In this document: piece after piece, positions 1 to 64,000 of the stretch | How positions within the stretch are numbered: position 1 is the stretch's first letter | How the letters are laid out: each line of letters begins with the position of its first letter | Source of the DNA: an uncultured Rhodobacterales bacterium | GTDB taxonomy: Bacteria; Pseudomonadota; Alphaproteobacteria; Rhodobacterales; Rhodobacteraceae | Direction of reading: 5' to 3' | Length of the DNA: 64,000 bases | Assembly (NCBI GenBank): GCA_964499865.1 | Contig: CAZCPY010000001.1 | Location: forward strand, 102,238-166,237 | Translations under genes and position numbers: made by a program | Notes under the pieces: model-generated | The model's input: the letters and a program-made list of their open reading frames with translations, nothing else | What the model was told of the DNA's origin: nothing | The model's database searches: none

Positions 1-15
1 ACGAGCGAGTGCCTC

Positions 16-648
16 GTGGCACCAACGGATCCTACCAACTTAGCGCTACAGAGGAAACTTCAGATTCAGTTCATAGACGATGTATCTGAGCGCGCCTACC
101 TCTCGGCACTTAAGAATCCGGATATAGCAGAATCTCGTCGAAATCAATATCGTAGGCGATTAGCTGCAAGACGGAACGAGATTGGACAGGTCTACAAGTC
201 TACGGCGCCGAGTATAGACTTCAATTCGCCGATAGACGCCTCATTGCTTGGAGAAGTACTGTCTCTATCTAATCTCGATATCACCGACTTCCTTGACGGG
301 CTTACACAAGTTGATCCGAATCAGGCCGGAGCTTACGGCACGCCTTCTCCAGAGGATTCATTTGATCTTGATCAAATCGATGCGACAGCTGTGCCTGAGA
401 TAACAACTAACGCGCTAGCAACAGGCGAGAAGCCCGTTTGGTGGGTCAGTGGCATTAATTTTCCATTGACGTTTGTGACTACAACGGCCGTACAACTTCC
501 TAAGCTTCGTATAGCCGCTACAGAATACCAGCGACAACAGCTGATTAAGCTGCTAGGTATACCTTCGGGCGCCGACGAATCGGACTTCCTTAACAAAGAC
601 CAACTGCAGGCACTTAATAATCTCGCGACCAGTCTAGTAAAATTCTAA
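16..648 (+). CDS. hypothetical protein, probably 5'-truncated by the window edge
   Basis: Frame is open from nt 1, with no stop before the GTG at 16. The stop at 646-648 lies 1 nt before the ATG of the next + gene. Confidence 0.5.
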   Translation: MAPTDPTNLALQRKLQIQFIDDVSERAYLSALKNPDIAESRRNQYRRRLAARRNEIGQVYKSTAPSIDFNSPIDASLLGEVLSLSNLDITDFLDGLTQVDPNQAGAYGTPSPEDSFDLDQIDATAVPEITTNALATGEKPVWWVSGINFPLTFVTTTAVQLPKLRIAATEYQRQQLIKLLGIPSGADESDFLNKDQLQALNNLATSLVKF

Positions 649-649
649 T

Positions 650-3600
650 ATGGCAACCATCGGCGGAAAAACAATCATTCTAAACTCTACAGTTGAGACG
701 TTCTTCACAGGAACTAATAAGGTAGTCATGCGCGCCGTGGATGCGTATGATAACGTATATACGGCTAGTATCTCTCCGAATTTATCAAACAGCAGCTCGT
801 ATGTCGTAGAAAAAGCCGGTAGCCAAATGGCTACTGTGAGAACTCACAATGTTCTGTTCGGAACTACGATCACCACTCCGGCCAAGCTTCTAGATCGTTT
901 CTTCGCCGTTCACGCGTTCTGGACATTCATCGCTGGGCGTCCAGTTCTCGAGCTGGCGTTAAATATCCACAACAGTGCAATAGACCCGGCGCAGATAGAT
1001 GAGGTACAGGCTGCGGGCCAGGCAGTGCTAATCAATCGCTCGACTATGGCTGATCTGTACTTCAAGCGCGTCGAGATCGTGCTTGAAGGCACCACGATGA
1101 ATAGAGTCCTAACGATTCCGGAATACCTGGATAATGGGGTTACAAACGTTTTAGGTAATAACGTATGGACTATGTGGCGCGAAGAGCCGGGCGGCACACC
1201 GTATAGGATCGTAGGTACTCAATCTGACCTAACTGCGCCGGTCGGAACTCTCCATTCACTGCACCAAAATGCAGAGCGGCAGCATAGAGCGGTGTTATAT
1301 GTCGTTGGCGGCAATAATTTACAAGAAGCCCAATGTCTAGCGCGCCTAGAGGGTTTTGGAGTCGCGCGCGCCAGCGTAAACGAACAACTAGAGCCGACAT
1401 GGTCCTGGCAAAACCAAAACTGCGCAGGCTACGAAGTTCAACGGCACCTTGTACCATCTCCAGAGTCTGTAGCTAATATAGCATCGACTATCGAAGGCCT
1501 TCAGTATACGACGTTTTTCAATGGATTATCTAACGGTACCCGAATTAATCCGACAGCGGGCGGCCTGTCTGTAGATGATGAATCCACGTTAGGTTATAGG
1601 TTAGGTATATTTCATCCGGTCGGATTCATATACGGAGGTTCAACTGGCGGTAATGGTATCTTTCAGACGTTCGGATCTGAGATAACGGCCTGTAACTCAA
1701 CTAAAGGCATACTGTGGGCCATGATGAGAGACCGCTGTGCGAACGATCGAAGTAGTGACGGCATGTATACATATACTGGCGAGCCGCTATCACTCGAGGC
1801 GTTAGAGAATCCAGGCGCCGTAGCCGACAAATTCAAATTCCTAAACGCCGCTGGCTACGGCCAAGTATGGAATGGCTTCCGCCCGCTGCGTCAGGGTTTG
1901 TTCAACCACTTTGACTGGAACAGCTCTCGCATCGGCGATCTTGACGAACCGTTCGGACACGCATTCGCACTTGCTGGCGCTAGTGGCCAATACCACAGTA
2001 TTCCGTCTGATAAGATTCCATACTATGTGAACGCGCCGGCCCGCTTGCTGAGCTGCGCATCGGTGCCTCCTAACGTGGATCTGGACGTCCCCGCTAATAA
2101 GATAGGCGCGACCGGTGATCCGGACATCAACGATATAACGCCTATTTTGAATGTTTACAGCTCGCAATGGGGTAATAGCTCTGGCGGCGGCGCCAAGATC
2201 AGTACGTACGTCTGGTCACACATTACGCGTAGAGTGTTTAGCTTGCGCCCGCTCGTTTACCTACTAAACGATCCGATGGCCAAGCTTAAGATATTGGCCT
2301 TAGCGCAACAAGAGCGTATATATCTACCTGATAAGGCTGTCAACTACAAGGGCGCGCCGGCGACGACTCGTAACAAAGCCGACAAAGAGTCTACGTTTGT
2401 TAGAGCGTTCAGGATAATGCAAGCTAGCCCAGTGTCTCGCAATAGGGGTTTCGATATTGGGCGAGCAGAGGGCTGGTGGCTGCATCTGGTATCCGAGGGC
2501 TTATATCTATCGCCGCCGAGCTCGCCCGCTAGAGCTGCCCTAAAGGAAGCGCTAGACCGCGCGCTTGAAGTGTGCGCACTGATTCAGATGCCTAACGGAT
2601 TCTTCCAGGGTCGATATAGTCCTCAAATCGGCGGTTATGCTCAAACTACGTATGGGTGCCGCGCCGCTCAGATTATGGAGCACGGCATATTCACGAACGG
2701 CCTGTTAAGTGCTTACAAGGCAGCTTACGCTGGCCAGGAAGCGCCTGGAAATATTGCTGAGACCGCGCGTAACGTAACGAAACTAGCGGCAGAGATGATT
2801 TGGAAGTATGCGTGGGCATTTAAGAACGCAGACAATACTCAGTTTGTCGCTAATGATAACGGAAGCGAGTCCGGCCGCAGACCGATGGGCGGCCCTTTCA
2901 CTAATTTCCCAGTATCACCTTACTACAGGTTACAAGGAAACGCCTTTACAAATCCAGTTACTACTCCTGCTAACAAATACACGTTCACGAGCCAGGTGGA
3001 GATTCCTCCGCCGGCTCTCGAAGGTAATCTGTGGGGCTACGGTATACCCAGGTCTAACACAGCGGCTGTCACTCAGTTCACGCTACCGTTCATTCCGCAA
3101 ATACTGCGACCCTATCAAGATACCGGTAACAGCAATAGAGTAGGCTTGGAAGTTGTATTTTCTGCGCCTGGAGACTTTACTAATTCGAACTTGCCGTTCT
3201 TCTTGCAGCCGAACGTGCAAAACTATACGGGCCTCTCTATAACGAACACGTATACTGGTAACAAGTCTTGGATAAACTTGTTCTCGTCTGTTGTTGCCGG
3301 GCGGCCTATGACGTACGTTAATAATTCGAAAGTGTTTAGCGGCGGGTCGACTACCTTTACCTATAGGTACAGACCCTGGGATGTCACGACGGCGCCCGCG
3401 TATAACGCCTCAACCATGGCTGATCTAGTGTTTGGTTTTGATTTCGACAATACGGCGCAACTGTACGCGACTCCGTTGGCACTATATTCGGGTGTTCCTG
3501 CGTCTGAGTTCTCTGATCCAGAGTCTAGCTGGCCTTATCCGTTGTCTTCCTGGCAGGATCCGTATCCTTTACAGAACAAGCCGTCATTTCCCAAGAACTT

Positions 3601-3931
3601 CTCTGTGGGCTCGCTCGCTAATCTAGCGGCGTGCGGGTATAAAGTCGCACCAAAGAATTTCACGCAAGGTTCGTTCCAGCTAGAGCTTGATAACTTCCAT
3701 ATCATGATAGTTCTGGTAGAGGCTGCGAGAGCTATTCCCACGGCTGATCAACCGGCCTTGTTGCGCGCCATCAGAGCTATGATTCGTAACGACGCGAATA
3801 ACTTCGAAGCTTCACTGGACAGTCTTATTAAGAGCGCCATTTCTAGTGCTGGTGGTAAATACCATATAGCGCAGTTGGCGCCAGCGGCCGCCTGGATTGA
3901 AGCTGCCCCGAACTTATTCGCTGGTCTATGA
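650..3931 (+). CDS. large protein of unknown function (1093 aa), possibly virion-associated or enzymatic
   Basis: Uninterrupted 3.3-kb ORF with an ATG directly after the upstream stop, followed by a hairpin terminator. I cannot name any signature motif. Confidence 0.75.
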   Translation: MATIGGKTIILNSTVETFFTGTNKVVMRAVDAYDNVYTASISPNLSNSSSYVVEKAGSQMATVRTHNVLFGTTITTPAKLLDRFFAVHAFWTFIAGRPVLELALNIHNSAIDPAQIDEVQAAGQAVLINRSTMADLYFKRVEIVLEGTTMNRVLTIPEYLDNGVTNVLGNNVWTMWREEPGGTPYRIVGTQSDLTAPVGTLHSLHQNAERQHRAVLYVVGGNNLQEAQCLARLEGFGVARASVNEQLEPTWSWQNQNCAGYEVQRHLVPSPESVANIASTIEGLQYTTFFNGLSNGTRINPTAGGLSVDDESTLGYRLGIFHPVGFIYGGSTGGNGIFQTFGSEITACNSTKGILWAMMRDRCANDRSSDGMYTYTGEPLSLEALENPGAVADKFKFLNAAGYGQVWNGFRPLRQGLFNHFDWNSSRIGDLDEPFGHAFALAGASGQYHSIPSDKIPYYVNAPARLLSCASVPPNVDLDVPANKIGATGDPDINDITPILNVYSSQWGNSSGGGAKISTYVWSHITRRVFSLRPLVYLLNDPMAKLKILALAQQERIYLPDKAVNYKGAPATTRNKADKESTFVRAFRIMQASPVSRNRGFDIGRAEGWWLHLVSEGLYLSPPSSPARAALKEALDRALEVCALIQMPNGFFQGRYSPQIGGYAQTTYGCRAAQIMEHGIFTNGLLSAYKAAYAGQEAPGNIAETARNVTKLAAEMIWKYAWAFKNADNTQFVANDNGSESGRRPMGGPFTNFPVSPYYRLQGNAFTNPVTTPANKYTFTSQVEIPPPALEGNLWGYGIPRSNTAAVTQFTLPFIPQILRPYQDTGNSNRVGLEVVFSAPGDFTNSNLPFFLQPNVQNYTGLSITNTYTGNKSWINLFSSVVAGRPMTYVNNSKVFSGGSTTFTYRYRPWDVTTAPAYNASTMADLVFGFDFDNTAQLYATPLALYSGVPASEFSDPESSWPYPLSSWQDPYPLQNKPSFPKNFSVGSLANLAACGYKVAPKNFTQGSFQLELDNFHIMIVLVEAARAIPTADQPALLRAIRAMIRNDANNFEASLDSLIKSAISSAGGKYHIAQLAPAAAWIEAAPNLFAGL

Positions 3932-3934
3932 CGT

Positions 3935-3968
3935 AAAAAAAAAAGAGAGCCGCGTTTCGGCGGCTCTC
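3935..3968 (-). terminator. Rho-independent terminator between convergent genes
   Basis: GAGAGCCGC-GTTTCG-GCGGCTCTC forms a 9-bp stem at 3945-3968. It is preceded on the + strand by A10 (3935-3944), which gives a T10 tail on the minus strand after gene 3978..5153. Confidence 0.7.
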
Positions 3969-3977
3969 TCTATTCAT

Positions 3978-5153
3978 TCAAACTGCGTAGTCATCGTACG
4001 GCAGTTTACTCGACGAGCTCGGCACAGCTCTCAGTGTGAAAGGCGCATACGTAGCAAGATACGTGCCGTCGTCTTGCATTTTGAAGTCTCCAGGGCTGAT
4101 GTCGAACGCCATTTGAACGTTGGCCCCGGCCGGAACGATTTTGGTCGTATCGGCGGCGTCAGCGTCATCGTCATCAGCATTTCTACGGTATCGAGTGAAG
4201 TTGGTGACGACGAATCCATGCGTAAGGAGTTCTTCCTTTGTCGTCGACTCCGCCGTGATACCGTATACGTAGACCCCGTTGTAGCGACATTTGCTGGGAT
4301 TTCCTTCGAGGCTATTCGGAGAAATCACCAATCCTCTGACCAGGGAGATCGACGATTCGAACAACAACCCAAATTCCGCGTATTCGCGTTGAATGTTGAG
4401 AACGCTCAGAGCGTCCTTAACAGTGGCGCGCGGGTTGAAGTCGAGCTCGTCGATTAGCGTCATGATTGAGTCGTAACCGGTACCGGTCAGCTCAGCCACG
4501 ATGTCGTCGAATTCCTCCTTCGTGATCGACCGTTTGAGATTGTCGGTCACGATCTGCAGCAGCTCCTTACCAGACAGGCCACCGTACGAGAAATGGTATC
4601 TGGCGCGATCAGGCCGTCCGAAAAACTCGCTTCGGATCTTTTCCTTACTGTTCGCCAGAATGACGTATAGGTTCCCGCCGCCAATAGAGCCGTCAAGGAT
4701 CGACAACAGCGGCACCTGATCGTCTTCGTCGTAGTGCTTCTCGAATTCATCGAAACACACCACCACCGGCGAGGTCAGGTTGTTGAGGAACGTCTGCAAA
4801 GCGCTACCACTGATGGTCGTCGTGATATGCAGGACGGAAATTCCCGCTTTGATCATCCGATCAGCGACGATGTTGGCGGTCATCGTCTTTCCGCTTCCTC
4901 GCAGGCCGGTCAGCAGAACACCCATTTGCTTGTTCGGCCGACGCACATAGGCATCGACGATCCTGTCAGCGATTTGCTGCGCGTTTCCGTACAGTTTTGT
5001 CGGAATCGCAGCCGGGTTGTTGATCGGGCGGAGGCACACGTTCCCGTCACCGTCGATCATGACTTTGTAGTGTCCGACCGGCAGATTCGGATTCAGGCTG
5101 CTGAAGTTGTGGGCGTAGATGTTCCCACCGCTGTTCGAGAAGAGCGCGTTCAT
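3978..5153 (-). CDS. AAA+ family ATPase
   Basis: Walker A GLRGSGKT and Walker B VVVCFDEFEK at typical AAA+ spacing. ATG start. Confidence 0.8.
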   Translation of the reverse strand: MNALFSNSGGNIYAHNFSSLNPNLPVGHYKVMIDGDGNVCLRPINNPAAIPTKLYGNAQQIADRIVDAYVRRPNKQMGVLLTGLRGSGKTMTANIVADRMIKAGISVLHITTTISGSALQTFLNNLTSPVVVCFDEFEKHYDEDDQVPLLSILDGSIGGGNLYVILANSKEKIRSEFFGRPDRARYHFSYGGLSGKELLQIVTDNLKRSITKEEFDDIVAELTGTGYDSIMTLIDELDFNPRATVKDALSVLNIQREYAEFGLLFESSISLVRGLVISPNSLEGNPSKCRYNGVYVYGITAESTTKEELLTHGFVVTNFTRYRRNADDDDADAADTTKIVPAGANVQMAFDISPGDFKMQDDGTYLATYAPFTLRAVPSSSSKLPYDDYAV

Positions 5154-5239
5154 GTTTGGTTCGGGGACGGAGGTAGAGAACTGTGTCTCAGTCTGAATTT
5201 AGGTTTTGTAGTACGTTGCGCATGGCGGCCCGCTGCAGG

Positions 5240-5614
5240 TCAGGGCCTTGGCGTCTTGGTCATCAGAAGCTGGATTTCTTTTCCATCCGACAGTATGGTG
5301 CAGCTGAACCCGACGAAATCTGGGAACCAGAGCACTCCTACCTCTATGGTCGGTATTGCTTCGTCATATTCAGGCAACTCGTAAAGACAGATACGAGGAG
5401 GTCTGTCCGCAGCGAGTGAGTCGCCATCTCTGTGGACGTAATCTATCATTGCGCAGAGCCTGTGGTGTTTCGAGCTAGCCACCTCTAAGGTGAACAGGGC
5501 GATGTGCTCTGTACAGTGCTCCGCGTGCGCGTACACCGTTGGTTTGACGTGTTGTGTATCACCCTCCACTCTGATGAGCCGGTATGTTAGCCCTTTTATT
5601 GTTTTTGTTTCCAT
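5240..5614 (-). CDS. hypothetical protein
   Basis: 124-aa ORF with ATG start, co-oriented in the minus-strand block. Shares an FPDF(V/T)G(F/W) patch with the 5956..6441 product. Confidence 0.55.
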   Translation of the reverse strand: METKTIKGLTYRLIRVEGDTQHVKPTVYAHAEHCTEHIALFTLEVASSKHHRLCAMIDYVHRDGDSLAADRPPRICLYELPEYDEAIPTIEVGVLWFPDFVGFSCTILSDGKEIQLLMTKTPRP

Positions 5615-5619
5615 TTTTG

Positions 5620-5901
5620 CTAGGTTTTCAGACTCTGTATGGCGGGCCTGTCGTTTAGTCGACAGAACTCCAGGTATTCGAATTCCGGCTCGCCGAGTTC
5701 ATACAGATTACCGTATGCATTCAAGGCGAACCGAGTATCGATACCGACGCGGATGATTGGTCCGGTATACAGAACGTGCGCCTCCTTTCCAGCCGCATAC
5801 GCGTGGCCACAGAGGAGAATATCTCCCCTGTTACTCGCGTCTTCGATCGGAACGTACTCGCCGTCCTCACTAACCAGACTCCAGTTTTCCATCAGTTTCA
5901 T
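5620..5901 (-). CDS. hypothetical protein
   Basis: The ORF track starts at the GTG at 5925, inside the promoter-like motif. I prefer the first ATG (MKLMENW) at 5901. Confidence 0.5.
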   Translation of the reverse strand: MKLMENWSLVSEDGEYVPIEDASNRGDILLCGHAYAAGKEAHVLYTGPIIRVGIDTRFALNAYGNLYELGEPEFEYLEFCRLNDRPAIQSLKT

Positions 5902-5923
5902 GTGACTTAAAGTGGCACCATTC

Positions 5924-5936
5924 ACTTATGCCACAA
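5924..5936 (-). promoter_or_regulatory. promoter-like motif TTGTGGCATAAGT (minus strand)
   Basis: One of about 12 same-orientation copies of this motif upstream of minus-strand genes. An A7 tract lies about 10 nt upstream. Confidence 0.4.
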
Positions 5937-5955
5937 CTGCGCGAGGTTTTTTTCG

Positions 5956-6441
5956 TTACAGGGAGCTCAGCGGCACAGTAAACGTAACCGGAGCGAATCG
6001 ACGAACTAAGGCCAGTTGAACTGGCGGCCAAGGCTTCTTGCGTGAGCGTCCACGGGCCGGTGCGAATGAGTGGTCTGTCGCGCTGTGTCTACCAGCACTG
6101 ACACGCCAACCCGTAAAATCCGGGAAAGAGATAGTGACCTCGTTCGACGGTTCCCTCCCATCTTCGGAGTAAAACCAATTTTCGAAGGTGGCCATGGCGC
6201 GCTGACGTTCGATCGGGAGATGGTTGTCTGCGTTCATGTGAGTACTATCCAGATTCAGGGTGTAGCCGTGTTCGGAGAGATCTTCTAGGTGAAGATACAC
6301 GAGGTTGTCTGTGATGTGCTCCGGAAGAGCAACTGCGTAAGAACTGATGATGTTCTCATGCCCATGTACTTCGAAAAGTACATACTTTCGCGATCCGATT
6401 GTGATTTCTCTCATGGTGTGGCGTAACTCAGACAGGATCAA
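5956..6441 (-). CDS. hypothetical protein
   Basis: 161-aa ORF. Alternative start MREITIG at 6412 would remove the 14-nt overlap with the upstream gene. Confidence 0.55.
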   Translation of the reverse strand: MILSELRHTMREITIGSRKYVLFEVHGHENIISSYAVALPEHITDNLVYLHLEDLSEHGYTLNLDSTHMNADNHLPIERQRAMATFENWFYSEDGREPSNEVTISFPDFTGWRVSAGRHSATDHSFAPARGRSRKKPWPPVQLALVRRFAPVTFTVPLSSL

Positions 6442-6757
6442 GAAGGCGGTCGCATTCTTTAATCGCGTTGTCGAGCAGTTCGAGGATGTCTTCTTGAGTG
6501 ACGCCAGGTTTATCGTTGTACCGCGCGAGGCCGTCTGAATTGCCAGCAGGCATCACGTTTCGGAGAGCTTGCGCGGCTGCGCCTACTTTGGCCACAGAAA
6601 AGTCCGTATCATCCATTTGCTCACACAGAGCCCACACAAGGCAGACAGATCCAGCATCGTTTTTTGCTTTGCCTTTACTCCAGTCGTTCGGATTCTGCAG
6701 CCTTTCCCGCGTTTTTTGTAATACGCTTAGTGCGAGTGCAGCAGTTGACACGCTCAT
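6428..6757 (-). CDS. hypothetical protein (start trimmed)
   Basis: The ATG at 6757 (MSVSTAAL) forms an ATGA overlap with the upstream stop at 6754. Contains a W-x-K-G...G-x-x-C-L-x-x-A patch seen in small phage proteins. Confidence 0.55.
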   Translation of the reverse strand: MSVSTAALALSVLQKTRERLQNPNDWSKGKAKNDAGSVCLVWALCEQMDDTDFSVAKVGAAAQALRNVMPAGNSDGLARYNDKPGVTQEDILELLDNAIKECDRLLDPV

Positions 6758-7314
6758 GGCGGTCCGGTTATCGTTGGGTTGAACCACGCCGGTTGTTCTC
6801 TGATCGTCCATTTTGCGAAAGAGTGTTTGTAGCGGTTGTAGTAGTTTCGGTACGCAGTTACAACGGACGGATCCTTACAATCGTCCGGCATAGCCTGCAC
6901 GAATGGTACATAATTAGGGGTTAACGGAATATTTTCCGGCGTATACCACAAGAATTGTCGCAGCTCCTGACACTTGTGAAGCTTACCGTATCGAAATGTG
7001 TACTCTTCTAGCAGGTGACGGAACAACGTAAACGTCCACTCATACGTGAATGTATTTTGCCTGACCCACACACTGCACGGGTGGTTTATGTGACTCACCT
7101 TGTACAAGGCGTTGTTCCGCTCAGGCATCCTAAGCTGGTACGGTCGCACTATGGTCCCGCCGGCGCCGTCATCAACTTCTACGGGCCGCCCGTCGAGCAC
7201 TCGATGCGCTGTAGATAGCAGCTGCGCCGTTTCAAGTACCATCTTTACGACGTGCTTGTCACAATGCATCTTGGCCGCCTCTATGGGGTCATAGGCCAAT
7301 ACAAAGATGTTCAT
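6754..7314 (-). CDS. conserved phage/giant-virus protein (N-terminus MNIFVLAYDPIEAAKMHCDKHVVKM)
   Basis: The internal ATG at 7314 forms an ATGA overlap with the upstream stop at 7311. I recall this N-terminal pattern from a widespread viral family sometimes annotated as pyrimidine-dimer glycosylase-like. Function not verified. Confidence 0.6.
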   Translation of the reverse strand: MNIFVLAYDPIEAAKMHCDKHVVKMVLETAQLLSTAHRVLDGRPVEVDDGAGGTIVRPYQLRMPERNNALYKVSHINHPCSVWVRQNTFTYEWTFTLFRHLLEEYTFRYGKLHKCQELRQFLWYTPENIPLTPNYVPFVQAMPDDCKDPSVVTAYRNYYNRYKHSFAKWTIREQPAWFNPTITGPP

Positions 7315-8006
7315 TCGTCGCGCAGCTCGTGCCTTAGGTTTGTGTCTTCTACCATGTATAGGCCGTCCGTAACAGTAACTACGAACGGGCCTCGAAGCCT
7401 GGGATGATACATATCCTGGCACGCGGCGTTAATTCGCATCGGCGATTGGCCGCTGTCTGTGACGACTCCGCCAGATGCTCCTCGTGACTCATGTATATGT
7501 CCGCAGACGTGAAGCCGAAAGTTCACGTCTTTCAGCCTCTCTGCCAAGTACGGGCAGCCCACACGAGGTGATGCGATATCCACGACATCATGCACGCCAA
7601 ATGCAGGACAGTGCGTTACAACGATGTCCACCGTATCTGGTATCTGGTCCCAGTATTGCTTGATTTCTGGTCCGTGAACATTGAAGGCCCAGCCGTGAAA
7701 GTACGGTTGAAATGAAGACCCAAAAATTTTCAATCCGGCCACATCCGCCAATCCTTGAATCAAGATGTGCGTATTCCTGAATAATCTATGCGCCTGGTCC
7801 GGTTTTCTTTGAAATAACCAGTCGTGATTACCTGGAATAAACACTTTGTGCTCGAACTCTTGCTTATTCCACCACTGAGCAAATTGGTTGGTCTGATCTT
7901 CTGTGCCGTAAGGAGTCGCGTCTCCTGCATGAATTAGCACATCTCCGGAAAGGTCACCTAATTGTTTGTGGTAGCCATGAGTGTCGCTGATTAGCACTAT
8001 CTTCAT
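7311..8006 (-). CDS. calcineurin-like metallophosphoesterase
   Basis: Motifs ISDTHG, GDATPYG, GNHD, VVTHCP and GHIHE in canonical order. Confidence 0.8.
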   Translation of the reverse strand: MKIVLISDTHGYHKQLGDLSGDVLIHAGDATPYGTEDQTNQFAQWWNKQEFEHKVFIPGNHDWLFQRKPDQAHRLFRNTHILIQGLADVAGLKIFGSSFQPYFHGWAFNVHGPEIKQYWDQIPDTVDIVVTHCPAFGVHDVVDIASPRVGCPYLAERLKDVNFRLHVCGHIHESRGASGGVVTDSGQSPMRINAACQDMYHPRLRGPFVVTVTDGLYMVEDTNLRHELRDE

Positions 8007-8027
8007 ATATGTAAAGTAGATGAAAGC

Positions 8028-8061
8028 ACCATAAGGCGCACCTTATAGTGCGCCTTATGGT
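8028..8061 (-). terminator. strong hairpin (14-bp stem, 6-nt loop), candidate terminator
   Basis: ACCATAAGGCGCAC-CTTATA-GTGCGCCTTATGGT lies between the stop at 8068 and the start at 8006. The downstream T-tract is only modest. Confidence 0.5.
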
Positions 8062-8067
8062 TACCGA

Positions 8068-8574
8068 TCAGTTCAGACCACTCTCGGTACGGCCGACCGT
8101 ATCCCAGCTGAAGGTCTCAGTATGCCCGCCAGTCTGTTGTGTGGCGTGAGCCATGGGCGCGGCCCGAACCTGCGAGGGATCCAGGTCATTCAGGCGCTTC
8201 AGTTCGTTCTGAACGCTACGCAGGGTGTCCTGTACCTGCGCCAGCTCGGAGGCGAACTGGGTACGCCGACGGTTCAACCGCTCTTGCACATTGCTAGCGC
8301 GCTCGCGGCCCTCCGCTTCGGTTTCGAAATGCGCGAATGTGGCCGTAAAGCCATCGAGCTGTGTCATGACAGCATTACGCTCTTTCATGACGTTTCCAAT
8401 CGACTTGGCGTAGTACAACAGGTTAGACGGTAGAACGACCGTTGACATTCTAACGCCGGGGCGCGGGTCAAGATTACGTTCGTTGATCTCCGTCGTCACA
8501 ATGTCGTTTTGGTTGATGAAACCCGCCGGAGCAAATTGGAAGCTTGTTTGGTTCTGCATAATAGTTGAATTCAA
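8068..8574 (-). CDS. hypothetical protein (coiled-coil C-terminal half)
   Basis: 168-aa ORF with ATG start, flanked by hairpins on both sides. Confidence 0.6.
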   Translation of the reverse strand: MNSTIMQNQTSFQFAPAGFINQNDIVTTEINERNLDPRPGVRMSTVVLPSNLLYYAKSIGNVMKERNAVMTQLDGFTATFAHFETEAEGRERASNVQERLNRRRTQFASELAQVQDTLRSVQNELKRLNDLDPSQVRAAPMAHATQQTGGHTETFSWDTVGRTESGLN

Positions 8575-8655
8575 TTGTGTTTGTTGAGACTACCGGAATA
8601 AAGAAATCTATTCCAGGTAGAGTTGTTTCTATCATCTTGTAAAGATAGAAGAAGT

Positions 8656-8688
8656 AAGGGCTACCCGGCATTGCGTCGGGTAGCCCTT
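8656..8688 (-). terminator. hairpin terminator candidate
   Basis: AAGGGCTACCCG-GCATTGCGT-CGGGTAGCCCTT forms a 12-bp stem directly after the stop at 8695. T-rich sequence follows on the minus strand. Confidence 0.5.
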
Positions 8689-8694
8689 GGTTTG

Positions 8695-9174
8695 TCAGAG
8701 GCGTTCTTCTTTGGGGGTACCCCAGTAGAAGATCCACCTGAGCGGGCGACTCAGTGCCCGCCAGTAGCGTCGAAGAACCGCCTTGAACGACGGCACGCTC
8801 TTCTTGCCGTTAGCGGCTTTTCGCTCCGCGGCGGTGGCCAGGTAAATGACTGCCAGCCGCTCATCGAATGAGACTCCGAAGTCTTTTGGCAGTACCCGCC
8901 AGCCGGTCAACAAGTTACCACCGTGCGGGCTGTCGAGAAGGTAGCAGTCCTCGTTGTCGTACCAGGCCAGCGTGCGCCCTGTCTCTTCGGACGCCCACTG
9001 AGCGGCGTCACGGACATTTCGGAAGAAGCGGGTCTTTTCACCCACCTCGACCTTGACGTCGAGTGCCCTTGCGAATCCCAGGATCGTCCTGGCATCCTCT
9101 GTCTTGCTGCCGAACTCTGTGATCTTGTCCAAACCACGTTCGGCCAGCCGGATCCAGTCTGTCTTTCCAGCCAT
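8695..9174 (-). CDS. hypothetical protein
   Basis: 159-aa ORF with ATG start and an AGGAG-like sequence upstream (gagattagag on the minus strand). Confidence 0.6.
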   Translation of the reverse strand: MAGKTDWIRLAERGLDKITEFGSKTEDARTILGFARALDVKVEVGEKTRFFRNVRDAAQWASEETGRTLAWYDNEDCYLLDSPHGGNLLTGWRVLPKDFGVSFDERLAVIYLATAAERKAANGKKSVPSFKAVLRRYWRALSRPLRWIFYWGTPKEERL

Positions 9175-9242
9175 CTCTAATCTCCTGTAGAGTTGTAGTA
9201 AGTCCAGTTACTACTCTGTGACCAGTAAAGCACCAGTCATAT

Positions 9243-9254
9243 ACTTATGCCACA
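9243..9254 (-). promoter_or_regulatory. promoter-like motif TGTGGCATAAGT
   Basis: Minus strand reads CGAAAAAAGGGCTAAAATGTGGCATAAGTAT, about 70 nt upstream of the start at 9174. Confidence 0.4.
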
Positions 9255-9278
9255 TTTTAGCCCTTTTTTCGCCGCGTA

Positions 9279-9401
9279 TCAGCAGAGTAAAGAGCAGAAT
9301 AGCCAAATCAGGAACTTACCGATCATGAATAACCAGATAAGTGTGAGAATGACTATCACTGACGTGGCTATACGATCGTATGTTCTGGGTTCTAAATTCA
9401 A
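9279..9401 (-). CDS. possible 40-aa hydrophobic micro-protein
   Basis: TTG start just after the ThyX-like stop. Product is MNLEPRTYDRIATSVIVILTLIWLFMIGKFLIWLFCSLLC, with one transmembrane-like stretch. Not in the ORF track because it is under 60 aa. Confidence 0.3.
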   Translation of the reverse strand: MNLEPRTYDRIATSVIVILTLIWLFMIGKFLIWLFCSLLC

Positions 9402-9405
9402 GAGG

Positions 9406-10179
9406 TTATTGGGGAAGTCCGATAAGTTCGGAGACTATGGGATCGATCAGTCGTTGAACCAGTTCCGCGTACGCCCTAATTTCGTACTGCGCGTCCGGCT
9501 TAAGTCGTTGATGAAGGAAATGAAGCGCGCCTTGCAACGATACGGTCCAGTAAGCTTCGCTGTAGAGATTCTGCGGCAGCATGATGCGCGCGATCTCTTT
9601 TGCGATGCCAGCTTTAAGTCGGTCGTGGTACGCCGTCACCGCGTTTCGACACTCGATAAGCATACTTGCCCGCGCAGCCTCATGGTCAAAATCTTCTGGA
9701 AGCGCTGACGACGCCTGCTTATTTCCGTGCCCGCTATTCGTGCGCATTTTGTTCGGAACATAGAATTCAGGTTCCTTGAATTCGACGTAGCGACCAGATA
9801 TTTCATTCCAACTGCAGCCTTTGTCGGTGTCATACATGTGTTCAACGACGTCGACGTGCACAGGTACAGTTTGATCTGCTATCTCGAGCGTCATCCAAGT
9901 CGAGCCTACTTGGTACTTCATCCACTGCCTGAAAACAAACAGGGGCGCCTTAATGTGGAAGGTCACATACGAGTGTCTGAACGGAGAGGTGTGCCCAGCG
10001 TCCCACAAGAACGAAAGAAGCTTTTTGTCTTTTTCGTCCAGTTCCTCTTTGCGTTTGTTATATGAGATACGCGCTGCGTTGACGGTTTTCAACAGGGCGT
10101 TCTCTTGCATAGAATCAATCAAAGCGACGAAGCCTATGCCGTCTTCAGTCGTTAGTCTTTTCAGTTCGTTAGTCCCCAT
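9406..10179 (-). CDS. ThyX-like (flavin-dependent thymidylate synthase family) protein, divergent
   Basis: GHTSPFRHSYVTFHIKAPLFVFRQW, SWNEISGRY and DAQYEIR match blocks of ThyX as I remember it. The RHR signature position reads KYQ and is followed by an insertion of about 30 aa. Confidence 0.7.
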   Translation of the reverse strand: MGTNELKRLTTEDGIGFVALIDSMQENALLKTVNAARISYNKRKEELDEKDKKLLSFLWDAGHTSPFRHSYVTFHIKAPLFVFRQWMKYQVGSTWMTLEIADQTVPVHVDVVEHMYDTDKGCSWNEISGRYVEFKEPEFYVPNKMRTNSGHGNKQASSALPEDFDHEAARASMLIECRNAVTAYHDRLKAGIAKEIARIMLPQNLYSEAYWTVSLQGALHFLHQRLKPDAQYEIRAYAELVQRLIDPIVSELIGLPQ

Positions 10180-10544
10180 ATTCTTATAAAATTTGGTTCC
10201 GTTTTTCCGATGTCGCGACAGAGTTGCTTGTAACGAGCCGCGTCGTGTACGAGCGCTTCGTTGTAATAGTTAAATAGTGCAGCCATTAGTCCTGAATAGG
10301 CATCTTTCGAGAAGGGACCAGGGTAGTTCTTAATACATTCGTAGAGTTCCTTTCTATTGGAAGCGCCCGTAACGTATTGCAGGAAATCGAAGTCCTCTTT
10401 TTTGAGTAGACCCACTTTCTCGTCGCTCGTCCCTACAGTTCTATACGCCGATAAGGCCTTTATCAGCCCGCGCGATTTATCCACTCCGGCCACTATCGCT
10501 CGGCACAGAATCACGACCTTCTGGTAGTACCAGTGTTGTTTCAT
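10161..10544 (-). CDS. hypothetical protein
   Basis: 127-aa ORF with ATG start. It overlaps the 3' end of the upstream gene by 68 nt, so the true start is uncertain. Confidence 0.5.
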   Translation of the reverse strand: MKQHWYYQKVVILCRAIVAGVDKSRGLIKALSAYRTVGTSDEKVGLLKKEDFDFLQYVTGASNRKELYECIKNYPGPFSKDAYSGLMAALFNYYNEALVHDAARYKQLCRDIGKTEPNFIRIWGLTN

Positions 10545-10974
10545 AGCCCAGTCCGAATTCTTTAAGCAGCCTACTCTTCACGAGTAGATTAGGAATCTGA
10601 GTGTTAGAATTTCTGAGTATAGACCAGCCAAGTTCTTGCAGCACGTGTGTTACTGCACCGCTGCGACAGAGTCCTTGGCTGCAGTGTGTGTACATGTTGC
10701 TATCGAAGTTGGTACGAATCACTTCTGCCATTTTTTCGGCATCCAGTTTAGTGAAACTACCGTCTAGAGCCTCATCATTAAGGTCGAAGAACCTGAATCG
10801 ATAGATGTTCTTAAACACACTGCGCGCCACTTCGGACGGGATGACTTCAGGACTGTCCGGGTCGCAGATAGAGATTAAGATCCCTTTCGGAATATCCATA
10901 AGGGCACGAGTCTGCCCTTGTTTCTGATCCTCGACCACTCCCCTCGGGAAGTTTGCAGTCCATTTGGGGTTCAT
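10477..10974 (-). CDS. Cys-based (PTP/dual-specificity-like) phosphatase
   Basis: Signature HCSQGLCRSG fits HCxxGxxRS (C-X5-R) in the C-terminal half of a 165-aa protein. Confidence 0.7.
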   Translation of the reverse strand: MNPKWTANFPRGVVEDQKQGQTRALMDIPKGILISICDPDSPEVIPSEVARSVFKNIYRFRFFDLNDEALDGSFTKLDAEKMAEVIRTNFDSNMYTHCSQGLCRSGAVTHVLQELGWSILRNSNTQIPNLLVKSRLLKEFGLGYETTLVLPEGRDSVPSDSGRSG

Positions 10975-11024
10975 GTTTTGACCAATTTGTTACGCAGTGA
11001 GCTGATCCGCTACTCGTCGCCTTG

Positions 11025-12212
11025 TTATCGGGATTTAAACGCGGTTTCATTTTCAAAAGGAGGAAGTGTTGTTTTATTTCTCCTATCGAATTCTGCCACA
11101 GAACGACGCATTTTTGCTATGGTGGGTACACGTTCATCAGTAAGCCATACAAGATGTTCGCTATGCATGCCGTGATCTTTATGCATAAAGAACATCCGTT
11201 GACACGGATAACCAGCCGCCGCCAGTTGCGCCTGCGCGTACGTGTTACCTGATTCTGTTGTACCGTTGATGAACCACTGGTGATAGTTTTGCACGCCTGA
11301 CGCACTCTGATGGAAGTGGCCAATGTGCATGTAATCGAACGGCTCTGGGATAGAGTCTATGTAGCCGTGTAGCTTCCTAGATACGCCATAGAACGGGATA
11401 CCTGCGAAACCGCCCCGAATCGTGTCACCGTGCAGTAAGAAGTTACCCCACTCCCAGACGTAATCTATAGCGTAGAAGTTTTCCGAGATACGGAAGTTCA
11501 GCCTGGCGCGCTCCTGCGGAGTTAGCGAAGACTCTAACATCAGCTTAGTTACGTGGTACGATACGTTATCCCAGTTCGTCTCCGGGCTCGCGCCGCTGTA
11601 CTTAGACCCGCTTCTTCCGTGGTTACCTGGTACAGTTACTACCGTTACTTTAGGTACGATGGCCAACATTTTGGCGATCAGCGTAGACATGATCTTCGGA
11701 GCCGCTTCAACAGCCTGTTTGAAGAGACTCATTTCAATTTCGTGCGGTTGATGCGGAAAGATAGTTTCCCCCTCAACCATATCGCCGATAATATAGATTC
11801 TCAGATCGTTGATAACGAACCCGGCACGCTGCACCTTAATTAACTGTGTCGCCTTGTCGGCGAACAGTTCCGTTATCCGCTTATGTGCTACAGCAGCGTT
11901 ATACGTAGCTGTGGCTTTACCGATTTGCGCGTCTGACAAGACGAGTACGGCCACTAGCTCGTCTAGTTTGCGTTTGTCCGTCGTTGGGGCGGCCGATATT
12001 TTCATCGGCGCGTGCCCGTCCCACACTTCTCGCACTCGGTCTAGAATTAACTCCGTAGATACCTGCTGGCCTATCAGCGCCTTTGATAGTCTGGAGTTTT
12101 CTTTTTCCAGGAACGCCATTCGAGCCACGAGATTTCCGGTAGGGGGAAGATCTACGTCGGCGAAGTTGGTTTGAATGAATTTCTCTGCTTGCGTTTGTTT
12201 CTTTTTCGTCAT
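11025..12212 (-). CDS. metallophosphoesterase, SbcD/Mre11-like nuclease candidate
   Basis: Ordered motifs IIGDMVEGE, VPGNHG, LLHGD and IGHFH. 395 aa, ATG start. Confidence 0.7.
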   Translation of the reverse strand: MTKKKQTQAEKFIQTNFADVDLPPTGNLVARMAFLEKENSRLSKALIGQQVSTELILDRVREVWDGHAPMKISAAPTTDKRKLDELVAVLVLSDAQIGKATATYNAAVAHKRITELFADKATQLIKVQRAGFVINDLRIYIIGDMVEGETIFPHQPHEIEMSLFKQAVEAAPKIMSTLIAKMLAIVPKVTVVTVPGNHGRSGSKYSGASPETNWDNVSYHVTKLMLESSLTPQERARLNFRISENFYAIDYVWEWGNFLLHGDTIRGGFAGIPFYGVSRKLHGYIDSIPEPFDYMHIGHFHQSASGVQNYHQWFINGTTESGNTYAQAQLAAAGYPCQRMFFMHKDHGMHSEHLVWLTDERVPTIAKMRRSVAEFDRRNKTTLPPFENETAFKSR

Positions 12213-12474
12213 GATTTAAACAGACATTTATATGTCTAGACAGCGAGCCTATTGGCGCGGTAAAACCGAGCTGGCTCCGTAATCTGCGGTAGAGGTCTGG
12301 AATAGATATCTCGGTTCCTTGAGTATCAAAATGCCGCGCCTCTAACCGACGCTTGGCGTATTCTCGTATCACTTCCTGTATATCTTGTGTTTGATTACAA
12401 GTTTGGCAGGTAGAAATCTGAGTCACCTTAAGCGATTTATGCGTATTAGTCATCTGCGGTCTTGTTAATAACAT
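11917..12474 (-). CDS. hypothetical small protein; only the 5' 262 nt (12213-12474) look protein-like
   Basis: The ORF runs 296 nt into the next gene in another frame, and that overlapped part is Arg-rich and junk-like. The N-terminal part (…IPDLYRRLRSQLGFTAPIGSLSRHI) looks like a helix-turn-helix. Confidence 0.35.
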   Translation of the reverse strand: MLLTRPQMTNTHKSLKVTQISTCQTCNQTQDIQEVIREYAKRRLEARHFDTQGTEISIPDLYRRLRSQLGFTAPIGSLSRHINVCLNHDEKETNASREIHSNQLRRRRSSPYRKSRGSNGVPGKRKLQTIKGADRPAGIYGVNSRPSARSVGRARADENIGRPNDGQTQTRRASGRTRLVRRANR

Positions 12475-12516
12475 ACACTAACTACGGAGCTAACGCTCCT
12501 ACCGAAAGGATTCAGT

Positions 12517-12717
12517 ATGTCAGAATCTTGGATTAACTACATCGATATGATGAAAGACACGAAAGCCGTAACCACTACGGTCGGCTTTATTGGAGAAATT
12601 CCTTATATATTCGTGCGCGCGGGCGCAGGTAATAAGGAAATTCAAGATGTGCACTTGTTCCAAGAGTGGGGTAATCCTTCGGACTATGAGCACGAGAGAC
12701 TATCTACAGATACTTGA
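12517..12717 (+). CDS. hypothetical protein (lone + strand ORF)
   Basis: 66-aa ORF with ATG preceded by AAAGGA. It is the only + ORF that fits the 12475-12703 gap. Confidence 0.4.
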   Translation: MSESWINYIDMMKDTKAVTTTVGFIGEIPYIFVRAGAGNKEIQDVHLFQEWGNPSDYEHERLSTDT

Positions 12718-13141
12718 GGGTTGATGGGTCGTGGAAGTTGTCAAACACCATATATGCGGCGTAGCATTTAGCTACCGCTATCCCCCACAATTTGTCGTGG
12801 CGTTGTAACGCTTCGATTCGTTCTCGCGCTCTTTTACTCTTCCTAGATAACCTATCCTGCTCTAGAAATACCAAAGCGTGCGCCCACTCATGCAGTAGGC
12901 ACTCCTTAAGCATTTCCGGATCTTGATCGTAGCATATCTCGATTAGAAAACATCTCCCTGGTAACCCATAACTTCGTTTGGGTATCCAGCTACACCGCGC
13001 AAGGGCGTCTTTCGGCATCCTCTGTGGCGGTAAAAGACGGACGTATGTTTTTCTCGGTGGCGGGACATGCTCTTGAAGGAACTTTTGTAGGTCCTTAACG
13101 GTTTTGTAATGACCGTCTCGAACATGTCGCCGAAGACTCAT
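12704..13141 (-). CDS. SprT-like / HExxH zinc metallopeptidase-like protein
   Basis: LLHEWAHAL (HExxH) sits in a 145-aa protein. ATGA-type overlap with the upstream gene. Confidence 0.6.
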   Translation of the reverse strand: MSLRRHVRDGHYKTVKDLQKFLQEHVPPPRKTYVRLLPPQRMPKDALARCSWIPKRSYGLPGRCFLIEICYDQDPEMLKECLLHEWAHALVFLEQDRLSRKSKRARERIEALQRHDKLWGIAVAKCYAAYMVFDNFHDPSTLKYL

Positions 13142-13566
13142 TTGAAGTGTTCGGTAACGGCGATTAAGATTTGTTGGAGTGAACTGTTTTCCGGCCGGCC
13201 CGCTAGGAAATCTAGCAGCTCGGTGCGACTGATCAATCGATCGTCGCTCTCAGAAACAGTAGCAAGGATTTGATCTTCTAGAACGAACGCCATTTCGTTC
13301 TTAGATTCTCTTTCGATGCGTTGCGGCAGCGGATGCCCAGGAGAGTTAGGTCCAACTAGGACTACTTGCCCAGGTTTGAGCGTGGGCTGTATGAGGTTTC
13401 CTTCGTAATCGTACCGGCCAGGCCCTACAGACACAACACGCGCCATGTACGCGTCATTATCTTCCCTCGCACTAGGTAACAAGATACCTCTAGCGGTCTT
13501 GTCCTGTTTAGGGAATTTCTCAATCAGAATGCGGTCAGAAGCCGCTTGAATCTTTATGCTAGTCAT
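13138..13566 (-). CDS. GroES-like co-chaperonin with C-terminal extension
   Basis: DRILIEKF…TARGILLPSA…ARVVSVGPGR…LKPGQVVLV…DQILATV aligns by eye with E. coli GroES. About 40 extra C-terminal residues. Confidence 0.75.
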   Translation of the reverse strand: MTSIKIQAASDRILIEKFPKQDKTARGILLPSAREDNDAYMARVVSVGPGRYDYEGNLIQPTLKPGQVVLVGPNSPGHPLPQRIERESKNEMAFVLEDQILATVSESDDRLISRTELLDFLAGRPENSSLQQILIAVTEHFK

Positions 13567-14029
13567 AAGCTATTTTCCTTTCTTTATGGGACACCACATC
13601 ACTCACGACAACCCCGTAGTTCAAGGTCTGGCGAGGATATTTTTCTTCGTCTTATCTAAGGCGGAAACAGGAAAAATACTCGAATGGGTCGGAAAGAATG
13701 TGATGATCAGTTGCGGCCCACAGTCGTATTGGTGGTGGCGCCCCGGCCAGGCTCGTGTAGAGATTTTAGCTATCTCCAGATCTTTGCCTGATGGAAGTCT
13801 AAACGACTTCGGTGGGCTGCCGCCAGACATCTCTAGTGGTAGGAGTGACTTATACCACAGCGCCCGCCAGTTGTCAATAGACTGGAACATAGCAGCCAAG
13901 GCTATAGGCCTAGATTATTTCGATCTGTACTCCTCAGCGACACACGAGGAGGTCGTCGAGGCCATTCGCCTGGCCGCTATGTCTCATAATCAGGACTTAA
14001 TTAAGTCCGTCAGGTCAGCCGCCTTGTAG
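13556..14029 (+). CDS. uncertain + strand ORF; likelier start near 13707
   Basis: The only long ORF filling the 13567-13989 gap. The C-terminal part looks protein-like, and a + oriented GTCATAAGC motif lies at 13562. A competing minus ORF exists at 13621..13899. Confidence 0.3.
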   Translation: MLVISYFPFFMGHHITHDNPVVQGLARIFFFVLSKAETGKILEWVGKNVMISCGPQSYWWWRPGQARVEILAISRSLPDGSLNDFGGLPPDISSGRSDLYHSARQLSIDWNIAAKAIGLDYFDLYSSATHEEVVEAIRLAAMSHNQDLIKSVRSAAL

Positions 14030-14502
14030 TCTGGCCCTTTGATAGTCTTGCCAGCCGCATTCTTGACCGGTTTTCCGTCAACGAGCTTACTAAACTGCGA
14101 GTCCATGACTCGTTGGAAGGCTGTTTCAGCATCCCATCCGTGAAGGGCGGCGGCTCCTTTCACGGTAACCTCCACATCCGCTATCTCTCTGAGCGTGTTT
14201 ACTGCGTCGCCGCTAAGGTAGCTGATCAGGAACTCTGTGAACTCCTCGAGCGCCAGGCTCGCCTGTAGCTGCATCGCGTCAGGCACGTCCCACTCCGGTT
14301 GTTGCAACAGTTCACACACAGTAGTTTTTACTTGCCCAAGTATGACGTTAACTACTTCATGTAACATTACAGCTTTACCGGTTCTCGGTGCATCTACTTG
14401 TCCAATCATCGGTGTGAAAAGAAACGGGCCCGCAAACGGCTCTGTTCCAACAGGTTGCTGGAATGCTCGTTTCATGTCTTCTATTCTTTGTTGATTATTC
14501 AT
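13990..14502 (-). CDS. MazG-like nucleotide pyrophosphohydrolase
   Basis: LALEEFTEFL…REIADVEV (EExxE…D metal motif) and the C-terminal SKL…GKTIKGPDYKAADL pattern are typical of phage MazG/HisE-like proteins. Confidence 0.6.
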   Translation of the reverse strand: MNNQQRIEDMKRAFQQPVGTEPFAGPFLFTPMIGQVDAPRTGKAVMLHEVVNVILGQVKTTVCELLQQPEWDVPDAMQLQASLALEEFTEFLISYLSGDAVNTLREIADVEVTVKGAAALHGWDAETAFQRVMDSQFSKLVDGKPVKNAAGKTIKGPDYKAADLTDLIKS

Positions 14503-14642
14503 TTTGTGTGTGTGTGGTTTGTATGCCTCAATACGGCCTCATCTCGTCGCGTATTTGATCATCCATTAGGGGTGTTGGTATGTGCTTTCAGTATTTGCGT
14601 AAAATTATCGACATCAATATGAGGTAAATACCTCATCATTGT

Positions 14643-14652
14643 TCTTATGCCG
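14643..14652 (-). promoter_or_regulatory. promoter-like motif variant (CGGCATAAGA)
   Basis: Minus strand reads TACGGCATAAGAACAATG, between the end of array 1 and the MazG-like gene. Confidence 0.3.
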
Positions 14653-14713
14653 TAATTAGGTGTGGTTTTTGTAGTAAAGTACCCAGCCTTGTTAATACAG
14701 GACTGGATACTTT

Positions 14714-14896
14714 TCAATGTTGCTCTGAGAGACCGTTCCCAAGACTACACCCTCCTCCGAATCCATATGTCATCCTGTGCCAGGTTCCAGTCCCGTGACC
14801 ATTTCCACGCCAATTTCTATGTCCACTCCCGTAGCCATTCCCGTCCACGGCTCCGTACGCAGGCCGGGTTCCATATCCATAATCGTTAGTCTTCAA
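14714..14896 (-). CDS. Gly/Tyr-rich small protein, array 1 member 10 (60 aa)
   Basis: TTG start overlaps the upstream TGA (TTGA), with AGAGGAA 7 nt upstream. Product is MKTNDYGYGT…GGGCSLGNGLSEQH. Confidence 0.6.
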   Translation of the reverse strand: MKTNDYGYGTRPAYGAVDGNGYGSGHRNWRGNGHGTGTWHRMTYGFGGGCSLGNGLSEQH

Positions 14897-15093
14897 TGTT
14901 TTATTCCTCTGCCAATTCCGTTTCCTTTGTAACCGCCATACCCGTCCCCGCACCAATCTTCGCCCATAGAACGTATACGCCCCCCACATCCATCCCCGAA
15001 CCCACGCTCATACCAACCACCAAACCAATGCCCGTTCCCGTACCCGTCTCCAACTCCATACTCGTCGCCAGTTCCGAAATTATTAATCTTCAA
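14893..15093 (-). CDS. Gly/Tyr-rich small protein, array 1 member 9 (66 aa)
   Basis: TTGA overlap with GGAGGAG upstream. Product is MKINNFGTGDEYGVGDGYGNGHWFGGWY…YKGNGIGRGIKH, 23 of 66 residues Gly by my count. Confidence 0.65.
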   Translation of the reverse strand: MKINNFGTGDEYGVGDGYGNGHWFGGWYERGFGDGCGGRIRSMGEDWCGDGYGGYKGNGIGRGIKH

Positions 15094-15206
15094 TGTCTTA
15101 CTCCTCCTTTTCCTCTTCCAGTCCAGTAGTGAGGTCCGCACCCATATCCGTACCCGTAACCATCTCCAAACCCATACCCAAACAAACTCCAATGTCCATT
15201 CCCGTA
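15032..15206. repeat. 175-nt segment identical to 38491-38665
   Basis: Base-by-base comparison of the two stretches shows no mismatch. It spans the 3' half of member 8, the junction and the 5' part of member 9. Confidence 0.9.
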
Positions 15207-15287
15207 CCCGCGCCCACCCCCGTACACAACCATATATCTATTTCCGTTTGTAAACCAGCCACCACTTCCGGTGTCACGAATATTCAA
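15090..15287 (-). CDS. Gly/Tyr-rich small protein, array 1 member 8 (65 aa)
   Basis: TTGA overlap. Product is MNIRDTGSGGWF…GNGHWSLFGYGFGDGYGYGYGCGPHYWTGRGKGGVRH. The 3' half is identical to the array 3 copy. Confidence 0.65.
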   Translation of the reverse strand: MNIRDTGSGGWFTNGNRYMVVYGGGRGYGNGHWSLFGYGFGDGYGYGYGCGPHYWTGRGKGGVRH

Positions 15288-15487
15288 TGTTTCACTCCTT
15301 TTCCATTTCCCTTGTAATTCTCGTTTCCGCGCCCGTATCCGCCTCCACACCCAGACCAACCCCCATACCCACACCCATTTCCGTTCATATACCCGTGTCC
15401 GTCCCCCCGCGTTGATCCATATACGTGCCCGTTCCAGCACCCAGTCTTAAGCCACTCTGCACTTTCTTCCTTATTATTAATAATCAA
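15284..15487 (-). CDS. Gly/Tyr-rich small protein, array 1 member 7 (67 aa)
   Basis: TTGA overlap with AAAGGAG upstream. Product is MIINNKEESAEWLKTGCWNGHVYG…YKGNGKGVKH. Confidence 0.6.
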   Translation of the reverse strand: MIINNKEESAEWLKTGCWNGHVYGSTRGDGHGYMNGNGCGYGGWSGCGGGYGRGNENYKGNGKGVKH

Positions 15488-15654
15488 TGTTTCTCTCCTT
15501 TTCCGTTTCCAGTCCAGGTGCAAGGCCAACGCCCATACCCTGCTCCATTCCCATCCCGTCTATCGATCCCGCACCCACGCCCGTACACACGCCCGTATCC
15601 ACGCCCAGTTCCTATTATAAGTCCGGTTCCATATCCATAATCGTTAGTCTTCAA
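15484..15654 (-). CDS. Gly/Tyr-rich small protein, array 1 member 6 (56 aa)
   Basis: TTGA overlap. Product is MKTNDYGYGTGLIIGTGRGYG…TWTGNGKGEKH. Confidence 0.6.
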   Translation of the reverse strand: MKTNDYGYGTGLIIGTGRGYGRVYGRGCGIDRRDGNGAGYGRWPCTWTGNGKGEKH

Positions 15655-15833
15655 TGTTTTATTCCTCTGCCAATTCCGTAGTAACCTTCGGGACCGTTTC
15701 CAGATCCGTTTCCATTTCCGCACCCATACTTGTCTCCATCCCCGCGCTCGTACAAACCACCAAACCAATCCCCATTCCCGAACCCACGTCCATATCCACA
15801 CCAGTTTCCACTTCCGTTGTTATTGATCTTCAA
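15651..15833 (-). CDS. Gly/Tyr-rich small protein, array 1 member 5 (60 aa)
   Basis: TTGA overlap. Product is MKINNNGSGNWCGYGRGFGNGDWFGG…YYGIGRGIKH. Confidence 0.6.
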   Translation of the reverse strand: MKINNNGSGNWCGYGRGFGNGDWFGGLYERGDGDKYGCGNGNGSGNGPEGYYGIGRGIKH

Positions 15834-16000
15834 TGTTTTCTTCCTCTGCCTCTTCCGTAGAAAGTTCCGGTGCCGGCCCCGTATCCAATCCCGTGCCCGT
15901 ATCCAAACAAACTCCAATGTCCAGAACCGCATCCGTCTCCAATCTTGACCCATTCCCAGTCCGTAAATCTGGCGCCACTTCCATTGTCATTAATCTTCAA
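15830..16000 (-). CDS. Gly/Tyr-rich small protein, array 1 member 4 (56 aa)
   Basis: TTGA overlap. Product is MKINDNGSGARFTDWEW…GTGTFYGRGRGRKH, with the same C-terminal tail as array 2 member C. Confidence 0.6.
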   Translation of the reverse strand: MKINDNGSGARFTDWEWVKIGDGCGSGHWSLFGYGHGIGYGAGTGTFYGRGRGRKH

Positions 16001-16191
16001 TGTTTTCTTCCTTTTCCATTTCCATTCCAGTTGTATTGCCCGTGCCCAAAACCACCCCCGTGCCCATTCCAGAATCCATATCCTTTCCCGCCACAGCCAC
16101 CAGACCCGTATCCTCTCCCGGATAAATTTCCGACCCCATGCCAGAGTCCACATGCACTCCGGTTTCCAGTTCCGTAGTCATGAATATTCAA
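15997..16191 (-). CDS. Gly/Tyr-rich small protein, array 1 member 3 (64 aa)
   Basis: TTGA overlap. Product is MNIHDYGTGNRSACGLWHG…QYNWNGNGKGRKH. Confidence 0.6.
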   Translation of the reverse strand: MNIHDYGTGNRSACGLWHGVGNLSGRGYGSGGCGGKGYGFWNGHGGGFGHGQYNWNGNGKGRKH

Positions 16192-16388
16192 TGTTTTCTT
16201 CCTCTACCGTTTCCGATTTCGCTATGATTTATATACCCATGCCTACGCCCATTTCCATATACGTATTTATCTCCAAAGTGGTGTCCATATCCAGTTCCAT
16301 TCCCATACTTATACCATTTCCCATTTCCAAACCCATTTCCGTAGCCATTCTTAGCACCGTCGCCACTTCCGTATTTGTTAATTTTCAT
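16188..16388 (-). CDS. Gly/Tyr-rich small protein, array 1 member 2 (66 aa)
   Basis: ATG start in an ATGA overlap with member 1, preceded by AAGGGAAGGAAACA. Product is MKINKYGSGDGAKNGYGNGFGNGKWY…IGNGRGRKH. Confidence 0.65.
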   Translation of the reverse strand: MKINKYGSGDGAKNGYGNGFGNGKWYKYGNGTGYGHHFGDKYVYGNGRRHGYINHSEIGNGRGRKH

Positions 16389-16540
16389 TGTTTCCTTCCC
16401 TTTCCATTCCCGTCGTGCGAGCCTGACCCGAGCCCATATGCTCGACTTTTAGATCGATTATTTTTACAGGCGCGCCGCTTACGACCGCCTCCATATCCTT
16501 GGCCTGTTCGAGAAAACTTGGTGTCGTAGTTTATTTTCAT
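16385..16540 (-). CDS. basic Gly-rich small protein, array 1 member 1 (51 aa)
   Basis: Not in the ORF track because it is under 60 aa. ATG at 16540. Product is MKINYDTKFSRTGQGYGGGRKRRACKNNRSKSRAYGLGSGSHDGNGKGRKQ, which shares the family N- and C-terminal ends. Shine-Dalgarno signal is weak. Confidence 0.45.
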   Translation of the reverse strand: MKINYDTKFSRTGQGYGGGRKRRACKNNRSKSRAYGLGSGSHDGNGKGRKQ

Positions 16541-16572
16541 CCGAGTGTTTTGTAATGAATAAAGAATAGAGT

Positions 16573-16599
16573 AGCGCTCCCGATTTTACTCGGGAGCGC
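16573..16599 (-). terminator. hairpin between gene 16605..16928 and array 1
   Basis: AGCGCTCCCG-ATTTTACT-CGGGAGCGC forms a 9-10-bp stem 6 nt after the stop. The U-tract is weak, so it may only attenuate. Confidence 0.45.
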
Positions 16600-16604
16600 G
16601 AATC

Positions 16605-16928
16605 TCACAGCCGCTTTGCCGCGCGCACAACAAGGCACATAGCCTTGAGGCGCCGGCGGCGCGCCTTCGCAGACGGTACAGATTGGAACCCGTACCCGCT
16701 GCGAAGCTGCAGATGCAGCGGCCGCACATACTGCATCAAAGTCGCCCGGTTCTTCACCGTGCGATTCTCCAATGCAACCATGACCGCCTCGAGGATGGTC
16801 ATGGCGTACAGCCGCTGGTGCGGCTTGGTACGTCTGCTGACTTTCGCAGCCCTGCTAAGAGCTGCGACGACCCACGCCGGATCAAGCGGCGCGGTCTTCA
16901 AGCGCTCGAGCGCTTCTGTGTATAGCAT
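16605..16928 (-). CDS. hypothetical protein
   Basis: 107-aa ORF with ATG start. First gene downstream of the promoter-like motif at 17103. Confidence 0.55.
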   Translation of the reverse strand: MLYTEALERLKTAPLDPAWVVAALSRAAKVSRRTKPHQRLYAMTILEAVMVALENRTVKNRATLMQYVRPLHLQLRSGYGFQSVPSAKARRRRLKAMCLVVRAAKRL

Positions 16929-17102
16929 TAGACCTCCAGGGTCTATTAGCGTGTACTGACAGGAGTTCGCCTGTCTCGTTTGCGGAACCGGTTCCGCTTA
17001 GTTAGCCGAAGATGCGTCGACTCACAGTCTTCGGAGCAAGCAATACCCGCTTTCGAGCAGTCGAACTCGATAGCAGGTTTAGCGACAGGTTTCTGTCACA
17101 TA

Positions 17103-17116
17103 ACTTATGCCACAAA
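17103..17116 (-). promoter_or_regulatory. promoter-like motif TTTGTGGCATAAGT
   Basis: Minus strand reads GGAAAATACCGGGTGATTTGTGGCATAAGTTATG within a 255-nt intergenic region. Confidence 0.4.
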
Positions 17117-17183
17117 TCACCCGGTATTTTCCTATCACGGATCGTCGATTTGGGGCTAGCTCGTTCCCACATAGTTACGGCTG

Positions 17184-17456
17184 CTATTCCGAAGCGAACA
17201 AGATGTCGGCGGGGCGCGCCCATTCAACGTCTGCGCGCATAGTCCATATCGTGAGTCTGCCTATTTCGTAGATCCGTATTGCGGAGATTTTTAATAGGTA
17301 TCGAGAATACTTTCTCGGCATGATTGCTGGTGATTTCCACTTATCAGTAGATGAATTAAACCAGCGCTTATCGTCTTGCTCAGCTTCATACAGTACTTTA
17401 ATACCGTCTTTTCCGTTCTTGTCAGTCCAGTTTACAGGCAAGAATGCTTCACGCAC
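17184..17456 (-). CDS. hypothetical protein
   Basis: 90-aa ORF whose GTG start directly abuts the upstream stop (TAGGTG). Confidence 0.45.
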   Translation of the reverse strand: MREAFLPVNWTDKNGKDGIKVLYEAEQDDKRWFNSSTDKWKSPAIMPRKYSRYLLKISAIRIYEIGRLTIWTMRADVEWARPADILFASE

Positions 17457-17960
17457 CTACAAGTAAGAACCGACTTGCCTGAACGGTGTAACTACTTGTT
17501 CGAGTGGCTTTTGTTTAGGCTCTAGCAGTAATTCGTTCACCAGTTCAATATCTTTTGGCGTGAATACTCTACGTTTCGAGCCGTCAGAGTTGCTGGTTAC
17601 TTTAGACCAGTCCACTACTTTAGATTTATTGACGTGTTTGCCGTTTTTCAAGAAGCCAATGTCGACATCGTCTAGTGTCAAGGGTTTAGCTGACACACGC
17701 TGTGCACGACGAGCCGCCTCGTTCACGCGAACTTGGTCAAGGCTGAACGCGCGCTCAACACTTAGTAACCCCGGCAAATCGACCATCTCCGTGGCGTCAC
17801 CCGCGCATGCGTTTTGAATAGCAGCCCATGCGTCCGCAAGCTCAGATGATGATTTTATCTGAGACATAGCCGGCTTAGCTTCAGTTACATACCAATCTGT
17901 GATATCTTTGGTCGCTTTGTAATAGGCGTCAGCCAGTACCTTGAGTTTTTTAAGATCCAT
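17457..17960 (-). CDS. hypothetical protein
   Basis: 167-aa ORF with ATG start in the co-oriented block. Confidence 0.6.
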   Translation of the reverse strand: MDLKKLKVLADAYYKATKDITDWYVTEAKPAMSQIKSSSELADAWAAIQNACAGDATEMVDLPGLLSVERAFSLDQVRVNEAARRAQRVSAKPLTLDDVDIGFLKNGKHVNKSKVVDWSKVTSNSDGSKRRVFTPKDIELVNELLLEPKQKPLEQVVTPFRQVGSYL

Positions 17961-17998
17961 GTACAGTTGTGCTTAGTCAGATGATTTGCGCGTCGGCG

Positions 17999-18301
17999 TC
18001 ATGTAGCCGTGTAAGCTTCGTCATTCAAGGCTGTCTCGAACCGTATTGCGTTTCGTTTAGGTTCGTATCCATAATTGACGAGTACGTAATTCTGTATGGC
18101 AAGTTCTTCCGTCGCCCGCGCTACAAGCCCGAGTTTGTTCATTTCTGAGTGAAAATACTCCCAATACTCTTTAAGAATATCTTGCTCAGACATTAGACAT
18201 ATCTGTGCGGAGCCAGGCGTCTGATCGAAAGTTGGGATTATGTAGTACCGAGTACTATCTAGAGCTGAAGTCGTCAAACGCGGTTCCTCGCTGGTTCTCA
18301 C
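17999..18301 (-). CDS. hypothetical protein (start uncertain; ATG at 18193 possible)
   Basis: The longest ORF overlaps the upstream gene by 47 nt. The conservative start MSEQDILKEYW gives 64 aa. Confidence 0.45.
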   Translation of the reverse strand: MRTSEEPRLTTSALDSTRYYIIPTFDQTPGSAQICLMSEQDILKEYWEYFHSEMNKLGLVARATEELAIQNYVLVNYGYEPKRNAIRFETALNDEAYTAT

Positions 18302-18455
18302 GGAATACGTTTATGTTGTCATCGTAACGTGTTCCGTAGTGAAGGATAAGCAATGTTTTGATCTTGTCTGCTGTGAGAGGCCGGGTTGTATAAACGTGTG
18401 TTAAATCGCGGCCGTTTTTTGTGATAATGTATCGACGGTAATCAACAAACGCCAT
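18255..18455 (-). CDS. hypothetical protein
   Basis: 66-aa ORF with ATG start and a 14-nt overlap with the upstream gene. Confidence 0.45.
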   Translation of the reverse strand: MAFVDYRRYIITKNGRDLTHVYTTRPLTADKIKTLLILHYGTRYDDNINVFRENQRGTAFDDFSSR

Positions 18456-18867
18456 ACTGGTCTCCTGTTCTGTAAAGAATATCGCCTCCGCTACTAAAGC
18501 CCTGAATTATAGGGAAGTACGTATCGAACTCTTTCTGTCCGAAAGCTACGTACGGCGCGATATTGCTTCCGTCGCGCCCTCTTACATACATATTCTCATG
18601 CCTGGCCAGGTACTCCTTATAGAACTGCTCATCGAGCTGGCCTACCGGTTTACTATTTGCGTCGTAGGTTCTTATTTTGGTGAACACGCCCGTTGAGTCA
18701 ATATTACGAGCAATCGCAAATGCTGGAATAATGATGTTGTGTACAGCGATTAGTTGTTGCTTAGTACTTGATTCGGAGAGTTTCAAGTAGGCGATCATTT
18801 CGTAATATGCGTGCGTGAAGTCGTTATCACCGAATATATAGAAATCGAATTCTCTATTTAGATTCAT
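18442..18867 (-). CDS. hypothetical protein
   Basis: 141-aa ORF with ATG start downstream of the hairpin at 18888-18916. Confidence 0.6.
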   Translation of the reverse strand: MNLNREFDFYIFGDNDFTHAYYEMIAYLKLSESSTKQQLIAVHNIIIPAFAIARNIDSTGVFTKIRTYDANSKPVGQLDEQFYKEYLARHENMYVRGRDGSNIAPYVAFGQKEFDTYFPIIQGFSSGGDILYRTGDQYGVC

Positions 18868-18887
18868 GTTATGTAAACGTAATGAAT

Positions 18888-18916
18888 AGACCTGCCCGGC
18901 TCTACCGGGCAGGTCT
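18888..18916 (-). terminator. 12-bp-stem hairpin, terminator candidate
   Basis: AGACCTGCCCGG-CTCTA-CCGGGCAGGTCT lies 6 nt after the stop at 18922. Confidence 0.5.
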
Positions 18917-18921
18917 TTGAG

Positions 18922-19542
18922 TCATTGCAATTTCAATCGCGTCACGTCAGAGGCGCTGAGAGTTGTCAATTTCTCAACGACTCTTTCCGGGCGGCCCGAA
19001 CCGTCGTGAAGGTAGGCGACGCTTCTGACGCTCACGGTGTGCCGAGCCACTCGATACCACTTACCGTCGATACGTTTGTATTCGACGCCATTGTGAATCA
19101 CGGACTTGTCAACAGCTTCCGAGTGTCGTTTCCGCCATTCGATTTTTTCACGCCTGCTTTCTCGCTGGCGATTCCGAAGGACTCCGAACTCGTCAACATA
19201 CAACCCGTAAGTAGCATACTTGAGGTGGTGCGCGCTATGGGACACGCTGTTTTTGATGTGCCCCATAATGTGCTCTTGACCCCAACTCGTCGCGAGATTT
19301 TTTGCGTCGCCAAGCACGCTATCCCACGGACGGCCGATCTGCGTTTTGAGCCAGCGCATCAAAGGCTGCAAATGGTCTCGGAAGTATTTGCTCTTCGATC
19401 CCACTTTCATTCCAAGACGGCCGGTCAGATCTTCTTCGCGTTTTTCGCTTCGAGGTTTCCGCTTGTAGTACATACGGCCGGTACCTTTGAAGTGGCCGGC
19501 CTGCACGATCAACTTGTTGTAGTTTTTACGGCCGTATCTCAT
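18922..19542 (-). CDS. hypothetical, very basic protein
   Basis: 206-aa ORF with ATG start, rich in Arg, Lys and His. Confidence 0.6.
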   Translation of the reverse strand: MRYGRKNYNKLIVQAGHFKGTGRMYYKRKPRSEKREEDLTGRLGMKVGSKSKYFRDHLQPLMRWLKTQIGRPWDSVLGDAKNLATSWGQEHIMGHIKNSVSHSAHHLKYATYGLYVDEFGVLRNRQRESRREKIEWRKRHSEAVDKSVIHNGVEYKRIDGKWYRVARHTVSVRSVAYLHDGSGRPERVVEKLTTLSASDVTRLKLQ

Positions 19543-19552
19543 GAATCTAGGG

Positions 19553-19912
19553 CTAGCTAGAGAGGGAGTGCAGGATTTGACTCAGTTTGTTTTCAACACT
19601 GTGTCCGAGCGCTTTTGCCTCTAATCCGTACCGCTGAATGCTGCGCTGGGCGCTAGCGAGCTCGGATTGAATTCTCGTTATGTCAGCTTGTGCTGTGGTG
19701 GAGGCGCGTTGTAACGTCCGTACAGCCTCCTGCAATTTACTCTTCAACTCAGCGATCAACTCGATCGCTTCGGCGTGTTGATTTAGTAGCCGACATAGTT
19801 CGGCGCCGCTCAGAAGACCGTCGACACCGTATGCGATATGGATTCCGTCCTTGGTTTTGACGAAAGTCCCTTCAGGTTGAAACGGCCCGTGGTCTTTTGT
19901 GAATGTGTCCAT
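19553..19912 (-). CDS. hypothetical coiled-coil protein
   Basis: 119-aa ORF with ATG start and a heptad-like Leu/Ala/Glu/Gln-rich C-terminal half. Confidence 0.55.
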   Translation of the reverse strand: MDTFTKDHGPFQPEGTFVKTKDGIHIAYGVDGLLSGAELCRLLNQHAEAIELIAELKSKLQEAVRTLQRASTTAQADITRIQSELASAQRSIQRYGLEAKALGHSVENKLSQILHSLSS

Positions 19913-19921
19913 GTCCGCCGG

Positions 19922-20251
19922 TTATTGCGAGGGGTGGATGGCTTTGATGAGCTCTGAGTGTTGGTGGAACTGTTTATCTAGATTTTCTAAGTGGTCCACG
20001 CACCAGTTTTTGATTTCCCAGTCCTTATCTTCGATTTCCTTACGCAATACATTCAGCTGCGATTCGTAGTACGAAGCGACGCTGTCCGTGTAGTTTTCGG
20101 TCCGCTCGATCATGATGATCATGACGACCATAGATACGGTGAAGGCGCCGAGTGAATAGGCGTAAGGACGAACACCGTCCGGGTCTTTCCAAACGATCAG
20201 AGCGGGGATGAAGCCGGCGAGGAATGCGCCAATCAGAAGTGCAGTAAGCAT
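19922..20251 (-). CDS. membrane protein (two hydrophobic segments)
   Basis: MLTALLIGAFLAGFIPALIV and LGAFTVSMVVMIIMI look like transmembrane stretches. ATG start. Confidence 0.6.
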   Translation of the reverse strand: MLTALLIGAFLAGFIPALIVWKDPDGVRPYAYSLGAFTVSMVVMIIMIERTENYTDSVASYYESQLNVLRKEIEDKDWEIKNWCVDHLENLDKQFHQHSELIKAIHPSQ

Positions 20252-20285
20252 GTTGTTTGTGTGGTGTATAACTTTGATGGGATGG

Positions 20286-20315
20286 TACCCACCCGACCTA
20301 GCGGTCGGGTGGGTA
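20286..20315 (-). terminator. 13-bp-stem hairpin
   Basis: TACCCACCCGACC-TAGC-GGTCGGGTGGGTA lies directly after the stop at 20321. There is no U-tract, so terminator function is uncertain. Confidence 0.4.
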
Positions 20316-20320
20316 ATCTT

Positions 20321-20800
20321 CTACAGGTGAACTACGGTCAGCCCGGCATGGCGAAGTCGCCTTGCGACTTCTTTTGACTGCTGTTCAACCTCTCCCCCCT
20401 CCTTAAATAGCAGGATGCCGACTGTCTGGAGTTCGGACTGCTCGAGGAGCTGATCGAGGAGATCTTCGACCGACTCGTAGCGGGTCGATGTGGACCGCAG
20501 GGTGATTCCTACCTTCTCCCCGATGACCACTAGATCCAGCTTCGGATCTCGTGGGCGCTTCAGGAACTCGCTCAGTGTCGGCTGCGCCGCCGCCTGCTCC
20601 GCCGCGAGTTTGGCGGCCGCATTCTTCGCGGCCACCTCAGCCCAGGTCAGCTTCGTCTGGGCTTCGAGAAGACACGCCCTGTGGTGCGCCTCGTTCTCGA
20701 CGGTCTCCGCGCCTATCCAGAGCGCGTACGAGGCCGCGATGAGCGACATCGTGGCGCCGAGCTTCAGGACGATCGAGACGAACTGTTGGAACTTCTGCAT
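20321..20800 (-). CDS. membrane-anchored protein (faint ExbD/TolR-like C-terminal pattern)
   Basis: Start trimmed to the ATG at 20800 (MQKFQQF), preceded by TAGGAGGTACC. The upstream 66 nt of the track ORF is the conserved leader. One N-terminal transmembrane segment. Confidence 0.6.
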   Translation of the reverse strand: MQKFQQFVSIVLKLGATMSLIAASYALWIGAETVENEAHHRACLLEAQTKLTWAEVAAKNAAAKLAAEQAAAQPTLSEFLKRPRDPKLDLVVIGEKVGITLRSTSTRYESVEDLLDQLLEQSELQTVGILLFKEGGEVEQQSKEVARRLRHAGLTVVHL

Positions 20801-20900
20801 GGTACCTCCTAGTACTTGCAGTTCTGTCGCAATCCTTGCGACGAGGGAGTAAGTAGAATTACCCACTCATTTACTTATGCCACAAATGGGGGTATTTTTT
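20801..20900 (-). promoter_or_regulatory. conserved promoter plus structured 5' leader, copy 1
   Basis: A 100-nt block matches 44110-44209 at 92 of 100 positions. It holds an A-tract, TTTGTGGCATAAGT, two hairpins and the Shine-Dalgarno sequence TAGGAGG. Confidence 0.55.
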
Positions 20901-20903
20901 ACT

Positions 20904-20936
20904 AAAAAAAGACAGACCCACCGAAGTGAGCCTGTC
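20904..20936 (-). terminator. Rho-independent terminator
   Basis: Minus strand reads GACAGGCTCAC-TTCG-GTGGGTCTGTC followed by T7, downstream of the stop at 20960. Confidence 0.65.
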
Positions 20937-20959
20937 TTTTCAGCATCAAAACGCGGTGA

Positions 20960-21580
20960 TCACGTTTCGACGTCGACCGGTGTGGTTGGTTTCAGGTTCA
21001 TAACCCACCGTCTAGCACTGGCGGCTTTGTTGTGACTGGCTGGTACAAGGTGTACATACTTCCGTTTGGTAGACGGGCACGTCACCCGCAGCAGCCGTAC
21101 TTGGAGGTTCTGGTCTCTCGACGCGTACAGCGCGCCGTCGGGCCCGTCCTCGTCGCCGTCCAGCAATTTACCAAGCACTACCTGCCACGCATCGAAAGCA
21201 TCCAACATGCGGGCCCGTAGCATTGAATCGTCGATCTTGATGATATCAAGACCGATGTCTTTACGAAGCTGGTCGGCTTCGTCGCTGTGTTGGTCCATTT
21301 CCGCGTACCTGGCGTAGTGCTGCCAGATGAGGCGCGCGGTGAGTGCGTCAGCGACCATTCCGCCAACGCTGGCACTGTGACCAGCATTTGACGAGACGAC
21401 CACTATTCCGTTTCCCAAGTTTTGGGCGGTCACCCACTCTCCCTGAACAGCCAGGTTAGGAAGTGCGTATCCACCAGGGATCTCTACGCGTTCCGGACCC
21501 CATCCGCGAAGAGGGACATTGTTATTGAACGCCTTCGCAGCGTACGGACCGACTTCGTATGCGTGAACCGGTTTTAGCAT
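20960..21580 (-). CDS. hypothetical protein
   Basis: 206-aa ORF with ATG start, abutting the upstream gene with a 1-nt gap. Confidence 0.6.
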   Translation of the reverse strand: MLKPVHAYEVGPYAAKAFNNNVPLRGWGPERVEIPGGYALPNLAVQGEWVTAQNLGNGIVVVSSNAGHSASVGGMVADALTARLIWQHYARYAEMDQHSDEADQLRKDIGLDIIKIDDSMLRARMLDAFDAWQVVLGKLLDGDEDGPDGALYASRDQNLQVRLLRVTCPSTKRKYVHLVPASHNKAASARRWVMNLKPTTPVDVET

Positions 21581-21581
21581 A

Positions 21582-21986
21582 TTAGATCAGTTTTTCCTTC
21601 TTCGCCAACGCTTCAAGCGCCTTGATGGAAGGCTCTTGTCCGAGTGTGGAGTCTTCCATCACCGGAAGAGTGATCGCGGCGACGCTCATGTGGTGGAGAG
21701 TCGCAGCAGGCGTGTGGTAGTTCGGTTTCGCGGTCCTGGATACGCAAAGCTCCGCCAGACCTTGAGTGGTACCCCACTCCGCGACGCCAGGTCCGACCAC
21801 GATGAGCATGTCGCCGACGCGCCAAGTGAGCCCGGCCCGCGTCCAAGAGCCAGTTGTATGCGTCGCACAGATACCAAGGTAGACGCTATTGGGGCCCTTA
21901 ATACTCGCGTAGGCCCACGGGCCCACGATTTCCGCGAAGGTTCTGCTGTCGGTGGTCGAGGTAGGATCTTTCTTTGCTGTCTTCAT
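21582..21986 (-). CDS. hypothetical protein
   Basis: 134-aa ORF with ATG start. Confidence 0.55.
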   Translation of the reverse strand: MKTAKKDPTSTTDSRTFAEIVGPWAYASIKGPNSVYLGICATHTTGSWTRAGLTWRVGDMLIVVGPGVAEWGTTQGLAELCVSRTAKPNYHTPAATLHHMSVAAITLPVMEDSTLGQEPSIKALEALAKKEKLI

Positions 21987-22003
21987 TGTGGGGTCTGTGG
22001 TTA

Positions 22004-22432
22004 TCAGTCTTTGACTTCTCGAACGACTCCGGCCAGGTCCAACTCTTGTAGACCACTTACGTACACAGCGCTGTTTGCCGGGATGATCAGCGCTTTGTGC
22101 CGAGCGTGGGGCGCGTCAGTATGCACGATGCATACGGATTCGTGCCCGACTGTCAGCTTGAGAAGGACTTTCTCCAGCTGGCAGTTCTTCGGCACCGACG
22201 GGTTGCTGGTCACCGTGAAGCGACCAAGAGCGACGTGGTCACCGTGCGCGCCGGTAGCAACAGAGTATGCAGCATCCGGCAGCTCGTCGGTGATTTCTTT
22301 GGGATCCAGAGGCAGGACGTGGATCATGAGATCACCCTGCCTCGCAATTTGTCCGATTGCTACCTCCGCGCCGCCAAAGGCGGGGTCGTTTCGGATTGCC
22401 GTGGCGATTTGATGGCGTTGTTGTGTTTGCAT
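22004..22432 (-). CDS. hypothetical protein
   Basis: 142-aa ORF with ATG start. First gene downstream of array 2. Confidence 0.55.
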   Translation of the reverse strand: MQTQQRHQIATAIRNDPAFGGAEVAIGQIARQGDLMIHVLPLDPKEITDELPDAAYSVATGAHGDHVALGRFTVTSNPSVPKNCQLEKVLLKLTVGHESVCIVHTDAPHARHKALIIPANSAVYVSGLQELDLAGVVREVKD

Positions 22433-22661
22433 GTTTTTAGAAAAGACTGTGCTAGTTACTGTGCACAGGGTGTTGCGGTTCGCTACTGTGATTTACCGGT
22501 GTGCCTTGCTTTTTAAGCAGTTTATCCGACTCTGACTTGAGGTCAAACATTCTTTGGTTATGTAACCGCTTGCATACCCAAGAACATTCCTACCCCTGTA
22601 CGTATGTTGTTCTGTTCTAAGGCACTGGTCATCGTGTCGGTATACACGACGTCACCTGTGT

Positions 22662-22712
22662 CTAGTTTCGTGCGCGGTCCGACGGCCGCGAGCCTATGGC
22701 ACGAATCTTCAA
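22662..22712 (-). pseudogene. 16-codon remnant of a further array 2 member
   Basis: The usual TTGA junction follows member E, but the frame reads MKIRAIGSRPSDRARN and then stops. Confidence 0.3.
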
Positions 22713-22885
22713 TGTGTATCTGCTTTTCCATTTCCATTCAAATTCGGACTCCAACGCCCATATCCATGTCCGACCCCATTCCCATCCCGTCTCTCGACCC
22801 CGCACCCACGCCTACGCCAACTCCCGTACCCTTGTCCTTTTCCAGATCCACGCCAAACGCCACTTCCGTAGTCATTAATCTTCAA
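22709..22885 (-). CDS. Gly/Tyr-rich small protein, array 2 member E (58 aa)
   Basis: TTGA overlap with AAAGGAG upstream. Product is MKINDYGSGVWRGSGKGQGYG…NLNGNGKADTH. Confidence 0.6.
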   Translation of the reverse strand: MKINDYGSGVWRGSGKGQGYGSWRRRGCGVERRDGNGVGHGYGRWSPNLNGNGKADTH

Positions 22886-23070
22886 TGTTTTACTCCTTTT
22901 CCGTTTCCATTCCTGTTGTGATCCCCATGCCCATACCCGTCTCCATACTTGTCCCCATCCCCATAGCCACTCCCGGAACCGAACCCACTGCGTCTCCCAT
23001 ACCAATTCCCGATTCCGTATCCGCGACCATATTCACACCAATCGCCAGTTCCGTAGTCGTCGATCTTCAA
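22882..23070 (-). CDS. Gly/Tyr-rich small protein, array 2 member D (62 aa)
   Basis: TTGA overlap. Product is MKIDDYGTGDWCEYGRGYGIGNWYG…HNRNGNGKGVKH. Confidence 0.65.
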   Translation of the reverse strand: MKIDDYGTGDWCEYGRGYGIGNWYGRRSGFGSGSGYGDGDKYGDGYGHGDHNRNGNGKGVKH

Positions 23071-23261
23071 TGTTTTCTTCCTCTGCCTCTTCCGTAGAAA
23101 GTTCCGGTGCCGACCCCATGTCCGTCTCCATTTTCAGATTCGGATCCGTTTCCCCAACCGTCCCCATTCCAACTCCCGCCTGCGCGCCCATCTCCGTACC
23201 CATATCCATAACCGTACCCATTTGCGAATCTGTTTCCATTTCCGAAATCGTTAATCTTCAA
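23067..23261 (-). CDS. Gly/Tyr-rich small protein, array 2 member C (64 aa)
   Basis: TTGA overlap. Product is MKINDFGNGNRFANGYGYGYGYGDG…GTGTFYGRGRGRKH. Confidence 0.65.
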   Translation of the reverse strand: MKINDFGNGNRFANGYGYGYGYGDGRAGGSWNGDGWGNGSESENGDGHGVGTGTFYGRGRGRKH

Positions 23262-23452
23262 TGTTTTCTTCCGCAGTCAAGTCGGTTACTGAATTCTCCC
23301 CCTTTTCCTCTTCCGTTCCCATTCGGGTAGGCAGACCCGAATCCATAGCCATTTCCATCCCGATGCCCAGCCCAACTACCAGACCCACATCCGTGCCCAT
23401 TTCCATACAAATATCCGGACGTACATCCATATCCACAGTTCTTAATATTCAA
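23258..23452 (-). CDS. Gly/Tyr-rich small protein, array 2 member B (64 aa)
   Basis: TTGA overlap. Product is MNIKNCGYGCTSGYLYGNGHGCGSGSW…FSNRLDCGRKH. Confidence 0.6.
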   Translation of the reverse strand: MNIKNCGYGCTSGYLYGNGHGCGSGSWAGHRDGNGYGFGSAYPNGNGRGKGGEFSNRLDCGRKH

Positions 23453-23598
23453 TGTTTTCCTCCTATGCCTCCTTCTCTCCAGGTGCCAGGTCCACCATAC
23501 CCATACCCGCACCAACCACCATACCAATGCCCGTTCTCGTTTCTATACCAATATACAGGGTCGCGCAGTTCGCCGTATCCGCGATTGTTAATCTTCAA
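23449..23598 (-). CDS. Gly/Tyr-rich small protein, array 2 member A (49 aa)
   Basis: TTG at 23598 is preceded by GGAAAAGGAGGAAAACA. Product is MKINNRGYGELRDPVYWYRNENGHWYGGWCGYGYGGPGTWREGGIGGKH. Confidence 0.6.
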   Translation of the reverse strand: MKINNRGYGELRDPVYWYRNENGHWYGGWCGYGYGGPGTWREGGIGGKH

Positions 23599-23688
23599 TG
23601 TTTTCCTCCTTTTCCGTTCACACCAAACGACGTGTTCCTTTCTAAAGTAAATTAAACTGAACAAAGTCCGTAATATACGGCTCACATA

Positions 23689-23700
23689 TCTTATGACATA
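23689..23700 (-). promoter_or_regulatory. promoter-like motif variant (TATGTCATAAGA) upstream of array 2
   Basis: Minus strand reads GAGAATAATACAGAGATATATGTCATAAGATATGTGAG, about 90 nt upstream of the first array 2 start. Confidence 0.35.
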
Positions 23701-23757
23701 TATCTCTGTATTATTCTCAATACAATATGAGTACGTTCTGTTGCACCGACCATACCA

Positions 23758-23767
23758 ATCATAAGTT
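23758..23767 (+). promoter_or_regulatory. + oriented ATCATAAGTT motif in the divergent intergenic region
   Basis: Same CATAAGT core in + orientation, about 30 nt upstream of the + gene at 23796. Confidence 0.3.
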
Positions 23768-23795
23768 AGTAGGCCACATTAAATAGGTAGCTAAG

Positions 23796-24173
23796 TTGGA
23801 GACGTTTATTAAACAGGCTAAGCGATGTTGGAAGGGTTACAAGCCGGTACCCGGTAAGAAAGCGTATGCTGAAGGTTCTTGCGCGCCAATAGAGAAGAAA
23901 GCCGCCAAGGAGAAGACGCAAGCCGAGCTCATAAAGCTTATGTTGCGAGTTAAGCATAGACGCGAGGCAGCGGCCGCTAAACCTAGAGCTAAACCAGGTG
24001 TGATAAAGAAGGCGTCCGACGCGCTAGGATTAGGGCGCGCCATAGGTGCAAGTACTGTTGTTGGAGGTTATAATCAGAATATGCGCGGCTCAGACCGCGC
24101 CCGTCTTTTAAGCGAGCGCGCCAAGAAGTCTCCGTACTTTCAGAGACTATACGCTAAGCTCGACAACCCGTGA
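23796..24173 (+). CDS. hypothetical basic protein
   Basis: TTG start is supported by the N-terminus METFIKQAK, which parallels MNTFIKQAR of gene 27436. First gene of the + module. Confidence 0.55.
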   Translation: METFIKQAKRCWKGYKPVPGKKAYAEGSCAPIEKKAAKEKTQAELIKLMLRVKHRREAAAAKPRAKPGVIKKASDALGLGRAIGASTVVGGYNQNMRGSDRARLLSERAKKSPYFQRLYAKLDNP

Positions 24174-24182
24174 TTCAATACT

Positions 24183-24548
24183 ATGGATAACATCGAAAAA
24201 GGCCTACGCCAAGCCTTTCAAAAGCAGGCGACCACACAAGTTCCCTCCCTAGAACAACACTTTCTATCTCTCGTAGAGAATGAAGGTCAAGTTAAGCAGG
24301 CCGCTGGTCCTCAAATCGGACCTCTTATTCGACGCGCTAAAGCGCAGCCCGCTCGTATGGACGCTGATGTTGCACCTAGATCAGGAATCCTAGATAAGGT
24401 CAGAGGAGCTGCTGGGCACGCTGTCGAATATGCTCAACAAAATCCTGAGATTGTCGGCGGCGGGGCCGCCGCTGCATTAGGTCTCGGCGCTGGCGCGCTT
24501 ATGCTGCGCGCCCGTGCTCGGCGTCGGCGCCAAGCCCAACAAGGCTGA
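24183..24548 (+). CDS. membrane-anchored protein (paralog 1 of 3)
   Basis: The C-terminal 60 aa are identical to those of the next gene (Ala/Gly transmembrane segment plus RARARRRRQAQQG tail). Confidence 0.6.
   Translation: MDNIEKGLRQAFQKQATTQVPSLEQHFLSLVENEGQVKQAAGPQIGPLIRRAKAQPARMDADVAPRSGILDKVRGAAGHAVEYAQQNPEIVGGGAAAALGLGAGALMLRARARRRRQAQQG
24364..24544. repeat. 181-nt perfect direct repeat, copy 1
   Basis: Identical base for base to 25119-25299. Encodes the shared C-terminal anchor. Confidence 0.9.
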
Positions 24549-24556
24549 GGTAGTTA

Positions 24557-25303
24557 GTGCTCACTATGCGTACAGGATTCGCGAAGGCCGCGGGAATGAC
24601 TGGACCTGGAGGCGCGGCGGCTGAGTCGGGTGTTGCCGGCGTCACAGGCCTGGCGTCGGCAGCTCGCCGTGTATTAAGAACGCCTGAGTGGTCCCATTCT
24701 CCTCCTCCCCCTGGTTATGGTTACAAGGCCTGGCTCAGTCAAAACGACACTCACGACCATAACTTCCGTTCGGACATGGAAGCGTACGATTGGCTTACGC
24801 AAAGCCCGCTAAATTTGAGAAACCAGGCAGAAACAGCGGCTAGAATGCGAGAAAGAGTAAAACAGCATGTGGAACAGGCGCCCACGCCCGACAGAACGTC
24901 CGCAGCAACTTTAAAAACACCTGAAGTGACAGGTCGAGGTCTTGATGCCGCGCCTAGAGGCCTATCGGATCACATCCATTCTGGGCATCCGTACTTTCAC
25001 CCGAGGGCATCAACCGCTAGTCAAGCATTAACTAGGCGCAACACCAGCGATGTGGTGCTTAGGCCCAAGACTCCGACTAGCGACATACACGTGGACGTCC
25101 TTCCCCGGAACCCGGCATCTGATGTTGCACCTAGATCAGGAATCCTAGATAAGGTCAGAGGAGCTGCTGGGCACGCTGTCGAATATGCTCAACAAAATCC
25201 TGAGATTGTCGGCGGCGGGGCCGCCGCTGCATTAGGTCTCGGCGCTGGCGCGCTTATGCTGCGCGCCCGTGCTCGGCGTCGGCGCCAAGCCCAACAAGGT
25301 TGA
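24557..25303 (+). CDS. membrane-anchored protein (paralog 2 of 3)
   Basis: GTG at 24557 lies 5 nt after GAGGTAG, and the ATG at 24566 is an alternative. Shares AGVTG…A-x-RR-x-L and TLKTPE-x-TG motifs with paralog 3. Confidence 0.6.
   Translation: MLTMRTGFAKAAGMTGPGGAAAESGVAGVTGLASAARRVLRTPEWSHSPPPPGYGYKAWLSQNDTHDHNFRSDMEAYDWLTQSPLNLRNQAETAARMRERVKQHVEQAPTPDRTSAATLKTPEVTGRGLDAAPRGLSDHIHSGHPYFHPRASTASQALTRRNTSDVVLRPKTPTSDIHVDVLPRNPASDVAPRSGILDKVRGAAGHAVEYAQQNPEIVGGGAAAALGLGAGALMLRARARRRRQAQQG
25119..25299. repeat. 181-nt perfect direct repeat, copy 2
   Basis: Identical to 24364-24544. Confidence 0.9.
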
Positions 25304-25310
25304 TACACTT

Positions 25311-26087
25311 ATGTCGTCTAATTTTACGCGTCTAACTAAAGCAGCTAATGCACGTAACGCGGCGGTGGCTGGGCTAGGTGTTGCCGGCGTCACAGGCGTG
25401 GCGCTGGCATCTCGTCGTGCATTAGATAGGCACATCTACGGCTCTAGATTGAACCATAGTCCTCATAGTCCCGCACCGACTTTAAAAACGCCTGAAGCGA
25501 CCGGTGTAGACGTCATTCCCCGGAACCCGGCGTCTAGTGCGGCATTGCGGCATCATTGGGCGCAGGCGACTGGTCGTAGCGGCGCTGCACCGCCTAAATC
25601 AGGGATCCAAGGTGAATCAACGCCTGAAGCGACCGGTCGTATCGTCGATGCCACGCCTACAAGCACACCTGCTCCTAGCGTCTTTGACCACATCTCTTCT
25701 GTTGCTAAAGCGAATACTGAAAGGGCAGCTACGGGAGTCGCCAAAGCGAAAGCGCGAGTTGCTGAAGCACTTAGTGAACATAATGGTGTGGGTAGCCTCA
25801 AGGGCATTATGGATAGGTATCGAGCCGCGCCGTACGGAACCAAGCATCTGTCCCAGCCTCAAGGAAAAGGCGTGGATCTCGCGGACGCTATGAAGCCTAC
25901 GCCAGATGCAGAAAAACTTCTTAGCTCGCTACACAACAAAGGCTTGTTTGGTCACATCTCTCCTGAGCATGCAGTAGGTTACGGCGCAGCCGCCGCTGGC
26001 GCGGCCGGTTTAGCATACTACGCTAAGAAACGCTGGGATAAGTTCCAGAAAAATAGACAACTTCAAAAGCAATACGGTCTACGTTAA
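25311..26087 (+). CDS. membrane-anchored protein (paralog 3 of 3)
   Basis: Start trimmed to the ATG at 25311 (MSSNFTRL), just after the upstream stop. C-terminal Ala/Gly hydrophobic segment. Confidence 0.6.
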   Translation: MSSNFTRLTKAANARNAAVAGLGVAGVTGVALASRRALDRHIYGSRLNHSPHSPAPTLKTPEATGVDVIPRNPASSAALRHHWAQATGRSGAAPPKSGIQGESTPEATGRIVDATPTSTPAPSVFDHISSVAKANTERAATGVAKAKARVAEALSEHNGVGSLKGIMDRYRAAPYGTKHLSQPQGKGVDLADAMKPTPDAEKLLSSLHNKGLFGHISPEHAVGYGAAAAGAAGLAYYAKKRWDKFQKNRQLQKQYGLR

Positions 26088-27439
26088 TGACTACACAAAA
26101 TTCCCAGCGCATCATCAAGATCGCCGTGCAAATGCATGAGCAGTCGAAGCAAGCCAGCATCCATGATATGGCGGCCGGATTAGGTGACGCGCTTATTAGC
26201 GCCGGTCAAGCCGCGGCTAGTGTCGCGCCGTACCTACCGGCCGCTGCTACGATAGGTGGGGGAATATACGCGGCTAACTCAATTAAGAACTTCGCAAAAG
26301 ATCATGTTCGGAATACGCGTAAAGCACACTTACTGGATTCGATGAAGACAATAGGTGAGCACGCAGCGGGTAAGCACAATAAATCTGTGAACATGGACGA
26401 GATACGCCGTAGACACCCAGAGCTGGCAGCCGCTATTTCACAGCATACTAAGGCCGCTGCCTATCAGGATCATGATGGCGGGTCTGGTACGATAGCTCCG
26501 ATAATCGGCACAGCCGCCGGCGCGGCCGTGGGTGCCTCTTTAGGCGCCTTTGCGGGTTCCAAATTACATGAGAAGATGATGGAAAAAGCGTCGCCCGCCT
26601 TCCGTCAACACGTGCTAGAAAGTAATTTGAGACAGATTCGCGCCGATAGACTTGCCAGCGGTCGCAAAGAGTTGGGCAGGCGGATGGTTCAGAAAGCGCA
26701 AGGCGCGTCTCCCGTAAATCCGTATCCCACGGTAGGTAGTATTCTTCGAGACAAGGCTAGCGGAATTAACCTGGTGCCCAGAGGTGTGCGAAAATTTGTC
26801 GGCCGTGCCGGTAAAGGTGTCAGTAACGTGGTCGGTAGCGTCGCAGGCGACCCGGCTATCGATGCAGTGCAGGCTTTTGTCGGTAACTCTAAGTACAGAG
26901 GTATGATGCAAGCTCGAGACACAGAGGGAAAACTAAAGCCGAAGAAAAATGATCCGACGAGCGCTGCTATAAGTCCGGAGCGTATAGAGTTCTTTAGACG
27001 TAATAATAGTACAGCCCAATATGGCGCGCGTGATTATATGATGCCTCGATCTCTATTAGATCCGAAAGGCTTCGGCGCGATAGATGATTTCATGCGGGTT
27101 AAGACCAGGTTCGGCGCAGGCGCCGGTCTTCTTGGTCGGGCGTTCGGCCGCGGCGCGCCTAAAGGTCCGGAATCAATAAGCGCTGATAAGATGGTCAGTC
27201 ACGCACTTAAGTCAAAACGTCATTCTTTCTCTAAGGCTATGACGCAAACGCCGAAAGAGTTTGCCGCCTCTCCTTTAGCGCAAGCCGCGAATCGTAGAGC
27301 CCTAATTAAAGGCAGATCACTTGGCGCTATAGGATTGGGTATAGCTGGAGGCTTTGCAGGTTCGCTAGTATCTAGACGTAAAGCTCCGCAACCTATCGTT
27401 GTGCAGAATCAGCAGGCGCCAGCTCCTTTGTACAGATGA
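26087..27439 (+). CDS. Ala/Gly-rich protein with several hydrophobic segments (internal or ejection protein candidate)
   Basis: 450-aa ORF with a TAATG overlap upstream and an ATGA overlap downstream. Confidence 0.6.
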   Translation: MTTQNSQRIIKIAVQMHEQSKQASIHDMAAGLGDALISAGQAAASVAPYLPAAATIGGGIYAANSIKNFAKDHVRNTRKAHLLDSMKTIGEHAAGKHNKSVNMDEIRRRHPELAAAISQHTKAAAYQDHDGGSGTIAPIIGTAAGAAVGASLGAFAGSKLHEKMMEKASPAFRQHVLESNLRQIRADRLASGRKELGRRMVQKAQGASPVNPYPTVGSILRDKASGINLVPRGVRKFVGRAGKGVSNVVGSVAGDPAIDAVQAFVGNSKYRGMMQARDTEGKLKPKKNDPTSAAISPERIEFFRRNNSTAQYGARDYMMPRSLLDPKGFGAIDDFMRVKTRFGAGAGLLGRAFGRGAPKGPESISADKMVSHALKSKRHSFSKAMTQTPKEFAASPLAQAANRRALIKGRSLGAIGLGIAGGFAGSLVSRRKAPQPIVVQNQQAPAPLYR

Positions 27440-27747
27440 ACACGTTTATAAAACAAGCTAGACTCATTAAGTCGGCTCTTGAATATCGAGGAATCACGTT
27501 TCCAGGATATAACAAACCTATAAAATCTAATCGCGCCGGTAAGAAGATGATGGTTTTAGCTAAAGACGGCGATACAGTCAAATTGATCCATTTCGGTCAC
27601 ACCGGATACAAGCACAATTACTCTGATAAAGCAAAGAAGAGCTATCTTGCCAGATCAGCAGGAATTAAAGATAAGAGTGGCAAACCGACAGCATCGAATA
27701 AACTATCAGCAAACTACTGGGCCAGAAAAGTTTTGTGGCCTAAATAA
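27436..27747 (+). CDS. small basic conserved protein
   Basis: 103 aa with N-terminus MNTFIKQAR. Followed by a strong terminator. Confidence 0.6.
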   Translation: MNTFIKQARLIKSALEYRGITFPGYNKPIKSNRAGKKMMVLAKDGDTVKLIHFGHTGYKHNYSDKAKKSYLARSAGIKDKSGKPTASNKLSANYWARKVLWPK

Positions 27748-27788
27748 CGATTAGACCCCTCCTGATGACGCTACCTTAGGACAGGTCG

Positions 27789-27824
27789 GAGAGCGCAGGC
27801 GTGAAAAGTCTGCGCTCTCTTTTT
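27789..27824 (+). terminator. Rho-independent terminator
   Basis: GAGAGCGCAG-(11-nt loop)-CTGCGCTCTC followed by TTTTT. Confidence 0.7.
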
Positions 27825-27835
27825 ACAATCATACC

Positions 27836-28246
27836 ATGGCCGATTATTCCATCCAATCTGTCGCTCCTGACGGTCTGTTTACGTTCAGTGGCGGTCTAGA
27901 CCCAGCAAAGGTCTATGGAATGGAGGCGCTCGTTCAGCAGGTACTGATCGAGCTTTTGTCTGACCAAAGTACACGTTTGCGGCGAGGCGCCGGTCTATCA
28001 TCGGCGATACTGTTTGCGGACGTAACGAATACGGTGGGCGCCCGGCTCACGATAGTACGCGCCGTTGACATTGCCAGATCCCACATTTTAGACGCGCAGC
28101 GTTTAGTCAGACTTCCGGATACAGAAAAGCTTAGAGACCTTACTCTTGTTTCGGCAGTACAGGATGGCAGCTTGTGGCGGATAGCCCTTCGAATAACCAA
28201 TGTTGCCGGCGAGACTAGAAATCTTTCACAGGTGTTAGGATCATGA
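27836..28246 (+). CDS. baseplate gp25/W-like protein (tentative)
   Basis: 136 aa. The EALVQQVLIELLSDQ…G-x-G…ILF pattern loosely resembles the GPW/gp25 family, and it sits upstream of the J-like gene. Confidence 0.4.
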   Translation: MADYSIQSVAPDGLFTFSGGLDPAKVYGMEALVQQVLIELLSDQSTRLRRGAGLSSAILFADVTNTVGARLTIVRAVDIARSHILDAQRLVRLPDTEKLRDLTLVSAVQDGSLWRIALRITNVAGETRNLSQVLGS

Positions 28247-28953
28247 CGACCGTCCCTGGGTATGCGCAAGGCTCCGTCGCTAAGGCTTTTAGATTAGATG
28301 TACCTACCATTACATCGAATTCCCAGAGAGTGCCGCGACAGGCCGGCGCAGTTGTGAAGCAGTTTGGGCCAGCATCACAGACATTTGCGCCGCAGAAAAT
28401 GGTACGAGTGGCTCCTGTCAAACCTCCGGCACAAGGTACCGTCGCTCCCCGACCCCAACTTAATAAACTACTTATGAAGAAAACAGCTATGAATCCCGCG
28501 TTTTATGTCGGCTCGCTTATGAATATTGACAAGGTAGGTGTGGCGACCTACAGTAACGACTTAGAGAAGAGTGCGTTCGTACCGCTCGTAGCACCTGCCG
28601 CCAAGGGCTTAGTCGGGTTCGGTGCGAAAGCGCTGGGTGGGCTAATGTCCAAGAGGACGCTCGGGTTCGGCGCGGCACACGTAGCGGCATCGTCATTCAG
28701 TAGATTAGGTAAGACTCCAACACCCCAAGCACCGACGCAGACTCCTGGTAAGATCGCACTGAGCTCTTATAAAGAACGTTATTCCAAAGAATTAAAGAAG
28801 CGGGCAGCCATTGTCGGCGGCCTTGTAGGGTTCGCTGCCCGGAACCCGATCAAGTCTATGGTCGCTGTGGGCACGGCGCGCCGAGTCGGTAATACCGTAC
28901 GCACCGGCAGTCCTAACGGTCGACCCGGAACTGGTAATCTTCAATTGTCTTGA
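28243..28953 (+). CDS. hypothetical virion-module protein
   Basis: 236-aa ORF with ATGA overlap to the upstream gene. Confidence 0.55.
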   Translation: MTTVPGYAQGSVAKAFRLDVPTITSNSQRVPRQAGAVVKQFGPASQTFAPQKMVRVAPVKPPAQGTVAPRPQLNKLLMKKTAMNPAFYVGSLMNIDKVGVATYSNDLEKSAFVPLVAPAAKGLVGFGAKALGGLMSKRTLGFGAAHVAASSFSRLGKTPTPQAPTQTPGKIALSSYKERYSKELKKRAAIVGGLVGFAARNPIKSMVAVGTARRVGNTVRTGSPNGRPGTGNLQLS

Positions 28954-29737
28954 CGACAAGCGCAAGCGCGCCTTTGTTACCGGGCGGTAGGGCAAACGAA
29001 ATCTCTTGACGGTATACGGTGGCGGGATCCGGAGCCCCGTTTACGACAGTCATCTCCTCTAGAATTCCTCTAAGGCCGCCAGGTACTTCGTGTACCGTCA
29101 GCGTTAACATTTTGTGACCCGGAGCCGGAGTGGGCGGTTTGGGTGCCGCGTGCCTACTGAACGGAATTACAGGTCCTTCGTACGCAGGCGTATACTGAGG
29201 AGTCGGCTCGGGTTCTATTTCTGCGTCCTCATTATATTCAGGCCCTGTCAGAACTTCCGGTGTTTCAGGTTCCGCCTCTATGGACTCGACGTTCAGACCT
29301 TCATTATCTGAGATGTTTTCGGTTACCCATCTATAGAGCACAGCAATCCCTAGTCTATAACCACGTTGCCATGCGTCCATGGTCTTGCGTTTTAGGTTTG
29401 GAAGTTCGTTCTCTAGCTCTTGTACGAATTCTTCATCCTCCGACAACCAACTATCTGTGGATTCGATATAGTCCAAGTCCGGCGCGTCTGTCGAGGCAAA
29501 TGGCACCTCTATAAATCGGCGCATACTGGAGTAGCCGTTGTTGAGCCCTAGAAACAGGCCCATTATTTCATCAGGCGTGCTTTCTTTCTCGACGCCACGA
29601 CCGATCCCGAACAGAGTCGGAAAGTCGTCCTCTATCTTTCTCAGTGCAACCTTATCCGGGTCAACTCTCGCCGGCGAGGCTATATTATTAGACGCGGTCT
29701 GGAGAGCTTTTAAGTATACATTACGTGTGTTTGACAT
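28913..29737 (-). CDS. hypothetical acidic protein (opposite strand inside the virion module)
   Basis: 274-aa ORF with ATG start. Its 3' end overlaps 28243..28953 convergently by 41 nt. Confidence 0.5.
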   Translation of the reverse strand: MSNTRNVYLKALQTASNNIASPARVDPDKVALRKIEDDFPTLFGIGRGVEKESTPDEIMGLFLGLNNGYSSMRRFIEVPFASTDAPDLDYIESTDSWLSEDEEFVQELENELPNLKRKTMDAWQRGYRLGIAVLYRWVTENISDNEGLNVESIEAEPETPEVLTGPEYNEDAEIEPEPTPQYTPAYEGPVIPFSRHAAPKPPTPAPGHKMLTLTVHEVPGGLRGILEEMTVVNGAPDPATVYRQEISFALPPGNKGALALVVKTIEDYQFRVDR

Positions 29738-29774
29738 GTTGGTACAATACTGGGGACTCTAGAATTTCCCTTTT

Positions 29775-31760
29775 ATGACAAGTGTCGAGGATCCGAACCG
29801 GTTCAGTCTTCCCGTAGAGACTGCTATCGTTGAATTACTGCAGGCTAAGTTTCCGGGAATTAATGTATCCAGAGGATCTGCGATATACGACATTCTAGTA
29901 CTCCCGATGTCTTTGATGTTCCAAACATTCAGAGATTATTCAAAAGTTATTGCTAGAAATCAGTCGTTGGCTAACTACGCTACGATGCTTCCCGAAGAGC
30001 TGGACCGCCTAGCCGCCAATTACGGCGTATTTCGTAATAGCGGAACTAAAGCTCGAGGGACGCAACGAATCACATTCAAAGAACCGAAGACCGTGGTCGT
30101 ACCAACAACAGCTGTCTTCAGTACTGACGACGGTCTTCGGTTTGTTCCGGTATCCTCGACTACGTTTAGAGAGACGGTCGTAGCCGGTAACTTTATAACC
30201 TCCACTGGTGAGTATTACGTCGACGTTTCGGTAGAAGCTGAGCAGGTCGGTTCCGCGTATAGCGTACAAGCTGGCGCGGTACGTTCTGTGTCTGGTGTGT
30301 CTGGAGCACTACGAACTTTTAATGTTACCGATATGACCGTGGCTCAAGACGCCGAAGGTAATAGCCAGCTTTACGCCAGAATCCGGTCCAGTATATCCAA
30401 TCGCGACCTAGTAAAGAGCACAGGTATAATTGGAGCCATACGCGACGCCTTCCCATCAGTGACGCAGGTTCGTGTGGTCGGAGCTGGTGACCCGGCCATG
30501 ACTAGAGATACGGTAACTGTCAGCTTATCTCAGCACAGATTGTTCGAACAGTCTTTTTGCCAGAAGGTAAACCTGCCGCTAAATAGCTCTGGTCAGGTTC
30601 AATGGGAAGACTCCTCTGGTGCCGCCGTTCAAGGTCCGTTAGGTGGGTTTGTTGGCGCTATCTATGATCTGCTTTCTCTCGACTATAACGCTATTCCTGT
30701 TCAGGTCGACGGTATAAACACTGAGCTAGTGTCAGCGCAGCAGAACTTTAAAGTCAGGTTGCTTAATCCTGAAGATCCCGATGCTTTTGAAGAGTACACA
30801 GTTACTAGGGTGGAAGAGGTTCCTGTGATAGCGGGTGGTCCGCTAGTTAAAATCCTTAGATTAGATCGCCCGTTCTCTGATACAACACTCGTAGATGTCG
30901 AACAAGACATAGCGGTGAATCCGTACACCGTGTTCGGGTTTTTCTCGTCTAACACGTTCCATGTCGGCGGTAAAGTCGATGTGTACGTCGCTTCATCAAA
31001 TATTGATCAACGGGAAGTGATAGTCACGTCTTTGCCGGCCTTGTCCGAGACACAACCGAACGCATCTGAAGTTCCGATTACGGCCAGTTTTGTCGACGTT
31101 ATTGGTGAGGAGCTGTTTGAAAGGAATATAGGCTTTACAACACCGGTTCTAAGTATTGATAAGGTTGAGGAAGTCGATCCGATCGACGCCAATGTCGTAT
31201 TGAAGACACTCGTGCCTGGAACGGACTATTCTTTTATCAGAGCATCTGCAAGAAGTAGATTTACAGAAGCTGAATTCGACGTATTGTCTATTAGAGGGAC
31301 CAAAGTAGACTTTATCACACAGGTCGAAGAGCCGGCTTTTGTCGGTTCGAGAATAAAGATTACGTACTCTACGAGTCCGGACATACTCGCTATTCAGCAG
31401 TTCTTATCGGACGACGTGCGGCGCGACATAACTAAGGATTTGAAGGTCATGACGTTTGATACCGTCAGACTGAGTGTTGAATTAAACTACAAAGGCTCGA
31501 TCTCAGAAGAAGATGTAGCCGCGATTATTACTGAATACATTAAGCTTAAACAAGATAACACGGTCACTGTACAAGAGCTCATCTCTGCGTTGCAAAGATT
31601 TGATGTTGTCGACGTACTGCTACCTGTCACGTTAAGAGCCAAAGCGCTGAATCCGGACGGCACGTTTACGGCTAAAGAGAGTACAGATCGTCTGACTCTA
31701 AGCTCAGCGCAGATTTTTGTTGCTGATAGCGAACAGGTGATTACAAAGGTTGAGCAATGA
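29775..31760 (+). CDS. baseplate J-like protein
   Basis: N-terminal pattern RGSAIYDIL…LDRLAANYGVFRNSGTKARGTQRITF…VVVPTTAVF is typical of the baseplate J (P2 gpJ/T4 gp6-like) family. Confidence 0.6.
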   Translation: MTSVEDPNRFSLPVETAIVELLQAKFPGINVSRGSAIYDILVLPMSLMFQTFRDYSKVIARNQSLANYATMLPEELDRLAANYGVFRNSGTKARGTQRITFKEPKTVVVPTTAVFSTDDGLRFVPVSSTTFRETVVAGNFITSTGEYYVDVSVEAEQVGSAYSVQAGAVRSVSGVSGALRTFNVTDMTVAQDAEGNSQLYARIRSSISNRDLVKSTGIIGAIRDAFPSVTQVRVVGAGDPAMTRDTVTVSLSQHRLFEQSFCQKVNLPLNSSGQVQWEDSSGAAVQGPLGGFVGAIYDLLSLDYNAIPVQVDGINTELVSAQQNFKVRLLNPEDPDAFEEYTVTRVEEVPVIAGGPLVKILRLDRPFSDTTLVDVEQDIAVNPYTVFGFFSSNTFHVGGKVDVYVASSNIDQREVIVTSLPALSETQPNASEVPITASFVDVIGEELFERNIGFTTPVLSIDKVEEVDPIDANVVLKTLVPGTDYSFIRASARSRFTEAEFDVLSIRGTKVDFITQVEEPAFVGSRIKITYSTSPDILAIQQFLSDDVRRDITKDLKVMTFDTVRLSVELNYKGSISEEDVAAIITEYIKLKQDNTVTVQELISALQRFDVVDVLLPVTLRAKALNPDGTFTAKESTDRLTLSSAQIFVADSEQVITKVEQ

Positions 31761-34700
31761 CTGATATTAATTACGACGCGGATAGCATCTTTCAATATCT
31801 GCCGTCATTTTGGCGAGAGCACTATAAAAGCAGGGACCAGCTAGAGGCCGTGTATGAGGCCGCACTCCGTGCGTTGGATGTCGACTTCGCTGTATTGGCA
31901 CAAACGGACGATTCTAAAGACGGCGCGTCCTTAACCAGCACAACTCGTTATCCGGTCGTCTACCAGGATCTACCGAAGTGGGTATCGAACCTAACGAATC
32001 ACCAACATGCTAGATTTGATCTCCCGTGGCCGGCTCCCGTAGCCGGTACGCATAATCTATACTTACCAGCAGTATTCGTACCTGAAGGGGCTTCGCAAGT
32101 ATTTTGCTTAAATGGAGTATCTGTCCCCACATCATTGTTCCAGTCTCGCGTAGCAACGTGGTATACTGGAGGTCAATTCGTCATAGGTACTATATTATCG
32201 TGTCGTCAAACGACGCTAAATAAGTACGTTTCCGGTGACTTTCCTACGACACAGGCTTCTGAATATTCGTTGATAACGGATGTTGATGATATTACAACAT
32301 TTACGTGCGTCGTCGACTCTTTCCGAAACATATCTTTGTTCGACGGGGACGGTACGAAGACGGACTTCGCCGCGTCGCAGGCAACCATTGACACCATCGA
32401 TTCAGAAGTTTATATAGATTCAGTAGATGTTCTGCCGCAGCTCACAGTAACGTATCAAGGAGCGATGGCGCGCCTGACACCGAAAACACCTATAGGTAAG
32501 AATAATAGGTTAGAGTTACGTTTTTCTAATGGGGAGATTAAGACCGTCTCTTCCGGTCCTGGAAATAAACCAATCGACGTACCTATTCAGGTTGGAGCTA
32601 CGCTACAGTCGGCGCGTATTCAAGTCAATTTTCGAATCAAACCGGATGACATCGTCGTACGCAGTGAATCTATTGTTCTAAAACAACCTCTGTTCGACGG
32701 AGCGGTTATTCGCGTATCGGATCCGTCTGGTACTCAGGTAGTATCCGTATATAACGGTAATACGTCTATTCGTTTACCGTCTAAGATCGACCCTACCGCC
32801 GCCAGAGTCTTCTTGTATAACATCGACCTAACTGTCGATCCTCTGACAGATTCCAGCCTGTCGTTCTCTCGGGCGCCAGCTACTGGTGTTCGCATTCAAC
32901 TCCGAGAGGCCGCTTACGCAGATCATACGCATAAGAAATTGTCCGTAACGGTAGCGGCGGCAGTTTCAGTTGTCTCCTTACCTGACGCGCCGACTGGGTT
33001 GGTAGAGGTATATCTCAATGGTCGACTCCTAGCGCCGTCTGACTATACGATTAGTAATCAAACGATCTTAAAGGCATCAGGGACTTTCGCGGTAAATGAC
33101 AAGTTGATTATCTTCTATCAGGATTTCGAGAATCCTGTTAGACATTTTCACTCTTACGCCAGTTATAACCGCGCCCCCGGCGCGCCGGATCAATCGACAT
33201 TTGAGCTCGATAAAGCGGCCACTTCCGGTATGGCCGAGAAGGTGTATCTAAACGGACTACTAGCGAGTAACTACGCGATAGTTAATGAGACGTTCGTTAG
33301 ATTCGATGAAGAAATTTCGGCGGAGGATGGCGCCATCGTCCAGGCTCGCATACCGACTAGGTCTTTCGCGTACAGTCACGACATCCCGATAAGGACTCAT
33401 GCGGCGTATAACTATTCAGGACAGCTCGTGTCGGCGACAACGCTGCAGGACAAATTAGCTGATCCGTCGCTAACTTTAGACTCGACACAATTTCAGCTTG
33501 ATGTTGTGCCTGGCGTCAGCACTACGCTATCTACCGACTTCTTACGCAACTACTTCTGGTTTGTTGATGCCCGCGTAGATGAGAAGATTCCAGAGAAGGT
33601 CTGGGGCCAAGATATCGGTCTTATTCAAGTAACATCCCCAGAGTATGCACGATTAGTGGCTGCTATAAGGTATTCTCTGTTCCAACCGTCAACAACAGAG
33701 AACTTAGAGAACTACGGCTCAATCTTATTAGGATCTAACTTTACGACGGAGGAGGCCGTCTCGGCCGGGATCTCGGGGTCTGTAAACGGCCAGCAACTGA
33801 ATTTGGTTCCTGTGAACGCCCCGCAAACGACTACATCGATTGAGCTACTTCCGGGCGTGCCGACACGGATTAAAGAGGCCCCGCAGAAGTTGCCAAGATT
33901 CTGGGCGGTAAACAAGTTAGTCGATGTCAAGGATGGCGCCGATCTTAAAGAGGTCAAATGGCTGGCACATTTTGCAGCCGACCTAAGCGGTGATTACGGA
34001 TTTGCTAAGAGACTCGACGTAACGGAGCCGCTTGTTATCGACGGCTATGCGACGTCGTTTGATAATGAAACTGGCGTATTAACCGACTTGATAACAGACT
34101 TTCAAGCAAACGAGGTCCGTCCCGGCGACCTAATTTGTTTTAATACGTTGTTTGTGACGAGTGAAACGTCAGAGTCGGTCGGCTATCTATTTGACGGTAA
34201 AGGCTTTTCTTTGGTGAGCTCACTTGAGTATCTGGCGCCGTCGCCTGGATTCTCTAATGGCCGGATTCGAGTTAGATTGCCAATAGCCGGGCTGTTGACG
34301 AACACATTTGTTTCCGTAGGCGGTGCTGACGGGTCTCAATGGCAATTAAGCATAGATGGCTCCGGAACTGTAACGACATCGCTAATCGACGCATCTCCGC
34401 CGACACCGGGCACGCCCATTCTTGTGGCTGGTGATGGTGGCACGTTATGGTCAATTGTCGTAGATCCAACTGACGGTGCGTTAGTGTCCACCGCGGTCAG
34501 TCCGGCATCGGTGCCTGATATATTCATGTACGGTGACGGCGCCAGGTGGAAGCTATTCGTTGACCTATCTGGCGCGCTAACACCACAGGCCTCGCCAACA
34601 CCCGTACTAGTGTCCGGTACAGACGGAAATATATGGAGTATTACGACTAATTCGGCTGGACTACTAATACCGGTTTTAGTCGGCGCGGGGTCAGCTGCGA

Positions 34701-37081
34701 CAGTATATGCGAAAGGATCTAACGGTGGTCTTTGGATGGTTGTCTACAACCCCATAGATGGTCTAGTCGGTACTCTTGTGACGCCTACTCCGGCAACTCC
34801 TCCGCCAGATCTTGTGGTTTATGGGGCTAACGGTACAGTGTGGAAGATTGTGTTCAGTGATGTAGCTCCAGTAGGAACACTTTCAACTGTCGAGACGTCG
34901 CTCGCGTCCTTGTTGGGCGCGGATCGTTTCGCGCCGGGTAAATTCTTCATGGTGTCTGGATCGGATAGCTGGAGTGTTCCGTTGGCAGAGGCTGCCTACC
35001 AGGTGTCTGCAAGTTATGAGACGAATTCTGAGTTCATAATTGAAGCTCCTTGGATAAAAGAGAATGCTCCGTCTCCGAGTACGCTTACGGCGAGCGGCCT
35101 ATCCGTGTCTGGCGTAAGCGTAGTGATTACGCTCGGGTCGCCATTGATCGAAAGTGCTGCTAAATACACATTAGTAAAGGATGTCCTCGATAAACACCGC
35201 TTAGTCATAGATTTTGAGTTTGCGTCTGATGAGCTGTATACGACGGGAACTGCTTACGGTCAGGGCGGGTACGGTAAGAACACGTATGGCGGCGGTGTAG
35301 TAAAAAACACGATAAGTTCGTATAAGTTATTCTCTAGGCGCACGCGGACCATGGACGCCTATCTATACCTAGACGAAGCGCTACCTGAAGGTGTCGCGTG
35401 GTCGAAAGGAGAGACTATAGAACTCCTAAATTCTCAATTTGCTGAAATACTTCGCCACAATGTGTTTGCGGTTGAGTATGATTGGCGCGCGCCTCGAACA
35501 CTCGAGACTCTTGAGTATTTGGGCACTTTAGTTGATAGGCTTAAATCAGCTGAAACTAGAGCGATCATTTACACAGAGGCCTATAAAGACTCGGACAGTT
35601 TGATCGATAACGTCAGCAGCAAAATACAACGAGATGATGCGGTAGATCCGAGTTTTTCCGCCGGCCCGGTTGTTGACGCGTTCACGGTTGGAGAGAGCTT
35701 CGTCGACGGGGATAATATTGATGCGGCATTTTCTGTGTTTACAGCGAACCCGTACCAGTACACGCTCGGACCGGCCATAGAGACGATGGCTGCGAAGACC
35801 GTTGTGCCGATGGTTTATGGCGGGTTGTACCTTGTCGGGCCGGTTTCGGCTATCGGCGGCCCGTCCCTGTGGTTTAGAACATTCACAAATACTAAAGGTC
35901 TGGAGAACGAAGTGCTGCGCTTGGTAGGTTCTCAAGCAGATCATTCTTGGGTTTTAGATAGCGGCACGGCGACTAGAATATCTCCGGCTATACGCTTGAT
36001 CGATCGTTCACTTCGTATAGACTCGGTAGGTGTGCCGAATCGAACTTTCCAGACTCCCCAGACACTAACATATACACAAGGGGACCCGCTATCCGTTAAT
36101 TTCTGGTACAGACCCTCGGTGAGTACTCGAACAGTTGGTTCGGACCTTAGTTTGTTAACCTGGGGCCCGTTCAATATCGGTGTTAGAGTAGAATCCGATG
36201 GCTCACTTCGTCTTTATGCAAAGACGACTAATGCTACGGACGGCAGAGCTGATTCCACGTCGAGTTGGGCGGCCGGCTATCAGTTATCAGTGGATGATGC
36301 GCTAGTGGCCGATCCGACCCCGCCCGCAGAAGGTGATCCGGTCGTACCGGAGCCCACCGCACCGACTGAAGTGTTAGATGGCAGACTCATTCTAGGCATA
36401 TGGCATAACATTACTGTCACATACAGCGTCGTCGCCGGAAAAGGTAAGATCCGCCTATACATAAACGGAATCCTTACAGGAGAGAATAGCACCCCGGGAC
36501 CGGCTATAGATTCGCTTCTAGTGACGCTAGCTCAAAGTATTCATATCAACTCCAACGGCGTAGATAATCACGCACAGGGTGATTTCCAGCAGATCATGCT
36601 GTTCGTAGATCACTTATTGAGTACCGATAAAATCGAGGAGTTTGCGGAGAGCAACTTGGTACAAGCCGTTGGTGTCAAATTTGACGGTACAGTATTAGCG
36701 CCGGAAGGGGCTACGTCTGTTCTTCAGTTCTTCGACGATGAGCTTGAAATAACTGACTACAGTGGTAACGGGTTCGTAGCTAAAAAAGAAGGACCGGCCG
36801 CTTCTTCTGATTGGCGAGTGTCCGACGGTGCGATCGCCGACAAGAGAAAGAGAGTCGGCGATCTTCACTCAATCAAACCGGCCGGTTTGATTTTCTACAA
36901 CGGAGCCGTATTAAGTCAAGGCCAGGTACTAGCAGCCAGTTTTGATGAGTCGGTAGGATCCGCCTCGTTTACTCCGCCCGCGTTTTGGTACACTTACAGC
37001 TCAGGAGGCTGGCAGCGCGTACTGCCGAGCCTCCCGAGTGTTGGTGCGTCAATAGAAGTTGACGACTCTACCGTGCTTTAA
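31757..37081 (+). CDS. tail fibre / baseplate-distal protein (1774 aa) with LamG/ConA-like domain
   Basis: ATGA overlap with the J-like gene. Six internal repeats. Near 36080-36620, LSVNFWYRP…GIWHNITVTY…IRLYINGILTG looks like a laminin-G/concanavalin jelly-roll. Confidence 0.75.
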   Translation: MTDINYDADSIFQYLPSFWREHYKSRDQLEAVYEAALRALDVDFAVLAQTDDSKDGASLTSTTRYPVVYQDLPKWVSNLTNHQHARFDLPWPAPVAGTHNLYLPAVFVPEGASQVFCLNGVSVPTSLFQSRVATWYTGGQFVIGTILSCRQTTLNKYVSGDFPTTQASEYSLITDVDDITTFTCVVDSFRNISLFDGDGTKTDFAASQATIDTIDSEVYIDSVDVLPQLTVTYQGAMARLTPKTPIGKNNRLELRFSNGEIKTVSSGPGNKPIDVPIQVGATLQSARIQVNFRIKPDDIVVRSESIVLKQPLFDGAVIRVSDPSGTQVVSVYNGNTSIRLPSKIDPTAARVFLYNIDLTVDPLTDSSLSFSRAPATGVRIQLREAAYADHTHKKLSVTVAAAVSVVSLPDAPTGLVEVYLNGRLLAPSDYTISNQTILKASGTFAVNDKLIIFYQDFENPVRHFHSYASYNRAPGAPDQSTFELDKAATSGMAEKVYLNGLLASNYAIVNETFVRFDEEISAEDGAIVQARIPTRSFAYSHDIPIRTHAAYNYSGQLVSATTLQDKLADPSLTLDSTQFQLDVVPGVSTTLSTDFLRNYFWFVDARVDEKIPEKVWGQDIGLIQVTSPEYARLVAAIRYSLFQPSTTENLENYGSILLGSNFTTEEAVSAGISGSVNGQQLNLVPVNAPQTTTSIELLPGVPTRIKEAPQKLPRFWAVNKLVDVKDGADLKEVKWLAHFAADLSGDYGFAKRLDVTEPLVIDGYATSFDNETGVLTDLITDFQANEVRPGDLICFNTLFVTSETSESVGYLFDGKGFSLVSSLEYLAPSPGFSNGRIRVRLPIAGLLTNTFVSVGGADGSQWQLSIDGSGTVTTSLIDASPPTPGTPILVAGDGGTLWSIVVDPTDGALVSTAVSPASVPDIFMYGDGARWKLFVDLSGALTPQASPTPVLVSGTDGNIWSITTNSAGLLIPVLVGAGSAATVYAKGSNGGLWMVVYNPIDGLVGTLVTPTPATPPPDLVVYGANGTVWKIVFSDVAPVGTLSTVETSLASLLGADRFAPGKFFMVSGSDSWSVPLAEAAYQVSASYETNSEFIIEAPWIKENAPSPSTLTASGLSVSGVSVVITLGSPLIESAAKYTLVKDVLDKHRLVIDFEFASDELYTTGTAYGQGGYGKNTYGGGVVKNTISSYKLFSRRTRTMDAYLYLDEALPEGVAWSKGETIELLNSQFAEILRHNVFAVEYDWRAPRTLETLEYLGTLVDRLKSAETRAIIYTEAYKDSDSLIDNVSSKIQRDDAVDPSFSAGPVVDAFTVGESFVDGDNIDAAFSVFTANPYQYTLGPAIETMAAKTVVPMVYGGLYLVGPVSAIGGPSLWFRTFTNTKGLENEVLRLVGSQADHSWVLDSGTATRISPAIRLIDRSLRIDSVGVPNRTFQTPQTLTYTQGDPLSVNFWYRPSVSTRTVGSDLSLLTWGPFNIGVRVESDGSLRLYAKTTNATDGRADSTSSWAAGYQLSVDDALVADPTPPAEGDPVVPEPTAPTEVLDGRLILGIWHNITVTYSVVAGKGKIRLYINGILTGENSTPGPAIDSLLVTLAQSIHINSNGVDNHAQGDFQQIMLFVDHLLSTDKIEEFAESNLVQAVGVKFDGTVLAPEGATSVLQFFDDELEITDYSGNGFVAKKEGPAASSDWRVSDGAIADKRKRVGDLHSIKPAGLIFYNGAVLSQGQVLAASFDESVGSASFTPPAFWYTYSSGGWQRVLPSLPSVGASIEVDDSTVL
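34310..34894 (+). repeat. six tandem ~30-35-aa repeats within the fibre protein
   Basis: Units follow h-h-x-G-x-(D/N)G-x-x-W-x-h-x-h…G-x-L, e.g. ILVAGDGGTLWSIVVDPTDGALV, VLVSGTDGNIWSITTNSAGLLI, LVVYGANGTVWKIVFS. Confidence 0.6.
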
Positions 37082-37593
37082 AGTTGTTGAAGAATGGTCA
37101 CGCTAGTGTCTTCGAAGACAATCAGCACGGGCCCGCACGTAACCATGAGTCGCTTTTCGTTTGCCGGCTGATCCGCCGTAGCGATGAAGACTGTGTCGTC
37201 CTCATTAGTCCGCGCCCCGATACTAAGAGGCGCGAACACAAACGGCTCGTCCTCATAAACAGGCATCTTGGGAATATTCAGTGAGCGATACGCCACGGAA
37301 CTGCTTCTGTCAGAGAAGTGAATATTGATATGTACGTCCAGCTGGCCTGAGACGACGTAACATTCGATCACCAGACTTGTATATTCGTCCGTCACGTCAT
37401 CGCAGGTCATCGGGTAATCGGCGTGTACGCTACTACCCTGCAGTTCGACACGGTCTAGGCGGAAATCGTTGACTTCGCCGTCGTCCGACGGCATGTCATT
37501 AACCAAGTCAAGAATTTGTTTTTTGGTCCACGCAATGTGACCGAGAACGAGGTAGTCTTGTTTGAAAGTCAGTGTTGCTTTTTGTTGTGACAT
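37078..37593 (-). CDS. hypothetical protein
   Basis: 171-aa ORF with ATG start, convergent with the fibre gene (4-nt overlap). Confidence 0.55.
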   Translation of the reverse strand: MSQQKATLTFKQDYLVLGHIAWTKKQILDLVNDMPSDDGEVNDFRLDRVELQGSSVHADYPMTCDDVTDEYTSLVIECYVVSGQLDVHINIHFSDRSSSVAYRSLNIPKMPVYEDEPFVFAPLSIGARTNEDDTVFIATADQPANEKRLMVTCGPVLIVFEDTSVTILQQL

Positions 37594-37600
37594 GGCACGA

Positions 37601-37678
37601 TTATTTTTTTTCGTAGTAGCCTGTGATGCAGCCAGCTAAAGCTATAGCCGCGATGAGTATGAGAAGAGGACCAGGCAT
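37601..37678 (-). CDS. possible 25-aa lipobox micro-protein
   Basis: TGATG overlap with the upstream stop. Product is MPGPLLILIAAIALAGCITGYYEKK, containing L-A-G-C. Confidence 0.3.
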   Translation of the reverse strand: MPGPLLILIAAIALAGCITGYYEKK

Positions 37679-37962
37679 CAATTTCCGGTCTCCTCTGCCA
37701 AGATCGTAATCACAAGACTATCCCACGCTCCATAGGTATTATCTAGAAGCCCGTGTACGTGGTCAGTAATTCTTGCGAGTACGTGCCGAGCTGTTTCATT
37801 ACGCCCGATCGTTCCGAGTTCAGATGGCACTTCTATTGTTTCTTCAATATTAAGCCAATCATCGTCGGTAGACGTGCATGACCTGTCGTTTCCTTGTAGT
37901 GGGGTAGTGCTGTCGATAAACATCGACAGCGGGTCGCAGCTGTAAGAAATCGTTATACGCAT
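37678..37962 (-). CDS. hypothetical protein
   Basis: 94-aa ORF with ATG start, contiguous with the upstream gene. Confidence 0.5.
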   Translation of the reverse strand: MRITISYSCDPLSMFIDSTTPLQGNDRSCTSTDDDWLNIEETIEVPSELGTIGRNETARHVLARITDHVHGLLDNTYGAWDSLVITILAEETGN

Positions 37963-38187
37963 TTACCGAACTCTTGGTGTCGGAACCGACTTTGCGGCCG
38001 GCTTTTCAACGACAACCTTCACAGGGGGTTTTGGGTCAACACTGAGCTTACCGTACCTATCCACTGCATTGACCGCCAACATAACGGCCAGTATGATGAG
38101 TGCCACAAGCTGTAGCCGATTGATACGGCGCAAGCGCCTGAATTTCTGATCTGTCGTGAATAGTAGGTATTCGTTAGAGCTCGACAT
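37963..38187 (-). CDS. single-pass membrane protein
   Basis: 74 aa with the hydrophobic stretch LQLVALIILAVMLAV. Confidence 0.5.
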   Translation of the reverse strand: MSSSNEYLLFTTDQKFRRLRRINRLQLVALIILAVMLAVNAVDRYGKLSVDPKPPVKVVVEKPAAKSVPTPRVR

Positions 38188-38263
38188 TTTGTCCGATGCC
38201 TAGGGCAGTAAAGATGAGTCGAATGATAAATCCGATTAGGAGTCCGCCGATGACGTAGATCAT
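38174..38263 (-). CDS. possible 29-aa hydrophobic micro-protein
   Basis: Product is MIYVIGGLLIGFIIRLIFTALGIGQNVEL. Its 3' end overlaps the next start. Confidence 0.3.
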   Translation of the reverse strand: MIYVIGGLLIGFIIRLIFTALGIGQNVEL

Positions 38264-38354
38264 TTTTTGTAGTTCAGTTGTTTTGAGGTGCAGAGAGTCG
38301 AACCCGACTCAAAGAAAATAGGGCTAAGTCTACTTATTTCGTGTTCTTACATTG

Positions 38355-38364
38355 TCTTATGACC
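38355..38364 (-). promoter_or_regulatory. promoter-like motif variant (GGTCATAAGA)
   Basis: Minus strand reads ACAAAAGGTCATAAGACAATG, downstream of array 3 and upstream of the 38263 micro-ORF block. Confidence 0.3.
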
Positions 38365-38408
38365 TTTTGTTAGGGTTGATTTTCACATAGCAGTTTCGTT
38401 GAGTTGTC

Positions 38409-38552
38409 TTAGTGTTTTATTCCCTTTCGGCGCCAGGTCCCGTCACCGTTACTCAGCTCTCCGTACCCGTTTCCTTCCACAGTCCCATAACCGTTCCCGT
38501 ACCCGTCTCCAACTCCATACTCGTCGCCAGTTCCGAAATTATTAATCTTCAA
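38409..38552 (-). CDS. Gly/Tyr-rich small protein, array 3 member 2 (47 aa)
   Basis: TTGA overlap. Product is MKINNFGTGDEYGVGDGYGNGYGTVEGNGYGELSNGDGTWRRKGIKH. Ends with TAA and has no following junction. Confidence 0.6.
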   Translation of the reverse strand: MKINNFGTGDEYGVGDGYGNGYGTVEGNGYGELSNGDGTWRRKGIKH

Positions 38553-38665
38553 TGTCTTACTCCTCCTTTTCCTCTTCCAGTCCAGTAGTGAGGTCCGCAC
38601 CCATATCCGTACCCGTAACCATCTCCAAACCCATACCCAAACAAACTCCAATGTCCATTCCCGTA
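38491..38665. repeat. 175-nt segment identical to 15032-15206
   Basis: Perfect identity read directly. Same orientation, 23,459 nt apart. Confidence 0.9.
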
Positions 38666-38728
38666 TCCACGACCATATCCGTCCCCACTTATGAATCTGT
38701 TTCCATTTCCGAAGTCGTTAATCTTCAA
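38549..38728 (-). CDS. Gly/Tyr-rich small protein, array 3 member 1 (59 aa), mosaic
   Basis: TTG is preceded by GGAAAAGGAGAAAAACA. The N-terminus MKINDFGNGNRF matches array 2 member C. The C-terminal half GNGHWSLFGYGFGDGYGYGYGCGPHYWTGRGKGGVRH matches array 1 member 8. Confidence 0.65.
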   Translation of the reverse strand: MKINDFGNGNRFISGDGYGRGYGNGHWSLFGYGFGDGYGYGYGCGPHYWTGRGKGGVRH

Positions 38729-38763
38729 TGTTTTTCTCCTTTTCCGTTCCCGTCGTGCCGCGC

Positions 38764-38778
38764 ATTTATGCAACCACA
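38764..38778 (-). promoter_or_regulatory. promoter-like motif variant (TGTGGTTGCATAAAT) upstream of array 3
   Basis: Lies about 35 nt upstream of the first array 3 start. Confidence 0.3.
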
Positions 38779-38916
38779 ATCGTCAGCAGACCAGCCGGCA
38801 GTTTTACTATCGACTGTCGCTATTATTTTGGTTTGTTCAGACTATTTAACTGACGTACTACTTCGGCCCGATCTTTGGGCCGCAAGCACAACAGTAGTCG
38901 ACCCGCCGCTCTAGAC

Positions 38917-39339
38917 TCAACAGTCGTTGATGCAGATTTGGAATCCTTCATCGTAAGGTCCAATAGTTATGAAGGTATGGTGATCTAGCCACACGGTAAC
39001 GTACGGATGTTCGCACGCGTAAATACTCTCTTGATACGGGAACGTGGTAATTGGGTGCTCGCCTCGTAGATGTACGGACACATCGTATGCGTGCGCCACG
39101 TCGACCGTTTTAAACTCATCGAAACTGGTCACGCCATTTACTGTATACACGGTCGTGTTTCGCAGAGTCAACTTCTTATCTAAGTTGCAGTACTCTACGA
39201 TCATGTTGAAGGCGGCTCGTTTTAGGCTTATTTCCAGCCTAACCGTGCCACCGCTCGTTTGCTCCTTATTAATCGAGACGGTGCATAGTGATGAGGACGG
39301 ATTTTTGTACGGCTGCACAGTATAGACAGTGCTGGTCAT
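38917..39339 (-). CDS. hypothetical protein
   Basis: 140-aa ORF with ATG start. Confidence 0.55.
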   Translation of the reverse strand: MTSTVYTVQPYKNPSSSLCTVSINKEQTSGGTVRLEISLKRAAFNMIVEYCNLDKKLTLRNTTVYTVNGVTSFDEFKTVDVAHAYDVSVHLRGEHPITTFPYQESIYACEHPYVTVWLDHHTFITIGPYDEGFQICINDC

Positions 39340-39566
39340 AGTAGTGGTGTTTCTAGCTCTTTCAGGATCTGGAACAGGGGAGTGTTTTTTCTAATTAGCG
39401 TTGCGAGCCGCCATTGTTGCGTCTTAATCGCTCGTTTCCGACGCGCTCTCGGTAGTTTTAAAGCGCGCAGAGTCCTTTGGATTAACGAGTACCGGCTACC
39501 AGTACCGTGTTTGGTCCGGATATCGCTAAGTAGTCTTGATTGAATGGAATTCCTTTCTTGATCCAT
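39336..39566 (-). CDS. uncertain small basic ORF
   Basis: 76-aa ORF that overlaps the 3' end of the methyltransferase gene by 85 nt. It fills the 39340-39481 gap, but the start is unclear. Confidence 0.3.
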   Translation of the reverse strand: MDQERNSIQSRLLSDIRTKHGTGSRYSLIQRTLRALKLPRARRKRAIKTQQWRLATLIRKNTPLFQILKELETPLL

Positions 39567-39979
39567 AAATTGGTTACAGACGCCACAGCGGTGTTCTGCT
39601 TATCTGGACCGCACCAAATGTTACAACATGGAACAATAACAACTGTGCGCTTTGCTGCAGCAGTTGCGATCTCGTAGGAGGCACCGTCTGGATGCATACC
39701 GACGATCAGATCGTACACCTCTGCTTGCGTATGGCAGAAACATGTCTGAATTCTAGGTAGTTCCGCGATGCTTAACTTACGTCGCAGCTGGCGTCTTTGG
39801 GCCTTAGACAAACCAGTCTTTCTCGGGTCAATGACCGTTGGTTGGTAACCTAGTTTTAGTAGTTCGAGGGATAGCTCTCCCTTTCCGCCTGCCACATCGG
39901 CGACTCGCTTGTAATGTTGCGGTGGGAATGTCCCGTGCAGAAATTCTGCGAACTTGGTAGCGCGCGCTTTGTCACCCAT
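39482..39979 (-). CDS. SAM-dependent methyltransferase (class I-like)
   Basis: Motif I-like VADVAGGKGELSLEL, an acidic-loop-like TVIDP, and DLIVGMHPD. Target unknown. Confidence 0.55.
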   Translation of the reverse strand: MGDKARATKFAEFLHGTFPPQHYKRVADVAGGKGELSLELLKLGYQPTVIDPRKTGLSKAQRRQLRRKLSIAELPRIQTCFCHTQAEVYDLIVGMHPDGASYEIATAAAKRTVVIVPCCNIWCGPDKQNTAVASVTNLWIKKGIPFNQDYLAISGPNTVLVAGTR

Positions 39980-40038
39980 GATTTAAAAATGAGAGTCGAA
40001 CACCGTAAGCCCTAGACGGGCCTAAAGGTATTCAACTC

Positions 40039-40050
40039 TCTTATGACACA
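40039..40050 (-). promoter_or_regulatory. promoter-like motif variant (TGTGTCATAAGA)
   Basis: Minus strand reads CGATAAAAGCTAGTCTGGCTGTGTCATAAGAGAG, about 60 nt upstream of the start at 39979. Confidence 0.35.
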
Positions 40051-40116
40051 GCCAGACTAGCTTTTATCGGGTGCCGGAGGCTAACCGACCAATGGGCTGG
40101 ACAACGCGCATCTTGC

Positions 40117-40410
40117 TCATGTCTCCTGGTTTGGTTTTTGTAGGTGGTTGACGACGAGCTGTGCGTAGCCTGCGATGTCGACCCAGTTATCCAAATACTC
40201 TGGATCGCCGTTTAGAATTCGGCTGAACTTGGTAATGATCATGAGCAGAGCTTTGAACTGCGGCGTCTCTACGTTGAGCGCGTCGTCTCCTCTTCTCTCC
40301 GCATAATACAGCAGTAAACGAAGAAACGCTCCGGTGATTTCAGCATTAGCCGCAAACGCACCGTAGCGCTTCCCTCTGTTTTCTAATACTTGTGTAACTT
40401 CCGTGGTCAT
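40117..40410 (-). CDS. conserved small phage protein (R-x-x-YG … K-x-S-R … D-x-A-GYA pattern)
   Basis: Start trimmed to the ATG at 40410 (MTTEVTQ), because the track start lies inside the promoter-like motif. Confidence 0.5.
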   Translation of the reverse strand: MTTEVTQVLENRGKRYGAFAANAEITGAFLRLLLYYAERRGDDALNVETPQFKALLMIITKFSRILNGDPEYLDNWVDIAGYAQLVVNHLQKPNQET

Positions 40411-40418
40411 AGCACATA

Positions 40419-40430
40419 ACTTATGCCACA
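40419..40430 (-). promoter_or_regulatory. promoter-like motif TGTGGCATAAGT
   Basis: Lies only 8 nt upstream of the ATG at 40410, which would imply a very short or absent leader. Confidence 0.35.
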
Positions 40431-40446
40431 CGAATTAGCAGTATTA

Positions 40447-41091
40447 TCAGCGATCTACAAAGAAGACCTGCTTATGGTCTAAAAATATTTGCTTTAGCTG
40501 CGATACCGCCAGATTAATCTGGTTTTTTATGACAGGGGTATTCCAGGTTGCTCCGGGCGGGAATGATATGGACAAGTATATCATTCGCTCAGGTGCAACA
40601 CCGAGGCGTCTAAATGCGACGTGGCCGATGTTATGGGCCATGTATGTCGTTTTTAGGACGCCTTCATCCATAGTCGCCACGTCAATATCGAGCTCCCCTT
40701 CAGAATACAACCGTAATAGCAGGCGCGCATATGCCGCATCCGCCTCTCGATTTTGCCACTCGTCTTTCAAGGATTGGCCGCTTGTGTTCAACTCTTCGTA
40801 TAGAACACTGCTTTTTACTTTACTCGTCGGATTTGGAATTCCGCCGCCGTTAAAAGATGCGAGCACGAGAGAGCGCTGCGCGCCCGATATCTTAGTGATA
40901 CTGGCGAGCGTCTCGTATATGGTGACGATGGACTTAAGACTTTTGCCGTGTTCTTCCACTCCGCGTCTTTTTCGCCAAGCTTCGAATGTCTGTACGACAT
41001 ACTTGACTAAAAATGCGCCGGTAGCCGAGGAAAGAAGAACTACCCACCAGTCCGAGGCTTGGATCACTGAAAGAAGTAATTTTATATACAT
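40447..41091 (-). CDS. hypothetical protein with N-terminal transmembrane segment
   Basis: 214-aa ORF with ATG start. WWVVLLSSATGAFLVKYVV is hydrophobic. Confidence 0.6.
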   Translation of the reverse strand: MYIKLLLSVIQASDWWVVLLSSATGAFLVKYVVQTFEAWRKRRGVEEHGKSLKSIVTIYETLASITKISGAQRSLVLASFNGGGIPNPTSKVKSSVLYEELNTSGQSLKDEWQNREADAAYARLLLRLYSEGELDIDVATMDEGVLKTTYMAHNIGHVAFRRLGVAPERMIYLSISFPPGATWNTPVIKNQINLAVSQLKQIFLDHKQVFFVDR

Positions 41092-41158
41092 AGAGGCTAT
41101 TCAGACTCCATGTCTAGTGTAAAAAAAGAGGTGGGAATAGTCCCACCTCTAAGACTGA

Positions 41159-41875
41159 CTACGTCGCGTGTGTGCTCGTATCAGCGCGTTTTTCGGTGCC
41201 TTGAGCGGCGTTGTTGTTCAACGCTTCTTTCGCAAGGATCTCGGTCCGGTTCAGTATCCGCGCTTCGCGCTCCTCCGTGCTCGAAGGAATAGGTTCCAAG
41301 CACCGGGAGGTGACTAGGCGGAGTAGGCCTGCGGCCGCATTGATTCTCTTCTGACGCAGTTTGAGAACCGTCTCGCTATCGTTCTGACCAAGCAGAGCGA
41401 TCGCGGTCGTTGTAGAATCGATGATATTCCACAGGGCGCCCGCTCGTGCGCAGACCGCCTCCTCGCTCCCCTTTCGCGCGTTCCGTGCCATTTCCGACGC
41501 CGCCCATACGACGGCCTTTTTCAGGGTGGCCGCGGTTTGGTAGCTGGCGGTGAGGAAGCCGATATCTCCACACAGGCCGATCACGGCCCAGGTTTTTTCA
41601 TCGGCGACGAGATTGTCGATGAGACCTTTTGCGTTATCTCTCTGGTACCAATCACGGATATCGTCCAGATCGCTCTCCAGATGTTTTGCGCTTCTTTCGT
41701 TGAGGATTCGATTTACGATCTTTCGGTCGTGCCTATCGCCACGCCGGCGATGTGTGAAACGAACATGTGTGATGTACATTTCCCTGCCGTTGAGCGTCAG
41801 AGGGATGATGATTGCGCCGACGGAAAACGCGTCTCCGAGGTGGCGGGTCTGGATTGTGTAGTTTTTGGGTAGCAT
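41159..41875 (-). CDS. hypothetical protein (start trimmed)
   Basis: The ATG at 41875 (MLPKNYT) forms a TGATG overlap with the upstream ORF stop. Confidence 0.55.
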   Translation of the reverse strand: MLPKNYTIQTRHLGDAFSVGAIIIPLTLNGREMYITHVRFTHRRRGDRHDRKIVNRILNERSAKHLESDLDDIRDWYQRDNAKGLIDNLVADEKTWAVIGLCGDIGFLTASYQTAATLKKAVVWAASEMARNARKGSEEAVCARAGALWNIIDSTTTAIALLGQNDSETVLKLRQKRINAAAGLLRLVTSRCLEPIPSSTEEREARILNRTEILAKEALNNNAAQGTEKRADTSTHAT

Positions 41876-42060
41876 CAGAGTCGTTGCGCGTTCGTTTGTT
41901 GAAGCAGTTGTTGGAAGTCGTTGAGGTGAATCGTGTGAATCACGCTCTCGTCGTACAGTTTGGTGCTGTACGTCACTAATATGCCGGTAGCAGAAGAGAT
42001 AAGCCCATGCACACATATCTCTCCCCCAGGCTGTGAGTATCTATCTCCGATCGCGATCAT
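41875..42060 (-). CDS. hypothetical small protein (61 aa)
   Basis: The ATG at 42060 (MIAIGDRYSQPGG…) is the protein-like part of the track ORF 41875..42348. Confidence 0.4.
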   Translation of the reverse strand: MIAIGDRYSQPGGEICVHGLISSATGILVTYSTKLYDESVIHTIHLNDFQQLLQQTNAQRL

Positions 42061-42104
42061 GGTTGTTGTGACCTTACATCGTTTGTCGGTAATTTGTGGC
42101 GCGG

Positions 42105-42200
42105 TCAGTTCTTGCGTCTTTCGAGGTAGGCCCTCCAAGCGAGGTTCGCAAAAGCGCATAAGAAGACAAAGCAGGTGGCGATGGCTTCGGGTGTGGTCAT
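42105..42200 (-). CDS. possible 31-aa hydrophobic micro-protein
   Basis: ATGA overlap with the upstream stop. Product is MTTPEAIATCFVFLCAFANLAWRAYLERRKN. Confidence 0.3.
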   Translation of the reverse strand: MTTPEAIATCFVFLCAFANLAWRAYLERRKN

Positions 42201-42490
42201 TTGATGGGTTTCTTCGGCAGTTGCTCGGGGTGGTCGTCGGTTTCGATGGGGCGCCAGCCGTAAAAGTAGCTGTCCACGTTTGCATGCGTTCCCCCAGCGC
42301 GCATCCAGGCACCGTGACCTTTGCCTTGGTATAATTCAACGGCATCATCCCACCGGCCTTCGCACAGGTATCCGCTTATGTGGGCAAGCTGAACCACGCG
42401 CCCATCTTTAGGCGCCGTGCTCATCGGCTGCCACGCGGGCTTCGGGCGGGGCTTGGCGAGTTCGCGGCAGAAGAGCGCGGCGCACTGCAA
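42197..42490 (-). CDS. small conserved prophage-type protein (W-x-P-x-S-T-A-P-K-D-G motif)
   Basis: AWQPMSTAPKDGRVVQL resembles the WxPIxTAPKDG N-termini common in proteobacterial phage proteins. The exact start (TTG at 42490?) is uncertain. Confidence 0.5.
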   Translation of the reverse strand: MQCAALFCRELAKPRPKPAWQPMSTAPKDGRVVQLAHISGYLCEGRWDDAVELYQGKGHGAWMRAGGTHANVDSYFYGWRPIETDDHPEQLPKKPIK

Positions 42491-42557
42491 GCGCGCATCG
42501 CCGCGGCGTGGTTGGCCCTCCGCAGTCTTGCGCGGGGGTCGTCGGGGTGCAAGTCAC

Positions 42558-42812
42558 TCACCGCCGCACCTCCTCGCCCTGCGCAGGCTCTTTGGAGCCA
42601 AGGCCAAACGCCGCTTCGAATTCCTCAAGCGCGCCTCCAGAAATTTGCGCATCGAGCCAGTCGATACCGGGTTGCTGCATCGGGGCGATTTCGCAATGGA
42701 ACGCATAGGCTGCGGCTTTGAGGCGCGCAACCTCAGCTTCCAGCGCGCTAACGCGCGCCCGAAGGTCATCATGCTCGAGCGGTAGTGTGGTGTGGGGGTT
42801 GTTGGTAATCAT
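42558..42812 (-). CDS. hypothetical coiled-coil protein
   Basis: 84 aa. ATG with GGAGG 9 nt upstream and an ATGA overlap with the upstream gene. Confidence 0.5.
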   Translation of the reverse strand: MITNNPHTTLPLEHDDLRARVSALEAEVARLKAAAYAFHCEIAPMQQPGIDWLDAQISGGALEEFEAAFGLGSKEPAQGEEVRR

Positions 42813-43213
42813 TGGAGAGCCTCCAGGGCTTTCTTGGCGTCGCTGTAGTTCCAGTCGCTGTCTTCGTAATTCCGCAGCTCCCGGCCGTCGTCGCTGCTAA
42901 GAAGCTCGCGCCAGCCTTCTCGATACGCCTGTTCCACCAGCGCGCGCAGGCGCTCGACCTGCGCCTCCAGCTCGGCGATACGCGCCATAAGCGCAGTAGC
43001 TATCGGCCGGCTCGCCGCTATCCATTTAGCGTCGTCTGTTGTCAGACAGACCATGCTAGATTGGTCGGAAACAACCGGACCGGCGTGCTCTTCGCCAGGC
43101 CCGCAACAAACAAGCACGTGCCCAGGTTCGTCTGGGAAGCTCTCGTCCTTGCAAACCTTCCAGTCGCCTGGTGTAGTTTTACTAAGCAGCGTTTCAATTT
43201 CTGCAGTGTTCAT
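42809..43213 (-). CDS. ead/Ea22-like protein
   Basis: TPGDWKV … DAKWIAASRPIATALMARIAELEAQVERL follows the pattern I associate with Ea22-like prophage proteins. Confidence 0.5.
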   Translation of the reverse strand: MNTAEIETLLSKTTPGDWKVCKDESFPDEPGHVLVCCGPGEEHAGPVVSDQSSMVCLTTDDAKWIAASRPIATALMARIAELEAQVERLRALVEQAYREGWRELLSSDDGRELRNYEDSDWNYSDAKKALEALQ

Positions 43214-43749
43214 GATTTTTTCGTGTGAATTTGTCGAAGTATATGCTCTAGGGCCTCGGCGTTACCTAAAGCGTCTTCGAGTGCGTTATGCGTGTGTGGC
43301 GTCTGCCTTAGTTTTCTAATGCCGGCACGCATGTCTGATTCTGCGCCTTTATACAGGCATGATATACTGCCACAAGACCACCCGAACGGATTGTATCCGA
43401 GGAATTTGTGGAAGTACCAATTCAAGGCGCCGCCGTCAAACTGAGGGTTGTCGGCCCATAGTTTTACAACGTCGTTTTTTACTCTGATTTGGTCGACCCA
43501 CGCAGCAATGCGTTTTATGCCCTCAGCAGCATCGGGAAAGCTTAGTGTTTTTTCTCGACTAAAACCAGAAATTGCGAGCGCTTCGGGCTGCCACTGGTCA
43601 CTAATCGGTCTTAGTTCCACATAAAGCTTTGGCCGGCTTGGTAACAGGGCTACAAAACCAGCGGAAATTATGGAGTACAGGCCAGGAGCCGGCCCGTCCA
43701 TTTCGATATCGGTCACTACGTTGATAATCATGATATAAGAAAAGTTCAC
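43210..43749 (-). CDS. DEDDh-type 3'-5' exonuclease
   Basis: ExoI VVTDIEMDG, ExoII NPQFDGGALN and ExoIII HNALEDAL. The ATG at 43731 is an alternative start. Confidence 0.65.
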   Translation of the reverse strand: MNFSYIMIINVVTDIEMDGPAPGLYSIISAGFVALLPSRPKLYVELRPISDQWQPEALAISGFSREKTLSFPDAAEGIKRIAAWVDQIRVKNDVVKLWADNPQFDGGALNWYFHKFLGYNPFGWSCGSISCLYKGAESDMRAGIRKLRQTPHTHNALEDALGNAEALEHILRQIHTKKS

Positions 43750-43756
43750 GAGTCAA

Positions 43757-43784
43757 CCCCCTCCGCCAAACATGGCGGAGGGGG
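43757..43784 (-). terminator. GC-rich 11-bp-stem hairpin
   Basis: CCCCCTCCGCC-AAACAT-GGCGGAGGGGG lies directly after the stop at 43792. The U-tract is weak. Confidence 0.45.
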
Positions 43785-43791
43785 CTAACGG

Positions 43792-44106
43792 TCAAAGCCG
43801 GACGCGATGTTCGAAGCGTCGCGGCTGGCCGCCTCTCGACGATATCCACAACCCCTGGTCGGAGTTGTAGAAATCGGTGGTCCTGCGCGCCACTGCGCGC
43901 AACCACTGCACCGCCTCAGTGACGACCGTCCACAGATCGGCGTCGCCACGTAAGCTTGCGGTCGCACGCAAGCGGCAAATCAACGTTACCAACCGGCTTT
44001 CAGCCAGTTGGTCTCCGTTCTTTGCCGATGCGAGCAGCTCCTTCAGCTGCTCGATCACGGCCGCCCTGTCAAAAGGGATCAGCGGTGAGTATTCCGGTGC
44101 GAACAT
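43792..44106 (-). CDS. hypothetical protein (start trimmed)
   Basis: The ATG at 44106 (MFAPEYSPL) is preceded by TAGGAGGTACCCGT. The upstream part of the track ORF is the conserved leader. Confidence 0.5.
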   Translation of the reverse strand: MFAPEYSPLIPFDRAAVIEQLKELLASAKNGDQLAESRLVTLICRLRATASLRGDADLWTVVTEAVQWLRAVARRTTDFYNSDQGLWISSRGGQPRRFEHRVRL

Positions 44107-44109
44107 ACG

Positions 44110-44209
44110 GGTACCTCCTAGTACCTGTAGTTCTGTTGCAGTCCTTGCAACGAGGGAGTAGGTAGAATTACCCACTCATTTACTTATGCCATAAATGAGG
44201 GTATTTTTT
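44110..44209 (-). promoter_or_regulatory. conserved promoter plus structured 5' leader, copy 2
   Basis: Matches 20801-20900 at 92 of 100 positions. Core motif here is TTTATGGCATAAGT. Confidence 0.55.
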
Positions 44210-44271
44210 CTTATTGAAAGAGTATCTATCATATGTAAACCTACAATAGCGCAGACCTAGCGTAGATACAT

Positions 44272-47200
44272 ATGGCTTATACATTAAACGGTGAGCGAGT
44301 TCAACTTGTAATCGACGACAATAGCGGCGGAGCTATAACCGAGATTGCTATAGACGGAGTTAATCTTGTAAACTCTGCAAATAAGTTCCGGCAAGTACAG
44401 TTCGGTTTAACGTGGTCTGATAAGACCGGCTCTTTTTTTCTTAGTGAGTCGGGCAATTCTCCCGCTGGCCCGGCTGCACCGCCTACAGCTGAACTTGTAT
44501 CGGCTGTAGTTGAAGGTGATACGTTAATTACGACGACGAAACTAGGCTATCCACTACCGAGTACAACTACCGCACTGGGCTCATTTTCGGTCGCGGAGAC
44601 GACTCTCGAGAAGCGCGTTACGGTTGACTATCTAGGGAATCCTAACATAATTAGACTCGAATCGGTATTTAATCCCGCAGCGAGTACCAAACTTGGAACG
44701 GCTAGGTTATTATTTTCAGCCTCAACTATTGACGCTCTAAATAGATACTTCTACTATGATCCGACAGTTTTGGCGGAGCCGTTTCAAATTTCTGTAGGCT
44801 CTGTGGCGCCGGCTACGTTTTCTACCGCTAACGATGCCGGCATAATCTACTCTAATCAAAACGGGAGTTTAGCGCTCGGTGTGTACTCCAGAGGCGCGAT
44901 ATCGACTAATGTGCCTCGACGCTTCACGCTGTTGGCTCCGGCGGCTTCTCCGGGCGAAGGCGGCACCGGACTATTCGCCGGAACCATGGTCGTCGCCCAA
45001 GAGACTCAGCCAGGCTCTGGGCTATCTGCCGACAAGTTTTGGAATGAGCAGTTTGTCGTGGTCGGCACATACGCTGAAGTCGCATCAGCTTTTAAGCAGA
45101 TTTTTACAGGCATCCCGCTATCAGCGACGGCGCCGGCCGCCGGTCCCGCAGCGTACCTGAGTATCGTCGCATTCCCTTTACAAATTGCTACCGGCACTAC
45201 GTTTAGTGTTGTCGCGCAGGCTCTGGATGAGAACGGCTTAGTAGACGTGTCGTATACGCAGCCGTTTTCTCTCACGAGTTTTGGGCCGGCGGCGCTCTCT
45301 GGACCTAATACGGCTACACCGACGAACGGGACCGCTGTGTTTTCTGGCGTGTCTGCGACCGCTCTCGGTACGTATTTCGCGCAAGTCACATCTGGCTCTC
45401 TCGTGCCAGCGTCCCATACTCTTCAGGTTGTAAATCCGGTACCAGTTTTACTATTCACAGATCCAACGACCTTTACAACTTCGGCTGTACCAGCGACAAT
45501 CGGCCTAGGAGGTCAATCCTTCCTCGCGGGAATGACCGCGCGTATAACTGGTACAGGAATTACCACTCCCATCACTGTTCCGTGCACTGTGCTTACGGCG
45601 ACAACCGCTACATTTGTACCTCCCGCTGAGATGCAGGTTGTCGGCACGTTTACTATCTCTCTACAAAACATCGGGTCAGCCGGCCTGTTCTCAAATACCA
45701 AGACCATTTTGGTATCAGCCGCTCCTGTCAACCCCGTAGCCAATGAGCTGGTAATCGACGTAATAACCACGTCCTTAACCGTACCGGCCTCTGTTACGCT
45801 ATCGATTCTTGCCATAGACTCGACTCAATTCGACGCAGCATCTAAAGTGATTGACGTCGATGTCGACGGAACTATAACGTTAACAGCCCAGACACTTCCT
45901 GCGGGCGCCTCCGTCACTGGCCTAGGTGCGGTACCTATGGTTAATGGCGTAGCGCAAGTTACTCTTACTACAAACTTCGACGGCACGTTTGTATTCCGGG
46001 CTGACGGTACGGCCCTCAGCTTAGGCACAAAAGACACGCCGGAAATACAGATTGTTAATCCTTCGCTGATCACCCTAAATAGCGTATCCCCGGCATCTAT
46101 CCCGGAAGACAGCCCAGCCACGACGATCACGGTGTCTAGCACACAGCCGGGACTTCCTCAAGGGAATACGACTATTCGCGTTAACGGGCTGGCGCTACCG
46201 ACGACGAGCGTTAATTTTAACACAGCGACCGCGGTAATTCCGGAATCGATGCTCAAGAATCCCGGAACTCTAAGTGTCGACGTGGTTAGCACGAATCCGG
46301 TAACGACTTCTAACTCTATAGCACTAACGATCACTGACGTAATTGAGCCGCCGGCAGCACTAGAGTTCACATCAGTACCAAGTTCGGCAGTATTTGCAGG
46401 CTCCCCGTTCCAAGTTCAAGTTCGAGTTTTGGATACGGATGGAAAGGCGGCTGGACAGGTGCAAGACCTAACTATCACGGTCGCACTGCAGACGCCTGGT
46501 TCGGCGCAACTCAGCGGGTACTTTTCGAAGACAGTAAACAGCAATATCGTTGTTTTTGATGATCTATCTATAGATACCGAAGGAACATACGTATTGACGG
46601 CCACAGCTGTTGGATTGACATCTGCTGAGTCGCCAGACATTACGATCTCGATTCCGGCGGCCCAAATAGTGGCAATTAATCCCGCCAGTGTTACACCTGC
46701 TTTTTTCTCTGATGAGGGTTCTCCGGCATTTGGGCTAACTTATTGGGGTGACGTACCCAACCAGCTAGGTATAAATTTCAACTTCTGGAATATCTACGAA
46801 GACTTTTCGTACTGTTTCCGTGGCAACCTGCGGTATGCGACGACTAAGGCAGTTGGGTTCAACGGTGACGGCCTCGGCACGTCTCCCGATCCAGTTCTAG
46901 ATAGTCTGGGTTGGCCTACCGTACTAAATGGTGAGTATGCTACCGTCCGGTTATTTACCGGCATGAGCGTGCCTCAGCTATATCTAGACGGTACGAACCG
47001 CGGGCTACTGAAGGCGTATAGACCTGGCCGGTACTTATACGAAGTCTGGACCAACACCGGGGTCGCTAATCCAGTCGCCTATTTCGCAGGTGACGGAGAC
47101 TGGGAGCAGCTCTCTTCTGGGTCATTGACAGCCCCGGCTGTGTATCGAGTCACAGTGGCTGAGGCCGATAGAACGAATCAGGGCATCGAGATGGTCCTAT

Positions 47201-50200
47201 TCGCTAACGGTGCAGATCTGAAGATGACAAATTTGATCATCTATCACGAGAATGACGCTGCGTATAAGAATCAGATCTACTGGGATCCTGAACTACAAAC
47301 ACAGTTAAAGCACTTCTGTCGTGGTCGAGACATGGAGGTGAAGCACCTTAATGAGCTCAGCGCGCTTATTTCGAATCTATCACAAGATCCGGCCTTGACG
47401 TGGGCTACCTGGGACGGATACGGCCCTCCGCCATCGGTTATCGTCGCACTGTGTAACTTGGCTGATTTGGATTACCATTTCTGCATTCCCGCCGCGGCAG
47501 CTAGGAACGTATCGTACATCGACTACTGGGCTACGTATATTCGAGACAATCTGAATCCGAAGCTTCGGGTTATACCCACAGTTGGTAACGAAATCTGGAA
47601 CGGCCCGGGTAACGTCGAATTCGATACGTTTAAGTCAGCTTACGTATTCCAGAGTATTCACGCGCCGGCCCTCGGATTCTCTTCGGATTTCACAGGACGT
47701 CTTAAAGCTCAAGCACACTGCCAGCGGCTAGTTCACGACCGCTTTGCAGCTATATTTGCTGGTCAGACTCATCGAGTTGTGAATGCTGTTGAAACACAGA
47801 ACGGCGGCAACGGAATGAGCATAATTCTGGACCATCCGTATGGGCCGGATGGTCAAACGCTCGGTCAGCGCGGCGTTGAAATACTTATAGCCGGCTACTT
47901 CCCTACCGGCGTAGATACGATCGCCTGGCATCAGTACAACCCGGCCTGGTCTACTGTGCAAAAGCAGGCGTTCTTCGAAACGGTCATCTCTGCATACACG
48001 CAGGCGTATACAGACGCCATCAACTCTGCGCGGATCATTGCGGACCAGGTTGGGCCGGGTAAAGCGTATCCCAATTGCTCGCTGGGCTCGTACGAGAAGT
48101 TCTTCCAAGAGGGTGCGCCGTCTCTCGCTGCGGTCCCTGATTGGTCGGCTGGTGCGAGCTACTTCCTCGGTGCGCCCGTTTATTGGCAGGCCGTCGGAGC
48201 GTCAAATAAGACTATACACATCTCTAATGTAGCTAATCCGACTGTCGGTACATTTATTCCCTCACAGTGGACTAACACTGGAGCGATCGTATGGGAAGAC
48301 TACACGTCGCAACAAAGAATAAACGCAACTGTCGGTATGGCGACGTTAAAGTCTATCGACACTTATCGAGGACTGATCGAGAGCGCCGTGGCGCAGTGGA
48401 GAGCACTTACCGACAAGTGCCTAACTATATACAAACTATTCTCGCGTCCGGATAGTCGGAGCGGCTTCAGGTCACTTGGCGCGGAACGTAACGAGCCGTA
48501 CACCCAGTCGACCACGTTTACTTATACCGGTCCGTACGCTCCGAATCAGGCAATTTTGAATACGACAATAAGGCCCAACGGTATTATTCCAGATCCGCTC
48601 GGGTCTGGAGGCTCCGGCGGTCAATTTACATTAACGGGTTTAAAGTTCCGTTCTGATACAGTATTGACTGTGGATGGTGTTGTTACGCCCGCTGTGTACG
48701 TCGATCCTGGATTAATGCTGTTTACGCCCCTCCCGGCTCAACAGGCGGTTGGATTACACCAGGTTATCGCTAAGAACCCGGGCGCGCCAGATTCAAATTC
48801 GGTAACGTACGAAGTGTTAAGTGTTGCTCCTAATCCTGAAGCTGATGTCGGTGTGGCTGTGTTATTCCAAGCAATCGAAGCGCCGAATAACCCCACATCA
48901 TTTCACGCCCCGGAAACCTTATATCTCGTTGGGGCCGCCTTCGATTCCGGTTTCGGTACGGATCCGTTATCAGCACCTAGCGGTATAGATGATGATTATA
49001 CGGAGGCGACAGTAACATGGATTCAAAAGCCGGCAGATACCACGCTAACCGATTTCAGTGTCCCTCTAGTCGCAGGTGTTTTGGGTCCGATCGTACTAAA
49101 TACCAAGGCTGACGGAATCTATCAAGCTGAGGTTACCTTTACTGGCGCGGGTGTGCCGGACGTCACAGGCACGACAGGAACCGTGACCGTGACTAACCCA
49201 GTACCGACGATAGACTCGATTGTACCTAATCTGTTTCAGGCGACCTCAAACCCTGTTACGCTTCAAATAACGACCTCTGGATTCTTTCCGCCAACTGGCG
49301 CAAATGTAATCATAAATGAGCAGATCGTCTTGTCTTCTACGACGGTATCGGCGAATAATAAGTCACTATCGGTCGTATTACCGTCGAGCGTTTCATCCGC
49401 GCCGGGGATCAAGAATGTAGTTGTGACGGTCGACAATTCTGTAGGCGGTGCCCCAGCCTCGTCGAACGCACTGTCTTTCGAGGTCACATCGCCTCCGCCA
49501 GGAGTAGAGAATCTTCCTGCCAGCATTGTTGTAGGTCCTACCAGCTACCAGCGGCTGCTCCCGGCCGTCGGCCCCGTTATAACTAGCGCTACTCCTCTAC
49601 GAGACGCGCTGCGTACGATCGGTAAGTATTCTTCAGTTATAACTCCGGATAATACGCAACTGTTCACGCAGCAGGTAAATGGCGAGAATGCGTTCGAGGT
49701 GGTAGAGATTCTAGCCGGCGCGTACGGTAACATCATATTCTCCACAAATAACAATGGCCCTCACGATGTTGCAATAGGCGCACCTTTAAGCGCTTCGGCG
49801 CCGCTACTGATTCGAGCCAGACGAGTTTCGGGTGTTGCTGATAAGGTGGTTATTCGCCCCTCGGACTTTACTGACCCGATTCCGGCCAGTATCTTTATTA
49901 CCGGTAATTCGAACCTAAGCTTCGTTCACTGGTACGACGTTACTGTATTTGGACACCAACTATCATGCTTGGCCACGGATAACAAGCTGTTGACTCCGAC
50001 CGGCGTGTTAGGTAATCCGGCTCAGGCGTTCCGTAGTTGGAAGTGGGTTCGGTGCAATTTCCTTGGTAATTGGGACCCGCGCATCGTAGCGCTCGGCTCT
50101 GACCGGTTTGTGCGCGCACCTTTAATCGGAACATCGCAGGCGCAGTGGAACGCCGCAGGCGTCGAAATCATTGGCGGTGATAAGTCCTCATGGACCACAA

Positions 50201-51783
50201 TACAGGCCTATGATGCCATAAACGCTGCGCCGCCGACGGAAGTATTGTCAGGTTTACCGTTACCTCAAGGTCGGTTTGGTCGCCGATTCTTATCTGGAGA
50301 CGTCACTAATCCGGCACACCCGAATTACAACGGATCGAGTGTCTACATAGGTGCGTACCCCTCGGCCAGCATTCCGAACTTTGCCTATAACCAACTGAGT
50401 CCTTACGCAGTAGACGGTATCAATGTCTATAACATCTGGGACTGGGAGTTCAGTGGCTGTAAATTCTTGAATCATGCTTACGCTGCTGTCCGCATATCGA
50501 ATATCGCAGGCGTCAGTACGAAGTTTGTTGGTTGCCATTTTGAGCAGAACGGTGAGTTCGCGCTACTGTGCTTAAACCGAGCCGGCACAAATCCGTTCAG
50601 TATTGCTAGCGGTGATGTTACCAAAGCACCCGTACTTGGCTCAGATACAGGCGGGCCAGGTGCGGGTGCCTTGGTACTGCAGGGGTGTCAGTTTGTTGAC
50701 AATAGCTTCCAGACGACTAACACGCAAGTCATTATTCGCGGTATTCAAAAAGGCAGCCTTCTTGTCGAAAACTGTCAGTTCCTAGGCGGCTATTTGGATG
50801 CGATGCGGCATTTACCTGCAGCCTGTGGCGGCGGTATCGACGTAGGCGACGATGCACAGTTCGACAGTCAAGGAGTCCTAACGCATTGGTACTCTAACCT
50901 TACAACAACGGCCAATCTACCACTGGTACCTTGGACAGATGTTCTATCGCAATTTGTATCAAATAGCACGTGCACAACTCTTCCAGGGACTGTGAGCGGC
51001 AATATCGTATGCGGCTGGCCATATCTCCCCGGTCCGAATATCACTAATCAGCAGTACGCGGCTGTGGCTAGTGATCCGGGCGTGACTCTACCTGGCGCGG
51101 CTGTATTGGCCGGCCTGCAACAGACTGAGTCTGTGATAATTACTAACTCAGTATTTGCGTTTAATCCTGATGATACAGGACTATCGTGGAACCTGCCCAT
51201 TGCGAATAAGAATCCGGCTGGTGTGGCAGCCGCTAGAGATTCGCTACTGCTCGGGGGCATTCGATTCTTACAAATCGATGGGTCTACTTTCTTACAAAAA
51301 TCGAGCCTGTTTGGCATTCGTATAGACCCGATCTTTGCAGGTAAGCATATTAGTTCCCTGACCAATCAGATTGGCGGCGGAGCTGTTCCAAACAGTATCG
51401 CCGATGAGATGGTATTTGCTTATAGCGGGTCGAAATACGATACCAACGTACTTAAATTAACGCTCAAAGGCGCCGGTCCAGTATCTGGTCCGTTACTGGC
51501 GCTTGCGTCTTTGAAGGTTTACCCGCCGACCAGTACTCCCCTTCCGCCTAATTTCCTGATGCGCGCCTGCGTTCCGCTTCCGGACGCCTACTCAATCGCA
51601 GGTCTCGAAGCGCTCAATCTAGAGATATTCGACTCTAATCAGATTCCGTACCCTGTTCAGTTCAATCCTGTGGCGTACTACCCTAGCGGCAACGTGTCTG
51701 TGGTTGAAGTTTGTTCCGTCGTACTGACTGATGTCGGAGCTAACGGTACGCCGCAGGTATATACGTTAGCGCGGCGCGTCTGA
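44272..51783 (+). CDS. giant multidomain fibre/adhesin-depolymerase candidate (2503 aa)
   Basis: 7.5-kb ORF. Ig/IPT-like repeats (about 45140-46670 and 48600-49500), a GNE-containing segment (VGNEIWNG at 47581-47604) suggestive of a clan-A TIM-barrel glycosidase, and a C-terminal parallel beta-helix-like repeat region (about 49700-51300). Confidence 0.8.
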   Translation: MAYTLNGERVQLVIDDNSGGAITEIAIDGVNLVNSANKFRQVQFGLTWSDKTGSFFLSESGNSPAGPAAPPTAELVSAVVEGDTLITTTKLGYPLPSTTTALGSFSVAETTLEKRVTVDYLGNPNIIRLESVFNPAASTKLGTARLLFSASTIDALNRYFYYDPTVLAEPFQISVGSVAPATFSTANDAGIIYSNQNGSLALGVYSRGAISTNVPRRFTLLAPAASPGEGGTGLFAGTMVVAQETQPGSGLSADKFWNEQFVVVGTYAEVASAFKQIFTGIPLSATAPAAGPAAYLSIVAFPLQIATGTTFSVVAQALDENGLVDVSYTQPFSLTSFGPAALSGPNTATPTNGTAVFSGVSATALGTYFAQVTSGSLVPASHTLQVVNPVPVLLFTDPTTFTTSAVPATIGLGGQSFLAGMTARITGTGITTPITVPCTVLTATTATFVPPAEMQVVGTFTISLQNIGSAGLFSNTKTILVSAAPVNPVANELVIDVITTSLTVPASVTLSILAIDSTQFDAASKVIDVDVDGTITLTAQTLPAGASVTGLGAVPMVNGVAQVTLTTNFDGTFVFRADGTALSLGTKDTPEIQIVNPSLITLNSVSPASIPEDSPATTITVSSTQPGLPQGNTTIRVNGLALPTTSVNFNTATAVIPESMLKNPGTLSVDVVSTNPVTTSNSIALTITDVIEPPAALEFTSVPSSAVFAGSPFQVQVRVLDTDGKAAGQVQDLTITVALQTPGSAQLSGYFSKTVNSNIVVFDDLSIDTEGTYVLTATAVGLTSAESPDITISIPAAQIVAINPASVTPAFFSDEGSPAFGLTYWGDVPNQLGINFNFWNIYEDFSYCFRGNLRYATTKAVGFNGDGLGTSPDPVLDSLGWPTVLNGEYATVRLFTGMSVPQLYLDGTNRGLLKAYRPGRYLYEVWTNTGVANPVAYFAGDGDWEQLSSGSLTAPAVYRVTVAEADRTNQGIEMVLFANGADLKMTNLIIYHENDAAYKNQIYWDPELQTQLKHFCRGRDMEVKHLNELSALISNLSQDPALTWATWDGYGPPPSVIVALCNLADLDYHFCIPAAAARNVSYIDYWATYIRDNLNPKLRVIPTVGNEIWNGPGNVEFDTFKSAYVFQSIHAPALGFSSDFTGRLKAQAHCQRLVHDRFAAIFAGQTHRVVNAVETQNGGNGMSIILDHPYGPDGQTLGQRGVEILIAGYFPTGVDTIAWHQYNPAWSTVQKQAFFETVISAYTQAYTDAINSARIIADQVGPGKAYPNCSLGSYEKFFQEGAPSLAAVPDWSAGASYFLGAPVYWQAVGASNKTIHISNVANPTVGTFIPSQWTNTGAIVWEDYTSQQRINATVGMATLKSIDTYRGLIESAVAQWRALTDKCLTIYKLFSRPDSRSGFRSLGAERNEPYTQSTTFTYTGPYAPNQAILNTTIRPNGIIPDPLGSGGSGGQFTLTGLKFRSDTVLTVDGVVTPAVYVDPGLMLFTPLPAQQAVGLHQVIAKNPGAPDSNSVTYEVLSVAPNPEADVGVAVLFQAIEAPNNPTSFHAPETLYLVGAAFDSGFGTDPLSAPSGIDDDYTEATVTWIQKPADTTLTDFSVPLVAGVLGPIVLNTKADGIYQAEVTFTGAGVPDVTGTTGTVTVTNPVPTIDSIVPNLFQATSNPVTLQITTSGFFPPTGANVIINEQIVLSSTTVSANNKSLSVVLPSSVSSAPGIKNVVVTVDNSVGGAPASSNALSFEVTSPPPGVENLPASIVVGPTSYQRLLPAVGPVITSATPLRDALRTIGKYSSVITPDNTQLFTQQVNGENAFEVVEILAGAYGNIIFSTNNNGPHDVAIGAPLSASAPLLIRARRVSGVADKVVIRPSDFTDPIPASIFITGNSNLSFVHWYDVTVFGHQLSCLATDNKLLTPTGVLGNPAQAFRSWKWVRCNFLGNWDPRIVALGSDRFVRAPLIGTSQAQWNAAGVEIIGGDKSSWTTIQAYDAINAAPPTEVLSGLPLPQGRFGRRFLSGDVTNPAHPNYNGSSVYIGAYPSASIPNFAYNQLSPYAVDGINVYNIWDWEFSGCKFLNHAYAAVRISNIAGVSTKFVGCHFEQNGEFALLCLNRAGTNPFSIASGDVTKAPVLGSDTGGPGAGALVLQGCQFVDNSFQTTNTQVIIRGIQKGSLLVENCQFLGGYLDAMRHLPAACGGGIDVGDDAQFDSQGVLTHWYSNLTTTANLPLVPWTDVLSQFVSNSTCTTLPGTVSGNIVCGWPYLPGPNITNQQYAAVASDPGVTLPGAAVLAGLQQTESVIITNSVFAFNPDDTGLSWNLPIANKNPAGVAAARDSLLLGGIRFLQIDGSTFLQKSSLFGIRIDPIFAGKHISSLTNQIGGGAVPNSIADEMVFAYSGSKYDTNVLKLTLKGAGPVSGPLLALASLKVYPPTSTPLPPNFLMRACVPLPDAYSIAGLEALNLEIFDSNQIPYPVQFNPVAYYPSGNVSVVEVCSVVLTDVGANGTPQVYTLARRV

Positions 51784-51803
51784 CATACACTATAAGCACA
51801 CAT

Positions 51804-53144
51804 ATGAAAAAGGTGACATTTGCTAAAGGCGTTCGACCGACAGTCGGAGACATGAACGCTATAGGAACTACGACTGAAGAGGCGTTAGATCAGCTTATTC
51901 GGGCGCTACTGTCAACCGAGACTGGAAGCGTGCTGTTCGACGCCGCGCCTCCTACGGTATCGGTCCTGAATGATGTGCTTACCGTAACAGTTCCCTCGCA
52001 ATGGTTCGTTATTGCCGGCGCGGTACAGAAAACGCAGGAAGTTGTTGCGCAGTTTAACGCTGGCGCTAACAACCTACGCATCGATGTGTACTTAGTTGCT
52101 GGTAAAACAGGCCAGAACGAGACGAGAGACTTTAACTCTGTTGATCCGACTACCGGCTATCTAATTCAGCAGACGCTTACTACCCAGGTTCGACAAAATG
52201 ATGCGCCGAGAGTCGAATTCGTTACAGGTACGGATATCCTGCTGGCACCCACACCACCTGTACTATCTTCTACGGATGTAGGACGTGTACGACTGGCCAT
52301 AATTAGGTACGTTAACCTATCTAACTCGTTTACGATCGACTTAAACACAACAGAACGTTACGTACTTCCTCCAGGAGCGGTAGCGGGCCTGACAGCGCAC
52401 GCACTCTCTCACTTACCCGGCGGCTCAGACGCTATACAAGTTGCGACTGTCTCAGGAAACACCAGCACAGCTGGTCTGATGCCTGCTGATTCTTTAGTTA
52501 AGGTCCAGGCAGCTATTCAAGACGTAGCTGTGGCCGGCGGTAGTGAGTTCATTACGGTATCGACATCAGTTGCTAGAGAGGTCGAAGTAGGTGTGCGTAT
52601 CGCAGATTCACTCACTATTGAGGATATAGGTGGTCAGCAACACCTGGCTGCTGCCTTTCTACCTCCGAGCCAGGCCGCCGGTTTCTCCTCCTCCGTGGCC
52701 AGAGCTGACCATACGCACACGTCATTTGATTCCGGGTTCTTAGTTCAAGTAACAGAACTTGATGTAACCGGTAATTTAGGTACTATTCTACCCATCAGCT
52801 TTTTGTCGCAAACACAGGGTCAAAAGACCTTGGTACCGAAGCGCATTTTGTCCGTTGATTGTTTCTGGGAGCCCGCGAATCAAACTAATACGAACAGTCC
52901 CAAAGGAGTCCACACTGGATGGACCGCTATTAACACTTCAGGTACGAACGCTACGGTAGGCGCTAGGGCGTTGATAACTGGCCCGTCTACATTTGAGATA
53001 GAGATTGGCGAGCTAGGAGTGACGTTCTTGTCAGCTGCAACGAAGAATAAGGTAGCGTCTCCCGAGTGGACATCACCCGCATATAACCAAGGTTCCTATC
53101 CAACTAGCGGAAAACTAAGGATCGTGGCCGTTGCGCAAACGTAA
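51804..53144 (+). CDS. tail fibre-like protein
   Basis: 446 aa. Patches HLPGGSDAI and ARADHTH are common in phage fibre proteins. In the fibre operon. Confidence 0.55.
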   Translation: MKKVTFAKGVRPTVGDMNAIGTTTEEALDQLIRALLSTETGSVLFDAAPPTVSVLNDVLTVTVPSQWFVIAGAVQKTQEVVAQFNAGANNLRIDVYLVAGKTGQNETRDFNSVDPTTGYLIQQTLTTQVRQNDAPRVEFVTGTDILLAPTPPVLSSTDVGRVRLAIIRYVNLSNSFTIDLNTTERYVLPPGAVAGLTAHALSHLPGGSDAIQVATVSGNTSTAGLMPADSLVKVQAAIQDVAVAGGSEFITVSTSVAREVEVGVRIADSLTIEDIGGQQHLAAAFLPPSQAAGFSSSVARADHTHTSFDSGFLVQVTELDVTGNLGTILPISFLSQTQGQKTLVPKRILSVDCFWEPANQTNTNSPKGVHTGWTAINTSGTNATVGARALITGPSTFEIEIGELGVTFLSAATKNKVASPEWTSPAYNQGSYPTSGKLRIVAVAQT

Positions 53145-53146
53145 TC

Positions 53147-53665
53147 ATGCACAAAAAAGAGTCAATGGTTGGTCAGCTAAAGGGCAAAGTCGAGCTGACT
53201 ATTTCAACAGAACAAAACGTGGTCTATACGATGCGAAGCAAAAATCTCGTCGTAGATTCCGCGCAAGAAGTAATTGCCGGCCTCTTACGCCGCGATTTTG
53301 CGAATTTTATACCACAATATGTAACGATTGGCGACGGCGGCGATCTTGAACAAGACGCGAAGGTTGACTCTGGCGCGCGCGTAGCCCCCGCATCTACAGA
53401 TACGGTCGTTCGTAGCGTAGTAGCTAAGATTCCGATCGTACAGGTCATAGCGAACGAGGACGGCTCGTGGACATATGTAGCCATCGCGGGAAAAAATGAG
53501 GCCGTGACGCCGGCGATCAACGAGCTCGGCCTAGAATCGGCGAACGGAACATTGATATCACATTTCGTGACGGAAGCTACACAAAACGGGAGGGCTCGTA
53601 AATACCCGAAATCTTCGGCTGAGCACTTAGTAATTCGCTGGACACTTTCTTTTTCGCTTCTATGA
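53147..53665 (+). CDS. hypothetical structural-module protein
   Basis: 172-aa ORF with a 2-nt gap upstream and an ATGA overlap downstream. Confidence 0.6.
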   Translation: MHKKESMVGQLKGKVELTISTEQNVVYTMRSKNLVVDSAQEVIAGLLRRDFANFIPQYVTIGDGGDLEQDAKVDSGARVAPASTDTVVRSVVAKIPIVQVIANEDGSWTYVAIAGKNEAVTPAINELGLESANGTLISHFVTEATQNGRARKYPKSSAEHLVIRWTLSFSLL

Positions 53666-55968
53666 CACAGCTTATATACACGCGCTTTCACGCGCAAGAT
53701 ACTGCGGTTAACCAAAACAAACAACTTGAATACGTTGTCAAGCCGGGTATATACGCTGGCTTTAGAGTTAAGCCTAACGTCGCGCTGCCGTATCACCTAG
53801 ACATCACAGTTGGAGCAGATGACAGCAGTGTGCTGGTCACGTCAGAGGGTGTTAAAGTTGAAGAGACGGAATCGATAATAGGCGCAGTGAAGTTGGCGCA
53901 GCCGGACCCGACTTTAACACGCATAGATGCGATCGTCGCGGAATACGCATACGTACCTAACGCTAATATTCAACAGACATACAAAGCGATTCGCGGCCAG
54001 AACCAACCTGACACCGACTCGGCTCCGACTAAACCCGAGCCTGAAAGTGATTTTCAAGTAGTGCTGGCGTACGTTACCGTTCGGCCATCAAGTAGCGGAA
54101 TTCAAAACATTGACATTACTGATATCGAGCATGTTCCATTGGCGCCGTGGTCCGATGCGGCGCTCAAACCGATCATAGAGCCGAATGACCCCAGACGGGT
54201 ATATGTATACCCCGGCAGATTCATAAGCGTCGATAGGACTAGCCCGGTCGAATTTGGCGGCGGCTACTCACCGATTATTGACCCAGTACTATATCAGACC
54301 AACGAAGTACGATACATTCAGCTCGGTCTGACAGATGATGGGTTGGTGTCGATAATAGGGCAGGCATCATCGGAGGACCTACTTCCGGCGCTGACGACCG
54401 ACGTACTTCCTGTGGCGATAGCGCGCGTGCGCAAGTCGTTCGGCCAGGTTGTCGTAGAAACTTTAAAAGACATACGCTTTGCATATTCTCGCGAGCATTC
54501 TCGCCCCAATGAGCTTCTCTTCTACGCGGACGCTCTGTCTGGATCGGTTTTCAAAGATCTCCGCGTAGAGACTTTTTCGGATGCCTCTGCTGTCGATCTA
54601 GACTCGGTTAAGCTGGTCGGCGGAAGTCAGGCATTCTTGACAGCATCTGTGGATACCGCCGATACGTCGCTAACAATATCTTGGACAGGCCCGACGAAAA
54701 TTCCATCAGAAGACGTCACTATCTCTACCGCGGACGTATTGGCCGGCGGCCTAGCGACTAAGGTTGCACACTTCATGGTGCTGGCAGATACGTCTTTTAG
54801 CGGCCTTAGATTCCAGTATTCGGTTAGCGCGGCGACAGCAGGGTATACTGCAGAGAGTTTCCGTCCGAATGAGATAGTCCGTATTCCTGGCGGCCAAGGC
54901 ACAAAGCTGTTCATCAAGTTCATTATTCCGCGCTCAGCCTTTTCTGCTACTAAAGTAGCGAAACTGTTTAGCTACGGGTTGTTATATGGATTGGATGCCA
55001 CCGTACTGAACGCTAACACGCTTTCTGACCTCGGCATTTCGTCGCTTAAGAGTAATCTTCAAAATCTCATTCCGAACGGGCAGTTTTATTACTGGTCGCG
55101 CCCATCCGTAGAAGGTTCGGTGCCTGATTTATCATCCCCGCAGGAACTTATCTTCCCCTTCTCGCAATCTACAGACGATATCAATGCCGGAGATTCGTGG
55201 CAGGTTACTAAGTGGGGCGGGCCGGCCAAATCCAATCAGATCTCCAGAGTGTGGTACTCAATCGCCGGTCAGCCGTCTAAGACCGCGCTGAAGTTTACAG
55301 CCTCGTCTTCTATGTCTGGACCGACGTATGTCGAGTATCGATACCCACTTCCGGCAGAGCTGGTGGGGCGTACATTGACATTCTCTTTCGACTATAGATC
55401 AGGTGTATCAGAAGCTGTCGGTATTGGTATAGTCGTATATAGATTTAACGGTCTGACACTAGAAGTTCTATCTCGTACGGACCGGGTAGCACTAACAGCA
55501 CAAGGGACTCTTGTAGTTCAGACTGACGGTAACATTTCCACTGAGGCCGCGCAGATAGGCTTCTATATTATGTTCCTGAATACGGGTGCGGAGACGACGA
55601 CTTATGTCACAGACGCGCGAGCCGCTATAGGCGATTTCAACGACTTGCCATACACCCCGGCCCCGAACGCATCGGCTATCCTACCTGCATATGCTGAATC
55701 AGGTAGAAGCTTTTTGTCTTGTTATGCATCAGAAGGCACCGTCGTCGGGGTCGCGTCACAGTTCGCTGGCCGAAAGCTGGCGATTGGGTCAGTAGAGGCG
55801 CGTATACAGAAGTTAGGTACAGCCAATAGGTCGGTCGGGCTGTCAGACATTACACTCGAGGCGACATCAACTAGCGTCGTGGCCGCCAGCTCAGCAATCG
55901 CTGCTGGCCCGGTACTATTGGACGTAGATTGGGAAGTCTTTGTTCGATATGAAGGATCTCCGACGTGA
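53662..55968 (+). CDS. tail fibre / receptor-binding candidate (768 aa)
   Basis: Long ORF in the fibre operon. The C-terminal third looks like a beta-sandwich by composition only. Confidence 0.6.
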   Translation: MTQLIYTRFHAQDTAVNQNKQLEYVVKPGIYAGFRVKPNVALPYHLDITVGADDSSVLVTSEGVKVEETESIIGAVKLAQPDPTLTRIDAIVAEYAYVPNANIQQTYKAIRGQNQPDTDSAPTKPEPESDFQVVLAYVTVRPSSSGIQNIDITDIEHVPLAPWSDAALKPIIEPNDPRRVYVYPGRFISVDRTSPVEFGGGYSPIIDPVLYQTNEVRYIQLGLTDDGLVSIIGQASSEDLLPALTTDVLPVAIARVRKSFGQVVVETLKDIRFAYSREHSRPNELLFYADALSGSVFKDLRVETFSDASAVDLDSVKLVGGSQAFLTASVDTADTSLTISWTGPTKIPSEDVTISTADVLAGGLATKVAHFMVLADTSFSGLRFQYSVSAATAGYTAESFRPNEIVRIPGGQGTKLFIKFIIPRSAFSATKVAKLFSYGLLYGLDATVLNANTLSDLGISSLKSNLQNLIPNGQFYYWSRPSVEGSVPDLSSPQELIFPFSQSTDDINAGDSWQVTKWGGPAKSNQISRVWYSIAGQPSKTALKFTASSSMSGPTYVEYRYPLPAELVGRTLTFSFDYRSGVSEAVGIGIVVYRFNGLTLEVLSRTDRVALTAQGTLVVQTDGNISTEAAQIGFYIMFLNTGAETTTYVTDARAAIGDFNDLPYTPAPNASAILPAYAESGRSFLSCYASEGTVVGVASQFAGRKLAIGSVEARIQKLGTANRSVGLSDITLEATSTSVVAASSAIAAGPVLLDVDWEVFVRYEGSPT

Positions 55969-55980
55969 TAAAATACAAGT

Positions 55981-56541
55981 ATGCCGAAAATCGTATCTCA
56001 GCGCAGCGGATCGACTCCCCTGCCTAATTTTTACTCTAAGATTACCACCGCGGGAGACGCCAGTCGATTCATCGGCTCGGAAACTGGCCGGCGCGAGATT
56101 CATGTCGTTGCATCAGATGCTAATGGTGACGCCTTAGTCGATCTTGACTTAGAATACTTAGTAGGTCAAAAACAGCTAAACGTCTTCAGACTTATTCAGG
56201 CAGGTGCGGCATCTTTCTGGTCTAAGTTGTTGGATGAAGAAACAGTCATTTCGTCTCCGGCGTCTGTATCGAACGCGCTTCCGTATTTCGAAGAATTGAG
56301 CTCAAGCACGGTAAGACTCAGAAATCTGCCAGCATCTTCGACTACTGAGTTTCTGTTTGAGATTCCGCACACAGCCATTCCAGCAGAATTGCGCGAGCGC
56401 GTTACGATTCAACCGCAAGGTGGCGGAACGAGTATAGAGCTACTAGGTAACGGCGACGGTATTCGCCTACGCAGCGCGACTGGCCTACAGTTCGTTATTA
56501 CTGTAGATGATGACGGGCACTTGACTTCCACACCGCAATGA
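55981..56541 (+). CDS. hypothetical structural-module protein
   Basis: 186-aa ORF with ATGA overlap to the downstream helicase gene. Confidence 0.55.
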   Translation: MPKIVSQRSGSTPLPNFYSKITTAGDASRFIGSETGRREIHVVASDANGDALVDLDLEYLVGQKQLNVFRLIQAGAASFWSKLLDEETVISSPASVSNALPYFEELSSSTVRLRNLPASSTTEFLFEIPHTAIPAELRERVTIQPQGGGTSIELLGNGDGIRLRSATGLQFVITVDDDGHLTSTPQ

Positions 56542-58013
56542 AGCACTTTGTGACCCGCGCCAAGTTGTTTAAACAGGCGCAAGCTGTTTCGGCGCTACCG
56601 CATCAACAGCGGGTCATAGACCGTATATCAAACCAGCGCCCTGGTGATAAGGGCTTGCTTGTTGTACACGGACTCGGCTCTGGAAAGACGCTCACGTCGT
56701 TATTGGCCGGAAAGGCGTTGAACCGGCCGACTCACGTGTTGGCACCAGCCGCTACTGCCACGCATTTCGTGGGCGAGGGCGGTAGAATACCTGGCATGCC
56801 AAAAGTCACGGCTGAGTCGCACGAGCGTGCTATGAAAAGGAATACAGACGCTCGCGGAGTGATGCGGGACTTAAGCACATCATCCGAGCACGCTGACAAG
56901 CTGCTCGTTTATGACGAAGCACATCGAATGGTGGGTCCGTCACACAACTCTAAAAAACAAGAGCTTTTGAAACTGCCCGCAGCCAAGAAACTGTTGTTGA
57001 CGGCTACGCCGATGCGAAACAGTCCGGCAGATATAGCCCCTCTAATCAACGCTGTTCGTCCTGGCGCGTTACCAACAGATCCGGCGTCTTTTTCGAAGCA
57101 GTATGTGCGTAATAAAAAAGTGAAGCCCGGCTTACTTGGGTGGTTGAAAGGTGTTCGCCCTGGCGAGATACCGGAGATTCATAATGCTGAGAAATTCAGA
57201 TCTAAGATCCAGGGCGTCGTCGACTACCACGCCACAGATAAAGAGCACTTCCCGTCTGCGACATATGAAGACGTGAAGGTAGATTTATCTCCGAGGCAAT
57301 CACAAATTCTTCGGTCGATCACTAGTAAAAACCCGATTCTTCAGTACAAACTTCACCACAATTTACCTCCTGATAAAAAAGAAGTCCGTAACATGATGGC
57401 CTTCTATCAGGTACCGAGAATCGTATCGAATAGCGCCAAGGGCTACTCTATTCATGCCACGGACGATGATAGCGCAAAGCTTAATGCCGCAGCGAATCGA
57501 CTTGTTGAGAAGTCTAAGACGACGCCTAATTTCAAGGCTGTAGCGTATTCAAACTACCTGGACGGCGGCGTCAGAGAGTATAGCTCAAAGTTGCAAAAGC
57601 ACAACATACCGCACACGGTCTATCACGGAGGCTTATCTAAGCGGCAACGTGATCAGGCGAAGAGAGACTATAACGAAGGTAAAATAAAAGCACTGCTCAT
57701 TAGTGGCGCAGGCGCCGAGGGTCTGGACCTTAAAGGTACCAAATTAATGCAAGTTCTCGAGCCGCACTGGAACTCGGCTAGAACGGACCAGGTTATTGGT
57801 CGGGCTATTCGGTACAAGAGTCACGCCGCACTACCTCCCGAGGAACGTAAGGTCCATGTAGAGAGATACTACGGCGTGGCTTCGAGACCGACAATGTTTG
57901 GTCTACGCAAAAAGAAGTACAGTGTGGATGAGTACATTCATAACGTAGCCCAGAGAAAGACCAACTTGATCAAGCAGTTCGAAGACCAGATTCGTTCTGC
58001 CTCCGGCTCGTGA
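56538..58013 (+). CDS. SF2 (SNF2/DEAH-like) helicase
   Basis: Motif I GLGSGKT, II DEAH, III LTATP, V GAGAEGLDL and VI QVIGRAIRY. Confidence 0.8.
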   Translation: MKHFVTRAKLFKQAQAVSALPHQQRVIDRISNQRPGDKGLLVVHGLGSGKTLTSLLAGKALNRPTHVLAPAATATHFVGEGGRIPGMPKVTAESHERAMKRNTDARGVMRDLSTSSEHADKLLVYDEAHRMVGPSHNSKKQELLKLPAAKKLLLTATPMRNSPADIAPLINAVRPGALPTDPASFSKQYVRNKKVKPGLLGWLKGVRPGEIPEIHNAEKFRSKIQGVVDYHATDKEHFPSATYEDVKVDLSPRQSQILRSITSKNPILQYKLHHNLPPDKKEVRNMMAFYQVPRIVSNSAKGYSIHATDDDSAKLNAAANRLVEKSKTTPNFKAVAYSNYLDGGVREYSSKLQKHNIPHTVYHGGLSKRQRDQAKRDYNEGKIKALLISGAGAEGLDLKGTKLMQVLEPHWNSARTDQVIGRAIRYKSHAALPPEERKVHVERYYGVASRPTMFGLRKKKYSVDEYIHNVAQRKTNLIKQFEDQIRSASGS

Positions 58014-58025
58014 TCGCCGTAGACT

Positions 58026-58937
58026 CTAGGTAGGAAGTCTCAGTACCCGCGCGAAGGAATCATACCAAGCTTCGTTTTCCGCGGTTTGCACGAACCCTGC
58101 TGCGTTCTTATGACCTCCTCCGCCAAATCGTTTGGCTATCTGGCTGACGTCTAGTCCGCCGTCTTTAGCGGACCGTAGCGACCATAGGCGCTGACCTTTA
58201 TTATCGAAGTACGTCATAGCAAACGCGTAATTCACGCATAGGCGCGCGCCTACGTCAGAGGCGAACATACCTCCGGGAACATTCGCCACTGGGACTCTAT
58301 AGACTTCCTTTTGATTCTGATCTACCACAATGACGTGGTCTGAAGAGTCCACAAATAGTTGCACAAGACTGTCGTGATACCGAGTCATGTGACCGCCGAT
58401 AGCTTTCAATGCCTCCAGGTCAGTTGCGTGCATCCATTCCGACCACTTAGCGAACGTCTTGTCTTCGTTGGATAGTGCTAGATGAATTTCTTTGGTTCCT
58501 GGCAGTTGGTAGCGCCACAGGTCACGGTCTTCTATATGCGCCAGCAGTTTAGGCATTGTATCGAAGCCGTCATTCAGCGCCGCCCAGGCTAGAGCCGCGC
58601 CCGAGTGCTGAACATCGTACATAAACGGCACTCCCGAAGCTGTAATCTCCGGAAGTGCCGTCACGTGATGATCGATGACTCGCACGCTTTTGGCTTTTTC
58701 CGCCATGCTGCGGAGTACGTCAGCGCGATAACTGAAGTCGACGATCAGTACGTGCTTTCCGGTCACATCCGGCGGCGGCTGGCCGTAGTGACCCTCGAAA
58801 AACTCTGTGGTGTCGAGGGCGCCGATCCGTCGCGCAGTGTCGTAGACACTCCACGCTGCTCCGTAGCCGTCTATGCAGTTACCGTGGTATATGCACAGGG
58901 TCGGACCCTCTTTCAAATCTTGCACTATATTTTTCAT
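58026..58937 (-). CDS. DHH/DHHA1 family phosphoesterase
   Basis: HGNCIDGYGAA, VIDHHV (DHH) and C-terminal GGGGHKNAAGF (DHHA1 GGGH). Confidence 0.8.
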   Translation of the reverse strand: MKNIVQDLKEGPTLCIYHGNCIDGYGAAWSVYDTARRIGALDTTEFFEGHYGQPPPDVTGKHVLIVDFSYRADVLRSMAEKAKSVRVIDHHVTALPEITASGVPFMYDVQHSGAALAWAALNDGFDTMPKLLAHIEDRDLWRYQLPGTKEIHLALSNEDKTFAKWSEWMHATDLEALKAIGGHMTRYHDSLVQLFVDSSDHVIVVDQNQKEVYRVPVANVPGGMFASDVGARLCVNYAFAMTYFDNKGQRLWSLRSAKDGGLDVSQIAKRFGGGGHKNAAGFVQTAENEAWYDSFARVLRLPT

Positions 58938-59146
58938 CTATGTAGAATTCGGTTGTGGTCTGTGATTCTGATTGGCGATGTTTGCAGGTGTTCTTTGACT
59001 TCTTCGATCTTGGTCGGATCTACGTGTGTGCAGCTGTGTGCGGCGAGTAAACCGCCGCACACAGCTAGTAGTGCTGGTGAGAGCACCCACACGATGGTTA
59101 CGTACCGAGACAGAGAATCCGATTTTTCAATGTCGATCGGTCTCAT
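58934..59146 (-). CDS. small membrane protein
   Basis: 70 aa with the transmembrane stretch VTIVWVLSPALLAVCGGLLAA. ATGA overlaps at both ends. Confidence 0.5.
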   Translation of the reverse strand: MRPIDIEKSDSLSRYVTIVWVLSPALLAVCGGLLAAHSCTHVDPTKIEEVKEHLQTSPIRITDHNRILHR

Positions 59147-59907
59147 ACTCCAGCCCTAAGCCGCTGGTTGTTTAATCCTTTAGCTAGGCTGAGAGCGATC
59201 TCGGCTTCGACGTCGTACGCTACTCGGAACATCGAGATCGTCTCTGCTTCCGTATCTATCACGGTACCAACCGCGCGCGCGTCCTTATCTCGCGGCTGGC
59301 CCACGCTCCCGACGTTAACTAAGACACGAAAAAGTGCGGACACGTCGCACTTGAACTCTCCCTTGCTGTAGAGCTCTTTTATGTCGAAGTGAACGATGCG
59401 GTCAGCCCAGACGTCTTCCGGAATGATCGCACGCATGGTGCAGATTTCAGGCAGGTGTGTGTGCCCAATTACACACATTTGCGCCTTCCCGGCATCCATG
59501 CATAACTCCCGACTAAAGTCGTCCAAGACGTAGTTGAAGCTCTCCGGGCGCACCAGCTCTCCGTGGCATAGGTGAATATGCTCTGTGACGATCTCGTGCG
59601 GTCGCGTGCTGAGCCAGCGTTTTTCTTCGGCGCTCAGAGCCGTTCTCGTGAACATGATACCTTCGAATGCGTGACGGCTGAAATCATGAAGAATCTTATC
59701 CGACATGACCGCAGCGTCATGGTTCCCTTTGACGACTTCAGCGTTGATCTCGCGCACAAACGCGATCGTCTCAGACGGGCGCGGTCCGTATCCAACTATG
59801 TCGCCTACGCTTAAAAACTTTTCCGCGCCACGTTTGATCAGTTCAGCGTGCACTGCGCGGAGCGCCGTTAGGTTTGCGTGTATGTCGCCAAAGATACCGT
59901 ACTTCAT
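59143..59907 (-). CDS. calcineurin-like metallophosphoesterase
   Basis: GDIHAN, GDIVGYGP, GNHD and GHTH in order. Confidence 0.8.
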   Translation of the reverse strand: MKYGIFGDIHANLTALRAVHAELIKRGAEKFLSVGDIVGYGPRPSETIAFVREINAEVVKGNHDAAVMSDKILHDFSRHAFEGIMFTRTALSAEEKRWLSTRPHEIVTEHIHLCHGELVRPESFNYVLDDFSRELCMDAGKAQMCVIGHTHLPEICTMRAIIPEDVWADRIVHFDIKELYSKGEFKCDVSALFRVLVNVGSVGQPRDKDARAVGTVIDTEAETISMFRVAYDVEAEIALSLAKGLNNQRLRAGV

Positions 59908-60278
59908 GTGACATCCTTTAGGTCCAGTGCTTTTAGTTTTTCCAGGAACAGATTATCAGCAAGTTCCTGATCGTGCTCTTTCATAAACTGCGCGTACGTG
60001 TTAAACGGGCGAGTCAGTGGTAAGAGCAGTTCGAGCCAGAAAAAGTTGAGAACGAATTGCCTGGCGTTATTGTGGGAACTTTGCAGTTCTTTTGCTTCTT
60101 TTTCGCTGGTTCCTGAAGGAATCTTCGGCGCGCCGAGCGCGAAAAAGTGGTTGATTTGCTTAGTGAGCAGCTCCCAAGGACCGTCGATCCGCTTGTCGTA
60201 ACTGCGCGGATGTTCGGCGATAAAACAAAGAATCGCGCTATCTACGCAGGCGCGCTGTAATGTAGTTAGTTCAGGCAT
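59904..60278 (-). CDS. hypothetical protein (start trimmed)
   Basis: I prefer the ATG at 60278 (MPELTTLQ), because the longer track ORF would run through the terminator at 60311-60352. Confidence 0.5.
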   Translation of the reverse strand: MPELTTLQRACVDSAILCFIAEHPRSYDKRIDGPWELLTKQINHFFALGAPKIPSGTSEKEAKELQSSHNNARQFVLNFFWLELLLPLTRPFNTYAQFMKEHDQELADNLFLEKLKALDLKDVT

Positions 60279-60310
60279 GACTAGCCTCAGTTCAGGGATG
60301 CATGACTGGT

Positions 60311-60352
60311 AAAAAATAGGTCCGCCAAGCCCTTCCCGCAAAGCGGACCTAT
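60311..60352 (-). terminator. Rho-independent terminator
   Basis: Minus strand reads ATAGGTCCGC…GCGGACCTAT (10-bp stem) followed by T6. Confidence 0.6.
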
Positions 60353-60355
60353 TTC

Positions 60356-60433
60356 TCAGAAGCTCATTGCGATCAGGGTCGCGGCGAGAATCGCCGCGGC
60401 TCCCAGATCGTCGAGCAGTTGACGCCAGTTCAT
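60356..60433 (-). CDS. possible 25-aa hydrophobic micro-protein
   Basis: Product is MNWRQLLDDLGAAAILAATLIAMSF, preceded by CAGGAGAG and followed by the terminator. Confidence 0.35.
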   Translation of the reverse strand: MNWRQLLDDLGAAAILAATLIAMSF

Positions 60434-60531
60434 GACTCTCCTGTCAAGTTTGGTGGCGCGAAAGCGGTCGCGCACCGGAGAAAGAATCGGGGTCAGCTTC
60501 GGCTGACTCCTGATTAGGTTCTTTCAATCAT

Positions 60532-60948
60532 TTACTTATGCCACAAATGCAGGCATGTTTTGTCAGATTTTAATAATCTGTACCAGTACACCCAACCAGC
60601 GAGGCGCACGGCTAACCATATGGTGTACCTTTGCCACATAGGGACGCCTAATTCTCGCATTATCTTTCTGAAAACTCCATCCGCCTCCCGCCGAGTAATC
60701 CTTCTCATCCCGCCACTTACTAAAGGTTTAGCATAGTAACAGTAATCATGCACCACCGCAGCCTTGTTGTACTTGCCTAGCTTAGGCAATAACCAGTTCG
60801 CCCAACCAGGAATTGAAGCGAAATCCATAATAAATCCGGCAGGTACAATAAATGTATCTGTATTCCCTTCGTAAATAAGAGCTTCGAGTAGCTCGAATTC
60901 CTCGCCACCTTCTACTTCTTTTATTTTTAACTCGGTACGGAACGGCAT
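60532..60948 (-). CDS. DUF1353-like protein (start trimmed)
   Basis: FIVPAGFIMDFASIPGW…AAVVHDYCY matches the DUF1353 pattern. The ATG at 60948 (MPFRTEL) is preferred. Confidence 0.55.
   Translation of the reverse strand: MPFRTELKIKEVEGGEEFELLEALIYEGNTDTFIVPAGFIMDFASIPGWANWLLPKLGKYNKAAVVHDYCYYAKPLVSGGMRRITRREADGVFRKIMRELGVPMWQRYTIWLAVRLAGWVYWYRLLKSDKTCLHLWHK
60534..60547 (-). promoter_or_regulatory. promoter-like motif TTTGTGGCATAAGT
   Basis: It overlaps the last codons and stop of the DUF1353-like gene (…HLWHK*). A structured leader of about 100 nt follows. Confidence 0.4.
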
Positions 60949-61003
60949 AAGCGTGTAAAAGCTGTGTAAGTTATTGTACCGCTTAGAATCGTGCCGCCTC
61001 AAT

Positions 61004-61540
61004 ATGTTTTCTCTTAAACCGCTAGCGGACGCTGCTAGAAAGCAGTTAGAAAAGAACAAGGTTCAACCCTCGACAGATCCGGTCATGCAGCCGGTCCAGT
61101 CTTCTGCCATAAAGCAGATGGGATACAACCCACACCACAAACTGCTACACCTAGAATTTACTGGAGGCGGGAAATACGCCTTTAAGGGTGTCGGGCCTAG
61201 AACGTTCTATAACTTCACAAAAGCCGAGTCCAAAGGCGCCCATTTCCGACAATACATCATGGATCGGTATGATAGTGAGCGTCTAGACAAAGTTCACCTG
61301 AACGATGTAATCGCTGCAAGTCGACCGCACATCAAAGGTTCTCTATTCAAAGACAGCCGCGCCAAGAAAACCATACTACAGGTCACTAAAAAGAAGTCGC
61401 TCACCGAACTGGATCAGAAGGATCTCCGCATGGCCTTGCGGCACTTTAAAAATCTATCTAAGCCCGTAGCCAAGACTCCAGATTCAATCCAGTCAGTTTT
61501 TCTATCGCCGAATAGCGCGGCGCAGCGAAGCGCCAAATAA
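61004..61540 (+). CDS. KTSC domain-like protein
   Basis: SSAIKQMGYNPHHKLLHLEFTGGGKYAFKGVGPRTFYNFTKAESKGAHF resembles the KTSC domain. The ATG at 61004 is preferred. The 3' end overlaps the convergent gene by 83 nt. Confidence 0.5.
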   Translation: MFSLKPLADAARKQLEKNKVQPSTDPVMQPVQSSAIKQMGYNPHHKLLHLEFTGGGKYAFKGVGPRTFYNFTKAESKGAHFRQYIMDRYDSERLDKVHLNDVIAASRPHIKGSLFKDSRAKKTILQVTKKKSLTELDQKDLRMALRHFKNLSKPVAKTPDSIQSVFLSPNSAAQRSAK

Positions 61541-62216
61541 GTTTTCGACTGTGATCGTCAAAAACCGAGTCTAGTGGTTGGTAGTACCGCTCGTCGTGCC
61601 GTTCTGGGAACATCAATTCAGGGCCGCCCAAAAAGTATTGAATCCTGGCCATTTCTACGACAGTATTCTGGACGTAATCTTCCCACTTTACGAACAATAC
61701 GCGGTCGGAATCATTAACAATGGTTAAGATATGTTCGATGAACGTGTCGTACTGACATTGATGTAGTCGGTTGTGAACATCGTGCCACGGATATATTGCG
61801 TTTCGTCTCCAACGCACTTCTTGCTCTAAAATGTCCTTTATCGGCGGCTGACGTTTAGGTCCGTCTAGGTACTGATGCGTCAGTCTCGCAATAGGTTCTC
61901 GTATAACCAGGACGTATTTGGCTTTGTGAATGTATCTCTCTATTAATTGAACTGCCCACGGCCAATAGAAATAACTTTCTGACGCATCTATTGCAGGTTC
62001 TTTCTTTAATTTTCGGAACAACTTCATATACGACGCCGGCGCGATCGTAGTATGCTTTTTGTACAGCCCCGATGGAATAATTATTCCTGGGCACTTCAAA
62101 CTAAAAAAATCGAGGCCGCGCGGCCTCGGCACCTGGAAATCTCCGGTGCGCGCCAGTTCTAGCGCTATCTCTGTAGTACCACTATAGTCAGGACCGAGAA
62201 TGAATCCGAATTTCAT
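61458..62216 (-). CDS. sulfotransferase-like protein
   Basis: N-terminal FILGPDYSGTT (5'-PSB-like P-loop) and VIREPIARLTHQY (3'-PB-like R-x-P-x-x-R) at the appropriate spacing. Confidence 0.5.
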   Translation of the reverse strand: MKFGFILGPDYSGTTEIALELARTGDFQVPRPRGLDFFSLKCPGIIIPSGLYKKHTTIAPASYMKLFRKLKKEPAIDASESYFYWPWAVQLIERYIHKAKYVLVIREPIARLTHQYLDGPKRQPPIKDILEQEVRWRRNAIYPWHDVHNRLHQCQYDTFIEHILTIVNDSDRVLFVKWEDYVQNTVVEMARIQYFLGGPELMFPERHDERYYQPLDSVFDDHSRKLIWRFAAPRYSAIEKLTGLNLESWLRA

Positions 62217-62257
62217 GGACTCATTTTATTCTCGGCCCTGATTTTAACGCAGTGGCG

Positions 62258-62521
62258 TTAGGCTTTGTTACTGTAATGTGCAAGGAGTCTTCCAAGATCC
62301 TGCGCTACAGGCTCTTGACGGAACTCCGGACGCTGCTGAAACCACTCATACGTCCGCTCGAGCAATCTTTCTAGATCGAACTTGATACGCTCGTCTCCTA
62401 AAGTGTCTGGTGTAGATTGACCAGCCTCTAGCTTTTGCAGTCCTTTTTTGGTGACCGCTAAGATATTGCGGAAGTCCGTCGGTTCCCAATCGCCGTTACC
62501 GAATGTCGTAATTAACTTCAT
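62258..62521 (-). CDS. hypothetical protein (start trimmed)
   Basis: The ATG at 62521 (MKLITTFG) shares 1 nt with the upstream stop (TAATG). Confidence 0.5.
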   Translation of the reverse strand: MKLITTFGNGDWEPTDFRNILAVTKKGLQKLEAGQSTPDTLGDERIKFDLERLLERTYEWFQQRPEFRQEPVAQDLGRLLAHYSNKA

Positions 62522-63444
62522 TAGATGATCGATGCGGCCCACGCGGCCTGAGCTTCCCACGCCTCTTCTGTAGTGAAATCCACAGGATGCTTATCCCACC
62601 AGAATTGAGTGAAGTTAGCGGCGCGGCCTCCAATTGTTGATAGTGTTTTATGTAACTGATTTGCGTTCCAACTGTCGTGATTGTGCTCTACGACGTCAGT
62701 AGGATAAGGCGGACCGAGGGGTTTCACGTTGAAATCCACGGTCATTTCGCCTGCGGCTAAGAATACAGGCACCTGACTGGCTCGGGCCTGGTTGGTCGTT
62801 ATCCAGGTGATCGGTGATCTAGCTATTTGATCTTGAGAGGACAATGCGGCTAAGGTGTTTCCGGGGCCGTAGTGCTGCCCTAGAGAGCCGCTTACATTTT
62901 GTTGCATTGACGGTAAATATACCGCAGCTACTGCGGACAGACACAAGAACTTTGGAGCAGGACAGTTCGCGTCTGGGTGCCAAGCATAATACATCAGATT
63001 CTGACCACCCGCTGAGCGTCCCGCAGCGCCAATTCGTTCTTTATCTATACCAAGCTTAAAAGCGTTTCTTTGTAGATATCTAGCGAGCACCACGGCGTCA
63101 TTTTCCGGTCCGGGAAACTTACCTATAGCGCCGGGCAAATAGCCAAACTGGGCATCGATAAACGCTATGCCGCGCTTTAAGAACGCCATTCCCAGCGGAC
63201 CAGGTTCGCTAAGTTTAGTGGTTTTACCCCAGCCACCCCCAGTCATAAAAATTACTGCCGGTGTTCCCGGACCTCCCAGCTTCTTTATGGGCTGGAACAT
63301 CCGGAATGTTTGGTGGTCATGCAGCGAACCATATGTATGATCCTGCGCGGTGTAGCTAAATTTCGGTGTTTGCATAGATATTGATTGACGCAACGCGAAT
63401 ATAGCCAATATTTGACTTAATAGGTGGCGTCGTGTTGATGACAT
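62521..63444 (-). CDS. alpha/beta-hydrolase (esterase-like) with N-terminal signal-like sequence
   Basis: MTGGGWG (oxyanion-hole-like) and GRSAGG (G-x-S-x-G). The N-terminus MSSTRRHLLSQILAIFAL has an RR-containing signal-like segment. Confidence 0.55.
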   Translation of the reverse strand: MSSTRRHLLSQILAIFALRQSISMQTPKFSYTAQDHTYGSLHDHQTFRMFQPIKKLGGPGTPAVIFMTGGGWGKTTKLSEPGPLGMAFLKRGIAFIDAQFGYLPGAIGKFPGPENDAVVLARYLQRNAFKLGIDKERIGAAGRSAGGQNLMYYAWHPDANCPAPKFLCLSAVAAVYLPSMQQNVSGSLGQHYGPGNTLAALSSQDQIARSPITWITTNQARASQVPVFLAAGEMTVDFNVKPLGPPYPTDVVEHNHDSWNANQLHKTLSTIGGRAANFTQFWWDKHPVDFTTEEAWEAQAAWAASII

Positions 63445-63447
63445 TAG

Positions 63448-63990
63448 TTACCAGGATATGATTACAGTGTACTCGTCTGTTCCGTACTCTTTAATGAACA
63501 GCTTGGCAATATCCTGCACCCAGGGTTGTGATTCTGCAGCATCAACGACATCTAACCAACTGAAAGAGCGTAGAACGCCATTATGGGCGTCAAAGAAATC
63601 TGACATGAAATGCCAGAAACAGCGGTATGGAATTTCTTGCGCCTTGCCGTCCGGATCATTTTCATATGCGTGCCGCAGATCGTTCCAGAACTTGATCCCA
63701 TCTGGCGACTCTAAAAATAATCTGCCGGCTTTATTGAACCGGTATCCCCTAACAGGATTTTTTTCCATCTCGATTATTTGTGGGTAGCGTGCACGCTCCC
63801 ACTCCGTTTGATGGCGCGCATTGAACGCGAAGACGGTTTCATATCCGTTAGCTTCTAGGCGCGCCCTTTCGTCATCAGTGATATATTGGTCTGTGTTGAT
63901 TTTGTATTTCTCTTCGAGCAGCCGCACCATTTCTCTATAGTCGTATATTTCATCCGTCTTTTGGCTGCTTAGTTTTTCTTTGAGGCTCAT
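63448..63990 (-). CDS. hypothetical protein
   Basis: 180-aa ORF with ATG start, 3 nt upstream of the next gene. Confidence 0.55.
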   Translation of the reverse strand: MSLKEKLSSQKTDEIYDYREMVRLLEEKYKINTDQYITDDERARLEANGYETVFAFNARHQTEWERARYPQIIEMEKNPVRGYRFNKAGRLFLESPDGIKFWNDLRHAYENDPDGKAQEIPYRCFWHFMSDFFDAHNGVLRSFSWLDVVDAAESQPWVQDIAKLFIKEYGTDEYTVIISW

Positions 63991-64000
63991 GTGTGCGTGT

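Follow-up and report, generated by a model that had tools for sequence, protein, structure and literature searches.

Does the minus strand of an uncultured large phage, of about 189 kb, really encode a tandem series of tiny overlapping genes between positions 16540 and 14714 of the window studied here (the whole 64,000 nt stretch of DNA that was analysed), and if so, what might their glycine-rich products do? The original prediction, made from the sequence alone, was of ten back-to-back, translationally coupled cistrons, and walking the strand from 16540 reproduced these exactly. The first, at 16540-16385 (51 aa), and the second, at 16388-16188 (66 aa), start with ATG, whilst the remaining eight, at 16191-15997 (64 aa), 16000-15830 (56 aa), 15833-15651 (60 aa), 15654-15484 (56 aa), 15487-15284 (67 aa), 15287-15090 (65 aa), 15093-14893 (66 aa, of which 23 are glycine) and 14896-14714 (60 aa), start with TTG; the junctions are formed by one ATGA and eight TTGA overlaps. 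The first acts as a leader cistron: it lacks a Shine-Dalgarno (SD) sequence, instead having a CA/A-rich leader like those of ordinary genes of this phage, is rich in lysine and arginine (net charge +11.6), is only weakly composed of (Gly-X)n repeats, and ends GNGKGRKQ. Between it and the upstream 107-aa gene (16605-16928) lies a 10-bp stem-loop on the same strand (16574-16599; GCGCTCCCGA gtaaaa TCGGGAGCGC), followed by a U-rich stretch, which could be a weak terminator or attenuator, or a 5' stabiliser, although it was not picked up by a strict terminator scan. The last cistron ends LSEQH and is followed by a tenth TTGA, leading into a 52-aa ORF that is not glycine-rich (14717-14559); however, a weaker copy of the phage's repeated promoter-like motif (14634-14670) lies within this ORF, hence its reality is uncertain.

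Two further arrays on the minus strand bring the total in the window to 17 units, as originally predicted. Array 2 (23598-22709) consists of five cistrons of 49, 64, 64, 62 and 58 aa, all with TTG starts and TTGA overlaps; it sits at a divergent intergenic region, is headed by a relic of the last codons of an upstream cistron (AACGGAAAAGGAGGAAAACA) that supplies the SD motif, and is followed by a 16-aa stub at 22712-22662 (MKIRAIGSRPSDRARN), a decayed unit that retains the TTG AAG ATT start. Array 3 (38728-38409) has two cistrons of 59 and 47 aa, with a leader homologous to the junction between the first and second cistrons of array 1, whereas the near-identical contigs L001 and L002 have three (55, 48 and 57 aa). 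A fourth array, of eight units plus a leader cistron, was found on L036/L055, contigs from the same metagenome study. Hence the family is larger than originally described, comprising about 28 units in four arrays.

The number of units also varies between assemblies that are 99.6-99.9% identical. Three independent sister assemblies (L003, L004 and L005) carry 328 nt more in array 1, equal to two units, and walking L003 and L004 gives 12 cistrons. The eighth cistron in the window is a hybrid of their units 8 and 10, with the junction of a deletion or assembly collapse near 15159, and its 3' half is 92-97% identical to the first unit of array 3; a 6-nt in-frame indel additionally makes the third cistron 66 aa long in the sister assemblies. 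Units are mosaic and shared between arrays, with the reading frames always kept, which is the pattern expected from unequal recombination at the conserved junctions. However, the differences in unit number could be artefacts of short-read assembly, as several contigs break in the arrays (L005 and L006) and another, L007, joins the DNA upstream of array 3 to that downstream of array 1 through the array repeats.

The maintenance of a single open frame is far beyond chance. The 17 units have no internal stops in the predicted frame, against 34 and 46 in the other two sense frames, and in 400 neutral-mutation simulations at 5-15% divergence all 25 repeat units never stayed open; on average 5-14 did so. 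All 60 ungapped nucleotide matches between unit cores are in the same codon phase, both the 6-nt and 328-nt strain differences preserve the frames, and the arrays share the orientation of their flanking genes. The antisense Pro/Ser-rich frames are open only because they are the in-phase complement of GGN codons; that frame has four stops in 17 units, and no third-position signal favours it. A protein-guided pN/pS of 0.44, against 1.24 and 0.90 in shifted frames, also agrees with coding, but this measure is biased by the protein-guided alignment. Unbiased nucleotide alignments show no third-position excess (0.26/0.21/0.25 and 0.262/0.263/0.285 over the three positions), core residues other than glycine show no excess of third-position change, and strain SNPs in the arrays are three synonymous to four non-synonymous. 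Classical purifying selection on the peptide sequence is therefore not demonstrated; selection is visible on reading-frame integrity, glycine periodicity and composition, but not on the exact sequence. We are nevertheless confident that the arrays are coding and coupled, although in the absence of expression data for this uncultured phage, the host of which is unknown, translation, the UUG starts and SD function are all inferred.

Every junction is a 4-nt stop/start overlap, in nine of nine cases in array 1 and 24 of 24 across the four arrays, with an AGGA(G/A) motif ending 6-7 nt before the start. All 24 carry GGA at -11 to -9, AAA at -5 to -3 and (A/T)TGA; the synonymous third positions -9 and -3 are 100% A, and position -6 is 88% A although the amino acid encoded there varies (R/G/V/I/E). 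Hence the conserved C-terminus, GNGKGxKH, is at least partly an RNA-level signal, spelling AAAGGAG, an A-rich spacer and the TTG start, and should not be read as a peptide motif alone. The same leader precedes the first TTG of arrays 2 and 3, where no upstream cistron survives. By contrast, ordinary genes of the phage show SD-like motifs at chance level (8 of 43), though they use ATG starts and ATGA overlaps, such that 4-nt coupling is native to this phage. If the host ribosome does not use SD pairing, as the rest of the genome hints, the conserved AAGGAG may have another role. The anatomy suggests that ribosomes load at the ATG of the leader cistron and then pass from one cistron to the next by termination-reinitiation, the last codons of each (GGA AAA GGA GnA AAA CAT TGA) serving at the same time as SD motif, spacer and overlapping UUG start, with the first codons of the next (AAG ATT AAY) being AU-rich. 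The choice of GGA or GGG for 80% of glycine codons, against 30% in nine reference genes (chi-square p = 1e-47), keeps the mRNA purine-rich (66%), C-poor (13%) and weakly folded, with a folding energy of -29.4 against -41.1 kcal/mol per 150 nt (p = 1e-14).

An alternative is that the units are fused into one long glycine-rich polyprotein, by programmed -1 frameshifting at each junction or by reading TGA as Gly or Trp. Each next cistron is indeed in the -1 frame, which is open for tens of codons upstream of each TTG, and a run of A's and an SD-like stimulator precede the stop. However, there is no X XXY YYZ slippery heptamer in the zero frame, nine to eleven consecutive shifts would yield almost no full-length product, and arrays 2 and 3 start with the same TTG context without an upstream cistron. 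Furthermore, TGA is the commonest ordinary stop in this phage (25 of 43 genes), and reading through it leads into a frame closed by TAA at the next junction. We regard this possibility as very unlikely.

It might also be that the peptides are irrelevant, and that the functional entity is the RNA, the DNA or the act of translation: a purine- and GGA-rich RNA sponge, a recombination-prone repeat, a ribosome or tRNA-Gly(UCC) sink, a translational delay line for downstream genes, or simply expanding low-complexity DNA of little function. The strongest conservation is at the nucleotide level in the junctions, and the DNA looks like a degenerate (GGR-NAY) hexamer repeat, since 86% of X codons follow a simple NNY pattern and 80% of glycine codons are GGR; the GGA density and purine richness are also unusual. 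However, no conserved RNA structure was detected, the array RNA folds no better than shuffled sequences (z = -1.7), and there were no Rfam or tRNA hits. Aliphatic residues are avoided, which is a protein-level pattern, and the perfect preservation of one reading frame in 25-28 units cannot be explained without translation of that frame, although this is compatible with the translation-sink variants. Hence this explanation too seems improbable.

The predicted products are peptides of 47-67 aa, about 6-7 kDa, with glycine (31% of residues) at every second position, recurring at i+2 with a frequency of 0.20 against 0.026 at i+1. The intervening residues are mostly Tyr, Asn, Arg, Asp, His, Trp and Lys; Tyr, Trp and Phe together account for 15% of residues, and Arg and Lys for 12.5%. 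Most are mildly basic (median pI 9.1, median charge +2.5), with three slightly acidic members, and, as originally predicted, there is no signal peptide or membrane segment, no 15-residue window exceeding a mean Kyte-Doolittle hydropathy of 0.41. AlphaFold2 predicts no fold, with a mean pLDDT of 41.5 and no secondary structure. That the peptides are disordered and act through their composition therefore seems probable.

The original statement that these peptides could not be placed in any known family was also supported. Pfam gave nothing below E = 0.1 and NCBIfam nothing below E = 0.34; the best PHROGs hit had E = 0.03, in one of 17 peptides, and matches in the PDB were only to artificial GS linkers or RG tails. 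No homologue appeared in GenBank phages, IMG/VR or a library of 1.84 billion representative proteins, from which the only member recovered was the fifth cistron of array 1 (P0002). All testable parts of the original interpretation, concerning strand and frame, coupling, composition and family, therefore held.

Neighbouring genes include those for ThyX, Cpn10, an exonuclease and other small early-type proteins, and the arrays lie in operons with replication and nucleotide-metabolism genes rather than in the structural module. As selection is visible on open frames, glycine periodicity, composition and dosage rather than exact sequence, we propose that the peptides act in bulk, as multivalent aromatic and arginine 'stickers' on glycine spacers that bind nucleic acid and/or each other in a condensed phase in the infected cell. 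This is our best guess but a doubtful one, resting only on compositional analogy to FUS/hnRNPA1-type low-complexity and RGG regions, and the modest net charge is low for a nucleic acid binder; taken as a whole, from coupled coding to function, the explanation remains tentative. A bolder version, which we think unlikely, is that a dosage-amplified cocktail of about 28 FUS-like disordered mini-proteins, made from purpose-built serial-reinitiation mRNAs, forms or dissolves a condensed phase together with nucleic acid; this would be the first virus-encoded free-peptide system of this type in prokaryotes, with copy number tuned by unequal recombination.

Three other roles for the peptides were considered, each of which appears less likely. 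They might be antimicrobial or envelope-acting, being released at lysis, which would require no export signal, or acting on the host envelope from within in the manner of 'disruptin'-type cationic phage peptides. Their size (5-7 kDa), mostly basic charge and content of Gly, Tyr, Trp, His and Arg match this class, and the nlp and cnc clusters of C. elegans may likewise consist of diversified paralogues in tandem. However, they have no amphipathic or hydrophobic character, no lysis genes were recognised next to any array, and about 28 copies in four loci is excessive for a lysis accessory. The criteria for class II microcins or double-glycine-leader bacteriocins are likewise not satisfied, as there is no leader and no Peptidase_C39 or ABC transporter family appeared in scans of the window ORFs. 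Alternatively, the peptides could be loaded into the capsid and injected with the DNA, for charge neutralisation or anti-defence: the N-terminus is short and conserved (MKIN[D/N]xGxG) whilst the body is hypervariable, high dosage is implied by copy number, and disordered peptides could pass a tail channel. Yet the N-terminal conservation is explained at least as well by the translation-initiation region, as nucleotide conservation extends over synonymous sites; no head genes, prohead protease or cleavage motif was seen near the arrays, which lie on the strand opposite to the baseplate/tail-fibre module, and the peptides are only mildly basic.

Finally, they might be precursors of ribosomally synthesised, post-translationally modified peptides, such as cyclophanes of the triceptide/GrrA type (PMC11499958) or Tyr cross-linked or sulfated products, matured by an enzyme encoded elsewhere in the phage or by the host. 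There are many diversified cores between conserved ends, aromatic-Gly-X triplets are very frequent (including 11 YGR, 10 YGY and 8 YGN), the only library model to surface at all was the glycine-rich GrrA/OscA1 family (TIGR04260), and a sulfotransferase-like ORF lies at 61458-62216. However, the TIGR04260 hit is noise (9.2 bits against a cut-off of 31, E = 1.7, in one of 17 peptides), the excess of triplets follows trivially from the (Gly-X)n pattern, and the sulfotransferase is more than 22 kb from any array. There is no leader peptide, with only MKIN(D/N)x preceding the Gly-X repeat that starts at residue 7, and no radical-SAM/SPASM, YcaO, lanthipeptide synthetase, P450, protease or transporter family appears among about 70 window ORFs, although about 122 kb of the genome could not be inspected.

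Of the systems compared, one has at least 13 tandem paralogues that start M(K/R)I(N/D)G, followed by a (Gly-X)n region, and their last codons (CAT AGG AGG GTG TGA) embed an AGGAGG SD and a TGATG stop/start overlap; hhalign gives 94% probability over the first 15 columns. Those proteins, however, use ATG starts, are rich in Asp and Ile, and carry a conserved 45-aa C-terminal domain (…LYRMTPFAYLT…FHLQVEQLVHRRV) absent from the window and from all related loci. As an MKIN start behind a strong SD is common in viral contigs that have no Gly-rich body, homology is unproven. The T4-type internal-protein loci appear to share the arrangement of small, tandem, hypervariable phage genes with short conserved N-terminal sequences, recombination at the conserved ends shuffling the units, but there is no sequence similarity, internal proteins are probably not glycine-rich or of low complexity, and the conserved ends of the present arrays seem to be, at least in part, translation signals. 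The nematode nlp-29 and cnc clusters, and Gly/His-rich plant and arthropod peptides such as shepherins and acanthoscurrins, are probably similar in size, GYG/GNG-type composition and, as genes, in being tandemly duplicated and diversified; these are, however, likely to be secreted with signal peptides and transcribed as separate eukaryotic genes, whereas the phage peptides lack signal peptides and lie in one predicted translationally coupled mRNA. The low-complexity aromatic/glycine-rich and RGG regions of eukaryotic RNA-binding proteins such as FUS and hnRNPA1, including LARKS segments such as GYNGFG, appear to have the same alternation of glycine spacers with Tyr, Phe, Trp, Asn and Arg, and the phage peptides likewise have 0-6 RG/GR dipeptides and 3-16 aromatic-Gly contacts each and are predicted to be disordered. 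No sequence homology was detected, and the phage products differ in being encoded by a bacterial virus, in their strict Gly-X period of two, and in being free-standing peptides of 47-67 aa rather than domains of larger proteins.

Walking the minus strand from position 16540 yields exactly the ten cistrons described in the original prediction, encoding products of 51, 66, 64, 56, 60, 56, 67, 65, 66 and 60 aa. The first two start with ATG and the other eight with TTG, and each stop codon overlaps the next start, as ATGA once and TTGA eight times; the product encoded at 14893-15093 contains 23 Gly in 66 residues. The same procedure gives five units plus a 16-aa stub in a second array (23598-22662) and two units in a third (38728-38409), 17 in all. 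Downstream of unit 10 of the first array, a further TTGA leads into a 52-aa ORF that is not glycine-rich (14717-14559).

The surrounding sequence is part of a large phage, encoding a baseplate-J/wedge protein, a 1774-aa fibre-like protein, an SNF2-type helicase, an exonuclease, ThyX, a Cpn10 homologue and phosphoesterases. Three very large plus strand ORFs, of 2503 aa (44272-51783), 1093 aa (650-3931) and 768 aa (53662-55968), have no family match: the latter two gave no Pfam or PHROGs hit, whilst the 2503-aa ORF has no precomputed Pfam hit on record. Adjacent plus strand genes at 24183-26087 share a 185-nt stretch at 99% identity (24364-24548 and 25119-25303), as well as further 63-nt and 39-nt repeats, which looks like recent tandem duplication at the start of the structural module. 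No GenBank phage is close, with no match at the DNA level and the best protein matches being 25-36% identical, to Pseudanabaena phage PA-SR01, Salmonella phage Arash, Bacillus phage G and others. However, the same phage occurs, at 99.6-99.95% identity, in many assemblies of one ENA study (ERZ10661xx; runs ERR3440xxx and ERR3494xxx), including a 189,225-nt contig, and a 189,901-nt NCBI contig is listed as carrying a product (P0124) identical to one from the window. The next relatives of its exonuclease are at most 51% identical, and no glycine arrays were found within ±10 kb in the loci examined from distant relatives with an exonuclease about 45% identical (L020-L025).

The named frame has no internal stop in any of the 17 window units, whereas the other two sense frames have 34 and 46. 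When a fourth array, detailed below, is included, there are 25 intact units; mutating these neutrally by 5, 10 or 15% per site leaves only 14, 8 or 5 open on average, and all 25 remain open in 0 of 400 replicates. All 60 ungapped nucleotide matches of at least 36 nt between unit cores are in the same codon phase, and the indels distinguishing strains, of 6 nt and 328 nt, both keep every frame, the second being equal to two units because each unit period is 2 mod 3. Base composition is G-rich at codon positions 1 and 2 and nearly even at position 3, and the arrays run in the same direction as the flanking genes. The antisense Pro/Ser-rich ORFs are almost as open, with 4 stops in 17 units, but this follows from complementing GGN/NAY codons in phase and carries no independent support; these ORFs have no SD, lie opposite to the neighbouring genes and show no third-position signal. 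Each unit of the first array also contains an acidic Met/Glu/Asp/Thr/Gly-rich ORF of 36-63 aa in the +1 sense frame (minus strand, 14770-16494; e.g. 15820-15990 and 15990-16181), several of which start with ATG and many of which end at the junction TAA. These are by-products of TAT-GG/GGA-NAY codon strings, TAT-GG giving rise to ATG, and it is this frame that has 34 stops and does not tile the array. We conclude that the minus strand frame set is under selection to remain translatable.

Protein-guided codon alignments give a pN/pS of 0.44, against 1.24 and 0.90 in shifted frames, but this method favours the true frame. Alignments made on nucleotides alone show nearly equal change at the three codon positions, with values of 0.262/0.263/0.285 in one analysis and 0.26/0.21/0.25 in another, and seven strain-level SNPs in the arrays split 3 synonymous to 4 non-synonymous. 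What is conserved is the open frame; glycine at every second residue, with a Gly-Gly frequency of 0.20 at i+2 against 0.026 at i+1, with 0.096 expected; a restricted alphabet at the intervening positions (Tyr, Asn, Asp, Lys, Arg, Ser, Cys, Thr, His and Phe; 86% NNY codons); and the near absence of aliphatic residues. Therefore the peptides look to have been selected for composition and pattern rather than for a specific sequence, as is expected of function through bulk physicochemical properties.

Across 24 junctions from the four arrays, GGA at -11 to -9, AAA at -5 to -3, C at -2 and TGA are invariant. The synonymous third positions -9 and -3 are 100% A, and position -6 is A in 88% of junctions, although its codon encodes Arg, Gly, Val, Ile or Glu. 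Downstream, AAG ATT AAY G.. GGA NNT GG is conserved, again including third positions. The motif reads AAAGGAG(N)AAAACA-TTG, a Shine-Dalgarno core 6-7 nt before the start, and the same leader precedes the first TTG of the second and third arrays, where only the last 8-10 codons of a former upstream cistron remain. By contrast, 43 ordinary genes of the window have SD-like tetramers at chance frequency (8 of 43), with A/C-rich leaders (for example CACACACACAAA-ATG) and ATG starts; TGA is their commonest stop (25 of 43), and five gene pairs overlap as ATGA. This suggests a host with SD-independent initiation, and makes the strong SD inside the arrays stand out. The leader cistron of the first array, with its ATG, lack of an SD and A/C-rich leader, looks like these ordinary genes. 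The simplest reading is that ribosomes load normally on cistron 1 and are then handed on by termination-reinitiation at UUG, assisted by the embedded SD, although both remain inferences from the sequence; production of a fused polyprotein through -1 frameshifting, or through recoding of TGA, was rejected. The 'GNGKGxKH' ending noted in the original prediction as a feature of the peptides is thus largely the translation-initiation region of the next gene.

A candidate promoter was also identified on the minus strand: the 18-nt motif TGTGGCATAAGTAAATGA, preceded by an A-run, occurs five times with up to 2 mismatches (5918-5935, 9237-9254, 20867-20884, 44176-44193 and 60528-60545), against 0.01 expected by chance, with a weaker copy at 14634-14670. 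It sits immediately at the starts of minus strand genes and contains an ATG, and looks like a phage-specific promoter, possibly giving leaderless or very short-leader mRNAs, but no copy lies upstream of a glycine array. A 112-nt direct repeat, the copies of which (20801-20912 and 44110-44221) are 88% identical, embeds the motif.

A degenerate pattern based on the junction DNA found nothing in IMG/VR and only single chance hits in 185,579 reference genomes, whilst among 44 metagenome loci only two had real arrays, both from the same ENA study. These contigs, L036 and L055, carry the fourth array, comprising eight units of 52-64 aa plus a leader cistron, with seven TTGA and one ATGA junctions. 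Their flanks are not in the window, but the first 55 nt of L036 are identical to a repeat at 44104-44158, so the array probably lies elsewhere in the same genome. In three independent assemblies (L003, L004 and L005), the first array has 328 nt more than in the window; in L003 and L004 this resolves into 12 cistrons, with window unit 8 being a hybrid of their units 8 and 10. Similarly, in contigs L001 and L002 the third array has three units, where the window has two. Units are mosaics shared between arrays: unit 8 of the first array and unit 1 of the third share a 225-nt repeat at 92% identity, and motifs are shared by units 4 and 5 of the first array with units 3 and 4, respectively, of the second. 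This is the pattern of unequal recombination at conserved junctions, and unit number appears to change quickly. However, short-read collapse cannot be excluded, as several contigs, including L005 and L006, break inside arrays, and one (L007; ERZ1066114 NODE_449) joins the DNA upstream of the third array to the DNA downstream of the first through the near-identical segment common to their units 1 and 8; array lengths in any single assembly, including this window, should be treated with caution.

Glycine codons are 80% GGA/GGG in the arrays, against 30% in nine long reference genes (p = 1e-47), whereas two-fold codons differ much less. The sense strand is 66% purine and 13% C, and its predicted folding is much weaker than that of ordinary genes, at -29.4 against -41.1 kcal/mol per 150 nt (p = 1e-14). 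With a third of codons starting GG, the use of GGC or GGU would supply pairing partners for all those G's, which GGR avoids; we infer selection for an open mRNA, which suits serial reinitiation. A translation- or RNA-level role is among the alternatives to function of the peptides themselves, but no evidence was found for a structured RNA or known RNA family: there are no Rfam or tRNA hits in the window, no consensus pairs at the junctions, and the whole array does not fold better than shuffles (z = -1.7). Tandem Repeats Finder detects only a 12-nt micro-repeat, so this is not a simple satellite.

The peptides are 47-67 aa and 5.0-7.3 kDa, with a median pI of 9.1 and a median net charge of +2.5, ranging from -1.4 to +7.9 for the repeat units; the leader cistron is +11.6. 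GRAVY is about -1.1 and the highest 15-residue hydropathy is 0.41, so there is no signal or membrane segment. Cysteines number 0-4 and are not conserved. AlphaFold2, using the 17-member alignment, gives a mean pLDDT of 41.5, a pTM of 0.10 and no secondary structure.

No significant match was found in Pfam, NCBIfam, PHROGs or PDB sequences, with only artificial GS linkers and RG tails appearing in the last of these. The sole model to surface was TIGR04260 (GrrA/OscA1 cyclophane RiPP precursors), at 9.2 bits against a cut-off of 31. Triceptides are defined by radical-SAM-made cross-links on aromatic-X-X motifs (PMC11499958); however, no radical-SAM or other maturase family is present among about 70 window ORFs, and the peptides have no leader. 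A 252-aa minus strand ORF (61458-62216) does have a sulfotransferase domain (PF00685, E = 5.8e-6), and lies next to a BD-FAE/esterase-like ORF (62521-63444), but it is more than 22 kb from the nearest array and no link to the Tyr-rich peptides is supported. Homologue searches of GenBank phages using megablast, blastn and tblastn found nothing. A profile search of 5.8 billion proteins returned only products of this same phage (P0001 and P0124), and one of 1.84 billion representatives returned only the family's own member, unit 5 of the first array, although members of the profile itself are mostly not recovered, composition correction and gene-calling failures making these searches insensitive for this family. 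As sister contigs have these genes mis-called or uncalled, comparable arrays may be overlooked elsewhere.

Sub-threshold hits are small (46-114 aa), acidic (GYGDG)n proteins from metagenomes (P0125-P0145). One sits among small ORFs next to YqaJ and resolvase genes, a phage-like context (contig L085, 7001-7150), and alternating-glycine mini-proteins may be more widespread than annotation shows. A hint that comparable arrays may be overlooked came from one of these hits that led to L084 (ENA ERZ27321110 NODE_2393), a 12.7-kb contig with at least 13 tandem, overlapping paralogues of 84-127 aa (1-9336), which flank an AAA ATPase and a DUF2201 protein. Each has an M(K/R)I(N/D)G start, then a (Gly-X)n region, then a conserved 45-aa C-terminal domain (…LYRMTPFAYLT…FHLQVEQLVHRRV), and their last codons embed an AGGAGG SD and a TGATG overlap. 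This architecture is strikingly parallel to that of the glycine arrays, and hhalign gives 94% probability, but only over 15 N-terminal columns. The C-terminal domain was not found in six-frame translations of the window and all loci and is also absent from IMG/VR, whilst MKIN starts behind a strong SD are common in viral contigs with no Gly-rich body. No relatives of the L084 family were found in IMG/VR or PDB, the 'Lysis protein' hits in the latter being artificial His-tag/GS linkers. We therefore treat L084 as an analogue, possibly a relative.

The arrays are real and unusual, and as far as the libraries and literature searched here show, nothing comparable has been described for phages; by exclusion, they belong to no known kind. 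If the peptides are made, which in the absence of expression data or a cultured host is inferred, this phage spends about 5 kb, roughly 2.5% of its genome, on free, very short, alternating-glycine aromatic peptides produced as a mixture. The genetic design, in which one sequence serves as C-terminus, ribosome-binding site, stop and start, repeated up to 12 times, would make a clean natural model for termination-reinitiation and for non-ATG reinitiation. The function is a matter of speculation. Given that the arrays are amplified, appear selected on composition rather than sequence and sit with early-type replication genes, we favour, very tentatively, a bulk, multivalent binding or condensation role with nucleic acid; envelope-active or antimicrobial peptides, packaged internal peptides and RiPP precursors are alternatives. 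Without implying membership of any of these groups, the closest described systems by composition appear to be eukaryotic low-complexity/RGG regions and Gly/Tyr-rich antimicrobial peptide clusters, whilst by genetic architecture the closest are likely to be the T4 internal-protein loci.

What the first reader, a model, noticed from the sequence alone, without database searches (positions are those of the whole stretch)
15070..15115. A 30-45-nt junction module encodes the peptide C-terminus, the next Shine-Dalgarno sequence, the stop/start overlap and the next N-terminus
Minus-strand consensus from the junctions I transcribed is GGAAAyGGAAAAGGAGnrAAACATTGAAGATTAATrA. In one frame it reads G-N-G-K-G-x-K-H-stop. 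The purine run AAAGGAG lies 7 nt before TTG. The TGA stop shares its TG with the TTG start (TTGA), and the next frame reads M-K-I-N-D. So the conserved GNGKGxKH tail and MKIND head may be constrained by ribosome re-initiation signals and not only by peptide function. Fifteen of the 17 members would start at TTG, which is an unusually high fraction. That suggests obligatory coupling or deliberately graded expression along the arrays.
Basis: partly seen in the sequence, partly recalled or inferred. Interest (0 to 1): 0.6.

Follow-up and report, generated by a model that had tools for sequence, protein, structure and literature searches.

The report
Dual-coded junctions of phage mini-gene arrays
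In an uncultured phage, about 35 bases between each pair of tiny glycine-rich genes encode the end of one peptide, a ribosome-binding site, an overlapping stop/start (TTGA) and the start of the next peptide; this is a very regular case of ordinary translational coupling, not a new mechanism.

Summary
The window holds 17 minus-strand mini-genes (47-67 aa) in three arrays. Fifteen start at TTG, and each internal junction reads GGA-AAy-GGA-AAA-GGA-Rnr-AAA-CAT-TGA with the TTG sharing its TG with the stop.

Related metagenome contigs add a fourth array and strain variants, giving 24 internal junctions of the same design. All 26 unit lengths are 3n-1.

Codon choice shows selection on the RNA as well as on the peptide. 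In 20 unique tails versus the gene bodies:
- Gly is GGA in 57/63 versus 173/426.
- Lys is AAA in 30/31 versus 18/33.
- The variable "x" codon is always purine-N-purine (20/20 versus 16%), although it encodes R, V, G, E or I.

Anti-SD complementarity peaks 3-6 nt before the TTG, in a region predicted to be unpaired. The phage's 44 ordinary genes all start at ATG and almost never carry an SD.

"Obligatory coupling" is not supported. Arrays 2 and 3 keep the module as an untranslated leader before their first gene.

TTG is most simply explained as forced: a C-terminal His codon (CAT) plus a 4-nt overlap allows only TTG. Both ATG junctions end in Gln (CAA). Both array-final genes with no overlapping downstream start end CAC-TAA.

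No expression data exist. The peptides' function is unknown.

The parts
15070..15115 (-). Focal junction A1-7/A1-8. It holds the tail codons GGA AAA GGA GGA GTA AGA CAT, the stop TGA (15092-15090), the start TTG (15093-15091) and the head AAG ATT AAT AAT.
   Evidence: Identical to the array-3 junction at 38552.
15103..15109 (-). SD-like AAGGAGG inside the coding tail of A1-7. A second, overlapping GGAG ends 7 nt before the TTG.
   Evidence: Anti-SD duplex energy -11.6 kcal/mol. Positional peak across 24 junctions.
14714..16540 (-). Array 1: 10 cistrons of 51, 66, 64, 56, 60, 56, 67, 65, 66 and 60 aa. Starts are at 16540 (ATG, no SD), 16388 (ATG, after ...RKQ), then TTG at 16191, 16000, 15833, 15654, 15487, 15287, 15093 and 14896.
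   Evidence: Periods all 3n-1.
16385..16393 (-). The ATG-type junction AAA CAA TGA. The upstream peptide ends in Gln, not His, and the downstream gene starts at ATG.
   Evidence: The same pairing is seen in array 4 (L205 1599).
14714..14737 (-). Degenerate terminal tail of A1-9 (GGG AAC GGT CTC TCA GAG CAA CAT TGA, i.e. GNGLSEQH). The purine tract is lost (anti-SD -2.4). CAT-TGA/TTG is kept in front of a doubtful unrelated 52-aa ORF (14717..14559).
   Evidence: Lake-water variants in that ORF fall on codon positions 1-2.
22709..23598 (-). Array 2: 5 cistrons with TTG starts at 23598, 23452, 23261, 23070 and 22885, plus a decayed 16-codon remnant (22712..22662). The last tail, GKADTH, has lost the SD (AAAGCAG).
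23599..23625 (-). Junction module retained as a leader in front of the first gene of array 2 (GAACGGAAAAGGAGGAAAACA). The only upstream ORF possible is an 8-codon GTG mini-ORF.
   Evidence: Anti-SD -11.6.
38409..38728 (-). Array 3: 2 cistrons with TTG starts at 38728 and 38552. The last one ends AAA CAC TAA (38417-38409) with no downstream cistron.
38729..38760 (-). Junction module retained as a leader in front of the first gene of array 3 (CACGACGGGAACGGAAAAGGAGAAAAACA). It is a fossil of an A1-0-like tail (HDGNGKGEKH). The 38-codon upstream frame has no ATG, GTG or TTG.

Best explanation
Each junction is a compact, dual-coded translation (re)initiation module that was copied along with the mini-gene it belongs to. 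The same ~35 nt do four jobs: (1) encode the C-terminal G-N-G-K-G-x-K-H of peptide n; (2) form a purine-rich, unstructured Shine-Dalgarno-like tract (AAGGAG/GAGGA) and an A-rich spacer (AAAACA); (3) place the UGA stop of cistron n one base inside the UUG start of cistron n+1, a 4-nt overlap that shifts the frame by -1 every unit; (4) encode M-K-I-N-D/N of peptide n+1.

Shown from sequence: the architecture; its reiteration at 24 internal junctions in four arrays; selection on synonymous and amino-acid-neutral positions towards purines and A in the tail; the positional anti-SD peak; predicted accessibility; and natural variants that link the last codon to the start codon.

Inferred: ribosomes that terminate at UGA restart at the adjacent UUG, helped by SD pairing (termination-reinitiation). 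The same module also recruits ribosomes directly, as it must for the first genes of arrays 2 and 3. The near-universal UUG is probably not a tuning device. It follows from keeping a C-terminal His (CAU) together with a 4-nt overlap, and the strong SD compensates for the weak start codon.
For: - Architecture and count.
- All 26 periods are 3n-1, over 14 distinct lengths.
- 20 unique internal tails versus deduplicated bodies: GGA 57/63 vs 173/426 (p=1.5e-14); AAA 30/31 vs 18/33 (p=9e-5); AGA 14/16 vs 18/69 (p=9e-6); CAT 18/18 vs 16/34 (p=5.5e-5); x codon R-N-R 20/20 vs 16% of non-Gly body codons (p=3e-16), while encoding R, V, G, E or I.
- Anti-SD duplex energy at -20..-1: junctions median -7.85 kcal/mol (14/16 at or below -6), versus +0.1 for 44 ordinary genes (3/44) and -2.5 for random positions.
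- The energy minimum falls in windows ending 3-6 nt before TTG: -7.8 versus -3.4 in bodies.
- Unpaired probability is 0.72-0.94 at -21..-4, versus about 0.5 in bodies.
- Junction windows are 70% identical pairwise; aligned bodies are 50%, against a codon-shuffled baseline of 39%.
- Lake-water relatives from other studies align to this array mostly at the junctions and then run on unlike it.
- Natural variants: both ATG junctions follow CAA (Gln). The two array-final genes with no overlapping downstream start (A3-2, A4-8) end CAC-TAA. The single L201/L205 SNP is CAT>CGT, which changes His to Arg but keeps the T of TTG.
- The module is present as an untranslated leader at the heads of arrays 2 and 3.
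- Literature: 4-nt overlaps give strict coupling by termination-reinitiation, and an SD inside the upstream gene contributes to a degree that varies from pair to pair (PMC6728339; review PMC12548453).
Against: - No transcript, ribosome-profiling or proteomic data exist for this phage. Translation, start sites and coupling are all inferred.
- The junctions are paralogous copies subject to gene conversion (175-nt identical tract). The counts are therefore not independent, even after deduplication.
- The phage's other genes, including 7 true ATGA overlaps, work without an SD and are G-depleted upstream. If the unknown host is SD-blind, the purine tract cannot act by SD pairing.
- The terminal gene of array 4 keeps a full AAAGGAGGAAAACAC tail with no downstream cistron. 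Tail conservation therefore does not require a downstream gene.
- GGA is also invariant at Gly codon 7 of the head, 24/24 Gly codons there. An SD role does not explain this.
Confidence: 0.6

Rival explanations
1. Peptide-only constraint. GNGKGxKH and MKIND are functional peptide ends (for example recognition, processing or charge motifs). On this view the SD-likeness is an accident of Gly (GGN) and Lys (AAR) codons, and genes overlap only because the genome is compact.
For: M-x-I-N is kept with different codons in the two uncoupled leader genes. The terminal His is kept as CAC where no start is needed. The array-4 terminal gene keeps the full tail without a downstream gene.
Against: It cannot explain the synonymous skew (GGA, AAA, AGA, CAT). 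It cannot explain the 20/20 R-N-R rule at a position that tolerates R, V, G, E and I. It cannot explain the sharp positional anti-SD peak, or the retention of the tail codons as untranslated leaders at two array heads.
Confidence: 0.1
2. Concerted evolution only. The junction is conserved because it is the homology used for unequal crossing-over and gene conversion, or because duplication is recent. There is no selection on initiation signals, and the TTG fraction is a frozen accident.
For: A 175-nt perfect tract is shared between arrays 1 and 3 and spans the focal junction. Tail cassettes are shared between arrays (A1-3 = A2-3, A1-4 = A1-8). A strain-level cassette swap is seen in L001.
Against: Within the module, positions vary freely where purine content is preserved (x codon, AAT/AAC) and never elsewhere. 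Homogenisation would erase variation uniformly. Bodies have diverged to about 50% nt identity, yet 23/23 unique junctions keep the AACA-(T/A)TGA core. The observed recombination breakpoints lie inside gene bodies (about 15145; 15032; 15206), not at module edges.
Confidence: 0.12
3. The purine tract is not an SD. In a host or phage system that initiates without SD pairing, it serves only as an unstructured, A-enriched landing zone, or has another role such as ribosome pausing. Re-initiation at the 4-nt overlap would then need no SD, as at the phage's other ATGA overlaps.
For: Only 3 of 44 ordinary genes reach -6 kcal/mol against the anti-SD, and none of the 7 ATGA overlaps does. Their upstream regions are G-depleted, with A at -2/-3. 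The skew to GGA and AAA also lowers G content. Bacteroidia ribosomes are blind to SD sequences (PMC13000453, PMC7797042). Bacteroidetes use an SD for neither de novo initiation nor re-initiation (PMC6728339).
Against: The x codon starts with G (making GGAG) in about half of the unique tails and is never AAA, which pure A-enrichment would favour. Complementarity to the anti-SD peaks exactly at canonical spacing. The only host clue, ThyX at 60-66% identity to Planctomycetota, points to a phylum with intermediate SD use (PMC6728339).
Confidence: 0.13
4. Programmed frameshifting. Ribosomes slip -1 at the A-rich run before the UGA and read on into the next unit, producing poly-peptide fusions instead of separate peptides.
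For: An SD-like element close to a stop codon is reminiscent of recoding sites.
Against: There is no X XXY YYZ heptamer: the sequence is A AAA CAT. CAU cannot re-pair in the -1 or +1 frame. The +1 frame hits TAA within 3 codons. No downstream structure is predicted. Every unit carries its own start codon with an SD at initiation spacing.
Confidence: 0.02

Closest known systems
Translationally coupled cistrons with a 4-nt stop/start overlap (ATGA type; termination-reinitiation, Huber et al. 2019, PMC6728339)
   Same: Co-directional ORFs. The stop of the upstream gene overlaps the start of the downstream gene by 4 nt. An SD-like motif is embedded in the 3' coding end of the upstream gene. The same phage uses ATGA overlaps elsewhere: 7 pairs in the window.
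   Different: The start is TTG instead of ATG in 22 of 24 internal junctions. The design is reiterated 24 times as a near-identical cassette. It carries a strong SD in a genome whose other overlaps carry none. The same cassette also serves as a 5' leader at two array heads. Dependence on upstream translation has not been tested.
Dual-coding constraints around gene boundaries: fourth-site adenine enrichment and ATGA overlaps (PMC5850271). From my own knowledge, Eyre-Walker 1996 on a downstream SD shaping synonymous codon use at the 3' ends of E. coli genes; I did not retrieve that paper here.
   Same: Nucleotide-level selection is superimposed on the coding sequence at the end of one gene and the start of the next. 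Base +4 is an A forced by the TGA.
   Different: In bacterial genomes this is a statistical trend over thousands of unrelated genes. Here it is visible codon by codon in one paralogous family, including an amino-acid-variable position that is fixed as purine-N-purine.
Multi-copy tandem precursor-peptide genes of RiPP systems (e.g. prochlorosin/NHLP-type arrays), from my own knowledge
   Same: Many tandem small genes with conserved ends and a hypervariable middle.
   Different: There is no 20-80-aa leader, no Pfam leader family and no modifying enzyme next to the arrays. The conserved ends are only 5 and 8 residues long and coincide with the initiation signals. This is a resemblance only.
prfB-type recoding site (SD, short spacer, slippery codon, in-frame UGA), from my own knowledge and PMC10798248
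   Same: An SD-like element lies a few nucleotides upstream of an in-frame UGA.
   Different: The spacing is 5-6 nt rather than 3. CAU is not slippery. The +1 frame closes after 3 codons. A start codon overlaps the stop.

Membership tests
4-nt-overlap translationally coupled gene pairs (termination-reinitiation) | Co-directional ORFs whose stop and start codons overlap by 4 nt (NTGA) | tested here: met
   24 internal junctions: 22 TTGA and 2 ATGA. Periods are all 3n-1.
4-nt-overlap translationally coupled gene pairs (termination-reinitiation) | SD-like motif upstream of the downstream start, inside the upstream ORF (frequent but not obligatory) | tested here: met
   Median anti-SD energy is -7.85 kcal/mol. 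The peak falls in windows ending 3-6 nt before the start.
4-nt-overlap translationally coupled gene pairs (termination-reinitiation) | Both ORFs on one transcript | tested here: inconclusive
   No sigma-70-like promoter was found inside array 1 (0 found, 3.2 expected), and no minus-strand terminator-like site lies inside the arrays. No RNA data exist.
4-nt-overlap translationally coupled gene pairs (termination-reinitiation) | Translation of the downstream ORF depends on translation and termination of the upstream ORF | not testable with these tools
   Needs reporters or ribosome profiling. Sequence evidence argues against strict dependence: the module heads arrays 2 and 3 with no upstream ORF, and the tract is predicted to be unpaired.
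Programmed -1 ribosomal frameshift site | Slippery heptamer X XXY YYZ followed by a stimulatory downstream structure | tested here: not met
   The sequence is GGA AAA CAT TGA, which has no heptamer. The downstream region is not predicted to be structured.
prfB-like +1 frameshift site | SD 3 nt upstream of a codon that can re-pair in +1, an in-frame UGA, and an open +1 frame | tested here: not met
   The spacing is 5-6 nt. CAU-U cannot re-pair. The +1 frame reads ATT GAA GAT TAA.
RiPP precursor-peptide arrays | Recognisable leader or follower family and adjacent modifying enzymes | tested here: not met
   There are no significant Pfam hits for the peptides. Ten neighbouring genes give only a Cpn10 hit. 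A profile of the 17 peptides found only the window's own member among 1.84 billion representative proteins.

The most novel reading that the evidence does not exclude
The arrays are a separate translation regime within the phage. The ordinary genes start at ATG, lack an SD and are G-poor upstream. The roughly 26 mini-genes instead use strong SD + UUG + UGA-overlap modules. Their expression would then be gated by the availability of ribosomes with a free anti-SD or by a particular ribosome or infection state, by analogy with rpsU translation by bS21-less ribosomes in Bacteroidia. The UUG would make each cistron strictly dependent on that state, or on the ribosome delivered by the upstream cistron.
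Probability: 0.12. Interest if true: 0.75.

Novelty: new variant of a known kind. Interest (0 to 1): 0.42.

Why it matters
This is an unusually clean natural example of dual coding at gene boundaries. In one paralogous family, individual codons can be assigned to peptide constraint or to ribosome-binding constraint. The x position changes amino acid freely but never leaves purine-N-purine. The last codon switches His/TTG, Gln/ATG and His(CAC)/TAA in step with what follows it.

It gives a ready-made set of natural variants for testing how an SD, a weak UUG start and a 4-nt overlap combine in re-initiation. The mechanism of re-initiation is still debated, with 30S scanning, 70S scanning and RNA unfolding all proposed (PMC12548453).

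It matters for annotation. Gene callers mis-frame these genes: one contig has an alternative-frame ATG ORF called in place of the TTG cistron. The contrast with the phage's otherwise SD-free, ATG-only genes raises a testable question about differential translation within one virus.

It does not reveal what the glycine-rich peptides do.

Tried and rejected
Searches that found nothing useful:
- blastn of the array against 50,697 phage records gave no match.
- The strict junction pattern gave no match in viral contigs.
- A triple-junction pattern in viral and genome contigs gave about 200 loci. All were chance hits or unrelated tandem repeats after screening with a regex and tblastn.
- A profile of the 17 peptides against 1.84 billion representative proteins found only the window's own member.
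- A search for relatives of the neighbouring exonuclease in viral contigs found none.
- Exact-protein look-ups of three other members were not on record.
- No RNA sequencing runs were found.
- Pfam, PDB-sequence and Rfam searches returned nothing meaningful.
- AlphaFold2 with 28 sequences gave pLDDT 41 and no usable fold.

Host and SD usage:
- tblastn of the ATPase and ThyX against phages gave only distant and mixed hosts.
- I tested SD usage in the Planctomycetota loci that carry the closest ThyX. The result is inconclusive, because crude start calling fails at 68% GC.

Readings rejected:
- TGA recoding. 26 of the 44 ordinary genes end in TGA, and at all 7 ATGA overlaps a TGA stop abuts the next gene's start. 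Read-through would also stop at the next junction's TAA.
- The alternative-frame ATG ORFs (MTxE...) as the real genes. Only 9 of 27 heads provide the ATG.
- Junctions as recombination boundaries. The observed breakpoints lie inside gene bodies.

Full report
**1. What is there**

The minus strand of the window carries three tandem arrays of small ORFs:
- Array 1: 16540..14714, 10 members.
- Array 2: 23598..22709, 5 members plus a 16-codon remnant.
- Array 3: 38728..38409, 2 members.

The products are 47-67 aa long. About one third of the residues are Gly, mostly as G-x-G-x with x = Y, N, W, H, R, D or C. They begin M-K-I-N-D/N and end G-N-G-K-G-x-K-H.

The focal coordinates 15070-15115 are the A1-7/A1-8 junction. 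This is a slightly off-consensus copy (…GKGGVRH, AGA for AAA). It lies within a 175-nt block identical to array 3 (15032-15206 = 38491-38665).

**2. More copies from elsewhere**

An exact-protein look-up and one pattern scan of metagenome contigs recovered three contigs from a single ENA study.
- L001 is 98% identical to array 1 for 1.6 kb: four SNPs and one in-frame 6-nt indel. It then switches, inside the body of A1-7, to cassettes that are absent from the window.
- L201 and L205 carry a fourth array of nine members. It has a GTG leader gene, seven TTG genes and one ATG gene.
- This gives 24 internal junctions, 23 of them unique.

Their consensus over -30..+21 is ntnnaanGGAaanGGaAaAGGAggAAAACA TTG AAgATTaAtgActacGGA. 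All 26 start-to-start periods (14 different lengths, 146-200 nt) equal 3n-1. That is exactly what an ORF running from each TTG to a TGA overlapping the next TTG requires. It is the strongest sequence-only evidence that this frame is maintained by selection.

Lake-water metagenomes from other studies contain relatives. Their contigs align to array 1 mainly at the junctions and then diverge.

Nothing related was found in 50,697 phage records, in IMG/VR, in one genome for each of 185,579 species, or among 1.84 billion representative proteins.

**3. Is the junction constrained as RNA?**

I compared codon choice in the last eight codons of 20 unique internal tails with the deduplicated bodies of the same genes.

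| Feature | Tails | Bodies | p |
|---|---|---|---|
| Gly as GGA | 57/63 | 173/426 | 1.5e-14 |
| Lys as AAA | 30/31 | 18/33 | 9e-5 |
| Arg as AGA | 14/16 | 18/69 | 9e-6 |
| His as CAT | 18/18 | 16/34 | 5.5e-5 |
| x codon purine-N-purine | 20/20 | 16% of non-Gly codons | 3e-16 |

The x position is the most telling. It encodes R, V, G, E or I, which are chemically unrelated, yet its codon is always purine-N-purine. This is not simple homogenisation by gene conversion, because the position varies; it varies only within purine space.

Three further measurements agree.
- Complementarity to the 16S anti-SD (ACCUCCUUA) peaks for 10-nt windows ending 3-6 nt before the TTG: mean -7.8 kcal/mol, against -3.4 in bodies.
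- The tract at -21..-4 is predicted to be 72-94% unpaired, against about 50% elsewhere.
- Ungapped junction windows are 70% identical pairwise. Aligned bodies are 50%, with a codon-shuffled baseline of 39%.

**4. Natural controls**

(a) Start codon and last residue co-vary. Both ATG junctions (16388 and L205:1599) follow AAA CAA TGA, so the upstream peptide ends in Gln. All TTG junctions follow CAT.

(b) The two array-final genes with no overlapping downstream start (A3-2 and A4-8) end AAA CAC TAA. His is kept, but the T and the TGA are not. They share an N-terminal half, so this may be a single event.

(c) The only difference between L201 and L205 over 2.57 kb is CAT>CGT at a junction. It changes His to Arg but keeps the T of the TTG.

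(d) Two other array-terminal tails have lost the purine tract while keeping H-stop: GNGLSEQH at 14714, and GKADTH at 22709.

(e) The first genes of arrays 2 and 3 are preceded by the full module as non-coding sequence. Before 38728 the tail frame (…ARHDGNGKGEKH, a fossil of an A1-0-like gene) has no ATG, GTG or TTG in 38 codons. Before 23598 only an 8-codon GTG ORF is possible.

(f) The two genuine leader genes, A1-0 (ATG AAA ATA AAC) and A4-0 (GTG GAA ATT AAC), keep x-I-N with different codons and without an SD.

**5. Genome context**

The phage's 44 ordinary genes all start at ATG. Their upstream regions are G-depleted, with A at -2/-3, and only 3 of 44 reach -6 kcal/mol against the anti-SD. 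The median is +0.1, which is less SD-like than random positions at -2.5. Seven true ATGA overlaps carry no strong SD.

The arrays are therefore the exception in their own genome, both in start codon and in SD. The host is unknown. The phage ThyX is 60-66% identical to ThyX of many Planctomycetota MAGs. [quoted passage not shown] My attempt to measure SD use in those loci was inconclusive.

**6. Interpretation**

The further inference of obligatory coupling or graded expression from the TTG fraction does not hold, for three reasons.
- The TTGs are descendants of one junction.
- The module functions, or at least persists, without any upstream cistron at two array heads.
- The site looks open to direct 30S binding.

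The simplest account of TTG is a coding trade-off. The CA of the last codon is invariant in all 23 unique internal junctions, and only the L201 SNP (CGT) departs from it. That CA does not match the phage's own preferred -2/-1 context, and His is retained as CAC in the two array-final genes (A3-2, A4-8) that have no overlapping downstream start. So His is probably wanted by the peptide. With a 4-nt overlap, CAT-TGA then leaves TTG as the only possible start, and CAA or CAG (Gln) is the price of ATG or GTG. A strong SD and an A-rich, unstructured spacer would offset the weak start.

Termination-reinitiation at such overlaps, with a gene-specific contribution from the embedded SD, is established biology (PMC6728339; PMC12548453). 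What is unusual here is the TTGA form, its 24-fold reiteration as a cassette, and its contrast with the rest of the genome.

**7. Limits**

- No expression data exist.
- The paralogues are not independent observations, and gene conversion is active.
- The array-4 terminal gene keeps a full purine tail without a downstream gene.
- GGA at head codon 7 is invariant for no reason I can give.
- If the host proves to be SD-blind, the tract must act otherwise.
- The peptides have no detectable relatives, family or fold, so their function remains unknown.

**8. Verdict**

This is a new variant (TTGA, iterated, dual-coded cassette) of a known kind of translational coupling, and its interest is moderate.

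Noticed in passing
whole window (44 ordinary genes, e.g. starts at 5153, 10179, 12212, 27436, 53662): Outside the arrays, the phage's genes all start at ATG and lack an SD (median anti-SD energy +0.1 kcal/mol, below random). They are G-depleted upstream, with A at -2/-3. Seven ATGA overlaps have no SD. This is an SD-independent initiation style reminiscent of Bacteroidia or cyanobacteria, although the host is unknown.
   Followed up: partly
window 9406-10179 (-): The phage ThyX is 60-66% identical to ThyX of about 40 Planctomycetota MAGs, many of them from lakes and other waters. This is the only host-lineage clue. Those loci are 68% GC, against about 50% for the phage.
   Followed up: partly
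heads of all members, e.g. window 15075-15073 (-), codon 7: The first Gly of the head (codon 7) is GGA in all 24 members that have Gly there, whereas the next Gly (codon 9) uses GGC, GGA, GGT and GGG freely. The neighbouring codons 4-6 vary, so this is neither homogenisation nor SD-related. It is unexplained.
   Followed up: no
every junction, e.g. window 15093-15073 (-): All three reading frames are punctuated at each junction. The upstream frame stops at TGA. The third frame meets a stop (usually TAA, from ATT-AAY) within 21 nt in 24 of 27 heads. The Gly-rich bodies are open in several frames, so an out-of-frame ribosome would be reset at every junction.
   Followed up: partly
L001 (ENA ERZ1066113 contig), 1477-1972; window about 15145: A strain variant of array 1 is nearly identical for 1.6 kb. 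It then switches inside the body of A1-7 to cassettes that are absent from the window (MIINHYRDNNGYGY..., MKLNDYGYGSGSKKG...). One in-frame 6-nt indel lies in A1-2. This shows rapid cassette turnover between samples of one study.
   Followed up: partly
L201 1-445 and window 44104-44158: The contig carrying array 4 begins with a further copy of the roughly 100-nt promoter/leader block that is duplicated at 20801-20900 and 44110-44209. Here it precedes an unrelated 130-aa gene. Array 4 is therefore probably another part of the same, or a sister, phage genome.
   Followed up: no
L120 (Cyanobacteriota MAG08_tar_biofilm, JAXHSW010000104.1), minus strand about 4340-5600 of the reverse complement: This is a tandem repeat of about 93-107 nt. 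Each unit carries GGGAGGAAAAAACA-TTG-AAACTTGATAAT, i.e. an SD plus a TTG mini-ORF (MKLDNYHLRNISDYSS). My junction pattern picked it up, so the resemblance (SD, A-run, TTGAA, MK-L/I-D/N-N-Y) is partly selected for and may be chance. Parts of the locus are masked.
   Followed up: no
window 16574-16599 (-): A perfect hairpin GCGCTCCCG-AGTAAAAT-CGGGAGCGC is followed by a T-rich run. It lies between the stop of gene 16605..16928 and the first cistron of array 1. It is terminator-like, but the consensus scan did not list it.
   Followed up: no
window 14559-14717 (-): A 52-aa ORF unrelated to the family is joined to the last array-1 gene by the same CAT-TGA/TTG overlap, but without an SD. Four variants from lake-water relatives fall inside this ORF, all on codon positions 1-2. 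It may not be a real gene.
   Followed up: partly
L001 gene calls (774-944): The public gene call on one contig picked an alternative-frame ATG ORF (MTMEVAPDL..., 56 aa) in place of the TTG cistron. Automatic annotation of these arrays is unreliable.
   Followed up: partly
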